From assembly GCA_031701365.1 (NCBI GenBank), contig GCA_031701365.1_4118.1: a stretch of DNA of 64,000 nt. The stretch is one strand, 5' to 3'. Positions 1 through 64,000 of this stretch are shown one piece after another. The position numbers and the translations under genes were made by a program. Origin of the DNA: Escherichia coli (lineage in GTDB: Bacteria > Pseudomonadota > Gammaproteobacteria > Enterobacterales > Enterobacteriaceae). The stretch's first letter is position 1; the number at the start of each line of letters is the position of its first letter. Under the pieces are notes generated by a model. The model was given only the letters and a program-made list of their open reading frames with translations. It was not told the origin of the DNA and did not search any database.

Positions 1-88
1 GTATTCCACGCAGTAAGTACGAAAAAAGTAGTTGCCATTGATAGTAAAGTACTGTAATATAGTTTCATTAACTCAAGGAGTCAATACA

Positions 89-673
89 ATGCGTAACTAT
101 ACTAAATTCATCCGTTCACTTCATGCAATGGAAACTAATAAAGAGATCCTTACAGCTTGTCGGTTAGCTGGTCTGGAGATCGTCGGTGCGGGTTCTTCCC
201 GTATTGTATTCGCTTTAAATGATCGGTTAGTGATTAAGGTCGCTAATAGTGATGCTGGCGTAGATCAAAATGAAACTGAATGTAAGGTATGGAATTTTTT
301 AGATTATGACCGTCCGCACCTTAAACAGTACTTTGCAAAGGTGCATATGCATTTATGCGATCCTGATAATCTGTTTATTGTTATGGATCGTTTGAGTATT
401 GCAAGCAAAGGTAGTGCAAAGCACATAACGGCCTGTAATGAATTAAAGTACAATGCTAAACGTAAAACTATTGAACGCCAACACCATTTTGCCGATGCAC
501 TACAACACGTCGATGATACATTATCAACACTAACGATCATTGATATCAGCAAGACGAACATAGGCCAGGATCGCAACGGCTTGATTAAAGTACTTGATTA
601 CGGTTTAACCCGCAATATCTGGAATCAGTACTATAAAAAGCGTGATGTAAAAACCGTAACAATAACACGATAA
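89..673 (+). CDS. putative protein-kinase-fold protein (194 aa)
   Basis: Track ORF 32..673 trimmed to ATG 89 behind AAGGAG SD. Motifs GAGSSRIV (Gly loop), VIKV (Lys), DISKTNIG (D-x-K-x-x-N catalytic loop), LDYG (DFG-like). Confidence 0.55.
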   Translation: MRNYTKFIRSLHAMETNKEILTACRLAGLEIVGAGSSRIVFALNDRLVIKVANSDAGVDQNETECKVWNFLDYDRPHLKQYFAKVHMHLCDPDNLFIVMDRLSIASKGSAKHITACNELKYNAKRKTIERQHHFADALQHVDDTLSTLTIIDISKTNIGQDRNGLIKVLDYGLTRNIWNQYYKKRDVKTVTITR

Positions 674-685
674 AAAAGATTAAAA

Positions 686-715
686 AAGGGATTGACTCAG
701 GTCAGTCCCTTTGCT
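686..715 (+). terminator. rho-independent terminator-like hairpin
   Basis: Stem GGGATTGAC/GTCAGTCCC (one G.U), loop TCAG, followed by TTTGC; directly after the stop at 673. Confidence 0.55.
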
Positions 716-746
716 ATTATATATTCATTGAGAGATAACTCACTGA

Positions 747-770
747 CCCATAGGGTGCGGAAGTGTATCT
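747..770 (+). repeat. conserved intergenic box, copy 1 (CCCAYAGGGTGCRGA...TATCT)
   Basis: 19/24 nt identical to 2666..2689. Both copies lie between a terminator and an early promoter in homologous ~120-bp spacers. Confidence 0.6.
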
Positions 771-814
771 ATTATATAAGTATTCAGTACTGAAAACTAT
801 TTTATAAAAAGTAC

Positions 815-875
815 TTGCATTGTACTTAGAATCAAGTATAATGTTTTATATCGAGAGGGGGAAATGGTTCTCCCT
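815..875 (+). promoter_or_regulatory. early cassette P1: sigma70-type promoter + 5'UTR hairpin
   Basis: -35 TTGCAT 815-820, 16-nt spacer, -10 TATAAT 837-842, upstream AAAAAGTAC. Hairpin AGGGGGAA-ATGG-TTCTCCCT at 856-875. Confidence 0.7.
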
Positions 876-896
876 GGTACATTAAGGAATAAAATC

Positions 897-1118
897 ATGA
901 CTACGATGACTTGCGTTCACGCTTCAAATCTTCTGAATGATGCAGCATTTAAAGCAGGTGAAGAATATCAATGCTATCGGGATGAAAATAAAAAAGTTTT
1001 CGTCGTTGATGCTAACGGTTTCCATATTGAATTACAATCCGGCTTCACTGGTGTTGATGGTAAATCAGTATGGGGCGTACAGGACGATAACGGTACATAT
1101 CATTTTAAACGTAATTAA
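897..1118 (+). CDS. hypothetical small early protein (73 aa)
   Basis: Track ORF 864..1118 begins at an ATG inside the hairpin loop; trimmed to ATG 897 after AAGGAA SD. Confidence 0.7.
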   Translation: MTTMTCVHASNLLNDAAFKAGEEYQCYRDENKKVFVVDANGFHIELQSGFTGVDGKSVWGVQDDNGTYHFKRN

Positions 1119-1121
1119 GTA

Positions 1122-1180
1122 TTGACAAAGTATATCAGTACTGTATAATAGTTTACATCAAGGGGAGAATAGTTCTCCCC
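1122..1180 (+). promoter_or_regulatory. early cassette P2: promoter + 5'UTR hairpin
   Basis: -35 TTGACA 1122-1127, 16-nt spacer containing CAGTACTG, -10 TATAAT 1144-1149. Perfect hairpin GGGGAGAA-TAG-TTCTCCCC at 1162-1180. Confidence 0.75.
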
Positions 1181-1202
1181 ACCAATAAAAGGAAACAAAA
1201 TT

Positions 1203-1475
1203 ATGTCCAGCTACTCCGCTACTATGATTATTAAAGATATGAACGGTAATCCTACTTCTGCTGGTGGATCATTTGGTAACATTAACTTAGATGGTCGGTT
1301 ATCAATTGAATCAGCCATCAATGCCGCGAAAGAAGTTTTTAAGAATGAATGTACTGTAAGCAAGCTGGATTATATGGGCTTCGCTATCGAGAAAACTAAT
1401 CGTTTTGTGGACTACAAAAAACCACTGATGATCGATACTAACCTGAAAGCTAACGAAGTGGAATACTTATTATGA
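1203..1475 (+). CDS. hypothetical protein (90 aa)
   Basis: ATG after AAAGGAA SD, downstream of cassette P2. Confidence 0.75.
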   Translation: MSSYSATMIIKDMNGNPTSAGGSFGNINLDGRLSIESAINAAKEVFKNECTVSKLDYMGFAIEKTNRFVDYKKPLMIDTNLKANEVEYLL

Positions 1476-1663
1476 CAGTAGAAGAAGTTAAAAAAGTACT
1501 GGCAGTACTACGCTATCATAATCATTGTAAGGTGAAGAATGATCCTGATTATCTTGATTCATCGCTGGAAGAGGATACACTACAAGCAATAAGCCATATG
1601 CAAAAAATGCTTAAGCGTATGACCGAAAAGAATAGGCCGGACTATATAGGAAATAAAATTTAA
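1472..1663 (+). CDS. hypothetical protein (63 aa)
   Basis: ATGA start/stop overlap with the upstream gene (translational coupling). Confidence 0.7.
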   Translation: MTVEEVKKVLAVLRYHNHCKVKNDPDYLDSSLEEDTLQAISHMQKMLKRMTEKNRPDYIGNKI

Positions 1664-1670
1664 AAAGTAC

Positions 1671-1727
1671 TTGCATTGTAAGTAAAACAAAGTATAATGT
1701 TTTGCATAGGGGGAGATATCCTCCCCC
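1671..1727 (+). promoter_or_regulatory. early cassette P3: promoter + 5'UTR hairpin
   Basis: -35 TTGCAT 1671-1676, 16-nt spacer, -10 TATAAT 1693-1698. Hairpin GGGGGAG-ATATC-CTCCCCC at 1709-1727. Confidence 0.7.
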
Positions 1728-1746
1728 ACTAATAAGGAGTACTAAA

Positions 1747-1971
1747 ATGGCTAACTTTGATGAACTGATGCGGGAAGTAGCTACCCTGGCAGAAGAGAAG
1801 AAATCATTTGATTCTATCTATAACACCGCTTACAGTGATTCAGTACTGGCATGTACTCAGGATCAAAAAGATGAACTGATCGCCACCTATCATGAAGCAT
1901 GGAAGTATTACCGCCAATGGGAGAAAGAAGAAAGCGAGTCTACCATCAACGGCCTCAATAATCTAATCTAA
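1747..1971 (+). CDS. hypothetical protein (74 aa)
   Basis: Track ORF 1702 (non-ATG start upstream of the hairpin, reading through it) trimmed to ATG 1747 after AAGGAG SD. Confidence 0.75.
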   Translation: MANFDELMREVATLAEEKKSFDSIYNTAYSDSVLACTQDQKDELIATYHEAWKYYRQWEKEESESTINGLNNLI

Positions 1972-1981
1972 AGTTTTATTT

Positions 1982-2011
1982 CAGTACTATTATCATAGCG
2001 TGATAGTACTG
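1982..2011. repeat. inverted repeat CAGTACTAT-N12-ATAGTACTG
   Basis: 9-bp perfect arms at 1982-1990 and 2003-2011, each carrying AGTACT. Lies in the only early intergenic spacer lacking the standard promoter cassette. Confidence 0.6.
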
Positions 2012-2046
2012 TTGTGATAACTTTACTAACTACAAGGGGAAACATA

Positions 2047-2304
2047 ATGGAACAGTTTAAAACGTATCGGGTAAATCCAATCGCCACAGCCTACGTAGAA
2101 GACCATAAAACATTACCAGTACAGACACCAATCAAAGGCCGTATCTATCGTGCTATGCAGTGGAATAACGCCTATAATGGCTATAAAGCGGTATCCGCTG
2201 CAATGTACTTAGGGGATGGCGAATGGTTTGATCCAAATAATCCTGGTGCACTCGATAGTACTGAAAAAATGAAATGGGCCGACTATATCGAAGATATCTC
2301 ATAA
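2047..2304 (+). CDS. hypothetical protein (85 aa)
   Basis: Track ORF 2014 trimmed to ATG 2047 after AAGGGGA SD. Confidence 0.7.
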   Translation: MEQFKTYRVNPIATAYVEDHKTLPVQTPIKGRIYRAMQWNNAYNGYKAVSAAMYLGDGEWFDPNNPGALDSTEKMKWADYIEDIS

Positions 2305-2311
2305 AAACTAT

Positions 2312-2372
2312 TTGACAGTACTACAAGATAATGTATAATGTTTTACATAGAGCGGGGGAATAGTTCTCCCGC
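2312..2372 (+). promoter_or_regulatory. early cassette P4: promoter + 5'UTR hairpin
   Basis: -35 TTGACA 2312-2317, 16-nt spacer, -10 TATAAT 2334-2339. Hairpin GCGGGGGAA-TAG-TTCTCCCGC (one G.U) at 2352-2372. Confidence 0.75.
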
Positions 2373-2392
2373 ACCTTTAGGAGTAAAACATT

Positions 2393-2593
2393 ATGTCAAT
2401 CGCTAACGAATTGGTTGCAGTACTGAATGAAGCAAAAGCCAACTGCATCGATGTACAGATCAAAGAGCTTGGCAATGGCTTGATCGGCTGTACATGTTCA
2501 GTTCAAACGGCTACCGATTATCGGGAAGTGGAATCACTCGAATCACTGGTACGGTATATTAAAATCCTGGTAGAAGATTGGAGAATCATCTAA
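2393..2593 (+). CDS. hypothetical protein (66 aa)
   Basis: ATG after TAGGAG SD; terminator follows. Confidence 0.75.
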   Translation: MSIANELVAVLNEAKANCIDVQIKELGNGLIGCTCSVQTATDYREVESLESLVRYIKILVEDWRII

Positions 2594-2609
2594 CAAAAAA
2601 GAATAAAAA

Positions 2610-2640
2610 AAGGAGTTGACTTCGGTCCGCTCCTTTAGTA
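2610..2640 (+). terminator. rho-independent terminator-like hairpin
   Basis: Stem GGAGTTGAC/GTCCGCTCC (one mismatch, one G.U) with TTCG tetraloop, then TTT. Positional homolog of 686..715. Confidence 0.5.
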
Positions 2641-2665
2641 CTATATACGCATAGACAAAAACTAG

Positions 2666-2689
2666 CCCACAGGGTGCAGAGAAGTATCT
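2666..2689 (+). repeat. conserved intergenic box, copy 2
   Basis: CCCACAGGGTGCAGAGAAGTATCT; 19/24 identical to 747..770. Confidence 0.6.
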
Positions 2690-2766
2690 GTAAGATAGTT
2701 AATAACGGTGAGTAACTATCTGCTGGTGGATGTAATTCCAGTACTCAAAACTATTTCAAAAAAGTA

Positions 2767-2828
2767 TTGACAAAGTATAGCAGTACTGCAATAATGTATC
2801 TCGTAGGGCGGCAATGGTGCGACGGCCC
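2767..2828 (+). promoter_or_regulatory. early cassette P5: promoter + imperfect 5'UTR hairpin
   Basis: -35 TTGACA 2767-2772, 17-nt spacer with CAGTACTG, -10 AATAAT 2790-2795. GGGC...GCCC hairpin at 2806-2828 keeps the AATGG loop but has internal mismatches. Confidence 0.55.
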
Positions 2829-2848
2829 ACAAAGTTAGGAGCTTCATC

Positions 2849-3175
2849 ATGAGTACTTCAATCGCTATCGTTAAAGCTTTCATCCGTACCAATTTCGACC
2901 GCATTACTGTTGATGGTAATGATCGGGAAGTAGAATACTCTTTCATTGTTGCACAAACCGCAAACGGTGCACGCTATATCTTAAACGATAGTGAAGCTAA
3001 CCACTACTTCTATAATAAAGGATTACACTACATCCCTAGCGAAGTAGTCTACACTAAGATGAATAAGCTGGTAGACAAGATTAACGCTAAAGGTACTATC
3101 GATTTACAGTACTGGACCGAAACAGATCCAGAATACGGATCACATCGTTACCTGAATCCAGGTATTAAAATGTAA
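2849..3175 (+). CDS. hypothetical protein (108 aa)
   Basis: ATG after TAGGAG SD, downstream of cassette P5. Confidence 0.75.
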   Translation: MSTSIAIVKAFIRTNFDRITVDGNDREVEYSFIVAQTANGARYILNDSEANHYFYNKGLHYIPSEVVYTKMNKLVDKINAKGTIDLQYWTETDPEYGSHRYLNPGIKM

Positions 3176-3182
3176 AAAGTAC

Positions 3183-3244
3183 TTGCATAGTACTTAGAAT
3201 CAAGTATAATGTTTTACATAGAGAGGGGGAAATGGTTCTCCCTC
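3183..3244 (+). promoter_or_regulatory. early cassette P6: promoter + 5'UTR hairpin (near-duplicate of P1)
   Basis: -35 TTGCAT 3183-3188, 16-nt spacer, -10 TATAAT 3205-3210. Hairpin GAGGGGGAA-ATGG-TTCTCCCTC at 3223-3244. About 90% identical to 806-900 by eye. Confidence 0.75.
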
Positions 3245-3264
3245 CTAAATTAAGGAGTTTTATC

Positions 3265-3666
3265 ATGACCTTCTCAATCACTTCCTTCGCTGACGTTTTA
3301 GTACTGGCTCGGACTTTTGGTAAAGATGCACTGGAGTACGCTGTAAGTAATGGCACTCTCCAACCGGAACAATGCCGCATCATTGGAAACTGTAAACGTT
3401 GGGCGGTATCCAATACTATTGCACTAGAAAACTTCAACGATGGTAACAATGAGTATTCAGTTGATGCAGTATTCGAAGCCGTTGATCTTGGCGGTATCTA
3501 TAACACTAACCTAAATGATGTGCGTATCGTTCGCACGGGGTTCGGTGCTTATGATGTATCTATCCGTGAAGCTATGAACACCGGATACATTAGTAAGGAC
3601 TTACTTGCTCACATCATGCAGCTATGGACGGAACGTAACGAAGCACGCACTATCTTAGGACTATAA
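3265..3666 (+). CDS. hypothetical protein (133 aa)
   Basis: Track ORF 3232 starts at the hairpin-loop ATG; trimmed to ATG 3265 after AAGGAG SD. Confidence 0.75.
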   Translation: MTFSITSFADVLVLARTFGKDALEYAVSNGTLQPEQCRIIGNCKRWAVSNTIALENFNDGNNEYSVDAVFEAVDLGGIYNTNLNDVRIVRTGFGAYDVSIREAMNTGYISKDLLAHIMQLWTERNEARTILGL

Positions 3667-3690
3667 GCATTACACATCACCAAACATCAT

Positions 3691-3710
3691 AGGCCGCTCT
3701 CTAGCGGCCT
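3691..3710 (+). terminator. terminator-like hairpin (no strong U tract)
   Basis: Perfect stem AGGCCGCT/AGCGGCCT with loop CTCT, 25 nt after the stop. Confidence 0.45.
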
Positions 3711-3734
3711 TAACTATATCAGGAGGGCATACAT

Positions 3735-3944
3735 ATGTTCTATACAGTATACAGCGTTCTAGGTACGATTGCTGGCGTACATGATAACGTCGATGATGCT
3801 ATGCGTACAGTACTAACACAAGTCCCCCTCAAGCCTAAGACTGTTAAGCAGATGACAGCACGACTAACCAGGGCGGGCGATGGCGTGGAAGTATGGCAGG
3901 ACTACGGGGATACACAGATAATCGTTAGCGTAACGAAGGATTAA
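3735..3944 (+). CDS. hypothetical protein (69 aa)
   Basis: ATG after AGGAGGG SD. Confidence 0.7.
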   Translation: MFYTVYSVLGTIAGVHDNVDDAMRTVLTQVPLKPKTVKQMTARLTRAGDGVEVWQDYGDTQIIVSVTKD

Positions 3945-3972
3945 TGCGTAAAGGGATCTAGTACTGATTCAG

Positions 3973-4038
3973 AAAAAAGTCAAGGCGTTTTTAAAATTAT
4001 GCGTTAAAAAAATGCATAGGTAATCCCTTGACTTTTTT
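3973..4038. repeat. 13-bp inverted repeat AAAAAAGTCAAGG / CCTTGACTTTTTT
   Basis: Perfect arms at 3973-3985 and 4026-4038 with a 40-nt spacer. Embedded in the 250-bp non-coding spacer, which also has four TAAAGGG-type boxes and three ATGCGT motifs. Confidence 0.6.
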
Positions 4039-4135
4039 GAAATAAAAGGGATTGGACTATGGCAAAATGCGTAGGGGGCTAAAGGGCGGGTAACCTTAGC
4101 GACTTCGATAAAGGGGTATTACGAATAAAATGTTA

Positions 4136-4163
4136 TTGACTTTTTATACAATTCATATATTAT
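4136..4163 (+). promoter_or_regulatory. promoter of the family-A array
   Basis: -35 TTGACT 4136-4141, 16-nt spacer, -10 TATTAT 4158-4163. No other promoter-like site seen until ~9974. Confidence 0.55.
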
Positions 4164-4193
4164 ATGATTGATATTATTTTCAAGGGAGTCCCT

Positions 4194-4391
4194 ATGCGTA
4201 TTTTAACTCAAGCAGAACACCACGAAAGACTTATCAATAACATGGCTATGATAATGTATAAGTCACATGAACGTGGTATTGCCTATAAGCGTGAATTAAT
4301 TATGGCACTATTCATTGGAACTAACTTTCAGGAAAGGTATGTCAAGGATTGGATTTGGTATTTAATTGAAGATGTAACGAGTAAACTATGA
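4194..4391 (+). CDS. family-A small protein (GTNYQ motif), function unknown
   Basis: Track ORF 4164 trimmed to ATG 4194 after AAGGGAG SD; motif LFIGTNFQERYV; C-terminus SKL. Confidence 0.8.
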   Translation: MRILTQAEHHERLINNMAMIMYKSHERGIAYKRELIMALFIGTNFQERYVKDWIWYLIEDVTSKL

Positions 4392-4588
4392 AAATGCGTA
4401 AATTAACCGAAAAAGAATATCAATCACTGTTACGTAAAAACTACGTAAAGATTTACAATACAGACACACACGTAGAACGAATGGAGTTATACCTTTTGAT
4501 TACATTGGGAACTAACTATCAGGATGCATGGGTGATTCAATATATGGATGCATTGAAAAATGAAATATTGTCCACGAGGAAACAATGA
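4388..4588 (+). CDS. family-A small protein, function unknown
   Basis: ATGA overlap; motif LITLGTNYQDAWV. Confidence 0.8.
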   Translation: MKMRKLTEKEYQSLLRKNYVKIYNTDTHVERMELYLLITLGTNYQDAWVIQYMDALKNEILSTRKQ

Positions 4589-4794
4589 AAACTATAACAC
4601 GAACCCAATCATTCGGACTTATCTTGAAATACATGGACTTAATGGTGGATATCAGCAAAGACCTGCCTAAAACTGCAATTGAAGTTGCAAGAGCAGAGAT
4701 CCGCATGTTGGCTGTACTGAACACAAACCATCAGGAAGAGTATGTTGACGATTGGATTCGATTTTTAATAGAAGATATTAAGAGTAAACTATGA
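4585..4794 (+). CDS. family-A small protein, function unknown
   Basis: ATGA overlap; motif LAVLNTNHQEEYV; C-terminus KSKL. Confidence 0.8.
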   Translation: MKTITRTQSFGLILKYMDLMVDISKDLPKTAIEVARAEIRMLAVLNTNHQEEYVDDWIRFLIEDIKSKL

Positions 4795-5003
4795 TTATAT
4801 TAACACCTGAAGAATATAAGAAACGTTTTAAATCTGTCCAGGCTGAAATATTACTTATATACCTTTCAAATGCAGATCTTAACTTATCAAGGGTAATGGA
4901 GAAGGATTTACTTATGGGTGCATTTTTGGATACAGACTTTCAGGAGTATTATGTAGGAGAATACTTTATTGCACTTCAGAACCACATTAAGAGTAAACTA
5001 TGA
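4791..5003 (+). CDS. family-A small protein, function unknown
   Basis: ATGA overlap; motif GAFLDTDFQEYYV; C-terminus KSKL. Confidence 0.8.
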   Translation: MIILTPEEYKKRFKSVQAEILLIYLSNADLNLSRVMEKDLLMGAFLDTDFQEYYVGEYFIALQNHIKSKL

Positions 5004-5215
5004 TTATTCTAGAAAAATCATATCAATATACTGAACGCATCGCTGCCAGACAACTTGAAATCCTCATAATATACGAAGAGACTTCTGATTTAAACTTAGC
5101 CGAGGTATTGGAAAATGAAATACTTTTGGGTGCATTCTTGGGAACAGACTATCAGGAGTATTATGAGGAAAAGTATTTGTCATCTCTTGAGAAATACGTC
5201 AGGAGCAAACTATGA
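5000..5215 (+). CDS. family-A small protein, function unknown
   Basis: ATGA overlap; motif GAFLGTDYQEYYE. Confidence 0.8.
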   Translation: MIILEKSYQYTERIAARQLEILIIYEETSDLNLAEVLENEILLGAFLGTDYQEYYEEKYLSSLEKYVRSKL

Positions 5216-5439
5216 AACATTTAAGTAATATAGAGAAGAATAAAATTATCATTGCTGTAATAAACAAATATTTTACACTTCCACAAAAAGAATGTTTATC
5301 TATAAGGGAACACAGGATAAACACCACCGAGATTCGCATGTTGGCTGTACTGGGGACTAACTTCCAAGAAGGCTATGTTCATGAGCACATCGTTGCACTC
5401 ACTAATTACATAATGGACAAATGTAATGAACATCATTAA
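5212..5439 (+). CDS. family-A small protein, function unknown
   Basis: ATGA overlap; motif LAVLGTNFQEGYV. Confidence 0.8.
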   Translation: MKHLSNIEKNKIIIAVINKYFTLPQKECLSIREHRINTTEIRMLAVLGTNFQEGYVHEHIVALTNYIMDKCNEHH

Positions 5440-5650
5440 TAACTTTGAATACGAGGCCCGTGCTAAGAGTGCCAGAAAAAAAGAGAACACCATTTACTTC
5501 ACTATGATGTACTTACAATGGACTGAGATTGAAGAAAAGGTTGCTGAAGTATGGATGTTGGAATTCATGGGGACGCAGTATCAGAATAGGTTTGCGGGTG
5601 AGTATATCAATGTTCTTATGAAACAAATAGAAAGAAAGGAAAAGAACTAA
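5426..5650 (+). CDS. family-A small protein, function unknown
   Basis: Motif LEFMGTQYQNRFA. Confidence 0.8.
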   Translation: MNIINNFEYEARAKSARKKENTIYFTMMYLQWTEIEEKVAEVWMLEFMGTQYQNRFAGEYINVLMKQIERKEKN

Positions 5651-5808
5651 TGGTTTTCATTAACATATCTGACCAACTCGATACTAAACTAAAAGTCGAG
5701 AAGAGTGAGGGATGGATGCTGTACTTTCTTGGAACTTCTCATCAGAATTTTTATATCCATGAACACATAGTTGCACTCACAAATCTAATAAGGGATAAAT
5801 GCAAATGA
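5650..5808 (+). CDS. family-A small protein (52 aa, below ORF-track cutoff)
   Basis: Read by hand: TAATG overlap at 5650, MVFINISDQLDTKLKVEKSEGWMLYFLGTSHQNFYIHEHIVALTNLIRDKCK, stop TGA 5806-5808. Confidence 0.7.
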   Translation: MVFINISDQLDTKLKVEKSEGWMLYFLGTSHQNFYIHEHIVALTNLIRDKCK

Positions 5809-6062
5809 AACACTTAACACAAGATGAATATTCACTTAGAATTCGAAAGCTCACCCCAGAAGCAAGAGTAATCTACGATGACGATGCACTTTCATGGAAC
5901 GAGATGAAAGTTAAAGTTCATGAGCTATGGTTGCTGTACTTTGTGGGAACCCAATATCAAGAGAAATATTGTACCGATTATCTTGAACAACTAATGGATC
6001 TTATACAGATAAAACTAAATGAACGAATTGTGGAAAAATATGAAAACTTTATCAAGCACTGA
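5805..6062 (+). CDS. family-A small protein, function unknown
   Basis: ATGA overlap at 5805 (track start 5799 also possible); motif LYFVGTQYQEKYC. C-terminus extended past the usual IKL end by a 1-nt difference at ~6015. Confidence 0.75.
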   Translation: MKHLTQDEYSLRIRKLTPEARVIYDDDALSWNEMKVKVHELWLLYFVGTQYQEKYCTDYLEQLMDLIQIKLNERIVEKYENFIKH

Positions 6063-6291
6063 GTATCAAACTGCCCTCTTCTCCCTTCTAAACACTCTCC
6101 GCACGAACAATAAACTTTATAATTCCCGTGAAGCTGATATTGTCAACGGTGAACTTTATCTTATGAAATTCATTGGAACAAACTATCAAGATCTGTTCAT
6201 TCAACGATACCTGGCAGCATTGAGAAACGAAATATCAGATAAAACCCGCCAAGCCAGAAGAGAATGGAAGAAACAATGCGACAAAGACTAA
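6040..6291 (+). CDS. family-A small protein, function unknown
   Basis: Family-typical N-terminus MKTLSSTEY at 6040 (track start 6019 possible); motif MKFIGTNYQDLFI. Confidence 0.7.
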   Translation: MKTLSSTEYQTALFSLLNTLRTNNKLYNSREADIVNGELYLMKFIGTNYQDLFIQRYLAALRNEISDKTRQARREWKKQCDKD

Positions 6292-6527
6292 ATCACAAAA
6301 TGTATTGTAAACTATTACAGAATCTGGGACAAAAACACTATGATACAGTATCTGAAATATTACCCTATGATATCATGCGTTTAATTCATAGTGAGGCAGA
6401 GATGCTTGTACTGATGACAGGCACTGATAAAACAGCAATTACCAAATCTATAGATATGTTCATCGATGCACACTGCCAACACATTAGAACCGAGATATGG
6501 AGACGTGAGAATGAAAATCCTGACTGA
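6264..6527 (+). CDS. family-A small protein, divergent copy
   Basis: Motif position reads LVLMTGTDKTAIT; alternative start 6276 (MRQRL). Confidence 0.65.
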   Translation: MEETMRQRLNHKMYCKLLQNLGQKHYDTVSEILPYDIMRLIHSEAEMLVLMTGTDKTAITKSIDMFIDAHCQHIRTEIWRRENENPD

Positions 6528-6726
6528 GCATGAGTATTACAATAGGTTAAGAACGATACAAGGAAAAGTCTCGTGGACTTTTTTAGATAATTCTATTGCA
6601 GAAGCGGACCGATGTGTTATAATAGCTGAAATGAAGCTATTACTCTTCATTGGGACAAACTATCAAAGTATCTACATAGACGCATGGTTAAGCAGCTTAC
6701 GTCTGAAGTCGGTGAGTTTAAAATGA
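6511..6726 (+). CDS. family-A small protein, function unknown
   Basis: Track ORF 6466 trimmed to ATG 6511 (MKILTEHEY) after GGAGA SD; motif LLFIGTNYQSIYI. Confidence 0.75.
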   Translation: MKILTEHEYYNRLRTIQGKVSWTFLDNSIAEADRCVIIAEMKLLLFIGTNYQSIYIDAWLSSLRLKSVSLK

Positions 6727-6941
6727 GAAAATTAATAGGTTTCGAATATGTTAAGCTTCTACAAACCTGTGGAATCAGAAGGAGAATGATTCAAAAGGAT
6801 AAAAGAATTGCCGAAGAACGAAAGTATATAATGATAACTGAACTTTATGTCTTAACACTCTTAGGCACAAACTATCAACACACTTATGTAGACCTATGGA
6901 TCGATGCACTACAGAAAGAGGTTAAAAGTAAATGCAAATGA
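6723..6941 (+). CDS. family-A small protein, function unknown
   Basis: Track ORF 6684 trimmed to the ATGA overlap at 6723 (MRKLIGFEY); motif LTLLGTNYQHTYV. Confidence 0.75.
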   Translation: MRKLIGFEYVKLLQTCGIRRRMIQKDKRIAEERKYIMITELYVLTLLGTNYQHTYVDLWIDALQKEVKSKCK

Positions 6942-7150
6942 TTAATTTAAGTAAAGACGAATTTTATGTTATACTGGCGAAAACTTATCCAGCACGTAAG
7001 GCCGTTTATGATAGTCACATTATTGAACCCTCAAAGAAGTTGATTTTAGTAAATGAGATAAAGATGCTTTCAGTCTTAGGAACAAACTATCAAGAGAATG
7101 CGGTACTGATGTTAATTGATGCCCTCCAGCGAGAGGTTAAACGTAAATGA
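6938..7150 (+). CDS. family-A small protein, function unknown
   Basis: ATGA overlap at 6938 (track start 6932 possible); motif LSVLGTNYQENAV. Confidence 0.75.
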   Translation: MINLSKDEFYVILAKTYPARKAVYDSHIIEPSKKLILVNEIKMLSVLGTNYQENAVLMLIDALQREVKRK

Positions 7151-7392
7151 AAATGATTAATTTAACTTACCATGAATATCAAAAACGTTTAAATGCATCC
7201 AGAGATATAAGGATTCAAATATTCAATAACAAAAGATTGAAGCCTGATATCAGGAAAATCAAAATCATAGAAGCCGTGTTGTGCAACTTCCTAGGGACTA
7301 ACTATCAGGAAGGTAAGGTAGAAAACTATCTTATAGAACTCATGAATAGTATTGAAAATAAATGCGAGGATAATGATCATGAAAATGATTAA
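7147..7392 (+). CDS. family-A small protein, function unknown
   Basis: ATGA overlap; motif CNFLGTNYQEGKV. Confidence 0.8.
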   Translation: MKMINLTYHEYQKRLNASRDIRIQIFNNKRLKPDIRKIKIIEAVLCNFLGTNYQEGKVENYLIELMNSIENKCEDNDHEND

Positions 7393-7642
7393 TTTAAGTA
7401 AAGATGAATATACCGAGCGTATGACAAAAAATACTCTTAAACGTAATACAATCTATCACAACCCAGAAATTCAACACAGTAAGAAAATGATTATGATACG
7501 TGAGTTAAAGATGGGTGTATTCTTAGGAACAAACTATCAAGAGATGGAAGTAAATCGCTTAATCGCGGAGTTACTAATGGAAATCAAAGGTAAGCTGTAC
7601 TTTTATCAAATGACCCGTCCACTAAGGTGTACTGATCGATGA
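7379..7642 (+). CDS. family-A small protein with C-terminal extension
   Basis: Start ATGAAAATGATTAATTTAA at 7379 repeats the start of the 7147 gene (track start 7352); motif GVFLGTNYQEMEV. Confidence 0.7.
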   Translation: MKMINLSKDEYTERMTKNTLKRNTIYHNPEIQHSKKMIMIRELKMGVFLGTNYQEMEVNRLIAELLMEIKGKLYFYQMTRPLRCTDR

Positions 7643-7881
7643 ATATTGTGAATAACATCAGATTAGCAGAAAGATTTGATAGAATTGGGGAAGCACTGAG
7701 AAGATACGATAAAGAATATGGTCATTTGAGCTTTTCTATAGAAAAGAGATATGAACTTGAAGCAGAGTTTAAAATGCAGAGTCTCTTAGGCACACAGTAT
7801 CAAAACCAATATATTCAAACTTGGATTGATTGTTTAATCCAGACAATTTACGTAAGGAACATTAAATGCAAAATGAAATGA
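7639..7881 (+). CDS. family-A small protein, function unknown
   Basis: ATGA overlap; motif QSLLGTQYQNQYI. Confidence 0.8.
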   Translation: MNIVNNIRLAERFDRIGEALRRYDKEYGHLSFSIEKRYELEAEFKMQSLLGTQYQNQYIQTWIDCLIQTIYVRNIKCKMK

Positions 7882-8111
7882 TATACTTAACATATAATGA
7901 ATACGTCGAGAGATTAGTTAGTGCCAAGAGATATACAAATCAACTTCCTCACAACCCAAACCAAACCCCAGAGGAAAAGAATGCGGAAGCTCTATTCCAA
8001 GCACTACCATACCTTCTTGGAACTGATAGGCAGGAGTATCACGTTGAACGTATAATTAAATCTCTTAAAATCACTATTAAGGAAAAGATACATGAAGCAC
8101 TTGACAGATGA
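7878..8111 (+). CDS. family-A small protein, function unknown
   Basis: ATGA overlap at 7878 (track start 7866 possible); motif PYLLGTDRQEYHV. Confidence 0.75.
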   Translation: MIYLTYNEYVERLVSAKRYTNQLPHNPNQTPEEKNAEALFQALPYLLGTDRQEYHVERIIKSLKITIKEKIHEALDR

Positions 8112-8322
8112 TGAACATGGGCTTATAGTAATGGATGTAATCAACATCGAATACAAAAAGTTGATACGCTACCGTTGTTATGAAGATAAGCAACTAGTTC
8201 TAGCAGAACAGAAGTTGTTTCGACTCTTAAACACAAACTACCAAGCACAATACGAAGAATCGTATATGTACCTTTTGGCGAGGAAAGCAAAAAGAGATTA
8301 TGAAAATTTTAAGCAAAGGTGA
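8092..8322 (+). CDS. family-A small protein, function unknown
   Basis: AAGGA SD; motif FRLLNTNYQAQYE. Confidence 0.75.
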   Translation: MKHLTDDEHGLIVMDVINIEYKKLIRYRCYEDKQLVLAEQKLFRLLNTNYQAQYEESYMYLLARKAKRDYENFKQR

Positions 8323-8521
8323 TTCAGTAATATTACTTATAGAGAGTTCAAGTAAATTCTTAAACATAACACTGTCTGATATAGATGAAGATGATAAAGA
8401 AGTACTGAGAGCAGATTTAAGAGTACTGTTGCATCTCGGAACAAACCTACAAGAAGAATATGTAGAGTACTACATTGATGAACTTAAAGAATCAGTACTG
8501 AGAAGATGCAAATGCGAATGA
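8300..8521 (+). CDS. family-A small protein, function unknown
   Basis: Motif LLHLGTNLQEEYV. Confidence 0.75.
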   Translation: MKILSKGDSVILLIESSSKFLNITLSDIDEDDKEVLRADLRVLLHLGTNLQEEYVEYYIDELKESVLRRCKCE

Positions 8522-8733
8522 TTACCGACGAAGAATACCTAACAATTATAAATGGATTGTTTTTGAAGTTGTTTGTTATTAACACATCAGATATACCAGA
8601 TATGGATAAAATTATTAAGAGAAATGAAATCTATGTTCTAGCTACCCTGGGAACTAACTATCAAGAATACGATATTAATGATTATATTAATACACTTAAA
8701 CGAGCGATTGAACTAAAATGCCAAAACCACTAG
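8518..8733 (+). CDS. family-A small protein, function unknown
   Basis: ATGA overlap at 8518 (track start 8506 possible); motif LATLGTNYQEYDI. Confidence 0.75.
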   Translation: MITDEEYLTIINGLFLKLFVINTSDIPDMDKIIKRNEIYVLATLGTNYQEYDINDYINTLKRAIELKCQNH

Positions 8734-8933
8734 GAACAGCAGAATACATTGAACTCATGGGATTACACTTCTCATCCTTTCAGAAACTTATGCGAGAATC
8801 AAAGAATGATTTAGAATATACCATCAGAGGTTCAGATTTAAGAATGCTTCTCACCCTAGACACAGATTCCCAAGAGCGTTTTGTCAATGAGCACATTAGA
8901 GCACTTTTAATGGAAATTAAAAGTAAACTATGA
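8718..8933 (+). CDS. family-A small protein, function unknown
   Basis: Motif LLTLDTDSQERFV; C-terminus KSKL. Confidence 0.75.
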   Translation: MPKPLGTAEYIELMGLHFSSFQKLMRESKNDLEYTIRGSDLRMLLTLDTDSQERFVNEHIRALLMEIKSKL

Positions 8934-9145
8934 AGATAATATCAAATCAAGAGTACTTGGCACTATTCAGAAAGAATAATCACAAATTTATGGCACTTGA
9001 TTCAAGAACTGATATAAGTGAACTTGAAAAAAATCTTTTGCGTTCAGAGATGATAGTACTGACACTCTTAGGAACACAGCATCAAGAAAGAACTGTTAAT
9101 TCACACATAGAAATACTTAAGAAGCTTATACAGGAAAAGTTATGA
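8930..9145 (+). CDS. family-A small protein, function unknown
   Basis: ATGA overlap; motif LTLLGTQHQERTV. Confidence 0.8.
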   Translation: MKIISNQEYLALFRKNNHKFMALDSRTDISELEKNLLRSEMIVLTLLGTQHQERTVNSHIEILKKLIQEKL

Positions 9146-9363
9146 GAATCATAACACAACAAGATATTCTTAAGTTCACAAGGGTTCATGCATCTGAATT
9201 TGATGCTATATTATCAAAAAGTTACAACAACCCTTATACAGAAGATGTACACTACAATGAATTATGGATGTATATACTTTTAGGTACAGATCATCAAGAG
9301 CAAGCCGTACAGAGGTATTTGAGTGCTTTAAGTACTGCTACTGCTAATGGAGTATGTGTTTAA
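9142..9363 (+). CDS. family-A small protein, function unknown
   Basis: ATGA overlap; motif YILLGTDHQEQAV. Confidence 0.8.
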   Translation: MRIITQQDILKFTRVHASEFDAILSKSYNNPYTEDVHYNELWMYILLGTDHQEQAVQRYLSALSTATANGVCV

Positions 9364-9364
9364 T

Positions 9365-9607
9365 ATGAAAGTACTGACAGAATTAGAAATGTATCATAGA
9401 TTTAATAAGTACTATCATTTACTTAAACCTATACAGAGGATTAAGTGTCCCTTTGTAGTGAAACAGGTATTAATTTATGAGCATAAGTTATTTGTATCAT
9501 TAGGTACGAATGAACAAGAGTATTATTTGAAGTTGTACTTGATTACATTAATAGATTTAATTCACTATAAAACCAAACAAGCTAATAAAGAGAAATATGA
9601 AAACTAA
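9365..9607 (+). CDS. family-A small protein, function unknown
   Basis: Track ORF 9347 trimmed to ATG 9365 (MKVLTELE), just after the upstream stop; motif FVSLGTNEQEYYL. Confidence 0.75.
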   Translation: MKVLTELEMYHRFNKYYHLLKPIQRIKCPFVVKQVLIYEHKLFVSLGTNEQEYYLKLYLITLIDLIHYKTKQANKEKYEN

Positions 9608-9941
9608 TATACAACTCAAGGTATATAAATCATTTGAACATACATATATCAAAAGTAGTCTATGTAGAGATGTAATGGATTACAAGGGTAAGCCATTCAC
9701 AATTACCTATGATTCTTATGTTAGTGATTTATATATATCATTTGTTAATTACGAAAATAAAATATACAAGCACGTTGATATTAAAGATTTAAGTACTTTA
9801 TCACCAGAGGAATACTTTCAGGAATCATTAGTATGGGATTTAGAGTTCCCTATGCCATTAGTACATAAGATGATAGTACTAATGAAAGAATCTAAACAGG
9901 AGCCTAATAGTGGTTATGAAGAACACATTATTGAGTATTAA
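9597..9941 (+). CDS. family-B protein (short form), function unknown
   Basis: Core motif SPEEYFQESLVWD; 114 aa. Confidence 0.8.
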   Translation: MKTNIQLKVYKSFEHTYIKSSLCRDVMDYKGKPFTITYDSYVSDLYISFVNYENKIYKHVDIKDLSTLSPEEYFQESLVWDLEFPMPLVHKMIVLMKESKQEPNSGYEEHIIEY

Positions 9942-9973
9942 GAGTTCTGATAGTACTGAGAGTACAAATGTTC

Positions 9974-10002
9974 TTGACAGTACTTTTCATTACTGATATA
10001 GT
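9974..10002 (+). promoter_or_regulatory. sigma70-type promoter with extended -10
   Basis: -35 TTGACA 9974-9979, 17-nt spacer, TGa + TATAGT 9997-10002. Confidence 0.6.
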
Positions 10003-10031
10003 GCACCAACGTTAATCATAGGGTACAGATT

Positions 10032-10277
10032 ATGTTAAAATTTTTAAATTTCCTTATCGTCTTGTGTATTGTTCTTGGAATTGCACCGTTTGTATTAGCG
10101 TATCTGGATTCAGATGAAATGCAGAAGATGAATTGCACAAAGACAGGACAGAGTAGAGAAGAGACGGTTATGATGCCTGTAACGGTTATTGTGAATAACA
10201 TACCAATTACGAACATGATTCCTACCCTAACGACAACGTACCAGTACTCTTGTACAGATGGAGAGAGGTGGAGATGA
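10032..10277 (+). CDS. small membrane or secreted protein (81 aa)
   Basis: Hydrophobic N-terminus MLKFLNFLIVLCIVLGIAPFVLAYL; first gene after the 9974 promoter. Confidence 0.6.
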   Translation: MLKFLNFLIVLCIVLGIAPFVLAYLDSDEMQKMNCTKTGQSREETVMMPVTVIVNNIPITNMIPTLTTTYQYSCTDGERWR

Positions 10278-10594
10278 AATTTAATATAGCAAAAACATCT
10301 AATATATGTATATTTGGTTATGCCGAAGAGTTGGGTGATATTGACATTCTTTTGTACAAAAAGGATGGTGTTATGCATTTCAAGTACCAGGATGAAGAGG
10401 CAGACAATTATCCTTTACCTAATTTAGTACAAATGCAGGAAGAGGAATTATTCCAGTACAGCTTAGTATATGACATTGATATTTGCACGATGCCAGTACT
10501 AATTAATATTCAAAAAGTGATGCTCGATGTGTTTGATAGGCTAATACAAGGCACACAAGGAAGAACCATATATGTCAATGTACAAGACAATTAA
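10274..10594 (+). CDS. family-B protein (short form)
   Basis: Track ORF 10250 trimmed to the ATGA overlap at 10274 after GGTGGAG SD; motif QEEELFQYSLVYD. Confidence 0.8.
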   Translation: MKFNIAKTSNICIFGYAEELGDIDILLYKKDGVMHFKYQDEEADNYPLPNLVQMQEEELFQYSLVYDIDICTMPVLINIQKVMLDVFDRLIQGTQGRTIYVNVQDN

Positions 10595-10787
10595 TCAAGA
10601 ATGGAAGACCCAAAAGTACAGGGAATTCAGTACTAGTTTAACAAAAGATGCATTGAATTTAAAAAGAACAGAGTTTGATATGTTTATTTTTCTTGGAACA
10701 CGTTCCCAGGAACAATACATTCATTATTATATAAGTTCATTGCGAACGGAGATCGTATGCAAAACACAGGGTATTATAAAAAAGTAA
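10572..10787 (+). CDS. family-A small protein embedded in the B array
   Basis: Motif FIFLGTRSQEQYI. Confidence 0.75.
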   Translation: MSMYKTINQEWKTQKYREFSTSLTKDALNLKRTEFDMFIFLGTRSQEQYIHYYISSLRTEIVCKTQGIIKK

Positions 10788-11023
10788 ACCAATATTTGTA
10801 CGCTACAAAGTACAGGGATTTTTGTTTAAAGGGTGGTGATGAAGATTTTTCTTTGCGATTATCAGAATTTAATCTGTTATTTTATCTTGGTACATCGGAA
10901 CAAGAAGAAATGGCACAGAAATTTATCAAGCACCTTGAACAAAAAATTCATATGCAAATTTTGATGCTTAAGGTACATAATGAGATAAACAAATATGAAC
11001 CCAACAATAGTACAGGATCTTAA
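10757..11023 (+). CDS. family-A small protein embedded in the B array
   Basis: Motif LFYLGTSEQEEMA. Confidence 0.75.
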   Translation: MQNTGYYKKVNQYLYATKYRDFCLKGGDEDFSLRLSEFNLLFYLGTSEQEEMAQKFIKHLEQKIHMQILMLKVHNEINKYEPNNSTGS

Positions 11024-11384
11024 ACAAGTAATATTCCTTTTGAATACAAGAAGTGAAATGTATACAGAGTTTAAAGAGATTAATGCATTTTATCAGAATT
11101 TTGTAATTCAAGAGTTCAGTGATTTAATTACAGATGCATTATTTGAATTATCGGAAAAATACAAAGGAACAGAGTTCAGTGTTAAGAATGTATTACGTTC
11201 TTTATCAAAGCGTATAATAAAATTAGATCATTTTACATTTGACAATAAAGATTTATTCAGTCACAATCCAAGTACAGCTTTATATTTTATTCCTGATTCA
11301 GACAAAAATCATCCTATTCATTACGGATGGATTTTGTCGTACATAGTACAAGGAAAGGAGTATCCTATTAAATGGAACGATTAG
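10995..11384 (+). CDS. hypothetical protein (129 aa)
   Basis: Long ORF with no family motif. Confidence 0.65.
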   Translation: MNPTIVQDLKQVIFLLNTRSEMYTEFKEINAFYQNFVIQEFSDLITDALFELSEKYKGTEFSVKNVLRSLSKRIIKLDHFTFDNKDLFSHNPSTALYFIPDSDKNHPIHYGWILSYIVQGKEYPIKWND

Positions 11385-11533
11385 GGCGATTAGATTATTA
11401 CACAATTAATACAAATTATTTGTTGCGTAATATAAAATCCGATTACAAAATATGGATAAAGAACAGAGATAGTATGTGTTATGAATTTTATTTAGATTAT
11501 GCCATCAAACGCTTTTTAAGAGAAGAACATTAA
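11372..11533 (+). CDS. hypothetical mini-protein (53 aa, below track cutoff)
   Basis: Read by hand: ATG 11372 after AAGGAAAGGAG SD; MERLGRLDYYTINTNYLLRN...; TAATG overlap with the next ORF at 11533. Confidence 0.45.
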   Translation: MERLGRLDYYTINTNYLLRNIKSDYKIWIKNRDSMCYEFYLDYAIKRFLREEH

Positions 11534-11733
11534 TGCACACACCGCACAAAGAGCACACAGAGCACAAAAATACAAAAACGATAAATGTTTTAAATGATTC
11601 TTTATTGGTGAGTATAAATTTATATTATAAAATTCATTTAAATGGTGGTATTGAAAATTTTAGTTATTATTTGAGTACAATATCGCAAGAGCATTTAATA
11701 TACCAAGATCATTTATTGCACCCGAATCCATAA
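11533..11733 (+). CDS. hypothetical protein (66 aa)
   Basis: TAATG coupling to the upstream mini-ORF; His/Lys/Thr-rich N-terminus. Confidence 0.5.
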   Translation: MHTPHKEHTEHKNTKTINVLNDSLLVSINLYYKIHLNGGIENFSYYLSTISQEHLIYQDHLLHPNP

Positions 11734-11741
11734 GGCGAATT

Positions 11742-12287
11742 ATGAATGAGATAGAATTATTAGCACACAAGATTAGTACAATAATGCTTATCCTAAATAA
11801 CAACCATCCTATATCGCAGATAGATGGAATCCTGAGTCAGAGGACAGGTGGTAGTTTATATTTGACATTAACAGAGGTTATCGCAAGGAATTACATTGAT
11901 ATTGAAATCGAGAACAGTGATGCATCAGGAAAGGTTGATGTAGGTGCATTAATCAGTTCAAATCCAGTATCAGCATCCCCATTGACCAAAGGTGTTAGTA
12001 CAGGATTCGAAGGGTATTTGTGGTACAATACCAATGATGATTATTTTATATATCAGCATTCCAATACAAATTATGATGAAGACAAATTTCAGTTCATAGA
12101 CCCTTATGATGAAGCTGAAGTATTTCAAAAATCATTAATCACAAAACCGCATGAGATGATGTATCTAATGTTATTCAGTACAATGCATTTGAATCCATTA
12201 ATTAAAGGTTTAAAATTTTATATTCAATTGAAATTAGTCCATGTAGTTTATGATTTATTAATGCAAGGATATAGTTATGAAGTATAA
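11742..12287 (+). CDS. family-B protein (long form)
   Basis: Motif DEAEVFQKSLITK; 181 aa. Confidence 0.8.
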   Translation: MNEIELLAHKISTIMLILNNNHPISQIDGILSQRTGGSLYLTLTEVIARNYIDIEIENSDASGKVDVGALISSNPVSASPLTKGVSTGFEGYLWYNTNDDYFIYQHSNTNYDEDKFQFIDPYDEAEVFQKSLITKPHEMMYLMLFSTMHLNPLIKGLKFYIQLKLVHVVYDLLMQGYSYEV

Positions 12288-12588
12288 AATGATGTATACC
12301 CCAGATATGATTTATGTTGAATTAGAAGATGATGACGATGGGTGGAATTTGATTTATTCAAGAAGTTCAGGTTGGTACATGGCACATTTAAATGATTCGA
12401 TAGTTACAGATTATTTTGTAGATTTCAATACATTATCCGATGAAGAATTGTTCCAACAGCAATTAGTAATTGACACGGGTGGTTATGATGTTTTATTATT
12501 AAAAAAGATACAGAAAGCTGTTATTGATTTTAAGCCCAAGATGTTGCAAAGGAAATATTATGACCTCGAAGTACCGTACCAGCAATGA
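12277..12588 (+). CDS. family-B protein (short form)
   Basis: AAGGA SD; motif SDEELFQQQLVID. Confidence 0.8.
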   Translation: MKYKMMYTPDMIYVELEDDDDGWNLIYSRSSGWYMAHLNDSIVTDYFVDFNTLSDEELFQQQLVIDTGGYDVLLLKKIQKAVIDFKPKMLQRKYYDLEVPYQQ

Positions 12589-13126
12589 AATTCAGTACAC
12601 CTACGCTAATGCAATCATTATGGGACAAAAGTTAGCTTGTATTGTTGCAGCCTTATATAATGCCCAGAAATATCACAAGCGTCATTTCCACAAATGTATT
12701 GGTATTATTCCATCGAAGTACAATACATATATTGCGTGCACGAGTCATTTTGATAAACGATTCAATACACCTGATACCCCAAATGCCAGTAGTGTTATTG
12801 GTCTTTTGGATTTCGCACCTGGTGCTGTTATTGGAAAGAATGATTTAGAGTACGCATGGTATAATAAAAATGCACCGTTAGTAATGGTAAAATATGATAC
12901 AGAAACGAACAAAACAATAGAGTACAATACATATAAATCAGAGGAAGAATTTTTCCAAGGTTCATTGCTTGTGCCAGTGCGTTTGTTGTTTTATAATGTC
13001 CTTATTAGTACAGTACACAATAGTCCATTACACAAGAATCACAAAATTAATTTCAATTTTTGTGCTTATGCGATTGATGGTGTGTATGAGTGTTTAATGG
13101 AGGTATTGAGTTATGAAGCTGAATAA
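12560..13126 (+). CDS. family-B protein (long form)
   Basis: Track ORF 12524 trimmed to ATG 12560 after AAGGA SD; motif SEEEFFQGSLLVP. Confidence 0.75.
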   Translation: MTSKYRTSNEIQYTYANAIIMGQKLACIVAALYNAQKYHKRHFHKCIGIIPSKYNTYIACTSHFDKRFNTPDTPNASSVIGLLDFAPGAVIGKNDLEYAWYNKNAPLVMVKYDTETNKTIEYNTYKSEEEFFQGSLLVPVRLLFYNVLISTVHNSPLHKNHKINFNFCAYAIDGVYECLMEVLSYEAE

Positions 13127-13454
13127 TACATTTGATATTAATAAGTTAAGAGAATGGTTTTATAGTATTGAAATTGAAGCCATCCCGTATCATAGATATG
13201 AACAATATAATTTAACCAGTATTGATATCAGTGAGTTGTACGCGTATTATCAAAGTGCATTAGAGATGCATAAGTTATTTTTGAGTACAGATTTTGTTCT
13301 AAATTACAATTTTGAGGAATTTAATAATTATAATTTAGTACAGAAATATGTAGTAGCAAAGTATATGTACCTTCAAGGAATTACAAGTAATTTGGAATTC
13401 AATACAGTCCTTGCTTTAGTTGAGGTAATTTTATGCAGTACATGTATGATTTAG
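13113..13454 (+). CDS. hypothetical protein (113 aa)
   Basis: GGAGG SD; no family motif. Confidence 0.65.
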   Translation: MKLNNTFDINKLREWFYSIEIEAIPYHRYEQYNLTSIDISELYAYYQSALEMHKLFLSTDFVLNYNFEEFNNYNLVQKYVVAKYMYLQGITSNLEFNTVLALVEVILCSTCMI

Positions 13455-13939
13455 AGTTTAGTTTAGATGCTGCCTTTAAATTTGTTCACAAGATAGAAAC
13501 AATATACAGTACATTATGTGCAATAAAATCAGTAACAGAAGAGCTTGATGTTGGTGAAAAATATCAGGTATGGAATAATACATTTCTAAACAAAGAACGT
13601 TGCTCTACGGGGTTTAATATTTTAACATTTAATCCCAGCAATTGTTACCCAGAGAAGCATGAACGTTATCCGAATGACGACATGTGGTTTGATTACACAA
13701 AAGATGGTGATATGTCATCCCTTGTAGTTCCTGATGATTTTAATGCCGAAGATTTAACGGAAGAGTGGTGGTTTCAACAGAATTTAGTACACGATGATAT
13801 TGATTTATTTTTTTATGTAGTATTTAAAATGCTTTACCACAACAATATATTAAAAGATAGTGTGTTTTTTTCATGTCTATATATTGATGATTTGTACAAT
13901 GAAATCCAAATCAACATACCCAGAACGCCTGTATCGTAA
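13433..13939 (+). CDS. family-B protein (long form)
   Basis: Motif TEEWWFQQNLVHD. Confidence 0.8.
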   Translation: MQYMYDLEFSLDAAFKFVHKIETIYSTLCAIKSVTEELDVGEKYQVWNNTFLNKERCSTGFNILTFNPSNCYPEKHERYPNDDMWFDYTKDGDMSSLVVPDDFNAEDLTEEWWFQQNLVHDDIDLFFYVVFKMLYHNNILKDSVFFSCLYIDDLYNEIQINIPRTPVS

Positions 13940-13964
13940 GATATGGGCTTTTTTCGTTTTGGTA

Positions 13965-13993
13965 TTGACAAAGAAGTGCAAAGCTGTTATCAT
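13965..13993 (+). promoter_or_regulatory. sigma70-type promoter inside the B array
   Basis: -35 TTGACA 13965-13970, 17-nt spacer, -10 TATCAT 13988-13993; preceded by a T-rich tract. Confidence 0.55.
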
Positions 13994-14021
13994 GTGTAAT
14001 CATTTTAAAGGAGAACATATA

Positions 14022-14534
14022 GTGAGTTTCATAATCCCAAGTACATACGAAGATGCATCAAGTGCAGTTCATAAGATTCATTATATTTTTAATTTAATTA
14101 TTAGATCTGCAAAAATTAAAATGTATGCACCTCTTGTGACAAATAATCGAAATGAAGAAATTTTTATTAGCACAGACAAAATTATTTTTCCATATTTCAA
14201 TGAAGATAGATTGTGGTTCATACATTTAGCTGCATTACAAAAATATAAGATGTCAATTCGTAATAATTTGGATATACCGTTATATCATCCTGATATTGGA
14301 GAGGATGAATATTTTCAGTACAGTACAGTACACCGCCATGAAGATATCTTTGTTGCTATGCTTATTGCTAAATTGAATACCGTTGATTTGGAGCAGTACA
14401 AATACAATAATAAATCATGTAAGATCATAATCCCTGCATTCATAGCTCTTTATGATTATGTGGTGCATAACAAAAAAGATGATACATATGCTTTCAATGA
14501 AGAGTATTTGAATTTTTTTAAGGAGAACATATGA
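14022..14534 (+). CDS. family-B protein (long form)
   Basis: Track ORF 13860 runs through the promoter; trimmed to GTG 14022, 8 nt after AAAGGAG SD; motif GEDEYFQYSTVHR. Confidence 0.7.
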   Translation: MSFIIPSTYEDASSAVHKIHYIFNLIIRSAKIKMYAPLVTNNRNEEIFISTDKIIFPYFNEDRLWFIHLAALQKYKMSIRNNLDIPLYHPDIGEDEYFQYSTVHRHEDIFVAMLIAKLNTVDLEQYKYNNKSCKIIIPAFIALYDYVVHNKKDDTYAFNEEYLNFFKENI

Positions 14535-15058
14535 GCAGTGAAGTGCTGAAATCAATGACATTCAATGAAATTGGTACATTTAAAGATAAGATCATTGATT
14601 GCATTGAATACATGATTTGTAGTAATATCGAAAGTATCGAGATATTTAACAAGACAAATCGCTCTTACCATATGATGTACATTGCAAACAATAATGGTAT
14701 CATTCCATTTATTTCGGATAGTACAATATGGTACGCATGTGATACGAAAAAAACCACAATAGGTTTACATTCATTTGAGACACATTATGATCTAATTATT
14801 CCTGAACATTGTATGCAAGAAGAAGAATATTTTCAAATGCAATGTATACATTCACCATTAGTGTTGTTTAGTTTATATATTATACCTTATATCACCAAAT
14901 GTGTTCATGAGAATAAAGCTCCGTGGAATCATGAATTTGTATCGTTGAAGTTATTGTATAATGTATTAGTAGAATATTATGATTACAGGCACAATGGTAC
15001 AATCAGTGATGTATGGGATTTTGAATCGCTAAGGGTGAAAACATACACAGGTGAATGA
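14531..15058 (+). CDS. family-B protein (long form)
   Basis: ATGA overlap; motif QEEEYFQMQCIHS. Confidence 0.8.
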   Translation: MSSEVLKSMTFNEIGTFKDKIIDCIEYMICSNIESIEIFNKTNRSYHMMYIANNNGIIPFISDSTIWYACDTKKTTIGLHSFETHYDLIIPEHCMQEEEYFQMQCIHSPLVLFSLYIIPYITKCVHENKAPWNHEFVSLKLLYNVLVEYYDYRHNGTISDVWDFESLRVKTYTGE

Positions 15059-15059
15059 T

Positions 15060-15674
15060 ATGACCAGAATTAAAATGTATGATTTGATGCAGTACAGTAA
15101 AATTGCCATTCCAGTGCTTAATAAAGTGCTGGATGCATTCATTGCCAAATACCCTGAGAATTCAGTGTTATGTATTCCATTTAGTGTTCCAGATAAAGAT
15201 GATATATTCCAAGTGAATGTCAGTACACGTGGTATTACATTGCAGCAGAAATACATGGATACGGAATATTATGGAATAAAGTTGGATTCAGTACAGGGTT
15301 CAAAATCAGCCTATGATTTTTTTGTTCCTAATAACATCGAGTCATGGGAAACAAACATTTCAAAGAAAGATGAAAATGATGTTCCTATTAGTGGTGTGTT
15401 CAACAATAAAGTTTTTTATTATTACGAAACCGACAAATTCCCTGAAGAGTTATATTACAATTCAGAAATGAATGAAGATGTAGATGCATTCATGTTTCAA
15501 TTATCTTTAGTACATGATATCATTGATGTTCAAGAGTTAAGAGCAGAAATCAATTTAGCTAAAGAGTTATCGGACATGCTGCCACCGTTTAGTATGCTTT
15601 TTTGTGAAGGAGGTTATTTTTCAAAAGAAGTGTTTGAACATTTCGTAGATGTTGTAAAAGGGTTGGATATATAG
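15060..15674 (+). CDS. family-B protein (long form)
   Basis: First in-frame ATG at 15060 (track GTG 15051); motif DVDAFMFQLSLVHD. Confidence 0.75.
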   Translation: MTRIKMYDLMQYSKIAIPVLNKVLDAFIAKYPENSVLCIPFSVPDKDDIFQVNVSTRGITLQQKYMDTEYYGIKLDSVQGSKSAYDFFVPNNIESWETNISKKDENDVPISGVFNNKVFYYYETDKFPEELYYNSEMNEDVDAFMFQLSLVHDIIDVQELRAEINLAKELSDMLPPFSMLFCEGGYFSKEVFEHFVDVVKGLDI

Positions 15675-15675
15675 T

Positions 15676-15870
15676 ATGCTTATAATTGATATTAAACAAA
15701 AATACCGTAAGTTTGATTGGTTCACCGATAGTTTCCAGCTTGAATTATTACATATGAATATCAGTGAAACATTATGTGCAGAAACACAAGATGAATTTGA
15801 TGATAGAGTGATGAACATAGTAATGCTTTCTTGCTTTAAACATTTTGGTTATTTTTTCGGGCAGAATTGA
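15676..15870 (+). CDS. family-B remnant (64 aa, lacks the N-terminal two-thirds)
   Basis: Motif-like TDSFQLELLH sits near the N-terminus, so this looks like a truncated copy. Confidence 0.5.
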   Translation: MLIIDIKQKYRKFDWFTDSFQLELLHMNISETLCAETQDEFDDRVMNIVMLSCFKHFGYFFGQN

Positions 15871-15877
15871 GGTAAAA

Positions 15878-16393
15878 ATGCATCAACACAAGCATCATTC
15901 ATATGATTTTGCAATTAACATTATGAAGTTTATTCGAGCGTTGGAGGATGGGAAGCTTAGTCATAAGTACAGGAAAGAGGGTAACAATTGGTTCAGAAAT
16001 GATTCCGAGTTCAGTTGTCATAAAATCGTGTATAGTAATCAGTACAGTGCCAATTACCTACAAGATGTAGTGATGTGTTTTGAATACGTGTTGCAGTTCA
16101 GGGGTTCAATCCAAGATGAGTTGATGGAGAACATGTACATCCGATACCTTCCAATGCTCAAAGATGAAAATGTATTATTAAATTCAATATATCAACGAGT
16201 TCGTGAAATAGAGTGCAGGGATATATTAGATACAGAAGAATCGTATTTCCAGCAATCCCTGATTTATTCACCTGATTTATTACAGGTACATAATTTGTTT
16301 AATACATTACGTCAGAACATCAGTACAGACATATTTTTGTCATTATCGGATTATGATACATTTGTCAAAGATTTAGAGGAAATAGGTTTATGA
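15878..16393 (+). CDS. family-B protein (long form)
   Basis: Track ORF 15845 trimmed to ATG 15878 after GAGGT SD; motif TEESYFQQSLIYS. Confidence 0.75.
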   Translation: MHQHKHHSYDFAINIMKFIRALEDGKLSHKYRKEGNNWFRNDSEFSCHKIVYSNQYSANYLQDVVMCFEYVLQFRGSIQDELMENMYIRYLPMLKDENVLLNSIYQRVREIECRDILDTEESYFQQSLIYSPDLLQVHNLFNTLRQNISTDIFLSLSDYDTFVKDLEEIGL

Positions 16394-16734
16394 GTAGATT
16401 TTCAGTTTATATAGTAAACGTCAGTAAAGATGGTAGTTTAATTGAATTTGATGTAGTTGATAACAATGATAATTCATATGGTATTAAGGTACAGGACAAT
16501 GATGTGCAGTTCAGTACAAGAACAAATTTTGAAAATCCAGTCCAAGTTCCTAATTTCATAGAAGATGAAGCAGCACGTTTCCAATACGAAACGGCATATG
16601 ACAATGTACATATGCATATTATTATGCAAACGAGTTTAGTTCAATTAGTTCCTTTGTTCAGACAAAATATATATGTACATGAAGTGTCGATTAATGGCAT
16701 TCAAAGTTCCGTTTTGTTCGATACAAATATGTAA
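16390..16734 (+). CDS. family-B protein (short form)
   Basis: ATGA overlap; motif DEAARFQYETAYD. Confidence 0.8.
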   Translation: MSRFSVYIVNVSKDGSLIEFDVVDNNDNSYGIKVQDNDVQFSTRTNFENPVQVPNFIEDEAARFQYETAYDNVHMHIIMQTSLVQLVPLFRQNIYVHEVSINGIQSSVLFDTNM

Positions 16735-16744
16735 GGAAAGTACA

Positions 16745-17296
16745 ATGAGTTCAATGAGTTTATTAGATACATTAGAAAAAGACAGAAGTGCAATTAAGCG
16801 TTTAAAAGAGCAAGTACAAAAGATTGTATACAACGTTGATAAGTTTGAGGTTCCCGGAAGATTTGGTGATATTTCCCATACGGAGATCAAATCCCTTAAG
16901 TCAGATTTGTTGATTAAAAATAAAAATGGGTTGATTTTAGTTTTGAGTTCAGATATGATGGGGGCAACACATAGTTATAATGCCGTATCGGTGCGTTCCG
17001 AGTGTGAAGGTATATATCTATCACAGGGTTTCAATAGCGAGACACAGGTTTGTTTTTGTGATGCAGTACATGACCCTATGAAGTTCACGAGAAGTGAAGC
17101 CCAAGCGTTATTAGAGCTATCAGACGAGAGTTTGTTTCAGTACAGTACAATGTATGACAATGATAAGATTCGTTGTATGTACGCTGTAAAGCATTATACA
17201 CAGGAGTTTTCTGGATTTGCATACCTTTTAGTTAGAACCAATACCAGATATATTGATATGTTAGAAGATTACATCGATAAAGTTGTTAATGTATGA
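16745..17296 (+). CDS. family-B protein (long form)
   Basis: Track ORF 16673 trimmed to ATG 16745 after AAGGA SD; motif SDESLFQYSTMYD. Confidence 0.75.
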   Translation: MSSMSLLDTLEKDRSAIKRLKEQVQKIVYNVDKFEVPGRFGDISHTEIKSLKSDLLIKNKNGLILVLSSDMMGATHSYNAVSVRSECEGIYLSQGFNSETQVCFCDAVHDPMKFTRSEAQALLELSDESLFQYSTMYDNDKIRCMYAVKHYTQEFSGFAYLLVRTNTRYIDMLEDYIDKVVNV

Positions 17297-17308
17297 TTTT
17301 GTGATGGG

Positions 17309-17488
17309 ATGATGCTAATGAAAGAGTTATTTGAAGATCAGTTCAATACATATGTGGATAATATTCTTTATTCCAGTCGTGCCAGTCAACGAGGAAATCG
17401 TGCTTACAATATTGATTACCTATTAGTGGTGCTGAGTTCACAGTACACCAATGCGGTACAAAGGGTTTATTATGAAAAGTGCAAGTAA
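17309..17488 (+). CDS. hypothetical mini-protein (59 aa, below track cutoff)
   Basis: Read by hand: MMLMKELFEDQFNTYVDNILYSS...; fills an otherwise empty 150-bp gap. Confidence 0.4.
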   Translation: MMLMKELFEDQFNTYVDNILYSSRASQRGNRAYNIDYLLVVLSSQYTNAVQRVYYEKCK

Positions 17489-17681
17489 TAGTGATATTGC
17501 AAAGGAGAAGTTTAAGTGCAGTTTAGATTACGGTTTAAATAATTTTCTTACATGCACAATGTACAGGGATGATGATTATGAACAATCCGTAATTTCGTTG
17601 CACAGATATTTCGAAATAATTTACGCAAGATATCTTAGAAGGTTAGATGGGATAGGGGATTGGAATTATGATTACGTTTGA
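17472..17681 (+). CDS. hypothetical protein (69 aa)
   Basis: Track ORF 17451 trimmed to ATG 17472 (MKSASNS) after AAGGG. Confidence 0.5.
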   Translation: MKSASNSDIAKEKFKCSLDYGLNNFLTCTMYRDDDYEQSVISLHRYFEIIYARYLRRLDGIGDWNYDYV

Positions 17682-17892
17682 AGAGCCGGAAGTGGTATAT
17701 TGCTTTAGTGTGAAAGGTTTTGAATACATGATGGATTCGATTTTGAAGGATACATATTTGGTTCAGATTGCAGTTGCACATAATGCAGATAATGCATTAC
17801 AGCGAGTATTGAATATATACGAGAGGACGAGTCGAAGGCTTTGTGCAATGAAAAGGATTGAAGAAATAAAGGTTTCTAGGCTGAATAAATAG
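17668..17892 (+). CDS. hypothetical protein (74 aa)
   Basis: GGGGATTGGA upstream; last gene before a 200-bp non-coding gap. Confidence 0.6.
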   Translation: MITFEEPEVVYCFSVKGFEYMMDSILKDTYLVQIAVAHNADNALQRVLNIYERTSRRLCAMKRIEEIKVSRLNK

Positions 17893-18090
17893 AGACGTTT
17901 CATTTTGACAGGCCGCTGGAGGGGGTCAAAAAAATTTCCGCTGAAAAACATGCTAAGGTATATGTTTAATATAAAGTTTTATATTGTGTTTTTCAGAGTA
18001 CAGTTCATGTTTCCTTAAACAAAAAATACCCCGCCACCGAACGTGCTCTTTATATTGGAGTTTACCTTATTAATTATAGTAGAGATTGAG

Positions 18091-18468
18091 ATGGAAATAA
18101 AATATAATGAATTTTGTGCAAGGACATGGATGTACACTGGTGAGTTAGTTACGCACTCTAACTTATACAAGGGTGATTTAAACTACGCTAGGGACAAGAT
18201 TTTAAAGTACTGGAATGCTGACTTTTATTTGATGGATTTTAGTACTGGGTTTAGGGGTAAAGCAACCGAGATGTTGGACTATACAGTACTTGATGATGCT
18301 GCACTGTTTCAGGCGGCATTAGTATTTGATAAGAAGTACATCTGTACATTAGAAGAGATGATTGAATTACAGCGTAGAATTAAATGTATTCACAGGGAAT
18401 GTATAGATATCTGGTGCAGTACTGGTGAAGATGATTTTTGTAATCATTTCAATCTAGGGGAAGAGTGA
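18091..18468 (+). CDS. family-B protein (short form, triplet copy 1)
   Basis: Track ORF 18043 trimmed to ATG 18091; DDAALFQAALVFDKKYICTLEEM. Confidence 0.75.
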   Translation: MEIKYNEFCARTWMYTGELVTHSNLYKGDLNYARDKILKYWNADFYLMDFSTGFRGKATEMLDYTVLDDAALFQAALVFDKKYICTLEEMIELQRRIKCIHRECIDIWCSTGEDDFCNHFNLGEE

Positions 18469-18824
18469 TGGAATTTGATTTTTTAATATCAGTACATTCT
18501 TTTAAGCACAGTTTTCAGTACTTTTGTAATTTAAACAAAGGTGATTTAATGCACAGTGCGAATGAGTATATTCATTACACTCAGGGTAAATTTACATTCA
18601 TTGATTACAGTTCATTACAGTATCCACACCAAGATATGCCGGACTATACATTAATGGATACCGCAGAACTATTCCAAGAATCATTAGTATTTGATAAGAA
18701 GTACATATGTACCTTTGAAGAAGTAATTGCTATACAAAATGAAATGAAGAAGTATGCTGCTTTGAATAAACCCAATGCAAGTATTAATCAAGAATACAAA
18801 TTCAATTTAGGAATTCAAGAATGA
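18465..18824 (+). CDS. family-B protein (short form, triplet copy 2)
   Basis: ATGA overlap; DTAELFQESLVFDKKYICTFEEV. Confidence 0.8.
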   Translation: MMEFDFLISVHSFKHSFQYFCNLNKGDLMHSANEYIHYTQGKFTFIDYSSLQYPHQDMPDYTLMDTAELFQESLVFDKKYICTFEEVIAIQNEMKKYAALNKPNASINQEYKFNLGIQE

Positions 18825-19180
18825 CATATGATTATTCTATGTACTATTATAAGTTACCTAAAGGATGGGACTTGTGCTGTAATCTTATTAAGGGAGACTC
18901 GGAACATGAGTTGAGTTTATATATGCACTACAAAGATTCTTGTTTTAAATTTATTCATGTATTACATGATGGCTATGACTATGAATCTGAGAGTCTCATA
19001 GATTATACAGTACTGGACGATGGTGAACTATTTCAGGAAGCATTAGTGTTTGATAAGAATAAGTACTCCTGTACATTTGAAGAAATGGTTTCTTTGCAAA
19101 ATGAAATGAAGAGATTTGAAAAAGAAAACGTATTTAATCCATCCCCATCAAGAACGAATAATTATTATTTCAATATATGA
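18821..19180 (+). CDS. family-B protein (short form, triplet copy 3)
   Basis: ATGA overlap; DDGELFQEALVFDKNKYSCTFEEM. Confidence 0.8.
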   Translation: MTYDYSMYYYKLPKGWDLCCNLIKGDSEHELSLYMHYKDSCFKFIHVLHDGYDYESESLIDYTVLDDGELFQEALVFDKNKYSCTFEEMVSLQNEMKRFEKENVFNPSPSRTNNYYFNI

Positions 19181-19189
19181 GATTATAAA

Positions 19190-19660
19190 ATGACATTACA
19201 GAGTTCATTGGAAAAAGCAAAGAAGATTCATGAGTACATGAATATGGCAAAAGAAGGTTCAGTTTACGGTGTTTTCAAAGACACAAGTACTCAATATTAT
19301 GTACCGGATAACCTCCTTTATAATGACTGCTCAGATACAGAAACGTGCGTACTGGATACCGACCCTAATGATTATGAATGCTTCATTAATATGCATAATG
19401 AGTACATGGTCTATATTAATGATTCAGATACTATCTACAGTACTGACAGCGATTCCAATGACATTATAATTCCGAGTGAAGTACTGGAAGGTCCGTGGGA
19501 TAGTGAAGAGTATTACTTCCAACAAAGTACTGTATACGATAATGAAGTACTTGATGTTATTATAATTATGTGGTACTTTAAAAGTATTGGTTCTGGGAAC
19601 TTCTTTTTCGATTACAAATACGTAAAGAAAACTGTAGATAACGGTATTAACAGGGGTTAA
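19190..19660 (+). CDS. family-B protein (long form, quintet copy 1)
   Basis: N-terminus MTLQSSLEKAKKIHEY; VLEGPWDSEEYYFQQSTVYD; WYFK. Confidence 0.85.
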   Translation: MTLQSSLEKAKKIHEYMNMAKEGSVYGVFKDTSTQYYVPDNLLYNDCSDTETCVLDTDPNDYECFINMHNEYMVYINDSDTIYSTDSDSNDIIIPSEVLEGPWDSEEYYFQQSTVYDNEVLDVIIIMWYFKSIGSGNFFFDYKYVKKTVDNGINRG

Positions 19661-19661
19661 A

Positions 19662-20132
19662 ATGAGTTTAGAAAGAGCATTAGAGATTGCGAAGTTAATT
19701 GATTTATGCAGCAAAGAAATTGTATCAAATTGTCTCAATGGATATCTATTCAAGGAAGGTAAATCATATTGTCGAATGATATACGATGACAGTAGTGAAT
19801 ATATCCATATGTATGAAGAAAACTTAGATGATTCTGACATAGTACTCACAGGATGTGATGTTAATTTGGAAGATAATTACATGTACTTCTGCCGTGATGC
19901 TGATATTTTAATCCAAGATTCATTAATTCAAACAGGTGCACCAGAGGTATATCTTCCGTATTCAGTACTGGATAATAACTGGGGTAGTGAAGATTACTAT
20001 TTCCAGCAGAGTACTATATATAATGAAGATATACTTGACAAACTTGTTATTTCTTGGTACTTTCATAACACGGATTATAGTAGCTTCTACATAGACTTGG
20101 ATCTACTAAGAGTACTTAAAGAGGATATATGA
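19662..20132 (+). CDS. family-B protein (long form, quintet copy 2)
   Basis: MSLERALEIAK; NNWGSEDYYFQQSTIYN; WYFH. Confidence 0.85.
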   Translation: MSLERALEIAKLIDLCSKEIVSNCLNGYLFKEGKSYCRMIYDDSSEYIHMYEENLDDSDIVLTGCDVNLEDNYMYFCRDADILIQDSLIQTGAPEVYLPYSVLDNNWGSEDYYFQQSTIYNEDILDKLVISWYFHNTDYSSFYIDLDLLRVLKEDI

Positions 20133-20569
20133 GTTTAGAAAGAGCACTAGAACTAGCCAACAAAATACATCAGTACCATGATAAAATAAAAAGTGGGTTC
20201 TATGCTGATAAAGTACATGCATATGGGAATGAATATTATCTCACAGGAGTAAAGAGATACTCTAATGATATTTTACTTATGGGTCATGATAAAGACTATA
20301 CTATACAGTACTCTTCATGTAGTCAATATACTAGTTTTATGGTATATATTCCTGGTACTAAGATTACTTTTGACACATCAAATACACCTGTTGACTTCGG
20401 GGTACTTGATGGCCCGTGGGGTACTGAAGAGTATTACTTCCAACAGAGTCTCATTTTTAACCAAGAAATGCTTGATTCCTTGGTTGTGTTGTGGTACTTT
20501 AAGGAATTGAATTTTGAACCATTCTTTCTTGACTGGGGTTCATGTGAGTATTTAAGTTCAGGGGAATAA
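20129..20569 (+). CDS. family-B protein (long form, quintet copy 3)
   Basis: MSLERALELAN; GPWGTEEYYFQQSLIFN; WYFK. Confidence 0.85.
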   Translation: MSLERALELANKIHQYHDKIKSGFYADKVHAYGNEYYLTGVKRYSNDILLMGHDKDYTIQYSSCSQYTSFMVYIPGTKITFDTSNTPVDFGVLDGPWGTEEYYFQQSLIFNQEMLDSLVVLWYFKELNFEPFFLDWGSCEYLSSGE

Positions 20570-20571
20570 TA

Positions 20572-21060
20572 ATGTCATTACAAAGTGCATTGAAAGAAGC
20601 AAAGAAGATTCATGAGTACATGATTATGGTACAGGAAGGTTCAGTACCAGGTGTATACAAAACATCAGATACGGAATTCTTCGTTAAGGATAGAGATGAT
20701 TATGACGAATCAGAGGTATGTGCAGAAACATTAGTACTGCACACTGATACTGGTGACAGTGATAACTGTGAATATCATATGTACAACCAGTACATTAGTT
20801 ATTGCCGTAATGAAGATATTACCATCTACAACACAGATAGTGATGCTGATGACACTATCATTCCTTATTCAGTACTGGAAGGTCAGTGGGATAGTGAAGA
20901 ATATTACTTCCAGAATAGTACTATCTACAATGAAGAAGAACTGGATGTTATTGTGATTATGTGGTATTTCAAAAGTATTGACTCCAGTAGTTTCTATTTT
21001 GATTATGAATATGTAGAGAATACGATAGGAGAAGGTAATGTCATTACAAAGTGCTCTTGA
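20572..21060 (+). CDS. family-B protein (long form, quintet copy 4)
   Basis: MSLQSALKEAKKIHEY; GQWDSEEYYFQNSTIYN; WYFK. Confidence 0.85.
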   Translation: MSLQSALKEAKKIHEYMIMVQEGSVPGVYKTSDTEFFVKDRDDYDESEVCAETLVLHTDTGDSDNCEYHMYNQYISYCRNEDITIYNTDSDADDTIIPYSVLEGQWDSEEYYFQNSTIYNEEELDVIVIMWYFKSIDSSSFYFDYEYVENTIGEGNVITKCS

Positions 21061-21490
21061 AAAAGCAAAAGAACTACATGGATACGTTGAAGATATAAAG
21101 GCAGAAAAGTTCAAAGAAGTGTACAAAGCCGAGAACGGTAACTACTACAAAGATGAAATGTATAATAACTCCGTTGGAGTAAGGGTTATTCTTGGGTTGA
21201 ATTCCAATAGCCCAGTGTCGTATTCGGAATACAATAGAGATGCAGAATTCATTAGTTATGTTGAAAATGGTAGCATTCGTTTTATTAATAGACAAAAACC
21301 ATTAACATTGAATTGTGAAGTACTGAATGGTCCGTGGAATAGTGAAGAGTATTACTTCCAAAACAGTACTGTATATGATGATGAAGTACTTGAAGCATTA
21401 GTTATTATGTGGTACTTCAAGAGTGTTAGCTGTCCTCGATTTTATTTGGATTTCGAAGAACTTCGTAAAGATCCAGAAGGTATAGAATGA
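21038..21490 (+). CDS. family-B protein (long form, quintet copy 5)
   Basis: MSLQSALEKAKELHGY; GPWNSEEYYFQNSTVYD; WYFK. Confidence 0.85.
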   Translation: MSLQSALEKAKELHGYVEDIKAEKFKEVYKAENGNYYKDEMYNNSVGVRVILGLNSNSPVSYSEYNRDAEFISYVENGSIRFINRQKPLTLNCEVLNGPWNSEEYYFQNSTVYDDEVLEALVIMWYFKSVSCPRFYLDFEELRKDPEGIE

Positions 21491-21801
21491 AAAACTTATT
21501 CAGTGTTCAGTACGTCCCTGGTGAAATTGGTTTATTATATCTATTTGACCATGATAATTCATTATTACTAGTAGTGAAGAAATGCCAAGCTAGTTCGTTT
21601 GTTGAATACATTCACGATAGTGAATACATTCCTGATTTCCTAGAGTGTGATTATCACGATGAACATGAATCATTTATTTTTCAGGAATCACTAGTATGGG
21701 ATAAATCGATCAACTTCTTTACGTTAATTGAATTACAAAAGCAGGTGAAGTATTATTGGGATTACTTAATTACACAGGATTACATTGAGATTGAAACATA
21801 A
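21487..21801 (+). CDS. family-B protein (short form)
   Basis: ATGA overlap; motif HESFIFQESLVWD. Confidence 0.8.
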   Translation: MKNLFSVQYVPGEIGLLYLFDHDNSLLLVVKKCQASSFVEYIHDSEYIPDFLECDYHDEHESFIFQESLVWDKSINFFTLIELQKQVKYYWDYLITQDYIEIET

Positions 21802-22109
21802 TGACAAAAAATGAATTTGATTCACTTTGTACGGTTTATAATTCATTGACAGAAATACCTGACTTTATTAATTACATTTCAGCGTTAAATCATATTATGC
21901 ATAGTTTTGAACAATCGTTTGAAGAGAAATATGCAGGTAGAAAAGTTCTATGTCATATGTCAATGTACTTGGGAGATGGTGAGCCTTACACTACCAGTAC
22001 TACATGTGAAATAAAAAAATATAATATATTATTGGGCACAATAGAATTCACAGTATCCAATGGTGGTAGTTATATGTACTTTAGAGATGGAGTGGTTGAA
22101 TTATTATGA
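21801..22109 (+). CDS. family-C small protein inside the B array
   Basis: TAATG overlap; EEKYAGRKVLCHM followed by a beta-rich C-terminal half, as in the 53407 and 53664 genes. Confidence 0.7.
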   Translation: MTKNEFDSLCTVYNSLTEIPDFINYISALNHIMHSFEQSFEEKYAGRKVLCHMSMYLGDGEPYTTSTTCEIKKYNILLGTIEFTVSNGGSYMYFRDGVVELL

Positions 22110-22555
22110 GTTACGAAAGTGCAATCAAGAAAGCAAATGATATTCTAAAAGTTGTTCAGTTCTTCAAAGAAAATCCTGAATACCTAGATGATGAAAACCA
22201 TGATCACGATGAGAGATTGAGAAGAAAAATTGTCTCTTTATTTGACACTAATGCGGATAATTATAGTCTAATTGAGTTAGCATACGATTATATTTCATTG
22301 AACCGAAACGGACATTTAGTTAATATAGAAAGACATGCGAGTGAAGAATCTTTTAAAATTTCAGACATTTTATCCCTGAGTACTGAAGAAGGGTACTTCC
22401 AGGGTAGTACTGTTTATGAACAAGGAACACTTGACAATCTATGCACATTCAGTGTAATATATCAGAAATCAGTACTGGATGTATTTTATCTTGACACTGC
22501 TGAACTGGATACACTAATCAATTTTGTTACTACTGAAGAGGCCACATTTGAGTGA
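22106..22555 (+). CDS. family-B protein (long form)
   Basis: MSYESAIKKANDIL; motif TEEGYFQGSTVYE, which fits the TEV consensus E-x-x-Y-x-Q-G. Confidence 0.8.
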   Translation: MSYESAIKKANDILKVVQFFKENPEYLDDENHDHDERLRRKIVSLFDTNADNYSLIELAYDYISLNRNGHLVNIERHASEESFKISDILSLSTEEGYFQGSTVYEQGTLDNLCTFSVIYQKSVLDVFYLDTAELDTLINFVTTEEATFE

Positions 22556-23088
22556 TGAAAGTTAACATCAATGACTTTGATGCATTACAAGATTTATCAA
22601 AAAAGATTCGCATAATCGTACCAGTACTCAAAAAATGCAGTACTGGTTTAATTGATCCTAGTACTGTTGTTAATGAGAAGTACAATTTTCATCGTGTATT
22701 ACAGGGTACAGGTGCATTTCAGAAGTGTGATGTACGTGAGAAACACGTAATTGATACATCATTGTTTTCTATTGGTGCACCTGTGTCGAATAATTCTATT
22801 TTCCTGGATAACGCAGGAAATATTCAACAATTAACATTTAAGAAAAGGAAAAAGAACAATAACATTGGTGTGTACGCGATGAAGTGGGGTCAACCTGATT
22901 TGAAGCGTGAAATTCACATCCCTAAGTACAATTACAATGCATTTGACGAACAGTGTTTTCAACTATCGTGTACTGACCCTGACTATGCAATCATTCAGTT
23001 CTATATGGAATTGCAGATAGCATTTAACAGTAATTTATATATTAACTTGTTGGCAATGAACATCGATGAAGTATTCAAAAACATTTAA
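22552..23088 (+). CDS. family-B protein (long form, divergent)
   Basis: ATGA overlap; motif FDEQCFQLSCTDP. Confidence 0.75.
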   Translation: MMKVNINDFDALQDLSKKIRIIVPVLKKCSTGLIDPSTVVNEKYNFHRVLQGTGAFQKCDVREKHVIDTSLFSIGAPVSNNSIFLDNAGNIQQLTFKKRKKNNNIGVYAMKWGQPDLKREIHIPKYNYNAFDEQCFQLSCTDPDYAIIQFYMELQIAFNSNLYINLLAMNIDEVFKNI

Positions 23089-23284
23089 TCGAATTGAATA
23101 CATGAGAACTGTGAGTGCAGTGTGGGATATATGGTTCACTACTAAACCAAAAATGGATTACCATGACTTTAAGCTCTTGTTCTTCGTTGGCTCTAACAAA
23201 CAGGATGTTGCAATGAAGGGTTATATTCAGCACTTACAGGAACTAATTCAGAAGAGGGTTAATGAAAATAATAGACCAAGATGA
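23066..23284 (+). CDS. family-A small protein embedded in the B array
   Basis: Motif LFFVGSNKQDVAM. Confidence 0.7.
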   Translation: MKYSKTFNRIEYMRTVSAVWDIWFTTKPKMDYHDFKLLFFVGSNKQDVAMKGYIQHLQELIQKRVNENNRPR

Positions 23285-23453
23285 TATTGCTAAACTATTC
23301 AATATATATTCTACTAGAATGATGCAAACCGACTCATATGGTACGGAATTCAAAGAGTTGAAAGTACTGATGTACTTGGGAACCCAATATCAGGAACAAG
23401 TTATTTTGGAATATATTAATTCGTTGAAGAAGGATATCCGTTATGTACGATGA
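23262..23453 (+). CDS. family-A small protein embedded in the B array
   Basis: Motif LMYLGTQYQEQVI. Confidence 0.75.
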   Translation: MKIIDQDDIAKLFNIYSTRMMQTDSYGTEFKELKVLMYLGTQYQEQVILEYINSLKKDIRYVR

Positions 23454-24003
23454 TTTAGATCTTGCGTTTGAACGTATGGTAATTTTAATGCAATGTGCAG
23501 AAATGCATGAAACAATCCGTCGCACCAAAGGGATTGAATATACAAGTAAACTATTCTCATACGAAAGTCGTCGAGGGATGGATCATTTTTACTGCACTGA
23601 TTGTTCAAAGTTTTCAGTACTGAAATATTATCATCCTACTGTTTCCAATAATAGTTTAATATCCACATATGACGGTGATCTGTTTAGTGTAATGTATGAC
23701 ACATTACATCCATCAATTTCAATCTATAAAGATTGCGATAGTAGTTTATCGTATATAATTGAAGATTACTTATCTCCTAATACTGAAGAGAATATTTTTC
23801 AGAACAGTGTGTTGCATGATGAATTAAGTATAAAATGCATCTATATGTTCAATAAGTTAAAAGAGTACGCCGATAATAATTACTTCATTGATGATTTAGC
23901 GGTATTGTCTGTTTCCGTTTTTAATACAAATGATATTGATATGAAATACTATAATGAGATTTATAAAGTACATCATATGTATAAGGAACTATTATGTCAA
24001 TAA
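23443..24003 (+). CDS. family-B protein (long form)
   Basis: Motif TEENIFQNSVLHD. Confidence 0.8.
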   Translation: MYDDLDLAFERMVILMQCAEMHETIRRTKGIEYTSKLFSYESRRGMDHFYCTDCSKFSVLKYYHPTVSNNSLISTYDGDLFSVMYDTLHPSISIYKDCDSSLSYIIEDYLSPNTEENIFQNSVLHDELSIKCIYMFNKLKEYADNNYFIDDLAVLSVSVFNTNDIDMKYYNEIYKVHHMYKELLCQ

Positions 24004-24596
24004 ATGCAAATAAATGTTGTAGTGCAGATGTGCATTTGTTTTTTAAGAAATTGGCAAATGATATTATATATATGCAGGAAATGATTTATCACAAACGAGC
24101 GGATTTAGAAAAAGCATTAGTACAGTTCTCATTTATGCTTGATGGTGATATATTTCTAGAGAGTGATGCATTGCGAATAGTATTAGACAAAAATGCTAAA
24201 AGATTTTTATTTCATGTAGATAATAAATTATGTTCCTCCGTATGTCGTACTTTTTATAATCGTGATTCGGACTTATATCAATTCCTTTATTCTAAAGGTG
24301 CAGTAGAAGCATCATATGGTGATGGTTATGCCCTAGGAAAGAGTATTCCATTTATGAAATCATTTAAAATAGAACACATCAGTACTGATGAAGATGCAAT
24401 GTTCACAAATGATATAACTATGGGACGTGAAGATGCAATGCGATATATTACAAATTCTATGTATACATTCTTTCAACGAACAGAATTTGATAATGTATAT
24501 ATATCAAATGTAAATATTTTCAATGACCTGTGTCAGTACTTGAGAAGTGTTTGTAATTTCGATGAAAGCTATTGTAAGCTATATACTGAGGTATAA
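23994..24596 (+). CDS. family-B protein (long form, degenerate motif)
   Basis: Motif position reads TDEDAMFTNDITMG. Confidence 0.65.
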   Translation: MSINANKCCSADVHLFFKKLANDIIYMQEMIYHKRADLEKALVQFSFMLDGDIFLESDALRIVLDKNAKRFLFHVDNKLCSSVCRTFYNRDSDLYQFLYSKGAVEASYGDGYALGKSIPFMKSFKIEHISTDEDAMFTNDITMGREDAMRYITNSMYTFFQRTEFDNVYISNVNIFNDLCQYLRSVCNFDESYCKLYTEV

Positions 24597-24601
24597 AACA
24601 A

Positions 24602-24964
24602 ATGAACACATTAAGTATTACATACTATACAACTAAAAAATTAGTTACTTGTTTAATATCTTTGAAGACAAACCATGATGATATGTTTGATATGGCTGCA
24701 TATGAATTAGAATTATCAGAAGATGGCTTCAAGAGCTATGAAGTATATAGCTATGTCCGTGAAGATGTAATTGACACTACACTAATGCAAGAGGATGAGT
24801 TATTCCAAGAAAGTTTAGTATGGGATAATAAGTACGATTGTAACTTTGATTTCTTATGTTTAATCCAGAAAGAAATGAAAAGAATCTTTGATAATTATCC
24901 AATCAAACGTTTCAGTACTGCACCTGAGCAATATAAAAGGATTATATTCACCTATGAAGATTGA
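24602..24964 (+). CDS. family-B protein (short form)
   Basis: Motif QEDELFQESLVWD. Confidence 0.8.
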   Translation: MNTLSITYYTTKKLVTCLISLKTNHDDMFDMAAYELELSEDGFKSYEVYSYVREDVIDTTLMQEDELFQESLVWDNKYDCNFDFLCLIQKEMKRIFDNYPIKRFSTAPEQYKRIIFTYED

Positions 24965-25331
24965 ATTTGAAGTTATTACATATAGTATAGGTGATGGTAT
25001 CCGTTGCTATGTACAAGCAAGGCATATGGTTCCTGATGATAAACTGTCACCAAAAAGCTTCTGTATCACACAAGATCTCTTAGATATCAACGGAGAGAAC
25101 AAGTACATATATTATCTTACTAAGGGTTATTGTAGTACACGTGGTTTTAATATTGTAGCTGTTTCTAGAGATGAAATTGATGATTTAACTGAGTACGGGG
25201 AAGAAGAGATGTTCCAGTACAGTACTGTTTTTAATGAACTGGATGTGTTTCTGTTACGAAAAATACAACACATTATGCAAGAATGTTTGCATCATAAGAG
25301 AGGTATGGTATGCGACGTGAATCTGAATTAG
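24954..25331 (+). CDS. family-B protein (short form)
   Basis: Track ORF 24888 trimmed to ATG 24954 (MKIEFEV); motif GEEEMFQYSTVFN. Confidence 0.7.
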   Translation: MKIEFEVITYSIGDGIRCYVQARHMVPDDKLSPKSFCITQDLLDINGENKYIYYLTKGYCSTRGFNIVAVSRDEIDDLTEYGEEEMFQYSTVFNELDVFLLRKIQHIMQECLHHKRGMVCDVNLN

Positions 25332-25651
25332 TTAAAGTAATGTACGCTACTCATATTAAACTACTACTTGTTAAATTTGATTATAATAAAAAACATAATG
25401 ATTTCTATACTTTAATTCGTGATGAAAATACATTCTCCTTGCGATGCAACAATATACCCTTGAAGATAAATGATTTTACTTCACTTGACGAGGGGGAATT
25501 ATTTCAAGAATCATTAGTTTTTAATAGTAATATAAAAATTGATATAGAAGTTATTAAAAAATACCAGATTCTATTGAACAAAATTATGAATTGTTATCCA
25601 TGTGAAATAGGTGGTCATATGCAGTTCAAATCAAAAATGTATGAATTATGA
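25310..25651 (+). CDS. family-B protein (short form)
   Basis: GAGAGG SD; motif DEGELFQESLVFN. Confidence 0.75.
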   Translation: MRRESELVKVMYATHIKLLLVKFDYNKKHNDFYTLIRDENTFSLRCNNIPLKINDFTSLDEGELFQESLVFNSNIKIDIEVIKKYQILLNKIMNCYPCEIGGHMQFKSKMYEL

Positions 25652-25658
25652 GGTTTAT

Positions 25659-26195
25659 ATGTTAGATAAAAAAATGAACTCTGGAACCCAATATAATCAT
25701 CTTAAGTTGGATACATTCGAATCAGCTATCAGTACAGCACAAGATATAATTGATATTATCAAGTTCATTAAAGAAGATAAGTTCAAATGTTTGAAAATAC
25801 TAAATCGTTCAATGTACCGTGATAAAAATATTCATGTATCAGTACGTAGACCGAAAGATCAAGAAAGTGGGAGAGATTTCTATAACAACAGTGAGCAGTT
25901 CGAATGTGAATATGATCCAGAATTTAGAGGTGGTTTCATGTGTTACTGTATGAAGGATACCTCACACATTGAGATACGTTCATCGAAAGGTGGCATACGT
26001 ACATTAGAGTTTATTGATATAGTTTTAAATCAGGAATACTACTTTCAACTATCATTATTGTTTCCTGCATACGATTTAGGAGTTCTATTCATGTATAAGT
26101 ACTTTCATGAGCACTGGAATGAAGACTTCTATCTGGACTTAGAAGATTACCACTTAGTTTGGAAAGAAATGGTAAAACTTCGCAACCCATCTTGA
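25659..26195 (+). CDS. family-B protein (long form)
   Basis: Track ORF 25611 trimmed to ATG 25659 after GAGG SD; FESAISTAQDII; motif NQEYYFQLSLLFP; FYLDL. Confidence 0.75.
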   Translation: MLDKKMNSGTQYNHLKLDTFESAISTAQDIIDIIKFIKEDKFKCLKILNRSMYRDKNIHVSVRRPKDQESGRDFYNNSEQFECEYDPEFRGGFMCYCMKDTSHIEIRSSKGGIRTLEFIDIVLNQEYYFQLSLLFPAYDLGVLFMYKYFHEHWNEDFYLDLEDYHLVWKEMVKLRNPS

Positions 26196-26221
26196 CACCC
26201 TCCGATTCTTTGTGATATAAT
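26192..26221 (+). promoter_or_regulatory. TRTG-extended -10 promoter
   Basis: -35 TTGACA 26192-26197, 18-nt spacer ending TGTGA, -10 TATAAT 26216-26221. Confidence 0.65.
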
Positions 26222-26254
26222 CTCTTTATATTAATTGTAAAGGGTTATATCACA

Positions 26255-26731
26255 ATGTCCAAAGACCTATCATTTAGCAATGCACAAAAAATAGCAAAAG
26301 ACATTATCAGGGTTTATAAATTCCTTACAAATGTTACTGAAGATTTTTCCGTAGGCAAACATACAGTCAAAAAACGAAATGGATACCTTTCCTTTATGGA
26401 TGGGTTACTCTATAGTTCAGATGAATCAACTTGTAGTATTAGAGTGCTTGATGAAGTACCAAGTGGTGATTTTATTTCATACCATTTCCCAAGTTCAGAT
26501 AATTTCAAATACTACAATCATCATCTTATAAATGAAGGATTTGATACGGCTGAAATTAACACTGAAGAAGAGTTCTTCCAGTACAGTACTGTGTATCCAG
26601 AGAGGATTGTTTTCAGTTCAGTGATTTACACTGCCCTTAAAAATGAACTAAATTCAGATAGTGATCATTTCTACTTGGACCTGAACAATATCGATTGTAT
26701 TATTGAGTACCTGGAGAAAAATGGTTTATGA
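26255..26731 (+). CDS. family-B protein (long form)
   Basis: FSNAQKIAKDII; motif TEEEFFQYSTVYP; FYLDL. Confidence 0.8.
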   Translation: MSKDLSFSNAQKIAKDIIRVYKFLTNVTEDFSVGKHTVKKRNGYLSFMDGLLYSSDESTCSIRVLDEVPSGDFISYHFPSSDNFKYYNHHLINEGFDTAEINTEEEFFQYSTVYPERIVFSSVIYTALKNELNSDSDHFYLDLNNIDCIIEYLEKNGL

Positions 26732-27222
26732 TTACTACAGAATATGATTACGATGGTGTTTTAGAATTTGCAGACAATATCTATCGCATTGCAAAGGAGT
26801 TCAGAAGTCCTGACCCATTTGGTGGTATGTTCGAATACGATGAGTTTAGTTCATCCAAAGGAAGACTTGCGTTTACTAATGTAAGAGGTAATCAAATCTA
26901 TGCCGAGTACTTTGATGACAATGACTTTCATTACAAAGCCGGATACATTTCATATTGCCCTGGGTCTGATTTGAAGATTAATATTGACAATTATAGAGAA
27001 GCAGTATTTGTTAAGTATGATGATTTAGTGTTCATGTCAGAGGAAATGTACTTTCAGGGTTCTTGTATTCATGATGTAAAAGTACTTAATGCTATGTTAT
27101 TTTATGGTGCACTACTTCATCATTACAAATACAAACAACGATTCTTTTTAGATTTAGTAGTATACTATAAATGCGTGGATTATTTGAATGCAAAATACGA
27201 CAACAATTCAGTACATGACTGA
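26728..27222 (+). CDS. family-B protein (long form)
   Basis: ATGA overlap; motif SEEMYFQGSCIHD; FFLDL. Confidence 0.8.
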   Translation: MITTEYDYDGVLEFADNIYRIAKEFRSPDPFGGMFEYDEFSSSKGRLAFTNVRGNQIYAEYFDDNDFHYKAGYISYCPGSDLKINIDNYREAVFVKYDDLVFMSEEMYFQGSCIHDVKVLNAMLFYGALLHHYKYKQRFFLDLVVYYKCVDYLNAKYDNNSVHD

Positions 27223-27550
27223 TGGTACTGAATACTTTGTTTCAAGATATGTAATCAACCACAACCATTATGTAACCTATATTCCAGAATACAATCAATT
27301 TTATATCCAGATTTATCAATATAATGGAAAGATAAATGATATATATTCAGAAATAAAAATCCCTGATTATAGTACTTTATCAGAAGAGGAATTGTTTCAG
27401 CAGAGCACTATCAGTACTGAAGATGTGTACGAAATAATGGAATACCAGAAGGTACTTAAACATTTTCATGAAGTACAGGATATACAAATAGATATTCTTA
27501 CTGCATGGAGTTATATCACACACGAGGTAAATTATGTTCGAAATGATTAA
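27188..27550 (+). CDS. family-B protein (short form)
   Basis: Motif SEEELFQQSTIST; alternative start 27215. Confidence 0.75.
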   Translation: MQNTTTIQYMTDGTEYFVSRYVINHNHYVTYIPEYNQFYIQIYQYNGKINDIYSEIKIPDYSTLSEEELFQQSTISTEDVYEIMEYQKVLKHFHEVQDIQIDILTAWSYITHEVNYVRND

Positions 27551-27947
27551 AATTATACAACGATGTGTTGTTGACAAACACGGGATATATGGATATCGTT
27601 TAAGTGCTCCTATTGACAAAAATAAAACAACCTATGTAAGCTATAATGCTGTACAAGGATTTGATATATTCATTAGTACTAAAGTTCAAATCAAACAAGC
27701 TAAAGATGTGTCTATGATGACTCCTGAAGAGATATTTCAATACAGCTTAGTTCTGCCTACATGTATCGATTTACAACGTCTAGGAGCGATACAGAAGGTT
27801 TTACGCGAACATAAAGTACAACCCAATAAAGTTACACACCTTCCAGAAACATTCTTCAAAACAATAGAAGTAGAAACTCCTGATTATATGTTAAGTGATG
27901 ATGAGTACTACGAGAAACACTTCCCTGGTAAAGATTGGAGAGATTGA
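27534..27947 (+). CDS. family-B protein (short form)
   Basis: Motif TPEEIFQYSLVLP. Confidence 0.8.
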   Translation: MFEMIKIIQRCVVDKHGIYGYRLSAPIDKNKTTYVSYNAVQGFDIFISTKVQIKQAKDVSMMTPEEIFQYSLVLPTCIDLQRLGAIQKVLREHKVQPNKVTHLPETFFKTIEVETPDYMLSDDEYYEKHFPGKDWRD

Positions 27948-28438
27948 TGAACCGAAAGTACAGAGAAACTATGAAGTTTGCTAGGGAGTGTTTAGAAGTG
28001 TTTGAGTTCATCAATGCTCATAAAGATTTACTCCATAGATACATTGCAATCAGTGAGACAGATGACCATAGGTACATATGTTCTCGAATTCAAGATAAGA
28101 TATATAAGATTGTGTTCTCGGAAACATACACAGATACATCTAATTCACTATATGATTTTGCACGTACTGATTACGTTTCATACAAATCTTGGTCTGATAG
28201 TATTAAAATTGTGCACAAGCAAAATACATTTTATTCTTTTCTTACGGACATTTCCGAAGAAAGTTACTTTCAAAACAGTTTAATTTATACAGAAAAAGAA
28301 CTCAAAATGTTATATATTATGTCGTACTTTAAAAAGTACTGCAAATTTAATACATTATCTTTTGAGATTTCTGCAATGAAAGTATTCATTAAAAATGTAA
28401 AAGAATTAAAGAGGGCTTTTAATGTACATAGAAAATGA
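27947..28438 (+). CDS. family-B protein (long form)
   Basis: Track TTG 27935 trimmed to the TGATG overlap at 27947; motif SEESYFQNSLIYT. Confidence 0.75.
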   Translation: MNRKYRETMKFARECLEVFEFINAHKDLLHRYIAISETDDHRYICSRIQDKIYKIVFSETYTDTSNSLYDFARTDYVSYKSWSDSIKIVHKQNTFYSFLTDISEESYFQNSLIYTEKELKMLYIMSYFKKYCKFNTLSFEISAMKVFIKNVKELKRAFNVHRK

Positions 28439-28964
28439 GAATGTAAAATGCATTACTGAAATTTGTATAAAATTAATGAAAATTTTCATTAACCCAAAAT
28501 ACAAAAAACGTTCATTACATCATAATATTGATGAGCATTGTACCATTAATATACTAGGTAGTATTCTTGATGTAAAATATGATGGTAGAATGTTATTTGG
28601 CATAAGAGAAGAGAAAATAGATGATGCATTCTTTTCCTGTAAAGATAAATTTGAACCTTCTGATTATAAAGTAATTATTCGTGATGATAGCATCTACATT
28701 AGTAGTGATTATTCAAATTACTTCGATAAAATATACACTGAAAACGTTGACTACCATTATGAAATGATAGATTTACCAGTAACAGACATTGATATGGAGA
28801 GAATCAAATTTTCATTATCAGATAATGAGTACTTAGGTATACAAACATATTATTCACTACAAGGAAAGATTCCACCTGCTATGTATATAAGGATTGAGAT
28901 TGGTAATGTATTCAATGATAAGGTTATATCTATTGCTGATAAAATATTGAGGGTTGAATTATGA
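28422..28964 (+). CDS. family-B protein (long form, degenerate motif)
   Basis: Motif position reads DMERIKFSLSDN. Confidence 0.65.
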   Translation: MYIENENVKCITEICIKLMKIFINPKYKKRSLHHNIDEHCTINILGSILDVKYDGRMLFGIREEKIDDAFFSCKDKFEPSDYKVIIRDDSIYISSDYSNYFDKIYTENVDYHYEMIDLPVTDIDMERIKFSLSDNEYLGIQTYYSLQGKIPPAMYIRIEIGNVFNDKVISIADKILRVEL

Positions 28965-29524
28965 ATATCAATGATTACCAATTTCATAGGCTTGAATTTC
29001 GTCATTGTGTTGCATTTGCAAAAACATTGATGTGCATCATTGACACTCTTTCATCCAAACAATTTCGTAAGGATAATGATTTATTTCTGAAAAAAGGTCG
29101 TGTAACATCAACCGATATCGGTATTGAACTATTTGTTGATATCAGTGTTGATACCGGAGACAGTACAAGGGTTGGTTGTATAGGTCATATTGGTACACAT
29201 TGCTTCACATGGAATCCAAATACAAGTCAAGTACGAATTGATTATAGAAATTCACGTTGGGTTGATCTTAGTACTGAATCAGATTTAGAATCAGCTATGT
29301 TCCAGCTAAGTTTAATTCACAATCCTAATGAACTTCTTTACATTATTACTTTCAGTTATCTGTTACAAAACTACAATAAACCATCAGGTTTTTTTATAGA
29401 ATCAGATATAGATGAAATTATGGAAGAGATTCCCAGTTTAAAGGATATTCTGGAAGAAAAAGATTTCTATGAAGACTTCATAGATTTATACGACATGCAC
29501 TTGGAGTTATTTAAGAATGGATAA
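28961..29524 (+). CDS. family-B protein (long form)
   Basis: ATGA overlap; motif DLESAMFQLSLIHN. Confidence 0.8.
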   Translation: MNINDYQFHRLEFRHCVAFAKTLMCIIDTLSSKQFRKDNDLFLKKGRVTSTDIGIELFVDISVDTGDSTRVGCIGHIGTHCFTWNPNTSQVRIDYRNSRWVDLSTESDLESAMFQLSLIHNPNELLYIITFSYLLQNYNKPSGFFIESDIDEIMEEIPSLKDILEEKDFYEDFIDLYDMHLELFKNG

Positions 29525-30035
29525 AGATGATATTCTAATTAGACTAATTAATAGTTTAATAAAGTTCTCAAATAATGATGTCGATACATACAAAGTGGGG
29601 GATATTGAATTTAAATCATTTGGTATGTACGGTGAGGATAAAACATATTATGCGTCAATGAAATTTCAAGATTTTCACGAGATGTTAATATCGTTATCAT
29701 ATGAAGATGTTGATCCAAGATGGAGTTCCAGTATTTCACTATCGAGAATGGTAATTCGTAGTAAGCATCGTTATATTTCGTCAAAGAATACTCCTAACTT
29801 GATTAATATTGTGTTGAATGAAAATACAAATCCCCTATCTAAACATGATATCGTACCGTTAACCGATGAAGTTCTTTTTCAATTGAGTACCATTTGTGAT
29901 GAAGATGTGATATCATGTATGAAAATTTATGAGAAGGTTGGGAGTGATATTCCCATGAACTATTACCTAACTATAGATGGAACGTACCTTCGAGATGAGG
30001 TTCTAGCGTACATTGACAGTGTTTTACCAAAATAA
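29517..30035 (+). CDS. family-B protein (long form)
   Basis: Motif TDEVLFQLSTICD (compare the HRV-3C site LEVLFQ). Confidence 0.8.
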   Translation: MDKDDILIRLINSLIKFSNNDVDTYKVGDIEFKSFGMYGEDKTYYASMKFQDFHEMLISLSYEDVDPRWSSSISLSRMVIRSKHRYISSKNTPNLINIVLNENTNPLSKHDIVPLTDEVLFQLSTICDEDVISCMKIYEKVGSDIPMNYYLTIDGTYLRDEVLAYIDSVLPK

Positions 30036-30058
30036 AGACCCGTATGGGTCTTTTTGTG
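30034..30058 (+). terminator. rho-independent terminator
   Basis: Stem AAAGACCC/GGGTCTTT, loop GTAT, then TTGTGTTT. Confidence 0.7.
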
Positions 30059-30066
30059 TTTATGGC

Positions 30067-30095
30067 TTTACAAGAGCATTCAGGTGTGTTATACT
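30067..30095 (+). promoter_or_regulatory. extended -10 promoter
   Basis: -35 TTTACA 30067-30072, 17-nt spacer ending TGt, -10 TATACT 30090-30095. Confidence 0.6.
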
Positions 30096-30122
30096 TGATT
30101 TTAACTAGAGTTGGAGGAATCT

Positions 30123-30689
30123 ATGAGTACTGAATTAATTAAAGAAGTCACATTACTTCTGAAGCATTGTTTTAAGTTCATTCCTGATACTGGCTCACGC
30201 CAGTACATTAAAGTTAATGAGAAATATAACATCAATATCCTTGTATCTGAAACTGCGAGCAGTTATGCTAACATTGAGTTGGATTCTGAAGAAAAATATA
30301 CAGTATTACAAATCATAGCAGATGTACAACGTAAACAAGATTATCGTTCTTCATTTTACAACGATTATCTGTGTGTTTGCTCAAACTTCAGTGAGAATAA
30401 AATTGTGTATAAGAATTTATACACACATGAAGTGATTGATACATATAATTATAAAATTTCATCTGATGAATACAATGTTCTAATGTTCAACGCAAACCTT
30501 TTGTATGATGCCAGTACTGTACGCTGTTTAGAGTTAGCATATAAAATTCCAAAGATCATGGAAAGAAAAGATTTGATTCACTTTAAAACTATTTTAAAAT
30601 ACAGTACAAAAGAATTAGAGGATTTAGTACAGGCTCTTAAGAATTTCATTAATGAACATGTACCTGTTAAATTCGAGGATGCACAATGA
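30123..30689 (+). CDS. family-B protein (long form, degenerate motif)
   Basis: Track TTG 30111 trimmed to ATG 30123 after GGAGG SD; motif position reads EYNVLMFNANLLYD. Confidence 0.7.
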   Translation: MSTELIKEVTLLLKHCFKFIPDTGSRQYIKVNEKYNINILVSETASSYANIELDSEEKYTVLQIIADVQRKQDYRSSFYNDYLCVCSNFSENKIVYKNLYTHEVIDTYNYKISSDEYNVLMFNANLLYDASTVRCLELAYKIPKIMERKDLIHFKTILKYSTKELEDLVQALKNFINEHVPVKFEDAQ

Positions 30690-31270
30690 ACCATATCAGA
30701 ACTAAAATTTTGAGACTCATGCATGACATTGCAGAACTTTCAGAGATTCATGACATTACGGAAATTGTTGAATTTGATAATTATCGACTGAAAATTGAAA
30801 ACAAATCCAAACATCGTTTTGGTTCAGTTCAGTTGGATGTATATAAAACTTATGAATTTTCTAAAAAAATTAAAAGTTCATGGGATACGATTACTATGTA
30901 CATTCGCACATCCAGAAATCGTGAACGTATTGGTTCTATTTCTTCTAATATGGTATTTGCGAATGCATTACATGAAAAAATGAATAAAATTGTAGAATCT
31001 GATTTCAGTGAAGATGATGGTTTTATTGGGTTGGATGTTCCACCAGAATTAGACCAAAGTGAAGATATTCGAGATGCATTCATTTTCCAGAAATCATTGT
31101 TGGACAATTACAAAGAATTCGAGTACTTAATGCTTTGTTACGATACTGCAAAAATTCTTGATTGTGGTGAACTAGTTATGTACAATGATTTTATCAATTG
31201 CAAGACTGATGTTCTGAATACACTACTTCAAAATATAGAATCTGTTAAGGAAAAATATGAACGCTTATAG
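30686..31270 (+). CDS. family-B protein (long form)
   Basis: ATGA overlap; motif IRDAFIFQKSLLDN. Confidence 0.8.
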   Translation: MNHIRTKILRLMHDIAELSEIHDITEIVEFDNYRLKIENKSKHRFGSVQLDVYKTYEFSKKIKSSWDTITMYIRTSRNRERIGSISSNMVFANALHEKMNKIVESDFSEDDGFIGLDVPPELDQSEDIRDAFIFQKSLLDNYKEFEYLMLCYDTAKILDCGELVMYNDFINCKTDVLNTLLQNIESVKEKYERL

Positions 31271-31838
31271 TTATATGACAGAACGCCATCAGTTATTATA
31301 TGATATCAGTAAAAAAATGCTATCAATTGTTGGTAGTGCGAAAGAAATTGAAAAACAATATCTCATCCGTGATGTATCAATTTCATCTAAATGTTGGTCA
31401 AATGAATATTACGACCACGGTATTCTTACTATTTCTGGGGCCAGAAATATTTGTATTGTAAAAAATAAAAGTAAAAGTAATGAAGAGTGTGAGATTAGAA
31501 CCGATATACAAATTAAGGATGATGGAAGTTTTTCACATCACCCATTCCATATTAGTACTGTTGGTGTTTTATATAATATTAAAGTACTATTCGGTGATGA
31601 AGAGTATGTGTTAAAAGCTATCAATCCAGATTCAAGTACAGTTGAAGAAGAACTGTTCCAGATGAGCACTGTTATACCTGAAGAGGTTCTTAGTACTGTT
31701 GTTTTTTGTAGTTTAATTTATCATGAATACAAAAAGAACCAATTCGATTTCCACATTTTAGGAACGTACATCTTCAATACTTTGAATGTTGATCGTTTAA
31801 AAGCATTAAATGCAGCAATGGATAAGGTGCTACAATGA
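31257..31838 (+). CDS. family-B protein (long form)
   Basis: Motif VEEELFQMSTVIP. Confidence 0.8.
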   Translation: MNAYSYMTERHQLLYDISKKMLSIVGSAKEIEKQYLIRDVSISSKCWSNEYYDHGILTISGARNICIVKNKSKSNEECEIRTDIQIKDDGSFSHHPFHISTVGVLYNIKVLFGDEEYVLKAINPDSSTVEEELFQMSTVIPEEVLSTVVFCSLIYHEYKKNQFDFHILGTYIFNTLNVDRLKALNAAMDKVLQ

Positions 31839-32263
31839 CAAGAGATGATTGTTTGTACATATGGGATATAATTGAAACTACACTTTCAAATCCAGAAAAT
31901 TATAAAACAAAAAAAAGACAACGACACAAAATATGGATAGATTTGTTCGTTGAGGGCATACACGCAGTGACTATTTGGGATTCACCGAGGGCATCAGCAT
32001 CTACTCTATTGGACAATGAATGCATTGATTGCATTAATTCCACTTTTCATCTCTACGGTACTACATTTTTCGGTACATTTCTGGATATTGAAAGTAAAGA
32101 TGATATTGATTCACTTGCGTTACAATACCAAGTACTGTATAATACTAAATTAATTTACGATTTAGTACTAGCTTCTTATGTGTATAAATTAATGATGAAA
32201 TATAATCATATTTCTGTTTCAGTTTATACTAAGGATATTCTTTCATTAAGAGACAAAACATGA
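31835..32263 (+). CDS. family-B protein (degenerate motif)
   Basis: ATGA overlap; motif position reads DSLALQYQVLYN. Confidence 0.65.
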   Translation: MTRDDCLYIWDIIETTLSNPENYKTKKRQRHKIWIDLFVEGIHAVTIWDSPRASASTLLDNECIDCINSTFHLYGTTFFGTFLDIESKDDIDSLALQYQVLYNTKLIYDLVLASYVYKLMMKYNHISVSVYTKDILSLRDKT

Positions 32264-32769
32264 GTTTATTAAATGCACGCGAATTAGTTGAGATGTATGA
32301 GATTTTGTCTTCATATAAAAATTCTCATGGAGATGTGATTCTCGACAAAAAGTTCCATGTCAGTGTTGAACATATATCAAATATAGATATGATTTCTTTG
32401 GTGGAAAGTAATAAGTCAGGTCTTGAACGCGATATCATGCGTTTGATTTATATTCCCAAACCATCATATACTAATGATAGTTCAATTAGTAATGAGACAT
32501 TTATGTATAGTCCTGGTACGGATTCTACTATAGTATCGCTGTCCAATAAATCAATGGGTACTTTCCAATTCATCTATACCAGTACTGATAACATTGAAGA
32601 AATTGAATTTCAAAACAATACATTAAGTCCATGTAGTAGTGTTATAACCTTTATGTCATATCTATGGTCAACTAAAACAAGTGCTGTTGTATATAGTTCA
32701 AATTATACACAAGATAGTATTGTTGAATCATATAAAGTTCTAAAGGAATACTATGAAAATAACAAATGA
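32260..32769 (+). CDS. family-B protein (long form)
   Basis: ATGA overlap; motif IEEIEFQNNTLSP. Confidence 0.75.
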   Translation: MSLLNARELVEMYEILSSYKNSHGDVILDKKFHVSVEHISNIDMISLVESNKSGLERDIMRLIYIPKPSYTNDSSISNETFMYSPGTDSTIVSLSNKSMGTFQFIYTSTDNIEEIEFQNNTLSPCSSVITFMSYLWSTKTSAVVYSSNYTQDSIVESYKVLKEYYENNK

Positions 32770-33334
32770 TTTTATTAAAAGTGTAGTACACCCTATGCTT
32801 AGTATTATGAAAAAAATACAGAATCTACCGGAAGATAACGATTACAAGTTTAATCGTTTTGATTCAGATGTGTTTTGTATTGAAATTGAAATTAATAACA
32901 ATCGCAATTTACATTTAAAATTCAAAGAATCGTCAAGTCCGTACTACAACTTTGATATGAATTTTAAAATAGATACTGACATTGAAGAAAACGTAATATC
33001 AAATCATACTAGCAAAAATGGTTTTATGCATAGAACTACTATGTACAATAATAAAAATAGTATTATATCTAAATGGAATCATCAATTCACTAAAATTTGT
33101 GAAATTGAATATAGTGATTTTGGTGAAGAGAATTACTTTCAGTTAAGTACAATTCATGAACTTCCACCGTATGATTATGTTAAAACATGGTTTGATATTC
33201 ATAATATAATTGATGATGCAATCAAACTTCCATTTGGTGTGTCAATATCATATACTGCTCCTAAAACATTTGTTTTTACTGAAGATATGATTATGAAAAA
33301 GATATGGGCAATTATCCCACTTATGATGGATTAA
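32753..33334 (+). CDS. family-B protein (long form)
   Basis: Motif GEENYFQLSTIHE. Confidence 0.8.
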   Translation: MKITNDFIKSVVHPMLSIMKKIQNLPEDNDYKFNRFDSDVFCIEIEINNNRNLHLKFKESSSPYYNFDMNFKIDTDIEENVISNHTSKNGFMHRTTMYNNKNSIISKWNHQFTKICEIEYSDFGEENYFQLSTIHELPPYDYVKTWFDIHNIIDDAIKLPFGVSISYTAPKTFVFTEDMIMKKIWAIIPLMMD

Positions 33335-33339
33335 ATTCG

Positions 33340-33366
33340 TACCAGGGGTTGACTCTGGTATTTTTG
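33340..33366 (+). terminator. weak terminator hairpin overlapping a promoter
   Basis: Stem TACCAG/CTGGTA, 9-nt loop containing TTGACT, then TTTTTG. Confidence 0.45.
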
Positions 33367-33377
33367 TATGATACATT
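33349..33377 (+). promoter_or_regulatory. extended -10 promoter
   Basis: -35 TTGACT 33349-33354, 17-nt spacer ending TGa, -10 TACATT 33372-33377. Confidence 0.45.
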
Positions 33378-33395
33378 GTCCTAAAGGAGAATTTT

Positions 33396-33947
33396 ATGAA
33401 CTACAATCATGATCTTTTTACATTATGTGCATCCAAATGTGTTGATGGATGGACAGATAAAATCAATACCATAATTCATCGATATCTGGTCTTTAGTTCT
33501 CGTGCTCGAAGTGAGGGGGCTATGGATTTCAAATATACACTATCTATTGATGGTGTAACTATCCATGCAGACGAAGAACGTCTGAGCATTAATTTGTATG
33601 ATTCCTGTGTATTTGCTATTCACCAAAAGATGGGGAAAGGATGGGGTTGTAATAACATTAACTCAAAAGCTATCTTTTGGGTTGGTCACCACCAGACAGT
33701 ACTTGATCCTTCAATCAAATCTAATCTTTTAACCGACAACATCGTTTATGATTTAGCGTACCCTGAAGAACTACATTTCCAGTTGAGTACATTACATAAT
33801 TTGGCACACTACGATGATTGTTATAAAACATTAGAACTATGCCATTCCCTTGATCTTAAAGATAAATTGATACAAGTTTACCCTTCATTCTTTCATGAAG
33901 AAGTACAAAGTACACTAGATCATATTTTATATGGATACGATAAATGA
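33396..33947 (+). CDS. family-B protein (long form)
   Basis: AAAGGAG SD; motif PEELHFQLSTLHN. Confidence 0.8.
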   Translation: MNYNHDLFTLCASKCVDGWTDKINTIIHRYLVFSSRARSEGAMDFKYTLSIDGVTIHADEERLSINLYDSCVFAIHQKMGKGWGCNNINSKAIFWVGHHQTVLDPSIKSNLLTDNIVYDLAYPEELHFQLSTLHNLAHYDDCYKTLELCHSLDLKDKLIQVYPSFFHEEVQSTLDHILYGYDK

Positions 33948-34546
33948 GAAAAAGTTATCAAGAAGCTATTGACTTAATTCGTGAAGTTATCAAGGTGGCT
34001 CCTGCTGCTATTGAGTTCAAGAAGTCCATATACAAGAAGTATGGTCCAATGTCGAGTATGTGCTTTCAAAAGAAACGTAGTGCATATACTACACAGTACT
34101 GGAATGATTCTATCATCCTGAGCAATGAGACTCAGCGTATTTTATCTCTAGAATCTGAACCTACTGATTACGGGGAAGGGAACATTTGTGTACCTGATTA
34201 TGATGAAATTAACTTCAACTGCGGTGATTTTGAAACAACATTATTACTTCATGAGGGTTATCCAGAAGGTGATGTATTAGCTGAGTACAATCCAAAAACT
34301 AAAATTCTCAAAAGTGGAATCCAGTTCACTATTAATAACAAAGATGATGTTCAAGCAGCACTGATGCAACTGAGTACAAGTGAACCTATCACTATTAGTG
34401 TAGAAGAGTTATGGGGAATTATTTCAGTACTCAATGAGTGCTACAAAGTAAAATCATTGCGTAAACACAGCATTATATTACATACCAATATGGCAAATAT
34501 AAAATGTAAGCACATTCAAGAAATGGTGGTTCCAGATGGACTTTAA
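33944..34546 (+). CDS. family-B protein (long form, weak motif)
   Basis: ATGA overlap; motif position reads VQAALMQLSTSEP. Confidence 0.7.
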   Translation: MRKSYQEAIDLIREVIKVAPAAIEFKKSIYKKYGPMSSMCFQKKRSAYTTQYWNDSIILSNETQRILSLESEPTDYGEGNICVPDYDEINFNCGDFETTLLLHEGYPEGDVLAEYNPKTKILKSGIQFTINNKDDVQAALMQLSTSEPITISVEELWGIISVLNECYKVKSLRKHSIILHTNMANIKCKHIQEMVVPDGL

Positions 34547-35120
34547 AGAAATTGAAAGTAAATTAAAGTACTTCAAAGATATCAAACTTCTTTGGAAAAA
34601 GTATAAAGTTGATTACAATTTCAGTGATGATGAGACAATAAAATACATTGAGATTAATATCAAAATCAAGTTCAAGAATAATAATTATGGTGAAGTAACC
34701 TTAAATCATACTGGTATATCACTCAAGGACTATGATGGTACAACACTCGCATATTTTGACTTCACACCAGAACCAGGTGAAACACTACTTAGTGAGATAA
34801 ATTCCTATGACATGGAAGTGTTCGGCGGGAATCCGTTACTGTTCCGACTTTCTGAAGAGTGGAGTGAAGAGTACTACACTTACAAAGATGGTGTAGTACT
34901 TGACATTCATGGAGAAGTTGTGAATGACTTGGAAGAACGTTTGTTCCAAGAATTGTGTGTTTCAAATACTTCATATGCATACAATCATATCCTTGACATG
35001 TTTGATTTATATAGTAAAATAGATGCTGAAATGAAGGCACATGGTATTCATTACCTTACAATTAACGACTATGCTCAACTCGAAACCGCTGTGAAAGCAT
35101 TGACTAAAGTACTGAAATAG
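34536..35120 (+). CDS. family-B protein (long form)
   Basis: Motif LEERLFQELCVSN. Confidence 0.75.
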   Translation: MDFKEIESKLKYFKDIKLLWKKYKVDYNFSDDETIKYIEINIKIKFKNNNYGEVTLNHTGISLKDYDGTTLAYFDFTPEPGETLLSEINSYDMEVFGGNPLLFRLSEEWSEEYYTYKDGVVLDIHGEVVNDLEERLFQELCVSNTSYAYNHILDMFDLYSKIDAEMKAHGIHYLTINDYAQLETAVKALTKVLK

Positions 35121-35129
35121 GAATGAAAT

Positions 35130-35543
35130 ATGAAACTGTATCATGCGAGTACTGTAAAAATTGATAACTTTTATATCCCGTATGGTGGTCTTCATATGGG
35201 AGGTAAACACAGTGCTTTGGAAGCTGCATTACGCAAGCTGAGAAGCCCACTGAACGTAGTAGACGCATGTACAGTATACTTGCATACCTTAGAAGTTGAT
35301 GTTGATAACGTGCTTCTGTGTGAAGATTTAGGCAGTGATGATGAGTGGCGTTCACTTATTGAGAATTGCACTGCTCAAGGTTATGATGCTGTTCAGTACA
35401 AAAATGACTACGAGCCTGATAATGTTCCTAGTTATATGATTTGGGATGCATCTAAAGTTCGCATCATTGAAGTTGATGCTATGCATATGGATGAAGCTGA
35501 AATAATTATCGAAGATTTTCTTGATGAATATGAAGGTGTATAA
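35130..35543 (+). CDS. hypothetical protein interrupting the B array (137 aa)
   Basis: No family-B motif. LYHAS...GGLHMGG...QYKNDYE...SYMIWD; acidic C-terminus. Any enzymatic assignment is speculative. Confidence 0.7.
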   Translation: MKLYHASTVKIDNFYIPYGGLHMGGKHSALEAALRKLRSPLNVVDACTVYLHTLEVDVDNVLLCEDLGSDDEWRSLIENCTAQGYDAVQYKNDYEPDNVPSYMIWDASKVRIIEVDAMHMDEAEIIIEDFLDEYEGV

Positions 35544-36079
35544 TGACTGACCCGATGGTAGCACTGGCACGTACTAAGTTACTATTAAAGATTGGTGAGA
35601 TTTTTACGGTTCTTCTGTCCAATAATATTGATATTACTGAGCTAGATATTAAGCAACCGTGGGAAGTGACTATGTTCTCGGCGTTCCACCGATTGTCATA
35701 TAAAGGTGAAAGTGTTCTTGATTTTAACCCTAAAGCAAAATTCATAGATTATGCTGCGTTGTACAGAGAGTTGCACCGAAATATTTATTCCGGTTGTATA
35801 ACCAATAACTTCAAAGAAATTAAAGTTCAAACTGCATCACATGAGTTCAATGATTTACTTTATCCAGAATTTAATCTAACTGAAGAATTACTCTTTCAGT
35901 ACTCGTTAATTCTCACAAATCTCGAAACGTTAGAGTACTACAAAGAGTTAGTAGATATTTTTATGAATACACGACTTTCAAAAGATATTGTGATATTCTG
36001 GTATACAGAGCATGTTACGGAGGAATTGCTTACTGAATTTCTTCTAAATATGACAGCTATAAAGGAGAAGTTATGTTAG
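35543..36079 (+). CDS. family-B protein (long form)
   Basis: TAATG overlap; motif TEELLFQYSLILT. Confidence 0.8.
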   Translation: MTDPMVALARTKLLLKIGEIFTVLLSNNIDITELDIKQPWEVTMFSAFHRLSYKGESVLDFNPKAKFIDYAALYRELHRNIYSGCITNNFKEIKVQTASHEFNDLLYPEFNLTEELLFQYSLILTNLETLEYYKELVDIFMNTRLSKDIVIFWYTEHVTEELLTEFLLNMTAIKEKLC

Positions 36080-36546
36080 ATATTTTAGGAAACATTGATA
36101 CTGCAAATTATTTTATCCAGGACGCACTGTTCAATACAGTTCAACATGGATTAGAAGTTCGTCATAACGTTTACCAAGGTGATGGTTATTTCGTTGATAT
36201 TGTTGAGGCACGAAAGAATACGTTTAATGTTAACATTACAACACTGGGTAGACAGAACATTGCACGAATTTTAGTAAGTAAAGATGAAATTGTATTGAGA
36301 TACAGTGCTAAGTTTATGTTGACTTATAAGAAAAAAACTGATATGTTCAGTACTAATTTATTTGATGAGCCATTTGACCTTGAAGATATTGAAGCTACTT
36401 TCTTTACTCAAAGTACTATGGTAAAATACACTGATGTTCAATTTTCTGCTGATGTAATGTCAGAAACATTACAAATGATCAAGGTATTATTTTATGCATT
36501 TGAGCAATTTAGAGAAGAAAGAAACAAGGTTAACAACCACAGATGA
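36073..36546 (+). CDS. family-B protein (weak motif)
   Basis: Motif position reads IEATFFTQSTMVK. Confidence 0.7.
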   Translation: MLDILGNIDTANYFIQDALFNTVQHGLEVRHNVYQGDGYFVDIVEARKNTFNVNITTLGRQNIARILVSKDEIVLRYSAKFMLTYKKKTDMFSTNLFDEPFDLEDIEATFFTQSTMVKYTDVQFSADVMSETLQMIKVLFYAFEQFREERNKVNNHR

Positions 36547-36907
36547 ACTAATAGAGGCGATCACTAAGGAGTCAAAATACCACAAAGGGATTCGTCTATA
36601 TTTTATAGATATTGGTTCAATGGAAGGCATATACATTTATGGTTCACAATCTTTATCTTATGATGTAATGCCAAAAAAACATGTAAAAATCTTTTTAGGT
36701 TCAGATAAAAAAACTTTCTTGACAATTAATGATAAAAACGTTATTATGAATTCGTTGGGTCATGATAAGGTGGAAATTGATCTAAACACACTGGAGGATA
36801 TTGATTTTTTTCAATACGAGTGTTTAGGTGTTGACTTACATGGCATTAGTAGCGATATGATAAAATCATTAATCAAATATTTCGAAGGTGTTCATAAATG
36901 TATCTAA
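36494..36907 (+). CDS. family-B protein (short form)
   Basis: Motif EDIDFFQYECLGV; 53-nt overlap with the upstream gene, so the start is uncertain. Confidence 0.65.
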   Translation: MHLSNLEKKETRLTTTDELIEAITKESKYHKGIRLYFIDIGSMEGIYIYGSQSLSYDVMPKKHVKIFLGSDKKTFLTINDKNVIMNSLGHDKVEIDLNTLEDIDFFQYECLGVDLHGISSDMIKSLIKYFEGVHKCI

Positions 36908-37395
36908 CTAAATCAATGAAAAATTCATTTGATAAAATCAAGAGTTGTCTTGATGGGGAAAATATTACAAGTGTTACACAAACTGCTGACCAAATTCAAA
37001 GCAGTTCAAGTGATTGTACTGTTATTTTAGGTTTACATAGTCTACGTTTATCAATAGTAAATAATATTGACAACACTGCTATTGTAATCACACCATGCAA
37101 TATTCAAAATGAGAATGGTGTATATCTTCATCACATGGGAACAGTATTTCATATTTTCAATACAAACGAAAACATTGTTAAGGAATACAAATCTCTTAAT
37201 ATTGATTCAGGTGAATTATTTCAAATGAGTACTTTGTACTCATGTAATTTCACAGATACTTCATGCATTTTGCCATTTTTCTTGGAAATTATTAAGAAAA
37301 TGGAAAATTTAAAACGTGAATACAATAAAGAAATGGTTCCTGAAGCTATATTAAATATTACTAATGCTATAGAGAAGTATAATGCAGTGACTTAA
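36898..37395 (+). CDS. family-B protein (long form)
   Basis: Motif DSGELFQMSTLYS. Confidence 0.8.
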   Translation: MYLTKSMKNSFDKIKSCLDGENITSVTQTADQIQSSSSDCTVILGLHSLRLSIVNNIDNTAIVITPCNIQNENGVYLHHMGTVFHIFNTNENIVKEYKSLNIDSGELFQMSTLYSCNFTDTSCILPFFLEIIKKMENLKREYNKEMVPEAILNITNAIEKYNAVT

Positions 37396-37437
37396 TAAAA
37401 ACGCACATGGAGTGCATTAGAAGATCAAGGATAGATC

Positions 37438-37911
37438 ATGGAGATTAAAACTGTTGAAAATGGGAAAATTGATGACATTTTAGAGTTGGACGCATTCAAA
37501 GTTCATGATATAATGTTTAATGTGAAGGACATTATTCAATGTCTATTTTTGTGTAGCAAGACAATGCATGATTTTTTTCACAACCCAAATACTAACGTTT
37601 TTATACTAACAATCAGTACTGAAAACTCGTTTATCATGGGTATGCCTATGAGTACAAATGAACAATATATTGATTGTGTTATTCGTAATAACGATAGTAT
37701 TACGCCACAATCTGAAGTACGTAAAAAGAAAAACACCTACACAATCAAAGATGATAAAATTATGATGTGCTGTAGTAAAGGGTTTATATTAGATAATTTT
37801 ATCGTCAAAGACAGTTATCACGACTTTAAAGTGTCTGAAAATCAATCCAATGTAGTTCTTTATGCGAGTGACATAGAAAGTCTAACAGTTAAAGATCCCA
37901 GTTTGGAGTAA
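37438..37911 (+). CDS. hypothetical protein (157 aa)
   Basis: AAGGA SD; no family motif. Confidence 0.7.
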   Translation: MEIKTVENGKIDDILELDAFKVHDIMFNVKDIIQCLFLCSKTMHDFFHNPNTNVFILTISTENSFIMGMPMSTNEQYIDCVIRNNDSITPQSEVRKKKNTYTIKDDKIMMCCSKGFILDNFIVKDSYHDFKVSENQSNVVLYASDIESLTVKDPSLE

Positions 37912-37913
37912 GT

Positions 37914-38045
37914 ATGGCTAAGAAAGTAAACAATTTCGTACAGAAACACATGAATGAGTTTAACAAGCCTCAGACACATGTGGATCGTAAAAAAGAAATG
38001 AAAAATGGTAAAGTAAAACACAAGTCGAGATTTATTCTCGACTAA
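37914..38045 (+). CDS. K/R-rich mini-protein (43 aa), weak ArfA-like resemblance
   Basis: Read by hand: GGAG SD + 5 nt + ATG; MAKKVNNFVQKHMNEFNKPQTHVDRKKEMKNGKVKHKSRFILD. The last 7 codons lie in the terminator stem-loop. Confidence 0.5.
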   Translation: MAKKVNNFVQKHMNEFNKPQTHVDRKKEMKNGKVKHKSRFILD

Positions 38046-38052
38046 TTTTTTG
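38024..38052 (+). terminator. rho-independent terminator overlapping the 3' end of the mini-ORF
   Basis: Stem GTCGAGA/TCTCGAC, loop TTTAT, then TAA (stop) TTTTTTG. Confidence 0.7.
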
Positions 38053-38074
38053 TCTAAATTTATGAGGATTGTAT

Positions 38075-38923
38075 ATGTTAGATATTTCAGATTTTCTTAA
38101 TTTTAAAAAGTATTCAGTACTTGAACATATCAACGAATTTCTGAATTCTACTACACCATTTGGTATCAGTACATCAGATGCATACGATGGATATACAATC
38201 TTCCCATACAATGACTTTCAAATTTCCGTCAAAAAAGGTTTTACAAAAGAAGTTGCAATTCGTGATGTAGTAATGTATAGCGATTCTTCTATTTCTTACT
38301 GTCATGACGTGAACAAGTTTGAATCTCTTTCAACACCTAATTGTTCATACTACAAATCCCATGACACGATGATGTATAAAGAACAACATATTAATGGTGT
38401 TTCGTTCTATAAAACTAGCAGTGATAAATCATATACATCTAGAGATGATTTTGGAAAATACACATGTACTATGCACACGGATAATGAAAAAACAAATTAC
38501 ACTCATTCATTCGAGTCCAAATTCCAAGAGAGTGAAGTTTCAAATATCACTATACAAGAACAGGTTTCAGAAGGCATTGTATATCGTAGTACTGCATTCT
38601 TTCGCATGAAAGATATTGCCACAGGCAGACCAATGATGTACAATATTGACATATACATGAAAGGTGATATATCCGAAGTAGTGATTAGTACTGGTTATCG
38701 TGAAAAATATACAGTTACAATGGAATCACCAGATGCATCATTAGTTCACCTCTTTAACAATTTATATACATTCCAATTCGAACTTAGTTTCGATCCAAAT
38801 GAATATCAAATATTTGATATATTAAAAAGTAATATTATTAATAAGTTAGAATATTACTACAAGTTAGGTGGTAAGATGTGCATAGTTAATACTATGTTAC
38901 ATAACATAAAAGAAACATTATAA
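38075..38923 (+). CDS. family-B-related protein (282 aa, long divergent)
   Basis: Track TTG 38069 trimmed to ATG 38075 after GAGGA SD; C-terminal NLYTFQFELSFDP. Confidence 0.7.
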   Translation: MLDISDFLNFKKYSVLEHINEFLNSTTPFGISTSDAYDGYTIFPYNDFQISVKKGFTKEVAIRDVVMYSDSSISYCHDVNKFESLSTPNCSYYKSHDTMMYKEQHINGVSFYKTSSDKSYTSRDDFGKYTCTMHTDNEKTNYTHSFESKFQESEVSNITIQEQVSEGIVYRSTAFFRMKDIATGRPMMYNIDIYMKGDISEVVISTGYREKYTVTMESPDASLVHLFNNLYTFQFELSFDPNEYQIFDILKSNIINKLEYYYKLGGKMCIVNTMLHNIKETL

Positions 38924-38939
38924 ATCTGGAGGATTTGGT

Positions 38940-39233
38940 ATGGATACTAAATTCAAAATTATTTTTAAAACTAAGCCGTATATTCCACATACAGCAGAAC
39001 GTTTTATACCACATGGTGCTGAGGAAATTATTCACCAAGATGGTACTAAGTTATACCTTGTTCCTTGTTCTTATGAACGTGCAGTAGAAATGTTACTAAT
39101 GAATGCTAGACTATGCAAAAACAAGTACATTAGTTACCTATACAATGAACATATTTTAGATTTCAATGATGAAAATATGTTCATTCTAGCAATTGAGGAT
39201 TTTGATAACTGGTACAATATTATTAAAATCTAA
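38940..39233 (+). CDS. hypothetical protein (97 aa)
   Basis: GGAGG SD. Confidence 0.7.
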   Translation: MDTKFKIIFKTKPYIPHTAERFIPHGAEEIIHQDGTKLYLVPCSYERAVEMLLMNARLCKNKYISYLYNEHILDFNDENMFILAIEDFDNWYNIIKI

Positions 39234-39242
39234 TGAAAATAA

Positions 39243-39290
39243 TGTGAACATATTAGATTCTTGTGATATAATGTTCACATCTTTTTTTGA
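39243..39290 (+). terminator. terminator hairpin with a promoter embedded in its loop
   Basis: Arms TGTGAACAT 39243-39251 and ATGTTCACA 39271-39279, then TCTTTTTTT. Confidence 0.65.
39244..39272 (+). promoter_or_regulatory. TRTG-extended -10 promoter inside the terminator hairpin
   Basis: -35-like GTGAAC 39244-39249, 17-nt spacer ending TGTGA, -10 TATAAT 39267-39272. The predicted start site falls at the end of the 3' arm. Confidence 0.55.
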
Positions 39291-39304
39291 TAACGGAGAT
39301 ATAG

Positions 39305-39691
39305 ATGAATACAAGTTCAGTCCTAAAAGCAATTGGTGGTGTTTTACTCATTGAAGTAAAAGGTGAGCCAAAGCTATGCTGTTTAGAAGATATGAAGAAT
39401 ACAAAACACTTCAGTACTGGTCAGATTTTCAATGCCATTCGTATTCTAAATGACAAATCCATTGCTGATTATGGAAAAGTTTGGCCTGTATATCAAAATG
39501 CTGATGGTGATATCAGTACTGATTGGAAAACAATTGAGGCGGTACGACAAAGTTGTGAGAGTGATTGGGACTTCATTGTTGAAGTTTGTGATCAACTACA
39601 AGAAGATGTTCCAGAAATTGTTGAACGAAAAGAAGTTCTAGCACGACTTGAAAAATTCCGTCACGGAACACTACAGTATGACACAATCTAA
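39305..39691 (+). CDS. hypothetical protein (128 aa)
   Basis: ACGGAGA SD; first gene after the 39244 promoter. Confidence 0.7.
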   Translation: MNTSSVLKAIGGVLLIEVKGEPKLCCLEDMKNTKHFSTGQIFNAIRILNDKSIADYGKVWPVYQNADGDISTDWKTIEAVRQSCESDWDFIVEVCDQLQEDVPEIVERKEVLARLEKFRHGTLQYDTI

Positions 39692-39740
39692 TCTGCTTAT
39701 TAAAAATATCTAATTAACATTATATAAAAGGAATTTAAAA

Positions 39741-40046
39741 ATGGAAGACAATGGAATGAAATTTGATATGTTTGAAGGTGTACCAGAGTTCGATTTCAAC
39801 AAACTTGAAGAAGGTGAGGAATCAGAACTAGTTAGTGTTACACTTAAAGCAGATTCTAAAAAGAAATATTCATCATCAGTACGTTCACGTTCACAAGAAG
39901 AATACGAAACATTTATTGAAAGTATTCATTATGAAACATTCCATCACGCAGATGGAACTCCATATGAAGTACGTGTAACAGTACTGAAGCCTGAAGTAAA
40001 TCCAATGGAAAATCTACGTCCTGTTTACTGCTGGGCAAGTCACTAA
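39741..40046 (+). CDS. hypothetical acidic protein (101 aa)
   Basis: AAGGA SD; strong terminator follows. Confidence 0.7.
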   Translation: MEDNGMKFDMFEGVPEFDFNKLEEGEESELVSVTLKADSKKKYSSSVRSRSQEEYETFIESIHYETFHHADGTPYEVRVTVLKPEVNPMENLRPVYCWASH

Positions 40047-40052
40047 TAAACC

Positions 40053-40086
40053 AAAGGACGGGATTTGTTATCTCGTCCTTTTTTTG
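40053..40086 (+). terminator. rho-independent terminator
   Basis: 11-bp stem AAAGGACGGGA/TCTCGTCCTTT (one G.U), loop TTTGTTA, T-run. Confidence 0.8.
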
Positions 40087-40097
40087 TCTGGAGATGT

Positions 40098-40952
40098 ATG
40101 AAACTTTATCTAATCGTTGACTACAATAAGGATTATGCTGGTAACTTCACCGAAGATTCGGATGGATATTGCACATCGACTAATGTCAATGTACGTAGCA
40201 GTAGTGCTCATGAACATGAATCTTGTAAAAATCTAAAAGATTTTATCGCATACCGAGCATTTGAAAAGAACTTCTGCCGCAGTAGATATTCGAAGTTTGA
40301 GTACCCGTTAATTGATGTTCCTGATGATTTAATGTTCCAGTTAATGCTGACTGGAGTTCAAGATTATGATTACATAGCGTATAATCATATTACTAAGAAA
40401 ATTTATATTGGTACATCATCACATGACACTTCTATGTATGCATCATGCCCAGATGATCGAATGAATGATAGAAAATCATACTATAGTGGGTCAGTTGGTT
40501 TAAATGATTCATTAAATAAAAATTCATTCTTTGAGTATGTTTATGATTACCATCATGAGAAAAAAGAACGTGAAGATTACTGTATAGCAATTGATAGTAC
40601 TAATGGTTATGAAGACGTGAAAGAAGCACTTATGCCGTACATTATTGAAAAGTACTACAAAGATTTTCAGTACTGTAGTAATTTTCTAATCAGAAATTCT
40701 ATTATAATCGGTCGCCAATCTAGTGCATACTCTCAGTACTACAACGATTCACCAGTAGCATCGGCAAATGAAATGTGTGATATTTTACAAATTCCACGTG
40801 AAGATATGACATTTATTTTTACGTCTTTTATTGAAGATGATGAGTTGTATATTAAAAATAAACACCGTTTCATGCCAAGCAAGATTGAGGTTATTCGAAG
40901 TTTTAGTGTTGATATACTAACAAATTTCACAGAAAAAACCGAATATAACTGA
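40098..40952 (+). CDS. family-B-related protein (284 aa)
   Basis: Track TTG 40065 lies inside the terminator; trimmed to ATG 40098 after GGAG; motif PDDLMFQLMLTGV. Confidence 0.7.
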   Translation: MKLYLIVDYNKDYAGNFTEDSDGYCTSTNVNVRSSSAHEHESCKNLKDFIAYRAFEKNFCRSRYSKFEYPLIDVPDDLMFQLMLTGVQDYDYIAYNHITKKIYIGTSSHDTSMYASCPDDRMNDRKSYYSGSVGLNDSLNKNSFFEYVYDYHHEKKEREDYCIAIDSTNGYEDVKEALMPYIIEKYYKDFQYCSNFLIRNSIIIGRQSSAYSQYYNDSPVASANEMCDILQIPREDMTFIFTSFIEDDELYIKNKHRFMPSKIEVIRSFSVDILTNFTEKTEYN

Positions 40953-40969
40953 GACAAATGATAAGTTAA

Positions 40970-40978
40970 TGATATAAT
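40970..40978 (+). promoter_or_regulatory. extended -10 element TGATATAAT
   Basis: TGa+TATAAT at 40970-40978. The predicted start site (~40985) falls inside the 5' arm of the following terminator hairpin. It would drive the ORF-free region downstream. Confidence 0.45.
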
Positions 40979-40980
40979 AT

Positions 40981-41014
40981 AAGGTGACAACATAATATGT
41001 TAGTCACCTTTTTT
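40981..41014 (+). terminator. rho-independent terminator
   Basis: AAGGTGAC-AACAT-AAT-ATGTT-A-GTCACCTT, then TTTT. Confidence 0.7.
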
Positions 41015-41540
41015 AATCCTGAAAGGTTCCCATAAGGAAATGATTAAAAGCCTAATCCACTCGAAAATGTAGAGGGTAGATGAGTAGTCCTTTCAGTACG
41101 AACAGCAGATGAAACCCGTTAGATGATGGCATAGTTTGAACCACTCACGGCAATGCGGCTGTATAAAGAACTCCAATAGGATAAAGAGAGTTCCTCGATA
41201 GACATATAAGGATCGCACCTTACCAATTATCTAAGGGAGATTTCATAAGAAATATGCGGTCGGAATTATACAATATAGTTGCGTCCAAATTTTGTGAAAT
41301 CAAATACAAGTACTGGTCATATGGTATTTGTATTATGTGTCGGGATGTTTAAGACCGACGACCGTTGCTACAAGAACCGCGATAGAGAGAAACAGAGCAA
41401 CCCGCTTTCGTCTCGTAAGAGAATTCGTGATATGAACTATGTGAAGGCCACCAGCGTCAAATTTTTTTGTTCTTTCCCCTGCGGGGGGATGAAATATGCT
41501 CAAGCAAACCCCGTCAATATTAATTAAAAGAAAATAGTAC
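41015..41540 (+). ncRNA. candidate structured non-coding RNA region (family unknown)
   Basis: ~0.5 kb with no credible ORF and higher GC than its flanks. Many local helices: CTGAAAGG/CCTTTCAG, GAACTC/GAGTTC, GTCGG/CCGAC, GTTGCT/AGCAAC, TCTC-GTAA-GAGA (GNRA loop), CCCC-TGC-GGGG. Confidence 0.3.
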
Positions 41541-41632
41541 TTGTAGAATTAAACATGCGTAGCATGATAATTCTACTGATGTTGATGCAATCAACGTCAC
41601 GTATATTCATTGATGTTTCCATAGGAATAATG

Positions 41633-42175
41633 ATGGCATTTATTAGAAAAGAAAAAACTGTTACTTATAAAACTTTGAATTTTGATGATTGCATTAATCA
41701 ATCACAAGACGAAGATATCTTTACTGGATATGTGGTTATTAAAGAAAAAGGATGCATTTCTTATATAAAGGAATTACAAAATGGAATTGAAGTGACTTCA
41801 GTTAAATTACTTCCTACTCAAAAACCAACAATATCAAAAGCCCAGTATGGTAATTATTTTGAAGAAAGATATAGTAATAATTCAATAAGTGTTAAGGCTC
41901 ATATTATTAAAGGAGAACTAGAAGGAGAATATAGAAAATACAACCCACAAGGAAAATGTGTTTGGGTTAAATACTTCAATTCAGGATATGATGTAACATC
42001 TGAAATTATAGAATTCTTGGGTTTAAAATGTACCCCTGAGACTATTCATGATTACAAGTTCAATACTGAAGAAGAGTTTAATCTGATGATGCGTTACGGT
42101 TCACATTTTAAATTTTTATATGAATATAACATTGACAGTAGTACTTTTGATAAGATAGTACACAACTGTCTCTAA
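41633..42175 (+). CDS. hypothetical protein with MORN/YwqK-like repeat (about 180 aa)
   Basis: Track ORF 41555 trimmed to ATG 41633 (or 41630) after AGGAA; GELEGEYRKYNPQGKCVWVKYFNSG repeat pattern. Confidence 0.55.
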   Translation: MAFIRKEKTVTYKTLNFDDCINQSQDEDIFTGYVVIKEKGCISYIKELQNGIEVTSVKLLPTQKPTISKAQYGNYFEERYSNNSISVKAHIIKGELEGEYRKYNPQGKCVWVKYFNSGYDVTSEIIEFLGLKCTPETIHDYKFNTEEEFNLMMRYGSHFKFLYEYNIDSSTFDKIVHNCL

Positions 42176-42191
42176 CAAAAGGAATTATATA

Positions 42192-42713
42192 ATGTCGAAG
42201 AAGGATGCTTCGAAAAAACATTCAGTACATTTCAGTACTGGAAAGGACAACTGGACAACTCCCAAAGATTTCTTTGAAGATTTGGATGAGTTATGGGGAT
42301 TTACACTTGATGCTGCTTGTGTTGATGAGACTGCATTGTGTGATAACTATTTTACACCTGATGATAATTCTCTTGAACAAGACTGGGGAAAAAATATTGT
42401 TTGGTTAAATCCCCCATATAGTGATTTAAAAACTTGGTTAGCCAAGGCAGTAGATGCGTATAATAAAGGTGCTACAGTACTGATTCTAGTACCATCCAGG
42501 ACTGATACAATAGCATTTCAGGAATATGCAGCCAAAATATGTGATTGTATTTGTTTTATCAAAGGTAGATTACGTTTTGGTATTCCAGAAGAACCTGATA
42601 AGAAAACAGATTCAGCACCATTTCCTTCGTGTCTTATAGTCCTTGATAAGTACCTCACTACTGCTAAAATTAATTATCTTAAATCTCTCGGATTGGTGAT
42701 GAAGAATCTATGA
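42192..42713 (+). CDS. phage Dam-type DNA N6-adenine methyltransferase
   Basis: WTTP...LDAAC...WLNPPYS...LVPSRTDT...IKGRLRFG, the order of motifs typical of the small phage N6A-MTase family (Pfam Dam, PF05869). Confidence 0.85.
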   Translation: MSKKDASKKHSVHFSTGKDNWTTPKDFFEDLDELWGFTLDAACVDETALCDNYFTPDDNSLEQDWGKNIVWLNPPYSDLKTWLAKAVDAYNKGATVLILVPSRTDTIAFQEYAAKICDCICFIKGRLRFGIPEEPDKKTDSAPFPSCLIVLDKYLTTAKINYLKSLGLVMKNL

Positions 42714-43243
42714 AAGAAACATGTGTATTAACGTTTGGTCGTATTAATCCTGTACATCGTGGACATGGTTTAGTTTTTGAAAAGGCCAAAACATTACAAG
42801 AACAGTACAATGCTGATTTAAAAATATATCTAAGCACCAGTACTGACAATATAAAAAACCCACTCCCACCTGAACTAAAAATGTATTATACAGAGGGATT
42901 CTATCCTTCAGTGCAAGAGAACATCTACACAGAAGACAATCTATTTGATATAATGAGAGAACTGGATGGAAAGTACTTAGATGTTCTTTTCATTTGTGGT
43001 TCTGACCGTATTGATTCTTTTCAAAAAACTCTTGACATGTACAATGGTAAGTTGTATAATTTTTGTAGTATAAAAGCAATTCAGGCAGGTATTGACCGTA
43101 ATGTAAGTCAATATAGCTCAACACAAATGCGTAACTTCGCAAAAAATGAAGATTTTGATAGTTTTCGTGAGTTTTTACCTGGAAATGACGAGGACTTAAA
43201 AATACAATTATTTGAAGACGTTATAAAATACATGAGGAAATAA
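42710..43243 (+). CDS. nucleotidyltransferase, NMN adenylyltransferase-like
   Basis: ATGA overlap with the MTase; FGRINPVHRGH (HxGH motif) and SSTQMR (ISSTxxR-like motif). Confidence 0.6.
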   Translation: MKETCVLTFGRINPVHRGHGLVFEKAKTLQEQYNADLKIYLSTSTDNIKNPLPPELKMYYTEGFYPSVQENIYTEDNLFDIMRELDGKYLDVLFICGSDRIDSFQKTLDMYNGKLYNFCSIKAIQAGIDRNVSQYSSTQMRNFAKNEDFDSFREFLPGNDEDLKIQLFEDVIKYMRK

Positions 43244-43245
43244 TT

Positions 43246-43539
43246 ATGTCAGTACTGTTCAAAACCAATCCAGTACTTTGGGATCAAAATGAGCAATCAG
43301 GATTTCGTTCCATCCATGTTGAATACAAAGGTAATACTGTAGTTGCAATTATTGCTAACAAAACTCTAGGAAACTGGACTGCACAGGTTGTTCCTATGGG
43401 ATATTCTTACACATCTGATGAGGTACAATTCTTGGCTGAACTATATCGCCAAGTGCCGTTTATCATTAATGTACTAGAAGGTAATGATACATTATCACAT
43501 GCAGATGTGATTAATTTTCTTGGAAACTTGCATGTGTGA
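43246..43539 (+). CDS. hypothetical protein (97 aa)
   Basis: GAGGAAA SD. Confidence 0.7.
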   Translation: MSVLFKTNPVLWDQNEQSGFRSIHVEYKGNTVVAIIANKTLGNWTAQVVPMGYSYTSDEVQFLAELYRQVPFIINVLEGNDTLSHADVINFLGNLHV

Positions 43540-43819
43540 TGAAATAAATCTTACAGGATATTTTTTACAAGAATCAATGATTAAATTTAGTGAAAAATTT
43601 TCAGTACTGGATGGTATCGAAATGTGGCATGTCAAACCACTGTTCCACACTTTCAGTAAAGAGCACAAAATGTTATTGACTGAAGCGAGTAAATCAAATA
43701 ACATATGTGAAATCAAAATTGGTGTAAATGTCTATAAAGGGATGGTTATCTTTTTTGACAATAACAGCAACTACTTTTATATTGTTAAGGAGCATTACGT
43801 TGACAAATACAAATACTAA
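43532..43819 (+). CDS. hypothetical protein (95 aa)
   Basis: Track TTG 43520 trimmed to ATG 43532. Confidence 0.6.
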   Translation: MCDEINLTGYFLQESMIKFSEKFSVLDGIEMWHVKPLFHTFSKEHKMLLTEASKSNNICEIKIGVNVYKGMVIFFDNNSNYFYIVKEHYVDKYKY

Positions 43820-44414
43820 TACATACTTCCGTTATCTTCGCTTAGGTCTTTCCCTACGTCCGATCCGTGGAAAGTGCGATTCACTCGCTGATCTTGACTA
43901 TGCATATGCATTACATCATGAAGGTGTACAGTATGTATTGGGTGATTATGGTGAATTTGAAGAAACAAATGACAGTACTGGAATTAATGCTGGTGTAGAA
44001 AATCTTAACAACATTGCTAACAGTTCTCGCCATGACATTGTGTTACAGATTCAAAACTTTATTGAGCAGCACACAGGTAAACGTGTTTGGTGCTATGTCG
44101 GTACTGATGCACAAATGTCAATTTCATTCGGTAACGATGAAGGATATGTTGCACAGCTTATTATGGATTTTGAATCTGAAGAGAAGTTTTTAGAATTCAA
44201 AGAAAAGATTATTCAGTCACTTGTTGATATGGGTATCCCCGAAGATAAAATGCCAGAAGTTCAAAACATTGATGAATTTGTTTTGATTCCATCTGATGAG
44301 AAATATGATGCAATGTTTACTGCCCTTAATATTCCAGGAGTTATTGTGGAGTACTTTGATGATGGTGATGATAGTATCTATATCGATCTAGATGACGATG
44401 ACGACGATGAATAA
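43800..44414 (+). CDS. highly acidic protein with poly-Asp tail (204 aa)
   Basis: Track ORF 43728 overlaps the upstream gene; trimmed to TTG 43800, 7 nt after a perfect AAGGAG. TNTNTNT N-terminus; C-terminus YIDLDDDDDDE. Confidence 0.65.
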   Translation: MTNTNTNTYFRYLRLGLSLRPIRGKCDSLADLDYAYALHHEGVQYVLGDYGEFEETNDSTGINAGVENLNNIANSSRHDIVLQIQNFIEQHTGKRVWCYVGTDAQMSISFGNDEGYVAQLIMDFESEEKFLEFKEKIIQSLVDMGIPEDKMPEVQNIDEFVLIPSDEKYDAMFTALNIPGVIVEYFDDGDDSIYIDLDDDDDDE

Positions 44415-44419
44415 TGTAC

Positions 44420-44449
44420 ATAGCCCGACATAAGTTCGGGCTATTTTTG
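44420..44449 (+). terminator. rho-independent terminator
   Basis: Perfect 9-bp stem ATAGCCCGA/TCGGGCTAT, loop CATAAGT, then TTTTG. Confidence 0.8.
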
Positions 44450-44460
44450 TAAGGGGATAT

Positions 44461-44736
44461 ATGAATTATAAAGTTCTACAATATACATACAGTGTTTTGT
44501 TTGATTTACATCACAATGGAAGATATCTCAATACAATACGAGAAAACACATTCACTCATACTATCTGGATTAATCACTTAATAATGATACGTGAATATTT
44601 TGTTAATAGTGAGATAATCATTCGTGGTAAAAAACATAAGATAGAACAAGTTAATAGTTTTGGTGGTAAATTAGTACTATCATTTATAGATAGTAATACT
44701 AATGAAAGATATAGTATAGATTTGGTGGACATATGA
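44461..44736 (+). CDS. family-C small protein
   Basis: AAGGGGA SD; MNYKVLQYTYSVLFDL...IIIRGKKHKIEQV. Confidence 0.75.
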   Translation: MNYKVLQYTYSVLFDLHHNGRYLNTIRENTFTHTIWINHLIMIREYFVNSEIIIRGKKHKIEQVNSFGGKLVLSFIDSNTNERYSIDLVDI

Positions 44737-44999
44737 ATTATAAAGATTTCCTACTAACATACAAGATTATTCGAGATTTAGCACACGACAATGATAGCCC
44801 TAGTCTAGAAGACACATGCACTGAAATGATTCATACGATTCGTGGTAAGATTAAAAAAAAATTCAGTACTGTTATTATTGGTGATGACCATGCAGAATTT
44901 TCTGATATAATCATTAGACGTGATGGTAAAGTTGAGGTTCAGTACTACACTGATTTTGGATTTACCAGTATTCCGTTGGAGATATTCCCTTGGGATTAA
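44733..44999 (+). CDS. family-C small protein
   Basis: ATGA overlap; MNYKDFLLTYKIIRDL. Confidence 0.75.
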   Translation: MNYKDFLLTYKIIRDLAHDNDSPSLEDTCTEMIHTIRGKIKKKFSTVIIGDDHAEFSDIIIRRDGKVEVQYYTDFGFTSIPLEIFPWD

Positions 45000-45301
45000 A
45001 TTTAAATGATATACAATTCACTTATAAGATCCTATATGATTTGTATGATGTATACCTTGTTAGTAACAAAATAGGTTCACATAACCCATACAAAGAACAA
45101 CCATTTATTGATTTATATATTGAGTACTTAGATTCAGTAGGTGAATATATAAAAAAGAATTACAGTACTTTTATCGACGGAAATGATATATTCGAGTTCT
45201 CTGGAGTTAAATCATACAATGGGATTATCCATGTTGAATTTCTTGAAATAACCGATAGGGGATTTATCGAGATTAAAGTTGTGAAGTTGGTGAATTTATA
45301 A
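44990..45301 (+). CDS. family-C small protein
   Basis: TTG start (no in-frame ATG); LNLNDIQFTYKILYDLY parallels the next gene. Confidence 0.65.
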   Translation: MGLNLNDIQFTYKILYDLYDVYLVSNKIGSHNPYKEQPFIDLYIEYLDSVGEYIKKNYSTFIDGNDIFEFSGVKSYNGIIHVEFLEITDRGFIEIKVVKLVNL

Positions 45302-45311
45302 GAGGTTACAT

Positions 45312-45623
45312 ATGTTATTAAATGATATACAATTCACATACAAATTTTTGTATATCCAATACGCTACGGTTGATGCTGGAGAATATCTCTACGGTGAAAT
45401 CTATCGTTCGGTATGGATAAAGTTTTTGGATGAATTACATGAATATTACCATGATTTGTGTATAGTTCGTGATAATAAAATATACAAATTCCGCGATATT
45501 GTTAGTCATAGCGGTAAGCTACGATTGGAATTAAGTACTGATAGTGATGTTGATTGGATTGGTGTAAATTTACTGGAGTTGGAGAATGAAAAACAACTTA
45601 AAGGAAATACAAGTATTTTATAA
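45312..45623 (+). CDS. family-C small protein
   Basis: GAGGT SD; MLLNDIQFTYKFLYIQY. Confidence 0.75.
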   Translation: MLLNDIQFTYKFLYIQYATVDAGEYLYGEIYRSVWIKFLDELHEYYHDLCIVRDNKIYKFRDIVSHSGKLRLELSTDSDVDWIGVNLLELENEKQLKGNTSIL

Positions 45624-45870
45624 ATTCTTATACTTGTCATATGTAAAAGATGAGTACTATGAAAGTGTGTATTATTTTTTATGGCAACATTACCGTACTA
45701 TAGTAAGAGATTTATATATAGGAAAATCTATCATATCCAATGGTGAAAGATGTATATGTACTGATGTTGTTAGTTTTAATGGTTCTTTAACACTGTGTTT
45801 CAGATGCGATAATAATAGTGGGTCATTTTCATTAAACGTATATCAGTTAGAAGGAATAAATTTTGAATAA
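45586..45870 (+). CDS. family-C small protein
   Basis: MKNNLKEIQVFYKFLYLSY...LYIGKSIISNG. Confidence 0.75.
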   Translation: MKNNLKEIQVFYKFLYLSYVKDEYYESVYYFLWQHYRTIVRDLYIGKSIISNGERCICTDVVSFNGSLTLCFRCDNNSGSFSLNVYQLEGINFE

Positions 45871-46063
45871 ATGTCCATATTGTAACAGTACTCAATTAGC
45901 TCGTTTCCGTTTAGATTCAGACTGGGCGACGGGTGCTGGTGATTTCTTCCCTATCAATGATGATGCAGAATACACCGAAGAACAACACAAAGATTTTGAT
46001 AAATCATGGCGACCTGACATTGAGTGCATTTATTGCCTTAATTGTGAGCGTGTTCATGACTAA
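45863..46063 (+). CDS. zinc-ribbon mini-protein (66 aa)
   Basis: TTG start 7 nt after AAGGA; CPYC...(44 aa)...CLNC cysteine pairs. Confidence 0.6.
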   Translation: MNKCPYCNSTQLARFRLDSDWATGAGDFFPINDDAEYTEEQHKDFDKSWRPDIECIYCLNCERVHD

Positions 46064-46319
46064 AGCTGAACTAATAGTTCATACATATAAAATGATATCA
46101 AGTACTGAGTTATCATATAGTGCAGATAATCCAGTACTGGATTATTTTGTTGAATTATTGAAAGAGCATTATATTGGTAAATCACTGATTCTTAATAATA
46201 TTAATTTCACGGTAAAGGATGTAGCACCTGGAAAAAACGTACTAATAGTATGTGTTACTTCATCTGATAACCCAGTATACCCAATATCAATAATTTTTGA
46301 GATATTAGGAGATTTATGA
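46056..46319 (+). CDS. family-C small protein
   Basis: Track ORF 45933 trimmed to ATG 46056 (MTKAELIVHTYKM); KEHYIGKSLIL. Confidence 0.7.
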   Translation: MTKAELIVHTYKMISSTELSYSADNPVLDYFVELLKEHYIGKSLILNNINFTVKDVAPGKNVLIVCVTSSDNPVYPISIIFEILGDL

Positions 46320-46606
46320 ATATCATTTTAATGCAGAAAACATATGCTATATTGGTGAAAGATTATTCCATTACTTTCGATTCACAAGAAAGTGCTCTAC
46401 ATAACCTATACAAAAACGTAACACAAGAATACAGAAATATGTTTTCTGACTTAGTAGTAGGAAGGTATTTCAGTACTAGAAAATACCCAAAACTTCAAAT
46501 AGTTGATGTTTCTTTTTATTTCAATGGTCATATTACTATTCATAGTTTAGACCAAGATTCAACAACGTACTTAAACTTTTCATTTGATGAGGTAACATTT
46601 TTATGA
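46316..46606 (+). CDS. family-C small protein
   Basis: ATGA overlap; MNIILMQKTYAILVKDY...DLVVGRYF. Confidence 0.75.
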   Translation: MNIILMQKTYAILVKDYSITFDSQESALHNLYKNVTQEYRNMFSDLVVGRYFSTRKYPKLQIVDVSFYFNGHITIHSLDQDSTTYLNFSFDEVTFL

Positions 46607-46785
46607 GAACAGTATTTTTTATCTGGAGTCTTTTTTCATTGGCAGTACTGACAGTTTCAGGTGCTTATTCATTTTTAACAATGAACACATGGTATGTTAA
46701 TTTACTATTCCCAATTGTTGGTGTTGGTTTAGGATTTACTTTACATAGTGTATGTAAGGATTACAATGACAAATACAACAAATGA
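46603..46785 (+). CDS. small membrane protein (60 aa, two predicted TM helices)
   Basis: ATGA overlap; FFIWSLFSLAVLTVSGAYSF and LLFPIVGVGLGFTLHSV hydrophobic segments. Confidence 0.65.
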   Translation: MRTVFFIWSLFSLAVLTVSGAYSFLTMNTWYVNLLFPIVGVGLGFTLHSVCKDYNDKYNK

Positions 46786-47050
46786 AGTTCTTATTGCTGA
46801 AACAATGAAGATGATTTACTTTATTACTACGGCACAGGATTTGTCTTATCCAGTAAAATCGTTACTTAGGTCAATGTATCTTGATATTGTAAAAGAATAT
46901 TATAAATCTAAACACAGAAGCATTATTAGTGTTTATCGTGATTATGAAAGGATTCGTATTTTATTCTGGAACAAGAATCGAGTACGTTCTGAATGTGATC
47001 TAGTAGATTTTAAATTAGAGAATCTTTATTGCTATAAACAGGGACAATAG
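46766..47050 (+). CDS. family-C-like small protein
   Basis: Track GTG 46748 trimmed to ATG 46766, 7 nt after AAGGA. Confidence 0.65.
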   Translation: MTNTTNEVLIAETMKMIYFITTAQDLSYPVKSLLRSMYLDIVKEYYKSKHRSIISVYRDYERIRILFWNKNRVRSECDLVDFKLENLYCYKQGQ

Positions 47051-47059
47051 TCTAATTCA

Positions 47060-47068
47060 TGATATAAT
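47060..47068 (+). promoter_or_regulatory. extended -10 element TGATATAAT
   Basis: TGa+TATAAT at 47060-47068 in the 58-bp gap before the 47109 gene; weak -35. Confidence 0.45.
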
Positions 47069-47108
47069 AATGGGTAAGGAACAATAATTAACACAAGGAG
47101 TGTGTGAA

Positions 47109-47837
47109 ATGCTTGACCGTATCCGTTTCGCTACAGAGATGGCGAATGAATTAAACATGGCAAATTTCCAAATGTTAACATCAGTAATGGCTGAACATGC
47201 ATGTGCTTATTCTGTAAGTGGTGTGCAGTGTGGTCAGGAGAATATGTTAGCAGATGTTTATAGTGAAGTACAAAGTAAGCAATATAGTGTAAAGACATAT
47301 AAGGATAAGTTTGTTAGTCTTTATATGAACGAAGATATTGCCGAAGACCGCAAATTCACTGATTTTATTATTGAACGCCGAGTATCAGGTGTATCTAATC
47401 CTAATGCATCAAGCGATGAAGTTTTTGCAGAAGTACTGAAAGATATATACGAAAATGAATTAAAAAGTAAGAATCATTACAATGTACGTGAAACTAACAC
47501 AGTGCTCTTGGGATATGATGAAGACGAAGAATACTATTATTTTCGTATGACTGAAGTTCCTTTTGAATACAAATCTCCATATACAACTACAGTGAAAGAA
47601 TTTACTGAAAAAAGTAAAAACTTTATGAAGCATGAAGGAAATCGTTGTAGTATAAATGGTTATGACGAAAATGGCATTCACATTTATGAATGGGTTCACC
47701 CAAATTGTCAGACATACACTCGTTGCTTGAAAAAACGTTATAATTTAGAAGAGCATGAATCATTCTATTTTAAAGTTAAGAAGCAAGGTTATACTCGCCC
47801 CGCCGATTCTGAATTGATGGGTATGATATATTTCTAA
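47109..47837 (+). CDS. hypothetical protein (242 aa)
   Basis: Track GTG 47100 overlaps the SD; trimmed to ATG 47109, 8 nt after AAGGAG. Confidence 0.75.
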   Translation: MLDRIRFATEMANELNMANFQMLTSVMAEHACAYSVSGVQCGQENMLADVYSEVQSKQYSVKTYKDKFVSLYMNEDIAEDRKFTDFIIERRVSGVSNPNASSDEVFAEVLKDIYENELKSKNHYNVRETNTVLLGYDEDEEYYYFRMTEVPFEYKSPYTTTVKEFTEKSKNFMKHEGNRCSINGYDENGIHIYEWVHPNCQTYTRCLKKRYNLEEHESFYFKVKKQGYTRPADSELMGMIYF

Positions 47838-47847
47838 GGAAACTGCT

Positions 47848-48129
47848 ATGGATTTTTATCTACACACATGGACATACGAACAATATATTACATTATATCT
47901 TGAAATTATTAACACAGAACCTAGGTGTGGTTGTTGGTTCGCAGATATCATAAAAGAGTATGCGGACGAATTTGAGTTCGTGTATCTTGGTACTGATATA
48001 TTTGTAAAAAGTGTAGGTAAAACCGGACGAATCACTGATATAGATTACGACACTGTTAGTGTGAATTTCTATGTTGATTTTCCTGATGCTGGCGTTGATG
48101 GTGTATATTGTCTTTATGAAATAATTTAA
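47848..48129 (+). CDS. family-C-like small protein
   Basis: AAGGAAA SD; 93 aa with a beta-rich C-half. Confidence 0.65.
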   Translation: MDFYLHTWTYEQYITLYLEIINTEPRCGCWFADIIKEYADEFEFVYLGTDIFVKSVGKTGRITDIDYDTVSVNFYVDFPDAGVDGVYCLYEII

Positions 48130-48136
48130 ATTTTTA

Positions 48137-48160
48137 GGCCAGCGTTTGCTGGTCTTTTTT
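48137..48160 (+). terminator. rho-independent terminator
   Basis: Stem GGCCAGC/GCTGGTC (one G.U), loop GTTT, then TTTTTT. Confidence 0.75.
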
Positions 48161-48173
48161 CGCAGGTACAAAG

Positions 48174-48476
48174 ATGTTCAGTATAGATTTAATTAACAGT
48201 ACTATCAAAATGTTGGCAGATTTGGTGAGACAATCCAATGGAACTTTATATTCTGCAATGTATAAAATGTTTGACCGATATATCAAGGATTGTAACATAT
48301 CATTATATGGACTTGCTGTTGATATAGACGATTACTATGGAATTAATACTTCATATAAAACAGGAATTTTAATTGGTATTAATATAAAGATGGGGTATTT
48401 CCCTTATTACTGTATAGGATTACCAGATAATACTTTGGTAGAATATCCAGCCAGTACTATAAAAATAAGAGGATAA
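48174..48476 (+). CDS. hypothetical protein (100 aa)
   Basis: ORF after the terminator; weak SD (AGG). Confidence 0.6.
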   Translation: MFSIDLINSTIKMLADLVRQSNGTLYSAMYKMFDRYIKDCNISLYGLAVDIDDYYGINTSYKTGILIGINIKMGYFPYYCIGLPDNTLVEYPASTIKIRG

Positions 48477-48483
48477 AACTAAA

Positions 48484-49062
48484 ATGAATGTATTAGAATT
48501 AAGTACTAAGCTGATTACTATGCGTAACGAGTGGTACGATTGGTTTTATAATGGTACTGATATGGATTTTTCAAAATATCCATTTATGGAATCAGGATGT
48601 GATGCAAGATACCGCTGGTTGAGCAAAGATTGTTCTGGTTTACATATTCTAGTTGACGATAGTGGTCAGGGAATTATAAAAGATTTACTTCAAGTTGAAC
48701 AACTCGTCCATGATAATTGGTGTGATAACGATCCATACCTTGGAAATATGATTTATGTAAGTGAAGATGATTGCATATTCGTTATCCAGCGTCATGGTAA
48801 TTCTATGTTTTATGTAGCAGACAGCAGTACTCCAGAAGGTGCAGCAGCCGATGGTCTTATGCCTAAGATTGATATATTGGAATTTGGATTACCTGAGCAC
48901 TTCCAGATTAGTACTTTATACGATATTCCACCACTTGAGTTCTTTGAAGAATTTAAATTGTACTACAATGATCTTCAAAAATTGAGTACTGAGAGTCGCC
49001 TTGAAATAACCGTCAAGTACATGGACGGAACGAAATTAACCGATACGGGGATAGAATTTTGA
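48484..49062 (+). CDS. family-B protein (long form, outlier copy)
   Basis: Motif LPEHFQISTLYD. Confidence 0.75.
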   Translation: MNVLELSTKLITMRNEWYDWFYNGTDMDFSKYPFMESGCDARYRWLSKDCSGLHILVDDSGQGIIKDLLQVEQLVHDNWCDNDPYLGNMIYVSEDDCIFVIQRHGNSMFYVADSSTPEGAAADGLMPKIDILEFGLPEHFQISTLYDIPPLEFFEEFKLYYNDLQKLSTESRLEITVKYMDGTKLTDTGIEF

Positions 49063-49748
49063 TTAAAGATTTAGATAGAATTTTATATGTACTAAGGGGT
49101 GTAATTACATTACATCCACAAATCAATCGAATTGAAAGTACATTTCAGTTGGAGTCAAGAGAAACTCCATATTCACATATATCAAATGTAGTTGGTTCAC
49201 TCAGTACTGAAGACTCGTCTTACGATATTTGTGTATGTGAAGTTCAACCAAGTTCGGATCTTGGATTTGCTATTTTTGATAAAGAACAAAATCTCATTAG
49301 TATGTTTCAGTGCAATAATCCTTTTTGGAAAACATGCCTGTATCCAGAGTGGGCTATGCTTGATCCAACCAAGAGTACCATTAAAGTTTATGACTCTAAA
49401 AATGATGAAGTCGCTATTGATTTGGATGAGTCAATGTCAGAGGAAGAACACTTTCAGCTAATGATGATGCGTGCTATGCCTGAGTACAATGCAATGATTA
49501 ACACTGTGCAATACATTAAGGATACTATGCCATCATTGCGTACACATGAGTTTTGTCATCCTGTATTGTATGAACATTTGGATTTAGATTTCAGTACTAT
49601 TAAATTCAAAGATAGTATTATAAAATATATTCAAGAAAATGTTAAATTTAATTTCATTAGTACTATGAACAATAATCCAAAAACGAATTTTAGGCATCAG
49701 TACAATGAATCTTTTTCTAATGGTCGTGATACCAGTTGGTGGAAATAA
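49059..49748 (+). CDS. family-B protein (long form, outlier copy)
   Basis: TTG start overlapping the upstream TGA (no nearby ATG); motif SEEEHFQLMMMRA. Confidence 0.65.
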   Translation: MIKDLDRILYVLRGVITLHPQINRIESTFQLESRETPYSHISNVVGSLSTEDSSYDICVCEVQPSSDLGFAIFDKEQNLISMFQCNNPFWKTCLYPEWAMLDPTKSTIKVYDSKNDEVAIDLDESMSEEEHFQLMMMRAMPEYNAMINTVQYIKDTMPSLRTHEFCHPVLYEHLDLDFSTIKFKDSIIKYIQENVKFNFISTMNNNPKTNFRHQYNESFSNGRDTSWWK

Positions 49749-49749
49749 C

Positions 49750-50013
49750 ATGAATATCCAAGATAGATTACAATTACTGTACACACTTGAACAGGCTGCT
49801 TTTGAACTTGTTCGAAAAATATCAGATGAACTACCTAAAGGAACTAAAGTTCGTGTACGTGAGATGAATTATTTTTCTGGAGTAATTGAAGAACAAGTAC
49901 TAACAGTGAATAAAGTAACATACTATGAATCTGAGTTGTCTATTCAGTGTGAATCGGATGATGGATTAATATCATATTATGGAACTGATGTAGATATAGA
50001 GGTAATAAAATGA
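49750..50013 (+). CDS. family-C small protein
   Basis: Track ORF 49705 trimmed to ATG 49750 after GGTGGAAA; SDELPKGTKVRVRE. Confidence 0.7.
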   Translation: MNIQDRLQLLYTLEQAAFELVRKISDELPKGTKVRVREMNYFSGVIEEQVLTVNKVTYYESELSIQCESDDGLISYYGTDVDIEVIK

Positions 50014-51152
50014 CCCTTTTACAAATATATGAAGATTTAATGCACTTATGTAATACAAACGATGCATTCTTTTATGTGGATCATAAAAGTCCTGCTGGTG
50101 GCACGTATCGTGTATTCAGTTATCGCCTAGCATCATACACTGATTTCATGCAACCAAATGCGTTGGAAACCCGTGGCTCTATGTGGGAAATTGATGAAGA
50201 AGGTGACATGATACGTTGTGCAGCACGTACAATGAAAAAGTTCTTCAATGCTTACGAGAATCCTGCTACAATGTTCCCTGCTAACACCACATGCGATGAC
50301 ATTGCGGTCGTGATGCCTAAGTTGGATGGTTCGATTATCAGTACTTATCGTGATAATGATGGTGAGATTCGTTGTAAATCACATACTGCATTGTATTCTG
50401 ACCATGCGATTAACAGTACTCGACTTATTAACGAGAACCAGAATTTGTATCAGTACATCGACGAAGCGGAACGTTTAGGTTACACAGTTAATATGGAGTA
50501 TACAAGCCCAGAGTACCGAATTGTATTACCATATCAGGTAGAACAACTGTTTGTACTGAACGTTCGACATCGTGTGAGTGGTGAGTTGCTATGTGGTAAA
50601 GCACTACGTGATAAGTTTCCATGTCTTGCACAGTACAGTACTAATATGACCGGAAAAGATATTCATCACACTTTTCCGGTACGAAATACCTTCCGTGAAA
50701 GCGTGGAGGAAGTTCATAAAATGCTTGATATTGAGGGTTTTGTGTGCATCCTAAATAATGGGACAATGTGTAAAATAAAAACTGACTGGTACAGTTCATT
50801 ACATCTTACAAAAGATAGTATTATTATTGATTCTCATTTATATGAAGCCGTATTAAATGGTTCAAGTGATGATTTAAAACAATTGTTCAGTACTGATGAA
50901 TATGCTATGCAAAAGATATTAAGAATGGAACATTTGGTATTTTCGTGCTATAATGCATTACAAGATGAAGTAGAAAGCTTCGTCAAGGAACACAAGCACT
51001 TGGAGCGAAAGGAATTCGCAATGAAGGTTCAGGAGTGTTTAACTAATGAACTGAATCGTCAGGGCTTGGCCTTTGCAATGTATAACAATAAGAAAGTTGA
51101 TTACAAAGAGACTCTTATAAAATACATGAAAATTGTACTAAAGGATTTTTAG
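50010..51152 (+). CDS. rnlA: RNA ligase 1 (T4 RnlA-like)
   Basis: 380 aa. The N-terminus parallels T4 Rnl1 (GGTYRVFSY...ALETRG...KFFN). Adenylylation motif I is PKLDGS; EGFV and KIKTDWY motifs follow. Confidence 0.9.
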   Translation: MTLLQIYEDLMHLCNTNDAFFYVDHKSPAGGTYRVFSYRLASYTDFMQPNALETRGSMWEIDEEGDMIRCAARTMKKFFNAYENPATMFPANTTCDDIAVVMPKLDGSIISTYRDNDGEIRCKSHTALYSDHAINSTRLINENQNLYQYIDEAERLGYTVNMEYTSPEYRIVLPYQVEQLFVLNVRHRVSGELLCGKALRDKFPCLAQYSTNMTGKDIHHTFPVRNTFRESVEEVHKMLDIEGFVCILNNGTMCKIKTDWYSSLHLTKDSIIIDSHLYEAVLNGSSDDLKQLFSTDEYAMQKILRMEHLVFSCYNALQDEVESFVKEHKHLERKEFAMKVQECLTNELNRQGLAFAMYNNKKVDYKETLIKYMKIVLKDF

Positions 51153-51182
51153 TACTATCTAGCCTAAGCACAAGGAGAAGTG

Positions 51183-51437
51183 ATGGCTAAACCTAAGTAT
51201 AAAAATGACGGTTCCCTTTCTCCGACTGAGTTCAGGAAAATACAAGAAGAAATCGATGAATTACAGCACAAACGCTCAATGAAAGGTGTGAAGATAAGTA
51301 AGAAACGAATCGAGAATACCTTCGGATGTAGTAGTACTGAATACAAGAAGAAAAGGAAACCAAAAGGTGTTAAGCCGAGAATACATGATGTAACTCGCTA
51401 TACATCGAAACGTGAAAATAAATTTGATCCACTATAA
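51183..51437 (+). CDS. highly basic small protein (84 aa)
   Basis: ATG 5 nt after AAGGAG (track GTG 51180); K/R-rich, KKKRKPKGVKPR. Confidence 0.7.
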   Translation: MAKPKYKNDGSLSPTEFRKIQEEIDELQHKRSMKGVKISKKRIENTFGCSSTEYKKKRKPKGVKPRIHDVTRYTSKRENKFDPL

Positions 51438-51446
51438 GGAGTTCAT

Positions 51447-51677
51447 ATGAAAGTTGAAGTTCAGCATAGTATTGTTCAGGATATGTCAGTAGTTAAATTT
51501 CTTTCTCTGAAAGATTACTTCAGATGTATCAAGTTCCTAGAAGAATCTCAATTACAGTGGACCCCATTAAAGTACAGTTCATCCAATGATACAGCTAGTA
51601 TTCGTTGTGATGAATCTGTACTTGTGAAAATCTCCAAACGATTTGGAGTAGGAAAAGTTAATGAGCACAGTAAGTGA
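51447..51677 (+). CDS. hypothetical protein (76 aa)
   Basis: AAGGAG SD. Confidence 0.7.
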   Translation: MKVEVQHSIVQDMSVVKFLSLKDYFRCIKFLEESQLQWTPLKYSSSNDTASIRCDESVLVKISKRFGVGKVNEHSK

Positions 51678-51915
51678 CCTAAAATACTACAACAAAACTG
51701 CGGATACGTTTATTACTCATTTATATGAAGAATTTAGTCGTATCCGTAAGGAATATACAGGTAAATGTATTTTATATAGTTCTTATCATAGTGGTGGAAT
51801 TGAAAGTGCTTACATTACTAAAGTGAAGTTTTCTGATGACTATCAATTACTCTTTGAATTAGATGATTGTTTCGTTATTGAAGCTTGTTTGATAGTGGAT
51901 GTTCTAGATAATTGA
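51661..51915 (+). CDS. family-C small protein
   Basis: RKEYTGKCILYS. Confidence 0.7.
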   Translation: MSTVSDLKYYNKTADTFITHLYEEFSRIRKEYTGKCILYSSYHSGGIESAYITKVKFSDDYQLLFELDDCFVIEACLIVDVLDN

Positions 51916-51921
51916 GGACAT

Positions 51922-52236
51922 ATGAATAAAGAACTTGCATTTGAGAGGATCGAAAAGTTAAAGTACATTGAAAAGGAACTAATAGAATCTGTCGAATCAA
52001 TGGTCGAAGATTACGTTTTCGATTTTAAGAAAACATTGATTGGATGTAAAGTTAAATGCTGGGATCATACAATCAGAGAATGGTTCAGTACTATAATTCT
52101 TGATGTTAAAGTATCGCGTACTGCTATTGGTAATTTAGTAAATGGTGAATGCTTTGTATACACTGAATACAATAACGGAACAAGAAACCTTTCAAGAGGA
52201 TGGCACAAACTCGAAGATGTAGAATTCATTGAGTAA
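51922..52236 (+). CDS. family-C small protein
   Basis: GAGGA SD; KKTLIGCKVKCW. Confidence 0.7.
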   Translation: MNKELAFERIEKLKYIEKELIESVESMVEDYVFDFKKTLIGCKVKCWDHTIREWFSTIILDVKVSRTAIGNLVNGECFVYTEYNNGTRNLSRGWHKLEDVEFIE

Positions 52237-52248
52237 CAAGGAGTAATA

Positions 52249-53181
52249 ATGCCAACTATTACACTAACAGTTGGATTACCTGGGTGTGGAAAAACCACAT
52301 GGGCAGTTCAAGAAATTAAAAATGCCAAATCGAAGACTATCAACATTAACCGTGATGACATTCGAGAATCAATGGCAGGGTCACATGATGCATACAAATT
52401 CAACGACGCTAATGAGCAGTACGTAACTAAAATGCAGTTCAGTGCAGCAAATTCAGCAGCAGAGAATGGTTGGAACATCATTGTGTCCGATACGAACCTT
52501 AAACAACATTTCCGTGATGAATGGAAACGTTGGGCTAAAGATAATGAATACGACTACAAAGAAAAGAACTTCTACGAAGATTTTGTACCGAATGAAGATC
52601 GTGGTGCAGATGTTCATGTTTTCTTTAAGATTAAAGAGTTCGTAAAACTTTGTAAGAAACGTAACCTCATGCGTGAGCGTTCAGTACAAGATAATATCAT
52701 TGACACTATGGCAGATACGTACTATTATAGTAAGGCCATGCACATTGGTTACTATGGTAATTCACGAGAAGCTGCTATCATCGTTGATATCGATGGAACT
52801 CTTGCTCATAAATGGGGGCGTAACCCGTTCGATGAAAGTACTGTTCTTCAGGATACACCTGATGAAGAAGTTATTTTGTCTATTATCGCTGAAGCAGTTT
52901 TTCATAAACGCAAGATTATCGTCATGAGTGGGCGTACTGAAGGGTGTCGTGCTGATACCGAACAGTGGCTTAAGAATTGGGGTGTTCCTTACGATGCATT
53001 GTTTATGCGAGATATCGATGATAAACGTCCTGATGATGTTGTAAAATTCGACCTGTACATGAAAAATGTGGTTGATCATTACGATGTTAAAAAGGTATAT
53101 GATGACCGAGCACAAGTCGTATTCATGTGGCGTAAGCTACTTGGCTTGAAAGTTTTTCAAGTTGCAGAAGGAAATTTCTAA
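52249..53181 (+). CDS. pseT: polynucleotide 5'-kinase/3'-phosphatase (T4 Pnk-like)
   Basis: P-loop GLPGCGKTT, INRDD, SDTN, then HAD phosphatase DIDGTL...SGR...DDR...WQVAxGxF-type C-terminus. Collinear with T4 PseT. Confidence 0.92.
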   Translation: MPTITLTVGLPGCGKTTWAVQEIKNAKSKTININRDDIRESMAGSHDAYKFNDANEQYVTKMQFSAANSAAENGWNIIVSDTNLKQHFRDEWKRWAKDNEYDYKEKNFYEDFVPNEDRGADVHVFFKIKEFVKLCKKRNLMRERSVQDNIIDTMADTYYYSKAMHIGYYGNSREAAIIVDIDGTLAHKWGRNPFDESTVLQDTPDEEVILSIIAEAVFHKRKIIVMSGRTEGCRADTEQWLKNWGVPYDALFMRDIDDKRPDDVVKFDLYMKNVVDHYDVKKVYDDRAQVVFMWRKLLGLKVFQVAEGNF

Positions 53182-53185
53182 TACA

Positions 53186-53218
53186 AAAGGGATCATATGT
53201 TGGTCCCTTTTTCTTTTA
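53186..53218 (+). terminator. rho-independent terminator
   Basis: Stem AAAGGGATCA/TGGTCCCTTT (one G.U), loop TATGT, then TTCTTTT. Confidence 0.75.
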
Positions 53219-53230
53219 AGGTATATTATA

Positions 53231-53407
53231 ATGAATGTAAAAACACAGATGTTGTTACAAAAAGAATACTTAGAAAATATAGAAATGTTCTATAGATTGT
53301 CTTTATACGAAAATAAAGATAAAAAATATAACTTTTCTAAACAACTAAACACAAGTACTAATGATTATCTATTTTCATCAATGTTTTATGTGAGAGGTTT
53401 ATTATAA
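53231..53407 (+). CDS. hypothetical mini-protein (58 aa)
   Basis: Track TTG 53162 starts inside pseT and crosses the terminator; trimmed to ATG 53231. Confidence 0.45.
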   Translation: MNVKTQMLLQKEYLENIEMFYRLSLYENKDKKYNFSKQLNTSTNDYLFSSMFYVRGLL

Positions 53408-53667
53408 TGGATAAATTTCACACAGATATAACACAGATAGGTAATCTTATCAATAGTCTAATTACTGATTTAGAAGAAAAGTATTTAGGTCGAAATGTAT
53501 ACGTAGAAATGTATGAAACATATGGTGTTATTGATATGATTTATTACAGTGCATTGAAGTGTGAAATACGTTTAACAGTATGTTTGTTTGAAAAAAATAC
53601 ATTCAACAGAAGTACTGCAATTCGCCAAGTTGGAGTTGATGATATAGAATTATACGAGGAACAATGA
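53407..53667 (+). CDS. family-C small protein
   Basis: TAATG overlap; EEKYLGRNVYVE. Confidence 0.75.
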   Translation: MDKFHTDITQIGNLINSLITDLEEKYLGRNVYVEMYETYGVIDMIYYSALKCEIRLTVCLFEKNTFNRSTAIRQVGVDDIELYEEQ

Positions 53668-53918
53668 TGTTTGAGCAGGACTTAGAGATATTCAAAAGTC
53701 ATATTGATTACTTGACTATATTAGAAAATGATTTAACTACAAAGTACAAAGGTATTCGTGTTCTGTGCTGGTATGATGATTGGGATTATAAACGTGAACT
53801 CACTATTGATCGAATTTATTTCAGTGACGGTGTACTAAATGTACATGGTGTAAATGATTTTGGTCATTCATATACATATTCTAATAATGCTAAATTTAAA
53901 AGGATCTACAATGAATGA
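53664..53918 (+). CDS. family-C small protein
   Basis: ATGA overlap; TTKYKGIRVLCW. Confidence 0.75.
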   Translation: MMFEQDLEIFKSHIDYLTILENDLTTKYKGIRVLCWYDDWDYKRELTIDRIYFSDGVLNVHGVNDFGHSYTYSNNAKFKRIYNE

Positions 53919-54213
53919 ATATTATCATAATTTATTCGATTACATAAAACTAATAGATGATCTTTCTTTTGAATTTCTCAGTACTGAAAAAGTTCTTGAA
54001 CCTCTCTATTATGATTGTATTAGTTCACTATCTTTAGATGAAAAAGAGATATTATCAAATAATTTACCGTCAACCGTCTGTGTAATCAATGGTTCCAAGG
54101 CTGTGGTGTCTGAGGTTAATTTTCATAAATCACTTAATACAATTGTTTACAAGTTCGATAACACTTGGTTTAATCATGTAACTAGTAATATTAAATCTGT
54201 GAGATTTTTATGA
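53911..54213 (+). CDS. family-C-like small protein
   Basis: Track ORF 53854 trimmed to ATG 53911 after AAGGA. Confidence 0.65.
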   Translation: MNEYYHNLFDYIKLIDDLSFEFLSTEKVLEPLYYDCISSLSLDEKEILSNNLPSTVCVINGSKAVVSEVNFHKSLNTIVYKFDNTWFNHVTSNIKSVRFL

Positions 54214-54506
54214 ATATAAAAAAATTATTTGAACAAGTAAATTTATTGTACTGGTGTTCAGACGGTTCAGATAAGGAATATAGTGAAGTTTATTTAGAAC
54301 TGTTTAGAACTGAAATTCATTATATTCGAAGATACTTAATTGATAACAAAACTAAAGTACAAGTAAGATACCATAATGGTACTTTAAAGGATGGTATAAT
54401 TATTGGATTGATAGTTGCACGATGGTCTAGTAATATTAAAGTTGCAGTAAGATTAATGTCTGATGATGGTGTCTACACAATAGAAGCTAGTGAGATTATA
54501 TATTAA
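54210..54506 (+). CDS. family-C small protein
   Basis: ATGA overlap; IDNKTKVQVRYHNG. Confidence 0.7.
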   Translation: MNIKKLFEQVNLLYWCSDGSDKEYSEVYLELFRTEIHYIRRYLIDNKTKVQVRYHNGTLKDGIIIGLIVARWSSNIKVAVRLMSDDGVYTIEASEIIY

Positions 54507-54812
54507 ATGGATATACAAACATTCAATAAGCTAAAGTACTATGATAATGGTTTTGCATTAATAATTAACGAACTTGATGGGATACCATACGAATATCATA
54601 ATCAATTAATGAAGATAGTAAAATGTATATGTGAAGAATTAAAAAGTATGTTTAAAAATGAATATGTTTATGATTTAGGTAATAGTAGCAAAAAACTATA
54701 CATAAAGAAATTCTGGGGAACGCATTGTGGTTTAATGGTCGATTTAGGTTTAAGTTTAGACGATAATTCTGAATCATGTTCATTATATATAGATGAAATG
54801 CGAATATCATGA
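54507..54812 (+). CDS. family-C-like small protein
   Basis: Starts immediately after the upstream TAA. Confidence 0.65.
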   Translation: MDIQTFNKLKYYDNGFALIINELDGIPYEYHNQLMKIVKCICEELKSMFKNEYVYDLGNSSKKLYIKKFWGTHCGLMVDLGLSLDDNSESCSLYIDEMRIS

Positions 54813-54827
54813 GACGTATCAGAATTC

Positions 54828-54853
54828 GGTGATATAATTTGATTACATCACCA
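54828..54853 (+). promoter_or_regulatory. extended -10 element (GGTGATATAAT) inside a small hairpin
   Basis: TGa+TATAAT at 54830-54838; arms GGTGAT/ATCACC flank it. Confidence 0.45.
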
Positions 54854-54869
54854 ATGTGGAGAAGTTGAA

Positions 54870-55196
54870 GTGAATGGTTCGTTTTTAACAATTTTAGAAA
54901 AGACATCCGAGATGCTTTCTAGTTCGTTAATGCACATTTTCAGTACTAATAATTTATACAATACCCAGGTGTTAGATTCAATTAGTAATAACTATGTGGT
55001 AAGTATATCTGATGAAATATGTCCATTTAATGCGTATACGAATTATAGTGTAGAAGAGTTTCATATATCCGAGATTCGATGTGGTTTTGGTGCTTGGTTA
55101 GTTCTAAATGAACGTTCAGGGACGTCTTTATACATCGAAGAAATTGATAAATTTATATACAAAGGAGTAGAATATGTTAACCCCAATCATTCTTAG
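54870..55196 (+). CDS. hypothetical protein (108 aa)
   Basis: GTG start 8 nt after GGAG. Confidence 0.5.
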   Translation: MNGSFLTILEKTSEMLSSSLMHIFSTNNLYNTQVLDSISNNYVVSISDEICPFNAYTNYSVEEFHISEIRCGFGAWLVLNERSGTSLYIEEIDKFIYKGVEYVNPNHS

Positions 55197-55803
55197 CAGT
55201 GCATATGTAATCGGTATTATTATTTCTGGTATGCTTGCATATAACTATAACAGAAGTGTTATAGGTTATGTAGTACTTGGTACAGTACTAAGTCCAGTGA
55301 TTGCTATTGGTCTTCTTGTTATGCTAGGTGAGAAAAATACAAGCTTCTTTATTACTAAAGAACTTGATAAAATCACCCCAGCACCAGAAACAGTTATTCC
55401 AGAAGTTAAAGAAGAAGTTAAAGAAGTTGAAGTTCAAATGCAAGTTAAAGTGTATAATACACTTGAAGAAACTGACCCTAAAGTTGTAGTGAATGTAGTT
55501 CCAGTCGTTGAAGAGGTGAAACCAAAAGCTCCTAAAGTACAGAAAAATACTAAAACTGCAAAGAAAGCTCGTTACACTAAAGGTAAGAACAAAGGTAAAT
55601 CTAAGGATGAACCACAACTAGGTGTTCATGACCATACTGCACAAATTGCAACGGCAGCGACCGCAGCAGCAATCGTAACATCACCAATCTACAACAATGA
55701 TGATTACAGTGATTATAGCCGTCACAGCAGTTCTTCCTCTGATTCTTGTTCCTATGATAGCTCTAGTTCTGATTCAAGTTCATCTTCTGGAAGTTGTGAT
55801 TAA
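55174..55803 (+). CDS. membrane protein with K/E/V-repeat linker and Ser-rich tail (209 aa)
   Basis: Two N-terminal hydrophobic helices, EVKEEVKEVEVQMQVKV repeats, basic KKARYTKGKNKGKSK, and C-terminus SSSSSDSCSYDSSSSDSSSSSGSCD. Confidence 0.7.
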   Translation: MLTPIILSSAYVIGIIISGMLAYNYNRSVIGYVVLGTVLSPVIAIGLLVMLGEKNTSFFITKELDKITPAPETVIPEVKEEVKEVEVQMQVKVYNTLEETDPKVVVNVVPVVEEVKPKAPKVQKNTKTAKKARYTKGKNKGKSKDEPQLGVHDHTAQIATAATAAAIVTSPIYNNDDYSDYSRHSSSSSDSCSYDSSSSDSSSSSGSCD

Positions 55804-56132
55804 TGTCAATGAAACCACTAATTCAACATAATATTTTTTATAGGTCATTATTCAAAATTCAAGATGATTTTTATCAGACGTTGAGTAATGATCTTATAGG
55901 TAAAACTGTACGATATTCGGAACAATACATCAAACGTATGACAAGTCAGTATATTGACCCTGAATACGAATACGACATTGAACACATTAATCCCAATACT
56001 AGAATGAAAATCATTGAGATATTTAAGAATGGGAGAACTATAGGTGCTGAAATTGAGTACTTGAATTGTGATTGTTACATAGATACAGAGTTGAGTTTGG
56101 ATTATCTTGTTTTAGTGGATGATGAGGAATAA
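55803..56132 (+). CDS. family-C small protein
   Basis: TAATG overlap; SNDLIGKTVRYS. Confidence 0.7.
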   Translation: MSMKPLIQHNIFYRSLFKIQDDFYQTLSNDLIGKTVRYSEQYIKRMTSQYIDPEYEYDIEHINPNTRMKIIEIFKNGRTIGAEIEYLNCDCYIDTELSLDYLVLVDDEE

Positions 56133-56134
56133 TT

Positions 56135-56350
56135 ATGATAACATTTTTCGCAATATATGGATTTGTAGCATTTGTTACATTTATAACCAACTTTCTAGTA
56201 CTTAATTGGGGTTGTTTTAAAGATGAAATCATGATTATCATGAATCTCCAAACAGCAGCACTGATGGCTATTATTTGGCCTGTAACGTTAGTATATATTT
56301 TTATTTCACTTACCCAAGATATTATTAACAAATATAAGAGAAAGAAATAA
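56135..56350 (+). CDS. small membrane protein (71 aa)
   Basis: Two hydrophobic segments (FFAIYGFVAFVTFITNFLVL; AALMAIIWPVTLVYIFISL). Confidence 0.65.
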   Translation: MITFFAIYGFVAFVTFITNFLVLNWGCFKDEIMIIMNLQTAALMAIIWPVTLVYIFISLTQDIINKYKRKK

Positions 56351-56601
56351 TGTTCAACAACGACTTATCACATTTGCGATATCTTATGTCTTTGGCTGAT
56401 GATTTTATAAATGATCTGAAGCCAAAATATATTGGTCAAGAAGTACGATTAATAAACTCCAGAGGGTATGGAAAATATATTATTACTGATATGTATATTA
56501 GTGGTGGTGAATGGCGTTTTAAAATTAATACTTATCTTAAAGATGGTTCTTTTGCTGGAACACAAGTTACTAAACACACTAATATTATATGGTTGGAGTA
56601 A
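56350..56601 (+). CDS. family-C small protein
   Basis: TAATG overlap; KPKYIGQEVRLI. Confidence 0.75.
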   Translation: MFNNDLSHLRYLMSLADDFINDLKPKYIGQEVRLINSRGYGKYIITDMYISGGEWRFKINTYLKDGSFAGTQVTKHTNIIWLE

Positions 56602-56603
56602 TA

Positions 56604-57347
56604 ATGAAACATTTCTTAGAAGTAACCGTACCTGATGATAAAGATTTATACATTGTAGGTGATTTGCATGGTAATGGTAAACTATGGGATGCTACAGTGA
56701 AAGAATTTGGTATTACACACAATGATTATGTTTTCAGTGTAGGTGATATTATCGACCGTGGAGAACAAAATTCAAAGCTCCTTTTTGAATTTTTGTTCGG
56801 AGAAAATCGTTACATGATTGCGGGTAATCATGAGATGATGTGCGTTGATTCGGAAACACTTCGAGATTGGTATCATTGTTGGATAAGTAATGGTGGTGAT
56901 AAATTCCTTGATGAAGTTGGAGGAACAGGCATTCAATTCTTTCGTCAGTACTTAAAAGATCTCCCTATGATTATCCAAATCAATCACCGAGGCTTGAAGA
57001 TTGGGTTAGTTCATGCTGGAGTTCCGTTGGAATATACAACATGGGAACGATTTGTTAATGGGACAAAATCACTTAGTGCTGATATAATTGATAAGTGCTT
57101 GTGGGATAGGAAAACATTCGATTATTGTAGAACGAATAATACCTATTATGCACCTAAGTTAGATGGAGTGCATTGTGTCTTTAGTGGACATACAGCAGTT
57201 ACTGATCCACTCATTTATGGTAATCGCATTTGGATTGATAGTCAATTCTTGACGGGTGACTTAACTCTCGCTACTCCACAAAGTGGTGGGATGAGATACT
57301 TACGTAAAGAAAAAGATGAGTACTCATTCAATCGTTTCAAAAGGTAA
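56604..57347 (+). CDS. Ser/Thr protein phosphatase (lambda PPase / PrpA-like metallophosphatase)
   Basis: Track ORF 56589 trimmed to ATG 56604 after GGAG; GDLHGN, GDIIDRG, GNHE, and HAG/GHT motifs in canonical order. Confidence 0.85.
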   Translation: MKHFLEVTVPDDKDLYIVGDLHGNGKLWDATVKEFGITHNDYVFSVGDIIDRGEQNSKLLFEFLFGENRYMIAGNHEMMCVDSETLRDWYHCWISNGGDKFLDEVGGTGIQFFRQYLKDLPMIIQINHRGLKIGLVHAGVPLEYTTWERFVNGTKSLSADIIDKCLWDRKTFDYCRTNNTYYAPKLDGVHCVFSGHTAVTDPLIYGNRIWIDSQFLTGDLTLATPQSGGMRYLRKEKDEYSFNRFKR

Positions 57348-57352
57348 TAATT

Positions 57353-57622
57353 ATGCATGATGAAGTTAAAAAATATTTGAATGATAGATATATTATGAAA
57401 AAATCTATTAATTCTATCCTAAAAGATCATGCTAATCAAATACGTGAGATTCTATCAAATAAACTTATTGGTTGTTCAGTTGAGTTCAATTACAAAAAGA
57501 ATGTAGTGAAGATTGGAGTTATTAAACGTGTAGTTGCTGTTTATGACCAAAATGTATATGTTGAAATTGAATATGATGGTAAATTATCACAATTAAGTAC
57601 TGAAGATTTAACATTTTTATAA
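57353..57622 (+). CDS. family-C small protein
   Basis: SNKLIGCSVEFN. Confidence 0.7.
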   Translation: MHDEVKKYLNDRYIMKKSINSILKDHANQIREILSNKLIGCSVEFNYKKNVVKIGVIKRVVAVYDQNVYVEIEYDGKLSQLSTEDLTFL

Positions 57623-57632
57623 GGAAATAGAA

Positions 57633-57860
57633 ATGAAAGTAATTCAAGTTATGGTAGAAAAATACCAAACTGAAGATGGTCGTATTTTTGATTCAGCTAA
57701 ACAAGCTGAACACCATGAACGTATTATTTCGGGTGCACGTAAAGTGTGTCCTACATGTAGTGGAACACAACAAGTACCGTCAGAAGATTACCGCAGCTTT
57801 TATGCTTGTCCACACTGTGATGGGAAAGGCTATGTAGAAAAACAAGAGGTATGGAAATGA
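57633..57860 (+). CDS. DnaJ-type zinc-finger mini-protein (75 aa)
   Basis: CPTCSGTQ and CPHCDGKG (CxxCxGxG repeats). Confidence 0.6.
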   Translation: MKVIQVMVEKYQTEDGRIFDSAKQAEHHERIISGARKVCPTCSGTQQVPSEDYRSFYACPHCDGKGYVEKQEVWK

Positions 57861-58270
57861 AATTGTATTGCTTAACTAATATGTACTGTCAAGGTGTCCA
57901 AGCTGGTATTCAAGCATTCCATGCTGGTGTTAAACTAATTAAAGAATATGAAGGTACTGCTTTCAGTACTATTATTGATGAATGGTACTATGAACACGAA
58001 ACTATTGTAGTACTAAATGCTGGTGGACATGATAAATTAAATTCTTATTATAACAACCTTAGCAAACAGGGGAAAGTTCCGTTTGCCAAATTCAATGAAG
58101 CTGGGTTGAATGATGCTATTACCTGTGTAGCAGTACTGTGTACGTCTGAAATGATTGAAGACATGGCTGTTATGCGTATGAATCTTCCTGCTGGTGATCA
58201 ACTAATGCAAGTAAAATATGGTGCATTGTTTGACACACTAAAAGCAATCAGTACAATGAGGACTATTTGA
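57857..58270 (+). CDS. PTH2-like (peptidyl-tRNA hydrolase 2 fold) protein
   Basis: ATGA overlap at 57857 (track start 57851). QAGIQAFHAGV, W..E.TIVVLN and VPFAKFNEAGLNDAITCVAVL parallel archaeal/eukaryotic Pth2 blocks (AAQxxHAAV, W...KIVLK, LPxxxIxDAG.T....T.TxLxIGP). Confidence 0.5.
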   Translation: MKLYCLTNMYCQGVQAGIQAFHAGVKLIKEYEGTAFSTIIDEWYYEHETIVVLNAGGHDKLNSYYNNLSKQGKVPFAKFNEAGLNDAITCVAVLCTSEMIEDMAVMRMNLPAGDQLMQVKYGALFDTLKAISTMRTI

Positions 58271-59469
58271 TGGATTTTCCAGAGAAGTTATTTGTTGCAC
58301 GTTCCTATGTAAACCACAACCAAGTTGATGGTTTTATTATCGATGCAACAAAATCACATACAAAAGCGTTTGAAACAAAGAAAGAGAGAGCAGAGTACTG
58401 GGCAAAGAAGAACAATCTTCCATCGTTATATATTGACAACGTTCCAACTACTGGATTTTGTGTAGTTGATAAATTAACAATTCATGCACGAGAAACATAT
58501 TTCACAATCCGTCACCCAGAAGGATTTGAATTTATGATTAGTGCCAAAAACATGAATGATTTAATTATCAATAACGATATAATCAAAGGTGTTTTTGTAG
58601 ACCCAATGTTTTTCAACAATAACTTAGAATTAATTAATGGTAAAACAAAAACATTTGCTAAGTTAGTTGAAAAAGAAAATAAAAAAGAACAACAAAAAGA
58701 AACTGTAGCAGGTCTTAAAGTTGGTGATGGTTTCACGTATCTCAAAGAAGATTACTATTACTGCGGTAAAGTACATGCAATTTGTATAAAGAAAACTAAA
58801 GAATTTGCATACCCCGACAAAAGTTCTGTTTATCATTTACTTTTTAACAGTACTCGTGGAACTTATGCATTGAATCAACGTTTGGATAATTACAATCTTG
58901 AACCTCGTGCACTCTTGAATAAGAAGACTACGGCAGATGAAGAAATTAAACTTGCTAATGAATTTTGGCAAAGCTATAGAACAAACAGACATAACCCATT
59001 AGGTGAATCTAACATTCCAGTACTGGTACACAATAAATCATTTAAAGCAAAAGACCTAAAAATTAAATATGAAGAAATAAATGTTGATGATCTTATGAAT
59101 AATGGACGTTTCAACGAGAACGTACCATTTATGACTAAAGATAATGAACAATCTTATCGCGTATTTTTTGGTGTAAGTAATAATACAACACGTAGTTATT
59201 ATGGACGTAGCGGGGATTATAATATTCATTATAATGATAAATTTGAACGCTTTAGTGCATACCCAGTTCAAATTGATGATAATGGAATTATGTCAATGGA
59301 TGTTGATATTAATGAGCACACATCATTTAGTACATGGAACGGTTATCGTTCACCATTCTTTCCACCAAATGAACGAAAAACATCAAGTTCTCGTTACTAC
59401 CAAGATAAGCCGTGTCACGTTCAACTATCAATTAGTAATCCACTTTATATTGGAAAGTATTATCTATAA
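58270..59469 (+). CDS. hypothetical protein (399 aa)
   Basis: TGATG overlap at 58270 (track TTG 58267); no recognisable motif. Confidence 0.75.
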   Translation: MDFPEKLFVARSYVNHNQVDGFIIDATKSHTKAFETKKERAEYWAKKNNLPSLYIDNVPTTGFCVVDKLTIHARETYFTIRHPEGFEFMISAKNMNDLIINNDIIKGVFVDPMFFNNNLELINGKTKTFAKLVEKENKKEQQKETVAGLKVGDGFTYLKEDYYYCGKVHAICIKKTKEFAYPDKSSVYHLLFNSTRGTYALNQRLDNYNLEPRALLNKKTTADEEIKLANEFWQSYRTNRHNPLGESNIPVLVHNKSFKAKDLKIKYEEINVDDLMNNGRFNENVPFMTKDNEQSYRVFFGVSNNTTRSYYGRSGDYNIHYNDKFERFSAYPVQIDDNGIMSMDVDINEHTSFSTWNGYRSPFFPPNERKTSSSRYYQDKPCHVQLSISNPLYIGKYYL

Positions 59470-59480
59470 AGGAATATACA

Positions 59481-60899
59481 ATGAGCATTTTAGCAATTCT
59501 TGAAAGCATTAAAAATACTAGCAGTACTCTAGGCAAAAAAGCTATTCTTGAACAAAATAAAGATAATGTAACTTTGCAAAAAGTACTGAAATATACACTC
59601 GATCCTAGTATTGTAAGTGGGTATAAAAAGCTACCAGACGCTGATAACGTGTATCAACATATGACATTGGATGAAGCTATTGATAAACTAGAATGCATCT
59701 ATAAGCGTGCATTGACGGGACATACAGGGCGTGATTTCATTGCTTCAGTACTAGGTAGTGTGAGTCCAGATGATGCTGAAGTTCTTCGTAAGATGCTTAC
59801 AAAGAACTTAGATTGTGGTATTCAAGAAAAGAACTGCAATGATGTATTTGGTAAAGGATTTATTAAAGATGAACCATATATGCGTTGTTCTTTGCTTGAT
59901 AAAAAGACTGTTAAGAACATCAACTTCAAAGGTCATGGTTATGCTGTCTCCGAGGTCAAGATGGATGGTCAGTACTTAAACCATGTAGTCATTAATGGTG
60001 CTCTTACCTCTTCCTCCCGTAATGGTAAACTATATGACTTCTTAGGTTGTCGTGATGGTGAGATGGCAGGTCTTGCACATCAAATTCAAATGAATGATGA
60101 ACGTTTTAGTAGTGGTGTCGTCTTTATGGGTGAAGGTCTAGTACTTGATAATGACGGTGAAACTATTCTTCCACGAACAACTGGTAATGGTATCATTCAG
60201 AAGGCTGGTAAAGATAGTATTAGTCAGAATGAAGCAATGCGTACTGTATTTGTACTATGGGATGTTGTTCCGTATGATGCATTCTGTGAAGGTACATGGA
60301 ATGTAAAACGTAAAGAACGTCGCGAACTTCTTGAATCTGCCATCAATGTATTGGGTAGTGATTTTGTACGTATGGTGAAATACCGTAAGGTTCAAAACAT
60401 TAAAGAAGCATTTGAGTACAATAACGAACTCATGGTTCAGGGTGAAGAAGGATCAGTACTGAAATGTGAAGATGGTATCTGGAAATCACATACATCTCCT
60501 AAGCAGTTGAAAGTAAAACTAAAAATGCAATTGGATTTGCGTATTGTTGGTTTCAACGAAGGTGAAGGTAAGCGTAAAGGTTCACTTGGTTCTTTACAAC
60601 TTGAAAGTGCATGTGGCACACTGAAGGTAAATGTAGGAACAGGTATTAAAGAGAAAGATGCAGAGTGGACGTTCAAAACCATTTGGGAACGAATGCAAGA
60701 ACTAATTGGTAAAGTCGTTACCGTTGAGTGCAATGAGATTGTAATCGACAAGCGTACAGGTGAACCATCACTATTTTTACCAGTGTTTATTGAATTTAGA
60801 TTTGACAAGAACACATGTGACGATTATACTCGTATTTTAGAAATTCGTGATAGTGCTGTTGAGGTATTCTCGAACAGTATCATTGAAGCACTTAGCTAA
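59481..60899 (+). CDS. ATP-dependent DNA ligase (T4 gp30-like)
   Basis: 472 aa. The N-terminus ILAILESIKNTSSTLGKKAILEQNKDN parallels T4 ligase. Motif I is EVKMDGQ; EGSVLK, LKVKL and a C-terminal OB region follow. Confidence 0.92.
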   Translation: MSILAILESIKNTSSTLGKKAILEQNKDNVTLQKVLKYTLDPSIVSGYKKLPDADNVYQHMTLDEAIDKLECIYKRALTGHTGRDFIASVLGSVSPDDAEVLRKMLTKNLDCGIQEKNCNDVFGKGFIKDEPYMRCSLLDKKTVKNINFKGHGYAVSEVKMDGQYLNHVVINGALTSSSRNGKLYDFLGCRDGEMAGLAHQIQMNDERFSSGVVFMGEGLVLDNDGETILPRTTGNGIIQKAGKDSISQNEAMRTVFVLWDVVPYDAFCEGTWNVKRKERRELLESAINVLGSDFVRMVKYRKVQNIKEAFEYNNELMVQGEEGSVLKCEDGIWKSHTSPKQLKVKLKMQLDLRIVGFNEGEGKRKGSLGSLQLESACGTLKVNVGTGIKEKDAEWTFKTIWERMQELIGKVVTVECNEIVIDKRTGEPSLFLPVFIEFRFDKNTCDDYTRILEIRDSAVEVFSNSIIEALS

Positions 60900-60918
60900 T
60901 CATTTATTGGAGGTAATT

Positions 60919-61710
60919 ATGAAATTTGTTGTAACATCTGACGTACACGGTGGAACTGATTACCTCCATAGCGGTGATTACAGTGATGTAGTACTGATCA
61001 TTGCTGGTGACTTTGATGAAGTTAAACGCAGTCGTTATCGTACTGGGATCGAAGAACTGTGTAAGCAGTTCTATAAGGTAGTACTGGTTCCAGGAAATCA
61101 CGAATACTACGGTTCCAATATCCAAAAGACGCATCAAGTACTATCCAATATGCAGGATGAGATTCCTAATTTTATCTTTTTGCAAAACAAATTTGTATGG
61201 CTGGATGGAGTACTGCTTGTTGGTAGTACTCTGTGGACAGACTTCGATAAAGGTAATTCTTTGACGAAGTTTGATGCTCGTCAGAAGATGAACGATTACA
61301 AACATATCCGTCATGGAACAACATCAGAGCCTTGGCGTAAGAAACTGACACCTGATGATACTGAGTTTATGCATCACAAAGATAAACAATTTATCAAAAA
61401 TTCTATTGACACAGTTCGCTTTATGCATGATAATGATTTCAAGGTCATCGTGATTACTCATCACGCACCAAGTTATCAAAGTGTTTCACCAAAATATAAA
61501 AATGATTCACTAAATGGTTGTTACTGTTCCGATATGGATCAGTACATTGAAGATTTGGGTGCTGATGTTTGGATTCATGGTCATGTTCATAGTAGCTTTG
61601 ACTACCACATTGGTAAGACACGTATCATTTGTAATCCACGAGGCTATGAATCGTATAGTGGAGCTTGTGAGAATTTTGATTACAATCCTAAATTTGTATT
61701 TGAAATTTAA
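60919..61710 (+). CDS. calcineurin-like metallophosphoesterase
   Basis: Track ORF 60847 trimmed to ATG 60919 after GGAGGT; SDVHGG, AGDFDE, GNHEYY, THHAP, HGHVH motifs. Confidence 0.85.
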   Translation: MKFVVTSDVHGGTDYLHSGDYSDVVLIIAGDFDEVKRSRYRTGIEELCKQFYKVVLVPGNHEYYGSNIQKTHQVLSNMQDEIPNFIFLQNKFVWLDGVLLVGSTLWTDFDKGNSLTKFDARQKMNDYKHIRHGTTSEPWRKKLTPDDTEFMHHKDKQFIKNSIDTVRFMHDNDFKVIVITHHAPSYQSVSPKYKNDSLNGCYCSDMDQYIEDLGADVWIHGHVHSSFDYHIGKTRIICNPRGYESYSGACENFDYNPKFVFEI

Positions 61711-61722
61711 TGTGAGGATACA

Positions 61723-62106
61723 GTGTCATTGATTTATTTTGAACTACCAGAATATACCAATTATCCAAGCCGAGTTATTTGCTCAGTTTATAGTAATGCA
61801 TATCATCACTTGTTAGTGAATAGTAATAAAGCTGTGCATTATTATCGAAATAAAGAACCACGTACATTAAAGAATCGTTATGGTTTTGACCCAACTAACA
61901 CTGAAGTTGAACTCTGTGATCTGTTTGGGGAAGTAATGGTGGTGTTGAAACGAGATATTCATCTTTTCCATACATACAAACTTAATCAGTACTTTATGGA
62001 AACACTGTCTATACGTTCCCATGCTCCGATGATTAAAGTTGATTTGAATTTTGTTGATGATAAATTGAAATATGATTTCATAAATTCACTTGTTTATTTG
62101 GAGTAA
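61723..62106 (+). CDS. hypothetical protein (127 aa)
   Basis: GTG start 4 nt after GAGGA. Confidence 0.55.
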   Translation: MSLIYFELPEYTNYPSRVICSVYSNAYHHLLVNSNKAVHYYRNKEPRTLKNRYGFDPTNTEVELCDLFGEVMVVLKRDIHLFHTYKLNQYFMETLSIRSHAPMIKVDLNFVDDKLKYDFINSLVYLE

Positions 62107-62107
62107 T

Positions 62108-62512
62108 ATGAATATACGTTCAGTACGAATATTTTCATTTGTTGATATGAATGAAAAACACTCTTATGTGTTTGAAACTGTCAATAAGTTAAATCCTCAT
62201 ACGGCAAAAATGATTGAAACCATGAAGATCTTGAGTTTGCATATAGAAGTTTACTATCTTCATGACGATTCTGTTTTTGTATATGATGATGGATGGTATG
62301 ACGGTGTGTTTTATGATGACATTAGCACTACTGCTGATTACTACTTTCTAGTGAGTAACCCACTATTCAGTACTAAAACTTTGTTTGACATTACCGATAC
62401 AAGCGTGTATGATACAAGTCATGTTGAGTTACTTAAGTTTGATCCAGTATTATTCAACAAAGAAACGGCGTATTGGATGACTGATTTCTTTTCAAATATT
62501 CCAGTAAAATAG
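62108..62512 (+). CDS. hypothetical protein (134 aa)
   Basis: Track ORF 62090 trimmed to ATG 62108 after GGAG. Confidence 0.65.
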   Translation: MNIRSVRIFSFVDMNEKHSYVFETVNKLNPHTAKMIETMKILSLHIEVYYLHDDSVFVYDDGWYDGVFYDDISTTADYYFLVSNPLFSTKTLFDITDTSVYDTSHVELLKFDPVLFNKETAYWMTDFFSNIPVK

Positions 62513-62513
62513 T

Positions 62514-62542
62514 TTGGACATTTTAAATCTTAGTGATATAAT
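62514..62542 (+). promoter_or_regulatory. extended -10 promoter upstream of clpP
   Basis: -35 TTGGAC 62514-62519, 17-nt spacer ending AGTGA, -10 TATAAT 62537-62542. Confidence 0.6.
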
Positions 62543-62576
62543 ACTCACTACAACGAAATAATAGAGGAAATTAACA

Positions 62577-63272
62577 ATGGTTGAACAATTCATGTTTGGT
62601 GGTTATGCTAATGGCGAAGTACGTAACATTTCTATTCCTTACGTAGTTGAGAAAGTTAATGGTTCAGAACGTACATATGATCTAGCATCTCGTATGATGC
62701 AAGACCGTATCATTTTCCTTGATACTGATTTCAATGATCAAATGGCACATATCATCAAACAACAATTGGTGTGGTTAGACTCACAAGGTGATTCCCCTAT
62801 TACATTCTACATTAGTTCACCAGGTGGTTCAGTACACGCAGGTTTGGGTATTGCAGACGTTGCTAAGTCTTGTATTTCCCCAATCCGCACTGTAGTTATG
62901 GGTTATGCGGCATCAATGGGTTGCTATACACAATCTGTTATTGGAACTAAAGGTTTCCGTTTAGGTGGTAAACGCTCATACTTCATGTGTCACCAAGTAA
63001 GTTCTGGTACACAAGGTCTAATTACAGACCAGAAGATTTCCCTACAACATTCTGATGCACTGAATACATTGTTGACCAAAGAAATTGCAGAAGCAGTAGG
63101 CGTATCACATGAACAATTACTAAAAGATGCTGACCGCGATTTGTGGTTAAATGCAGAAGAAGCACTTGAATATGGTGAACATGGTTTCATTGATGGTATT
63201 ATTCTTGGACCACGTAACGAAGAAGGCAAGTACTTAGTTAAGCGTCGCGGCGGTGTGGAAGAGTGGGTGTAA
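62577..63272 (+). CDS. clpP: ATP-dependent Clp protease proteolytic subunit (ClpP family)
   Basis: RIIFL...SSPGGSV...GYAASMG (Ser), MCHQVSSG (His), DRDLWLNAEEALEYG (Asp). All three catalytic residues are present. Confidence 0.9.
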   Translation: MVEQFMFGGYANGEVRNISIPYVVEKVNGSERTYDLASRMMQDRIIFLDTDFNDQMAHIIKQQLVWLDSQGDSPITFYISSPGGSVHAGLGIADVAKSCISPIRTVVMGYAASMGCYTQSVIGTKGFRLGGKRSYFMCHQVSSGTQGLITDQKISLQHSDALNTLLTKEIAEAVGVSHEQLLKDADRDLWLNAEEALEYGEHGFIDGIILGPRNEEGKYLVKRRGGVEEWV

Positions 63273-63281
63273 GATAGATTT

Positions 63282-63310
63282 TGATGCCTCAATATGGGGC
63301 ATCATCTTTG
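63282..63310 (+). terminator. terminator-like hairpin
   Basis: Stem TGATGCC/GGCATCA, 9-nt loop, then TCTTTG. Confidence 0.45.
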
Positions 63311-63320
63311 TGGAGATTAT

Positions 63321-63611
63321 ATGAAAGTACTAGTACGTAATAATACGGAAGTAGCAAATGTATTAGAAGATTCCGATTTTATTAATGTTGCGTTCGATCA
63401 AATTAGTGCAGTAGCACTTGAGTTAAAAAATGTGGATGAATCTGAGCGTGTACTAAATGGTTTTGCAATTGTACTTGAATTAATGAAAGAAGTACTAATT
63501 AAAAAGAACATTAATCCAGTTGATGCGGTTCAACATGCAGAAGCTGTGCGTAAAGAACACGGTACATTCTCTGACAAAAAATACATTCAAACTGATGAGG
63601 TAAAAGAATAA
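63321..63611 (+). CDS. hypothetical protein (96 aa)
   Basis: Track ORF 63294 crosses the hairpin; trimmed to ATG 63321 after GGAG. Confidence 0.65.
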   Translation: MKVLVRNNTEVANVLEDSDFINVAFDQISAVALELKNVDESERVLNGFAIVLELMKEVLIKKNINPVDAVQHAEAVRKEHGTFSDKKYIQTDEVKE

Positions 63612-63612
63612 T

Positions 63613-64000
63613 ATGTCCAATGCACAATATAAAGATGGTTATGACGCATACAAAGCAAAAGTAGTTCTAAGTGCTGAACAGCTAAAAATGCAGCATCCAT
63701 TATATCGTCAGGGCTATCGTGCAGCACAAGCAGAAGCAATGAAGAAAAATAATGTAACTTTCCCTACTACGCTATATGATATTCCAAAACGTCCACACAT
63801 TTTTAAAGCTGAATGGACTGATATTATGGCAGCGACAAAGCGTCCACGTTTTGCTAAATTACACACCGATGAAGGTCGCTGGTTGCTAATGGGGATTATG
63901 AAAGCAGTTGAGAATCAATCTCATAAGATTGTTCGTTATAAAGATGTTGTTGCTATGGTTGATAAAGCATTTGACCTTGTACTTCAATATGGTTATGATG
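63613..64000 (+). CDS. hypothetical protein, 3'-truncated by the window end
   Basis: Read by hand: ATG 63613 just after the upstream TAA; open for 129 codons to the window edge (MSNAQYKDGYDAYKAKVVLSAEQLKMQH...). Confidence 0.6.
   Translation, partial: MSNAQYKDGYDAYKAKVVLSAEQLKMQHPLYRQGYRAAQAEAMKKNNVTFPTTLYDIPKRPHIFKAEWTDIMAATKRPRFAKLHTDEGRWLLMGIMKAVENQSHKIVRYKDVVAMVDKAFDLVLQYGYD

Follow-up and report, generated by a model that had tools for sequence, protein, structure and literature searches.

Twenty-five diverged copies of a small helical-bundle gene in a tandem array beside the terminal repeat of an Asteriusvirus jumbo coliphage

Just past its left direct terminal repeat (DTR), a jumbo coliphage of the Asteriusvirus 121Q/PBECO4/G17 group carries 25 consecutive, deeply diverged genes whose products are cytoplasmic, non-virion three/four-helix bundles of ~70 aa. 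The array, at positions 4194-9607 on the + strand of the 64-kb window (the whole stretch of DNA analyzed), represents a multigene family specific to this lineage, PHROG 4148. We tentatively read the block as a putative set of diversified small proteins, expressed early, that bind host or defence proteins.

Gene packing and genomic setting

An original prediction of 25 consecutive small genes is borne out by open reading frames of 52 to 87 aa and by a profile HMM. The HMM built from the 25 array units matches all of them, a circular result given its source; the independent PHROG 4148 profile matched 10 of 10 tested members (E 4e-9 to 5e-24). Across the 64-kb window, the HMM search found exactly four further ORFs, the same four dispersed copies that had been predicted (at 10572, 10757, 23066, and 23262; E 4e-13 to 2e-6); the - strand yielded none. 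The 52-aa copy proposed at 5650..5808 is likewise real (HMM E 1e-17), is kept in relatives, and is annotated in G17. The features are as follows, all on the + strand, with E values from the HMM unless stated.

4022..4096, +, right edge of the left DTR, with its probable boundary at ~4095-4096, just upstream of the array
4136..4163, +, predicted sigma70-like promoter ahead of the array, TTGACT-16-TATTAT, 10 of 12 consensus matches
4194..4391, +, unit 1, 65 aa, E 1.5e-20, annotated as 121Q gp319
4388..4588, +, unit 2, 66 aa, E 3.2e-20, alternative start 4394, ATGA overlap with unit 1
4585..4794, +, unit 3, 69 aa, E 5.3e-22, motif with N in place of G
4791..5003, +, unit 4, 70 aa, E 8.6e-24
5000..5215, +, unit 5, 71 aa, E 1.6e-19, the most acidic (pI 4.4)
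5212..5439, +, unit 6, 75 aa, E 7.8e-26
5426..5650, +, unit 7, 74 aa, E 1.7e-23, in some relatives only
5650..5808, +, unit 8, 52 aa, E 9.7e-18, truncated, without most of helix 1-2
5799..6062, +, unit 9, 87 aa, E 4.4e-28, alternative start 5805
6040..6291, +, unit 10, 83 aa, E 1.6e-21, 6040 start backed by a Shine-Dalgarno site
6276..6527, +, unit 11, 83 aa, E 3.5e-18, outlier
6511..6726, +, unit 12, 71 aa, E 1.6e-23, two allele classes
6723..6941, +, unit 13, 72 aa, E 6.2e-27, AlphaFold2 pLDDT 96.5, pTM 0.81
6932..7150, +, unit 14, 72 aa, E 5.8e-24, alternative start 6938
7147..7392, +, unit 15, 81 aa, E 2.2e-26, alternative start 7153
7379..7642, +, unit 16, 87 aa, E 2e-26, alternative starts 7373 and 7385, Shine-Dalgarno -5.9 kcal/mol
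7639..7881, +, unit 17, 80 aa, E 4.9e-20, two allele classes
7866..8111, +, unit 18, 81 aa, E 7.9e-23
8092..8322, +, unit 19, 76 aa, E 7.7e-13, conserved "anchor" unit, AlphaFold2 pLDDT 95.9
8300..8521, +, unit 20, 73 aa, E 5.9e-23
8512..8733, +, unit 21, 73 aa, E 7.5e-26, alternative start 8506
8718..8933, +, unit 22, 71 aa, E 3.3e-21, motif with D in place of G
8930..9145, +, unit 23, 71 aa, E 3.7e-24
9142..9363, +, unit 24, 73 aa, E 3.6e-23
9365..9607, +, unit 25, the last of the array, 80 aa, E 7.1e-22, 9365 start backed by a Shine-Dalgarno site
9597..9941, +, final gene of the spacer-free block, not of this family, 114 aa, 11-nt overlap with unit 25
10572..10787, +, dispersed copy, 71 aa, E 4.1e-13 with an HMM built without it, PHROG 4148 E 4e-9
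10757..11023, +, dispersed copy, 88 aa, E 1.8e-6
23066..23284, +, dispersed copy, 72 aa, E 4.3e-7, G-S replacing G-T, 97% identical in vB_Ec-M-J
23262..23453, +, dispersed copy, 63 aa, E 1e-11

The predicted packing, without spacers and behind a sigma70-like promoter, holds at every junction (gap of ≤1 nt at 24 of 24). Most junctions had been described as ATGA or TAATG, which fits about half: 4-nt ATGA overlaps occur at 10 to 12 and TAATG at one, and the remainder are overlaps of 10 to 23 nt. The product of the final gene, at 9597..9941, is a member of a separate 7-member paralog family in the window, and the first true intergenic gap comes after this gene, with TTGACA-17-TATAGT at 9974-10002.

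The array begins ~100 nt beyond the end of the ~21-kb left DTR. The annotated DTR end of vB_Ec-M-J (L002 position 20096) aligns with window position ~4096, and in fEgEco12, whose DTR was measured as 20,993 bp by PhageTerm and restriction digests (PMC13070987), the first array gene lies at 21,091, which gives the same offset as in the window. Perfect sigma70 promoters are overrepresented in the DTR (103 sites versus 66.6 ± 7.3 expected); in the related phage PA5oct, transcription needs host RNA polymerase and DTR genes are early (PMC7318152).

The promoter at 4136-4163 is conserved, as a -35 element and a -10-like element, in five of six relatives (121Q, G17, phAPEC6, vB_Ec-M-J, and CMSTMSU). 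That it exists agrees with the original prediction of a single promoter; its singleness cannot be shown. Promoter-like sites within the array (5814, 8027, and 8101) do not outnumber those in shuffled sequence. Of the 25 starts, 16 have Shine-Dalgarno pairing at least as strong as -4 kcal/mol, compared with 12.5% of internal ATGs, and the pairing is strongest at the 4194 start (-7.9 kcal/mol, versus +2.6 at 4164). The range across units, -2.2 to -7.9 kcal/mol, leaves the proposal of similar stoichiometry unsupported. Host RNA polymerase would transcribe the block early from the promoter at 4136, the timing being suggested by promoter type, position, and the PA5oct analogy. Ribosomes would then move from gene to gene via overlapping stop and start codons, and in several units the C-terminal codons (for ...K-S-K-L, AAGAGTAAACTATGA) may double as the Shine-Dalgarno site and start of the next gene.

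Family identity, fold, and divergence

The original view that these small helical proteins form a single paralogous family, outside any named domain, proved correct. No significant sequence match was found in Pfam, NCBIfam, PADLOC, or PDB, and among PHROGs the family matches only PHROG 4148, annotated as of unknown function, with weaker matches to PHROG 28039. PHROG 4148 is the array family itself, with members matching the profile end to end; the entry, a product of automatic clustering, carries no function, structure, or tandem-array description. Jumbo-phage papers reached by full-text searches do not describe the tandem array.

AlphaFold2 predicts, with very high confidence (pLDDT 96), a small three/four-helix bundle. 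Two members only 21% identical were both modeled at pLDDT ~96 and pTM 0.80 to 0.81 with the same topology, and in both residue 2, at the N terminus, forms a beta-bridge with the motif Thr. No specific structural match was found in PDB; the structural relatives detected are Asteriusvirus proteins only, in a search that could have missed a distant relative. Conserved columns are mostly hydrophobic with i, i+3/4 spacing in the last helix, and the remaining surface varies from unit to unit. In the models the conserved residues look structural: the last-helix stripe, E40, and G-T-x-x-Q-E connecting the last two helices. The N-terminal and "LGTNYQ" motifs may be conserved together because such residues would hold the scaffold together.

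Pairwise identity among array paralogs is 14 to 49%, and the "invariant" L-G-T-N-Y-Q core of the original description does not survive alignment. Exact LGTNYQ occurs in 6 of 25 units, and T alone is invariant within the array (T 25/25, Q 24/25, G 21/25, L 19/25, N 14/25, Y 13/25); unit 11 aligns with G-T-D-K-T and a 6-residue insertion and lacks the Q. With all 29 copies aligned, there are zero invariant columns. The described terminal motifs are real in part: the N-terminal form M-[KR]-x-[LI]-T is present in 9 of 25 units, and the C terminus reads ...KSKL in 3 and ...KL in 6. Because identity reaches only 49% and neighboring units are no more similar than random pairs (p = 0.36), the paralogs are old and the array is not a recent adaptive amplification.

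Variation and selection among phages

In a set of 1.84 billion proteins the family forms 99 clusters at 50% identity and, to judge from these searches, is confined to Rak2-like jumbo phages; 10 weak-match clusters were traced to Klebsiella Rak2-like phages, short metagenome contigs, or Asteriusvirus-type contigs of ~350 kb. RaK2 itself carries 12 or more copies, grouped in twos and threes, and the family is older than the Asteriusvirus/Alcyoneusvirus split.

The array holds between 23 and 29 units in the 11 genomes compared, with units gained, lost, or exchanged in position. In G17, PBECO4, and phAPEC6 the order of units 4 and 5 is reversed, and additional tandem copies of the unit 18 type occur in G17 and vB_Ec-M-J. 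Unit 7 is 99 to 100% identical in G17, PBECO4, and SD-15_S21, 62% in 121Q, and ≤36% in six other genomes; unit 8 is present only in G17, PBECO4, and SD-15_S21 (94 to 96% identity; dN/dS 0.24). Discrete alleles, 40 to 60% identical, occupy the same slot, with those of units 12, 13, and 17 being 38 to 71% identical: unit 12 is 100% identical in 121Q versus 55 to 59% in nine other genomes, and unit 17 is 99 to 100% identical in five genomes versus 38 to 41% in five others. Unit 13 has ≥95% nucleotide identity in just 4 of 34 phage records.

Unit 19 forms an invariance island at 8083-8322; it has ≥95% nucleotide identity in 31 of the 34 records and is nearly invariant across the genus, which poorly fits a simple diversifying model.

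Judged by substitution ratios, the orthologs are under purifying selection (dN/dS ~0.4). Pooled ortholog dN/dS was 0.37 to 0.40 in five genome comparisons, higher than in 12 flanking small genes (0.23 to 0.27). A variable half had been proposed to give specificity, yet the middle (0.37) evolves much like helix 3 (0.41) and helix 4 (0.42), and only the G-T-x-x-Q loop is clearly tighter (0.18); C-terminal tails are nearly neutral (0.89). Regional dN/dS revealed no region with excess amino acid change between orthologs and thus no direct codon-level signature of an arms race.

Candidate functions

The host-takeover module in the SPO1 terminal redundancy, the T5 pre-early region, and the early DTR genes of PA5oct place at a genome end many small genes of unknown function that share an orientation and have strong host-type promoters; their genes are mostly unrelated, each with its own promoter. 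The array resembles these blocks in having many small one-orientation genes near a genome end and differs in being one family repeated 25 times, without spacers, behind one recognizable promoter and just outside the repeat. The MGF110/360/505 families of ASFV and the poxvirus Bcl-2-like and ankyrin families are also paralogs near a genome terminus that vary in copy number, and they block host immunity. The likeness is in concept only, that of a small scaffold diversified into many terminus-proximal paralogs of variable number; there is no sequence or structural kinship, and the viruses differ in host, in genome biology, and in the logic of expression, those genes being monocistronic rather than a coupled operon. 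Bacillus phage G offers another small domain expanded to tens of copies within a single jumbo-phage lineage, a zinc-ribbon family of ~35 copies and only guessed function (Iyer et al. 2021, PMC7824862), whereas the array fold is helical and lacks zinc ligands; in a term search of that paper, 121Q figures only for virion fibers and the array family does not turn up.

The original proposal, that of small modulators that bind proteins and have a variable region for specificity, is consistent with these results and is the reading we prefer, with some reserve. Each unit would act as an independent small binder with its own host protein to block or redirect, and the targets would most plausibly be components of host takeover or anti-phage defence. 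This reading draws on the proximity to the terminal repeat, the confident helical scaffold, the structural-looking conserved residues, the wide pI range (4.4 to 9.8), copy number variation, and cassette-like allele exchange. It also draws on non-virion status: the phAPEC6 array products gp467c-gp489c are absent among 62 virion proteins (PMC7247149, Table 1), a proteome that 8-kDa proteins may escape. Diversity would be kept as units are gained, lost, or change order and as whole units are replaced by distant alleles, the last perhaps through recombination among co-circulating phages.

Nucleic acid-binding regulators, either small transcription factors or RNA-binding proteins tuning phage or host expression, are an unlikely alternative. 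The products are small and helical, 13 of 29 copies have a pI of ≥8, the G-T motif, lying between two helices, bears a superficial likeness to the turn of a helix-turn-helix, and the phage G zinc ribbons are proposed transcription factors (PMC7824862); the wide pI span argues against an electrostatic role common to all units, for instance binding or mimicking DNA.

Assembly of the units with one another, as a defined hetero-oligomer or a polymer such as an intracellular scaffold, with subunit ratios set by translational coupling, seems improbable. Overlapping, spacer-free genes would suit such an assembly, as would the fold that all units share, whose conserved end (N terminus plus G-T-x-x-Q loop) could serve as a shared interface, and metagenome protein P0001 is a natural two-unit fusion. 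A fixed complex is, however, hard to reconcile with 23 to 29 copies and with presence/absence, swaps, and 40%-identical alleles in close relatives. The scattered RaK2 copies, the self-contained monomer models (pTM 0.8), the absence from the virion proteome, and the very unequal Shine-Dalgarno strengths also count against it.

Arrays of orphan immunity genes combine diversified small proteins with cassette exchange, which the array resembles. The mosaic distribution of its alleles implies that Asteriusviruses often co-infect and recombine, and the units might act in phage-against-phage conflict, as immunity-like or exclusion proteins against competitor toxins or effectors or as superinfection exclusion factors; we consider this improbable.

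Largely dispensable baggage, an old duplication block under weak selection or with a translated-spacer role and without specific molecular targets, would fit the only moderately low dN/dS, the near-neutral tails, and the ease of unit loss and gain, but is improbable given that all 25 frames are intact and conserved in 10 other genomes, that the family predates the genus split, that Shine-Dalgarno sites are maintained, and that some units are 99 to 100% conserved across the genus.

Under the preferred reading of diversified small binders, the small protein of PHROG 4148, present in 25 very different versions back to back in a giant E. coli phage just past the terminal repeat, looks like a shuffled toolkit for host manipulation.

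Gene content and layout of the array

The ORF listing contains an unbroken plus-strand run from 4164 to 9607, within which the 25 family-A genes lie. A hidden Markov model (HMM) built from the 25 array ORFs recovered all of them (E 1e-13 to 4e-28), which is circular; searched against the 937 six-frame ORFs of the window, it matched exactly four others (E 4e-13 to 2e-6), all on the plus strand, confirming the four additional copies named in the original prediction. An independent profile, PHROG 4148 (“unknown function”), matched 10 of 10 members tested (E 4.1e-9 to 4.5e-24), with in-array units covering approximately positions 1 to 72 of its 74; it also matched fusion relatives and relatives from Klebsiella phages. 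The 52-aa unit that had been found by reading the sequence is genuine, as judged by the family HMM, the annotation of phage G17, and counterparts in relatives.

Family-A features in the window
4194-9607, plus strand: array of 25 consecutive small genes (units 1 to 25)
5650-5808, plus strand: 52-aa unit
6723-6941, plus strand: unit 13
8092-8322, plus strand: unit 19
10572, 10757, 23066, and 23262, plus strand: dispersed copies

At several units the longest ORFs were too long, and family-consistent starts were picked by Shine-Dalgarno pairing (4194, 6040, 6276, 6511, 6723, and 9365). Pairing of -4 kcal/mol or stronger was found at 16 of the 25 unit starts versus 12.5% of internal ATGs. With the chosen starts, the 24 junctions comprise ten 4-nt ATGA overlaps, one TAATG, one 1-nt gap, and twelve overlaps of 10 to 23 nt; tight packing was thus predicted correctly, but ATGA and TAATG overlaps do not form the expected majority. 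Every junction is a 1- to 23-nt overlap or a 1-nt gap, the overlapping or abutting layout of a coupled operon, and the independent G17 annotation agrees, its genes being at most 29 nt apart. Judged from gene overlaps, the array appears to be an operon laid out for translational coupling; the further proposal that its units are made at equal stoichiometry is not supported. In several units, AAGAGTAAACTATGA encodes the C-terminal K-S-K-L-stop and also carries a weak Shine-Dalgarno sequence, the spacing, and the ATG of the next unit. Because its codons supply the start signals of the next gene, the conserved K-S-K-L terminus may in part be a nucleotide-level signal. In the record of phage CMSTMSU (MH494197.1, flagged “UNVERIFIED”), the array is split into 35 short HMM-positive ORF fragments, probably through frameshift sequencing errors rather than biology.

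Window positions 4000 to 10000 are 80 to 95% identical at the nucleotide level to 36 phage records (Escherichia and Salmonella phages 121Q, G17, Sharanji, PBECO4, phAPEC6, and others), and the source is an Asteriusvirus jumbo coliphage. All genes beneath these matches are labeled “hypothetical protein.” In phage vB_Ec-M-J, the direct terminal repeat (DTR) is annotated at 1 to 21,525 and the first array gene begins at 21,624; in fEgEco12, the repeat is 20,993 bp by PhageTerm and restriction digests (PMC13070987) and the first array gene begins at 21,091. Alignment to either phage puts the repeat end at window position ~4096, which makes the array the first transcription unit beyond the left terminal repeat, with a promoter-like site 40 nt and the first start codon 98 nt past the repeat end. 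The array occupies ~1.5% of the genome, and no other paralog family in the 64-kb window is as large as family A.

The promoter-like site, TTGACT-16-TATTAT at 4136-4163, is present and conserved. A single promoter for the array, as originally proposed, is plausible, although promoter-like sites also occur inside the array, in numbers not above chance. The DTR of vB_Ec-M-J (positions 1 to 20000) contains 103 sigma70-like sites versus 66.6 +/- 7.3 expected, including eleven perfect TTGACA-16/17-TATAAT sites on the plus strand and many further sites of the form TTGCAA-16-TATAAT. In the related phage PA5oct, transcription relies on the RNA polymerase of the host, and the majority of genes in the DTR are expressed early (PMC7318152). 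By analogy, the position and promoter type of the array suggest that it is probably expressed early. In the virion proteome of phAPEC6, determined by mass spectrometry, Table 1 lists 62 proteins with no entry between gp347 and gp549 (PMC7247149); none of the array products, gp467c to gp489c, is among them, although mass spectrometry can miss small proteins.

Several other features of this region were observed. The terminal repeat (vB_Ec-M-J 1-20000; window 1-4096) holds ~53 small genes, and a near-perfect sigma70 promoter stands in front of each; two of the repeat's genes upstream of the array had no Pfam match. Within the last ~150 nt of the repeat (3945-4096), an inverted repeat, AATCCCTT...AAGGGATT, lies at 4022-4029 and 4046-4053 with TTGACT embedded, and a TGCGTA/ATGCGT motif recurs at 3945, 3996, 4014, and 4070; both might be linked to the genome terminus or to regulation. 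A 38-nt element, AAAGGGATTGACTCNGGTCAGTCCCTTTGCTATTATAT, forms a 12-bp hairpin with a -35-like TTGACT in its stem, followed by TATTAT, and could both terminate and initiate transcription between early genes. At least five other paralog families, of 7, 8, 3, 2, and 2 members, also occur in the window. The 7-member family adjoins family-A copies, one member closing the array operon and another preceding the 10572/10757 pair. The representatives of neighboring paralog families that were tested had no Pfam or PADLOC match.

Hairpin elements and further paralog families
685-722 in the window: 38-nt hairpin element, single copy
8924, 12582, 15857, and 18613 in vB_Ec-M-J: four copies of the hairpin element in the DTR, one of them a variant
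9597-9941, 10274-10594, 18091-19180, and 24602-25651 in the window: further paralog families
19190-22555 and 26728-28438 in the window: further paralog families
44461-45870 in the window: further paralog families
11742-13126 in the window: further paralog families

Divergence and exchange of array units

The core L-G-T-N-Y-Q had been described as invariant, which overstates its conservation: across the 29 copies no column is invariant, and only six array units carry the exact motif. Among the 25 array units, T is present in 25, Q in 24, G in 21, N in 14, and Y in 13. Pairwise identity among paralogs is 14 to 49% (mean, 29%). Recent tandem amplification (a “genomic accordion”) was rejected, given that there are no near-identical copies and that adjacent pairs are on average 29.4% identical (permutation p 0.36). 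Since neighboring units resemble each other no more than randomly chosen pairs do, the expansion is old.

When 1.84 billion representative proteins were searched exhaustively with a profile, 99 clusters were recovered, all but one of them 52 to 122 aa in length. Ten weaker clusters were traced: five to Asteriusvirus-type sequences (contigs of ~350 kb) or Klebsiella Rak2-like phages and the other five to short metagenome contigs. Klebsiella phage RaK2 has at least 12 members, grouped in twos and threes instead of a single array. The family therefore arose before the E. coli and Klebsiella lineages diverged, and the long array characterizes Asteriusvirus. Two RaK2 members share a C-terminal extension of ~55 aa (...Y.KF.F.V.........E..E.A..F.K.NNY...).

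Family-A clusters in RaK2 (coordinates within the comparison record for RaK2 225000-274000)
19879-20532: family-A cluster
23808-24158: family-A cluster
30144-30611: family-A cluster
33638-34199: family-A cluster
35817-36412: family-A cluster
37760-37996: family-A cluster

Two fusion proteins were found outside the window. P0152 (269 aa; phages UB and EC.P1; 10062-10871 in comparison record L009) joins a family-A domain to a domain of ~200 aa that is 40% identical to RaK2 ORF380, a stand-alone protein with no Pfam match. P0001 (154 aa; metagenome contig) joins two adjacent array units, and every one of its homologs aligns to the second half only.

Across 11 genomes, the contiguous array contains 23 units (121Q), 25 (the window), 26, 27, 28, or 29 (G17 and PBECO4). 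Synteny is retained, yet the window has a mosaic array. Its units 1, 4, 12, and 13 match their 121Q counterparts exactly; units 7 to 9 and 14 are 96 to 100% identical to those of G17/PBECO4; and unit 17 matches its vB_Ec-M-J counterpart exactly, whereas the unit that G17 or 121Q carries at this position is only ~40% identical to it. Close counterparts of units 7 and 8 (94 to 100%) exist in only 3 of the 10 comparison genomes. The window, 121Q, and vB_Ec-M-J share one order of units 4 and 5, and G17, PBECO4, and phAPEC6 have the reverse (window 4791-5215 versus 3778-4216 in comparison record L003). Because both units start with MIIL and end with KSKL, their junction DNA is near-identical (ATTAAGAGTAAACTATGATTAT), and from the sequence it could have mediated the exchange. 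The flanking non-family genes are more uniform, mostly 74 to 100% identical.

Pooled over orthologs, dN/dS was 0.37 to 0.40 for the array versus 0.23 to 0.27 for 12 flanking small genes; by region, it was 0.18 in the G-T-x-x-Q loop, about 0.4 elsewhere, and 0.89 in the C-terminal tails. The units are therefore real, selected genes, somewhat less constrained than their neighbors. No region showed an excess of replacement changes among orthologs.

Unit 19 is an island of near-complete nucleotide invariance (window 8083-8322, ~240 nt), synonymous sites included, whereas neighboring units vary widely. Its 30-column bins contain 26 to 30 invariant columns versus 9 to 16 in the flanks, and identity of 95% or more is seen in 31 of 34 records for unit 19 versus 4 of 34 for unit 13. 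An RNA-level cause was rejected: folding z-scores were -0.9 and -1.3 and there was no Rfam match. A promoter-like TTGACA-17-TATAGT lies within the unit at 8101-8129.

Predicted fold and searches for known relatives

From an alignment of 48 family members, AlphaFold2 predicted a three/four-helix bundle with very high confidence, unit 13 with a pLDDT of 96.5 and pTM of 0.81 (helices 6-15, 17-25, 31-45, and 52-71) and unit 19 with a pLDDT of 95.9 and pTM of 0.80 (helices 6-22, 30-44, and 51-75); the two are 21% identical. Both models have a beta-bridge between residue 2 and the motif Thr, which lies in the short connection of the last two helices. Column statistics reveal a conserved hydrophobic stripe (L4, L13, L36, M43, L44, L47, V56, Y59/I60, L63, and I67) and a conserved polar cluster at one end (E8/Y9, E40, G48, T49, Q52, and E53). 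Read from the secondary-structure string only, G would terminate helix 3, T-x-x-Q-E would cap the last helix, and the N-terminal M-K-x-L-T strand would dock at this cap, which would explain why the N-terminal and LGTNYQ motifs are conserved together. Alternatively, the family members could share a functional site at the polar cluster. Across units, net charge runs from -7 to +7 and pI from 4.4 to 9.8, and no member sequence has a hydrophobic segment of membrane-spanning length.

The original prediction recognized no named domain in the motif, and the searches agree, PHROG 4148 being the only significant match. Best scores against Pfam-A (48 members searched) and NCBIfam were 12 to 17 bits versus gathering cutoffs of 22 bits or more; three members and five neighboring proteins had no match in PADLOC-DB at an E value of 0.1 or better; and PDB sequences gave no profile match at E below 1e-3 and no specific fold match. 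Foldseek found no match below E = 3 in the PDB, Acb2/Vs.4 being among the nonsignificant matches (E 7.7, TM 0.51), and its sole matches among viral models were Asteriusvirus proteins. A GerE/LuxR-like helix-turn-helix (HTH) regulator, prompted by the pattern LT..E...LGT..QE....I..KL, was rejected after profile and fold searches found no HTH.

A possible repertoire of small binders

We tentatively favor, at somewhat less than even odds, the interpretation that the array is a battery of independent small binders. Each unit would be a separate binder on a common scaffold, expressed early and aimed at host or defense proteins. This interpretation is preferred because the family is nonstructural and lineage restricted, the array sits in a takeover-type region, charge is heterogeneous among units, copy number varies and alleles are exchanged as cassettes, and selection maintains each unit. 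The earlier suggestion of protein-binding modulators is thus a reasonable one.

Among the alternatives, a family of nucleic-acid-binding regulators is improbable, and both the lack of an HTH-like fold and the existence of acidic members argue against it. Similarly improbable, taken as a whole, is an extension in which the array would be a recombination-shuffled repertoire, with one mini-scaffold presenting 23 to 29 binding surfaces. The conserved junctions and G-T-N-Y-Q-E codons would serve as joints for swapping whole cassettes between coinfecting phages, the jumbo-phage population would keep, as a common resource, a combinatorial library of inhibitors targeting polymorphic host defenses, and unit 19 would be the fixed member directed at an invariant host target; such an array would correspond, in phages, to variable gene families for immune evasion. 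Less likely still are a role in phage-phage conflict and near-neutral baggage, and equally so a fixed hetero-oligomer of units, which is at odds with the variation in copy number and alleles and with the scattered arrangement in RaK2.

The array belongs with the lineage-specific multigene families of large viruses, among which it is marked by its size, gap-free operon, position at the DTR edge, and cassette-like mosaicism. Its genes are already public as hypothetical proteins and a PHROG of unknown function; we found no description of the family or array in the papers examined on 121Q, PBECO4, phAPEC6, Sharanji, fEgEco12, CBB, RaK2, PA5oct, and jumbo-phage comparative genomics. Therapeutic use is being developed for jumbo phages of the Rak2/121Q group, in which over 80% of genes lack a known function. 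The array occupies a site where host-takeover genes are expected. If its units inhibit host or defense proteins, they would be a ready source of at least two dozen small binders, built on a 70-residue scaffold whose structure is predicted with confidence, and would also provide a natural experiment in the diversification and exchange of a repertoire; if the array is dispensable, it would be a candidate for removal in the engineering of these phages.

Follow-up and report, generated by a model that had tools for sequence, protein, structure and literature searches.

The ASFV MGF360/505 and poxvirus host-range families are birth-and-death tandem arrays of diverged paralogs, with orthologs traceable between strains, genes lost and gained in particular lineages, and an established role in host interaction. 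Copy-number change in a viral gene array, the poxvirus K3L "genomic accordion", was reportedly described by Elde et al. in 2012; in an accordion, sets of near-identical copies grow and shrink by whole units when selection is acute. Uncharacterised paralog arrays account for much of the size of jumbo phages. An example of an array of small co-oriented paralogs in a jumbo phage has been published (PMC7247149); ca. 10% of RaK2 is paralogues (PMC3622015), CBB has 22 paralogous ORFs (PMC5259590), and phage G carries ca. 35 zinc-ribbon copies (PMC7824862). The region described below is likewise a large co-oriented set of small paralogs without assigned function, and is a clean case in which to ask how such an array evolves. 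The family to which its genes belong, here called the FQ-motif family, is undefined in the available parts of these four papers, as are its fold, age, and selection regime.

The window, which is the whole stretch of DNA analysed (64,000 nucleotides), matches phage 121Q at 96% nucleotide identity, has 36 related records, and is from an Asteriusvirus, an E. coli jumbo phage. The following features are referred to in the text.

9597..37395, + strand: B array, ca. 50 co-oriented, tightly packed small genes of 100-225 aa
48484-49062: outlying member of the B-array family
17893..18090: conserved non-coding spacer of ca. 195 bp, upstream of the short-form cluster
18091..18468, + strand: S1, short form, 125 aa from the ATG at 18091
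18465..18824, + strand: S2, short form, 118 aa from the ATG at 18468
18466..18547, + strand: 82-bp segment of the S2 5' end, one copy in the window
18821..19180, + strand: S3, short form, 119 aa
19190..19660, + strand: L1, long form, 156 aa
19662..20132, + strand: L2, long form, 156 aa
20129..20569, + strand: L3, long form, 146 aa
20572..21060, + strand: L4, long form, 162 aa
21038..21490, + strand: L5, long form, 150 aa

The ORF calls for the eight S and L genes made in an earlier, sequence-only reading of the window are correct, and all eight lie on the + strand. The S1 ORF opens at 18043 and has an alternative ATG at 18130, with AAGGA ahead of the ATG; the S2 start codon overlaps the S1 stop codon, and the L5 start overlaps the 3' end of L4 by 23 nt. 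The spacer is 91-97% identical in nucleotide sequence across 18 relatives and 95.8% identical over 166 nt in phage A4, though the flanking genes are replaced or diverged there. It had no credible match in Rfam and is probably a regulatory or promoter region. Phages 121Q (PBI_121Q_365 and 368-374), PBECO4, phAPEC6 (gp438c-gp447c), and other members of Asteriusvirus carry these genes in unchanged order, with 84-96% nucleotide identity across the region. All are annotated as hypothetical save the phAPEC6 S1 ortholog, gp447c, which is called "amidohydrolase 3", a label for which profile and database searches gave no support. The discovery is modest: GenBank already lists the genes as hypothetical proteins, and earlier work had noted paralog arrays in these phages.

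A scan of all + strand ORFs revealed the motif of the B array, [DE][DE]x[YFLM]FQxS[TL][IV]. In an alignment of 40 sequences, F113 and Q114 never vary, and at least 90% have S116. Members of this FQ-motif superfamily have F-Q followed by x-S/T, acidic residues before it, and a shared C-terminal helical core. Six of the eight S and L proteins contain [FY]Q.[STQ]; S1 has FQAA and S3 has FQEA, and these two are therefore without the motif Ser/Thr. Profiles of the long and short forms, which have some sequences in common, matched in hhalign with 98% probability. Genes of the superfamily form tandem co-oriented arrays in jumbo phage genomes, and a 109-kb metagenomic contig carries 21 motif-bearing genes in tandem within 13 kb. 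Among 1.8 billion proteins, the family makes up 127 clusters at 50% identity, with relatives at 31% identity in RaK2-like Klebsiella phages. Structural matches in BFVD were proteins of RaK2, Serratia BF, and GAP32, the accession numbers of the RaK2 matches (H6X4L9, H6X4M2, H6X4M3) adjoining one another. The superfamily, which belongs to RaK2/121Q-like jumbo phages, is unnamed and is defined in the present analysis.

Within the superfamily, S1, S2, and S3 match the phrog_15629 HMM over its full length (E-values 1.6e-58, 1.7e-57, and 1.6e-59; ca. 118-121 of 121 profile positions), while L1 through L5 match the phrog_9317 HMM, also over its full length (2.8e-63, 1.1e-54, 8.4e-56, 1.3e-65, and 5.7e-58). 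Neither PHROG entry carries a function; phrog_13866, 12674, and 34017 are related families, and the link through the FQ motif and common core, derived here, is unrecorded in that database. In an all-versus-all BLASTP comparison of 55 family members, triplet members matched each other with E-values of 1e-16 to 1e-26 and quintet members with 1e-16 to 1e-55, while most other pairs gave 1e-4 to 1e-6 or no match (an exception, g24602, matched S2 and S3 at ca. 1e-11 to 1e-12). Within the triplet and within the quintet, as had been claimed, the members are thus closer to each other than to the rest of the family; the two groups are the tightest sub-clusters of the array, and the clustering is far beyond chance. 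The view that they are local sub-families, most plausibly formed by tandem duplication, also stands, since the members are adjacent and are mutual closest relatives.

The shared strings quoted earlier hold only approximately when checked member by member. LVFDKKYICT[LF]EE[MV]I is present in S1 and S2, but S3 has LVFDKNKYSCTFEEMV; LQNEMK[KR] is exact in S3 only, with IQNEMKK in S2 and LQRRIKC in S1. [IV]MWYFKS is found in L1, L4, and L5, but not in L2 or L3, and the patterns starting with MSL and VL.GPW are each broken in one or two genes of the quintet. Divergence had been placed in the middle segment. This is so in the quintet, where mean pairwise identity is 48% in the N-terminal helix, 20% in the beta region, and 49% in the C-terminal helices, but not in the triplet, whose variable part is the N-terminal half (22%) and whose best conserved part is the centre (60%).

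We consider it likely that the triplet and the quintet each represent an old sub-family of the large multigene family present in RaK2/121Q-like jumbo phages, that each copy is under purifying selection, and that present change comes mainly from recombination between related phages. The expansions had been described as recent. Identity between the paralogs, however, is only 29-56% at the protein level and 46-70% at the DNA level, with synonymous sites at or near saturation (pS 0.55-0.85, dS 1.0 or more). For the youngest pair in the window, L1/L4, dS is ca. 1.0, compared with 0.12-0.25 for the window and A4 orthologs of L1-L3. Across the genus, each of the eight genes has a 1:1 ortholog and gene order is kept, and with 18 relatives the orthologs form separate clades with bootstrap values of 98-100% for S1, S3, and L1-L5, and 80% for S2. 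Orthologs of L1-L3 are present in the more distant phage A4, which falls within the L3 clade (100% bootstrap) and, with Turkey5, within the L2 clade (98%). We conclude that the duplications, most likely local and tandem to judge from adjacency and relatedness, predate the divergence of the sequenced Asteriusvirus phages from one another. In EJP2, three of the four short forms group together (95% bootstrap), the youngest pair having dS of 0.51 and omega of 0.60; lineage-specific duplication has therefore occurred in the short-form sub-family. Separate ortholog clades, lineage-specific losses, and occasional lineage-specific duplications make this a birth-and-death family. The ASFV and poxvirus families have no sequence or fold relationship to it, and a host-interaction role, established there, is here one that we infer.

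It is rather unlikely that the copies are instead as old as the rest of the array, with neighbours partly homogenised by gene conversion. Sliding-window pS did reveal tracts of low synonymous divergence within saturated pairs: the 5' ca. 70 nt of L1/L4, the motif regions of L1/L5 and L3/L5, and a 40-nt stretch of S1/S2 at 92.5% identity. The N-terminus of the A4 L1 ortholog (MSLESALKEAKKIHEYM) is closer to L4 of the window than to L1, and A4_4 branches outside the L1+L4 clade, so that L1 and L4 may have exchanged sequence during part of their history. However, the lowest P among 13 pairs in an identical-codon-run permutation test was 0.0076, which does not survive correction, and gene conversion between paralogs is therefore unproven; much of the local identity is due to a strong bias in codon usage (identical residues have the same codon in 40-73% of cases). 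Moreover, similarity within each sub-family spans the full length, including length class and N-terminal architecture, and the ortholog clades separate cleanly, which means that homogenisation has not occurred at the genus level.

Turnover was followed in a gene-order table of 19 relatives and by a hunt for duplicates in 22 relatives. Gene content, as had been anticipated, differs among related phages; copy numbers are not identical, and turnover exists. S1 orthologs are present in 17 of 18 relatives (UE-S1 has an S1-S2 read-through fusion) and S2 orthologs in all. Two allele classes are seen for S3 (97-100% and 70-71% aa identity) and for L5 (91-97% and 67-68%). S3 is absent from vB_Ec-M-J, and L1 is replaced by a short form, Sy, and a 61-aa ORF in Turkey3, WPEC3, fEgEco12, and vB_Ec-M-J; Sy and the small ORF are also present in A4. 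The alleles of the window are mosaic: S1 is 100% identical in nucleotide sequence to phAPEC6, while S2 is 89% identical to 121Q and 97% to PBECO4.

In some relatives a foreign 523-bp cassette, Sx, sits in the 5' end of S2, where an 82-bp direct repeat has been created. The repeat, found by blastn of the window against relatives and by self-comparisons, flanks Sx in the five carriers tested (121Q, slurp01, phAPEC6, BF17, and Turkey3); its copies are 97.6% identical in phAPEC6, slurp01, and BF17, and 84% identical in 121Q. The window lacks the S2' fragment and Sx cassette borne by 121Q, slurp01, and phAPEC6 and has a single copy of the 82-bp segment, and therefore represents either the uninserted state or a precise deletion of the cassette. 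Sx is colinear with the 3' end of A4_364 and A4_365 (92.5% identity over 523 nt), which in A4 lie ca. 5 kb downstream. Between phAPEC6 and Turkey3, Sx is 100% identical while its flanks differ by 7-11%, and its presence is patchy in all three clades. The only traceable gain is thus an ectopic insertion of a distant family member, captured from another array position, and not the duplication of a unit; the other differences are most readily explained by loss, by replacement, and by exchange of alleles.

Selection was analysed on orthologs, because the synonymous sites of paralogs are saturated; dN/dS of paralogs was dropped as a test for this reason. Omega was determined by Nei-Gojobori and parsimony counting on recombining sequences with 11-17 distinct haplotypes per gene, and CMSTMSU, whose ORFs are broken up, probably through frameshifts in the assembly, was left out of the codon analyses. 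Tree-based counts gave omega of 0.09-0.43 per gene (pooled pN/pS 0.10-0.43): 0.43 for S1, 0.27-0.30 for S2, 0.26-0.33 for S3, 0.26 for L1 within the close group, 0.30-0.34 for L2, 0.28 for L3, 0.09-0.10 for L4, and 0.36-0.39 for L5. Elevated values, all below 1, were seen in the middle thirds of L2 (0.69) and L5 (0.53) and for L1 compared with the ortholog in A4 (0.78, statistically compatible with 1; P = 0.41). L4 is the most constrained member, and L1 the least constrained and most dispensable. In the beta region omega is 0.29, compared with 0.26 in the rest, the conserved helices (Fisher P = 0.75), and no codon of the orthologs showed a significant nonsynonymous excess (no site with P < 0.05) in these counts, which could miss weak episodic or single-site positive selection. 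By these counting methods, dN/dS exceeds 1 neither overall nor, to a significant degree, at sites in the variable region, and the diversifying selection proposed from the sequence finds no support. Omega is also not close to 1, as neutral decay would have it; with copy numbers that are not identical, this means that the sequence-only reading is corrected, not simply refuted.

Recent, ongoing tandem amplification in which diversifying selection drives the middle segments apart, an arms-race accordion, is improbable; for the period that the sequenced Asteriusvirus genomes span, the data already contradict it. The adjacency and mutual relatedness of the members, a beta region far more divergent than the helices among paralogs, gene number that varies among relatives, and the EJP2 short-form cluster all speak for it. 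They are opposed by the synonymous saturation of the window paralogs, by the 1:1 orthologs of all eight genes, by ortholog omega without an excess in the beta region, and by a sole traceable insertion that came from another locus and is not a neighbour's copy. Near-identical adjacent copies with low synonymous divergence are absent, copy number did not vary by whole repeat units in the 22 relatives examined, and no fresh tandem duplicate or duplicated unit was found among them, contrary to the picture of an array still growing by tandem duplication. Compared with the K3L accordion, the copies are diverged in DNA sequence (46-70% identity), and unit changes are insertion of a different gene or deletions. 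We give very little credence to neutral decay, in which the genes would be leftovers or pseudogenes from an earlier expansion, dispensable, drifting, and being lost: L1 is missing in four relatives and S3 in one, S1 and S2 are fused in UE-S1, and L1 against A4 is not distinguishable from neutrality, but the eight ORFs are intact in the window and in nearly all of 18 well-assembled relatives, omega is low, gene overlaps and spacing are conserved, and the family alignments yield confident AlphaFold models. For seven of the genes (all but L1), the data already contradict this reading.

In the reading of old sub-families, purifying selection keeps each copy as a separate gene, its paralog-specific beta-sheet region included, and the genes are therefore specialised and non-redundant, not a currently diversifying set. 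The region would now change mainly via recombination between co-circulating relatives, and individual cases reveal the modes: whole-gene allele replacement, illegitimate insertion of a cassette from another array position, and deletion, for which a direct repeat is on hand at the Sx site; in some lineages, L1 was replaced and S3 lost. The locus would then be an old repertoire of individually conserved genes traded by recombination, not an amplifying, positively selected accordion. The experimental question shifts from the newest copy to the distinct target of each conserved paralog, and L4, with its omega of 0.09, is the best candidate for functional work.

AlphaFold models built from family alignments (L4, model m1b61841c5c35, pLDDT 86, pTM 0.82; S2, pLDDT 83) predict a conserved helical core, which bears the invariant FQ motif, packed on a variable antiparallel beta-sheet; the long forms have an extra predicted N-terminal helix. 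A search for PDB relatives of the models gave no convincing match, and searches of Pfam, NCBIfam, and PADLOC and of the PDB with a sequence profile stayed at noise level. The median pI is 4.8 (ca. 4.05 for L1, L2, and L4), and the mass-spectrometry table of the phAPEC6 virion lists no gp4xx protein except Gp44. Consensus sigma-70 sites are present at 26192-26221 (12/12 plus TG), 9974, and 13965; promoter-like sites are not enriched (94 found versus 120 expected from shuffles), and no Asteriusvirus transcriptome was found in the literature. Because the proteins are acidic, are absent from the virion proteome of a close relative, and are encoded in a block with sigma-70-like promoter consensus sites, our tentative working model is that they may be early, non-virion host-interaction proteins. 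Such early intracellular proteins would be built on one common scaffold, the variable sheet of each binding a different host or defence target. It is conceivable, if somewhat doubtful, that the FQ family, with its ca. 50 copies per genome, is an undescribed effector scaffold of RaK2/121Q-like jumbo phages, consisting of a helical "handle" and a paralog-specific beta-sheet. If so, every paralog would have its own host or defence target to neutralise, and co-infecting phages would reshuffle the repertoire, with whole genes captured into ectopic array positions, as with Sx.

The motif EEYYFQ-S resembles a TEV/3C cleavage site (E-x-x-Y-x-Q-S/G, cleaved after Q; cf. ENLYFQ-S), a likeness that we treat as coincidence. 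Such a site needs an exposed, flexible segment with a small P1' residue. In the family, however, the motif Q is followed by various residues, many of them large (Q, N, E, Y, L, M, or K), and in the L4 model the motif lies in and beside a predicted helix, 109-115, in blocks with a mean pLDDT of 95-97.

The segment of the window between 18000 and 21600 shares 96% identity with Escherichia phage 121Q and matches 36 phage records, all of them large (310-386 kb) genomes of E. coli or Salmonella phages; the records that carry a taxonomy line are Asteriusvirus. The window is AT-rich (about 31-37% GC), with nearly all genes on the + strand. A motif scan of all + strand ORFs revealed the pattern [DE][DE]x[YFLM]FQxS[TL][IV] in about 50 small genes at 9.6-37.4 kb and in one more at 48.5 kb. 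Within this array, the "B array" of the sequence-only reading, the eight ORFs which that reading singled out are present as described:

S1: starts at 18091, + strand, triplet, short form
S2: starts at 18465, + strand, triplet, short form
S3: 18821-19180, + strand, triplet, short form
L1: starts at 19190, + strand, quintet, long form
L2: starts at 19662, + strand, quintet, long form
L3: starts at 20129, + strand, quintet, long form
L4: starts at 20572, + strand, quintet, long form
L5: 21038-21490, + strand, quintet, long form

In an all-versus-all BLASTP comparison of 55 array members, the triplet and the quintet were the only tight clusters, closer internally (E-values 1e-16 to 1e-55) than to the remaining members, whose pairs mostly gave 1e-4 to 1e-6 or no match; another array gene, g24602, matched S2 and S3 with E-values of about 1e-11 to 1e-12. 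The triplet corresponds to phrog_15629 and the quintet to phrog_9317, neither with an assigned function, and searches of the clusters with Pfam, NCBIfam, and PADLOC yielded no credible match. The consensus strings originally quoted for the clusters are approximate, each fitting two of three or three of five members. The proposed concentration of divergence in the middle segment holds for the quintet, where mean pairwise identity drops from 48% in the N-terminal helix to 20% over the next ~75 residues and returns to 49% in the C-terminal portion, but not for the triplet, whose N-terminal half is variable (22%) and whose centre is most conserved (60%).

While the original observation was essentially right, its interpretation as recent, ongoing tandem duplication under diversifying selection retains only an origin by local duplication and turnover. 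We conclude that the feature is an old viral multigene family, which purifying selection maintains and recombination reshuffles. Global identity between paralogs is 32-42% (amino acid) and 52-56% (nucleotide) in the triplet, and 29-56% and 46-70%, respectively, in the quintet. With a proportion of 0.55-0.85 of synonymous sites differing, dS ranges from 1.0 up to inestimable values. The homologous region was compared in 19 close relatives and three distant ones, and the 18 close relatives whose ORFs were well assembled all had the genes in one order, the same as in the window. In neighbour-joining trees (200 bootstraps), every paralog formed its own ortholog clade, with support of 98-100% for S1, S3, and L1-L5, and 80% for S2. 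The more distant phage A4 has orthologs of L1, L2, and L3 (80-88% amino acid identity), and Turkey5 has an L2 ortholog (56%). L1 and L4, the youngest pair in the window, have a dS of about 1.0, versus 0.12-0.25 for the window and A4 orthologs of L1-L3. Thus, given the paralog divergence, the separate ortholog clades, and this dS contrast, the duplications are not recent and predate the radiation of sequenced Asteriusvirus genomes. Lineage-specific duplication has occurred elsewhere: in phage EJP2, three of four tandem short forms group together (95% bootstrap), the youngest pair having a dS of 0.51 and an omega of 0.60.

Because paralog dS is saturated, selection was assessed on orthologs, using one codon alignment per gene (15-19 genomes). 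Pooled Nei-Gojobori pN/pS was 0.43, 0.27, and 0.33 for S1, S2, and S3, and 0.26, 0.30, 0.28, 0.10, and 0.39 for L1 through L5, respectively; adjoining array genes had similar values (0.08-0.51). Parsimony counting of substitutions on neighbour-joining trees gave an omega of 0.09-0.43 per gene, though weak or episodic selection could be missed, since both approaches only count changes, in sequences that recombine. When genes were divided into thirds, omega was raised only in the middles of L2 (0.69) and L5 (0.53), both below 1, and none of the codons of the eight genes with at least three nonsynonymous and no synonymous changes was significant at P < 0.05 (parsimony counts). Pooled omega was 0.29 in the paralog-variable beta region (with no contribution from S2, where an earlier FQ was matched) versus 0.26 in the rest (Fisher P = 0.75); the region that distinguishes each paralog is therefore itself conserved. 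The counts gave no sign of ongoing diversifying selection or of neutral decay in the eight genes, which are functional and individually maintained. L1 compared with its A4 ortholog gave an omega of 0.78, indistinguishable from 1; L1 is the gene absent from four relatives.

Gene content does differ among relatives, but the difference does not reflect ongoing tandem growth. An extra short-form gene, Sx, is found in 13 phage records (121Q counted twice, under two accessions), and lies outside the entire phrog_15629 clade in the tree, which rules out a copy of its neighbours. Flanking repeats were tested in five of the six Sx carriers compared (121Q, slurp01, phAPEC6, BF17, and Turkey3). These five have an additional ~530-590 bp between S1 and S2, in which a truncated S2 5' end runs into foreign sequence and Sx comes next. 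The segment is flanked on both sides by 82 bp of the S2 5' end as a direct repeat (97.6% identical in phAPEC6, slurp01, and BF17; 84% in 121Q). The left junction falls at S2 codon 27 (...NKGDL|IMD...), and the foreign part is colinear with the 3' end of A4_364 and the whole of A4_365 (92.5% over 523 nt), two genes that A4 carries some 5 kb downstream, in the array position taken by g24602 in the window. phAPEC6 and Turkey3 share Sx at 100% identity although their flanking genes differ by 7-11%, and each of the three local-tree clades mixes Sx-positive and Sx-negative phages. The cassette represents an ectopic capture through illegitimate recombination, subsequently spread by homologous recombination. 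The window, with one copy of the repeat segment (18466-18547), may never have received the cassette or may have lost it via the repeat.

Turkey3, WPEC3, fEgEco12, and vB_Ec-M-J have, in place of L1, a further short form, Sy, and a 61-aa ORF. Since A4 carries L1 together with orthologs of Sy and the small ORF, the pattern suggests a larger ancestral set from which genes were lost differentially. vB_Ec-M-J also lacks S3, and in UE-S1 an S1-S2 read-through fusion forms an in-frame 242-aa ORF (...HFNLGERVMEFDF..., positions 1503-2231 of the compared region), through either genuine stop-codon loss or a sequencing error. In place of the downstream neighbour D2 (21801-22109; 102 aa, without the FQ motif), a 147-157-aa gene distantly related (25-27% amino acid identity) to the next gene, D3, is present in SP27, Ecwhy_1, ELP-22, EC.P1, WPEC3, Turkey3, fEgEco12, and vB_Ec-M-J, a further case of cassette replacement.

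Window identity to each relative jumps between genes; against EC.P1, nucleotide identity is 70% for the upstream neighbour U1, 85, 96, and 98% for S1, S2, and S3, and 98, 84, 91, 87, and 76% for L1 through L5. U1 (16673-17296), S3, L5, and the downstream neighbour D1 (21487-21801) each have two discrete allele classes (amino acid identity of 96-99% versus 61-62% for U1, and 91-97% versus 67-68% for L5) that segregate independently between genes. The classes point to a diverged lineage as recombination partner, the breakpoints lying close to gene boundaries; together with the identity jumps, they show allele exchange, roughly gene by gene, to be the dominant mode of change. Hints of paralog exchange (L1/L4 5' ends, motif regions) were lost after multiple-test correction. 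The first ~70 nt of L1 (19190-19260) and L4 (20572-20645) are far more alike than the remainder, and the N-terminus of the A4 L1 ortholog (5001-5074 of the compared A4 region) is nearer to window L4 than to window L1; exchange between the two paralogs may be responsible.

AlphaFold2 predictions from family alignments were confident for both L4 and S2. The L4 model (pLDDT 86, pTM 0.82) has an N-terminal helix (3-22), seven beta-strands (28-97), and helices 99-103 and 109-115, the latter ending in the FQ pair and followed by helix 121-135, a strand, and a final helix. The S2 model (pLDDT 83, pTM 0.80) lacks the N-terminal helix and matches L4 in the beta-sheet, motif helix, long helix, and C-terminal strand. 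In these models, the paralog-variable segment is the sheet, and the conserved segments are helices. Foldseek matches among viral predicted structures were uncharacterised proteins of 121Q, RaK2, Serratia phage BF, and GAP32. The family profile recovered 127 clusters at 50% identity among 1.8 billion proteins, small in every case; an A4-like member (94% amino acid identity to A4) gave a 31% match to RaK2-like Klebsiella phages. Another came from JGI metagenome 3300007747, on a 109-kb, 33% GC contig of an unrelated-looking jumbo phage with 21 tandem genes containing EExxFQxS (3075-16022 of the compared sequence). Some neighbours there are mutually closest (best pair 44%, others 25-37%), with no young duplicates among the 21. 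The family thus extends beyond the cultured phages of E. coli and Klebsiella. Paralogues make up about 10% of RaK2 (PMC3622015) and 22 ORFs of CBB (PMC5259590); earlier literature mentions paralog arrays in these phages only in passing, and the FQ-motif family is undescribed in a broad jumbo-phage survey (PMC7824862). The region is an ordinary, though well-resolved, case of an old viral multigene family.

Median family pI is 4.8 (about 4.05 for L1, L2, and L4), and the phAPEC6 virion proteome table contains no gp4xx products, which include this region. The array holds consensus sigma-70-type sites (12/12 plus an extended -10 TG at 26192-26221); they are not enriched over shuffles, but suggest that host RNA polymerase transcribes the array in several units. 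Based on the acidic pI, the virion-table absence, and these sites, our favoured working model is that the array proteins are early, intracellular, and non-structural, a single scaffold with paralog-specific binding surfaces. Two other array sites, at 9974-10002 and 13965-13993, are likewise perfect or near-perfect matches to the sigma-70 promoter consensus, the latter preceded by a terminator-like hairpin (13927-13948).

A ~195-bp non-coding spacer upstream of S1 (17893-18090) is more conserved than the surrounding genes: identity is 91-97% across 18 relatives and, over 166 nt, 95.8% with A4, in which another short form follows downstream. An ORF of 108-141 bp is annotated here in some records, and an Rfam search gave no match; the spacer probably acts as a promoter or regulatory element. 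In GenBank, two array members, phAPEC6 gp447c (1597-1974 of the compared region) and A4_348 (2474-3010), are labelled "amidohydrolase 3" and "DNA ligase", respectively. Both labels look spurious; S1, the window ortholog of gp447c, has no support from Pfam or NCBIfam. Very small ORFs (70-90 aa) form a second array at 3700-9600 (e.g., 6684-6941, 7639-7881, and 8092-8322) and 23262-23453; several of them share the motif LLGT[NQ]YQ.[QT]Y, so that they apparently belong to a separate paralog family.
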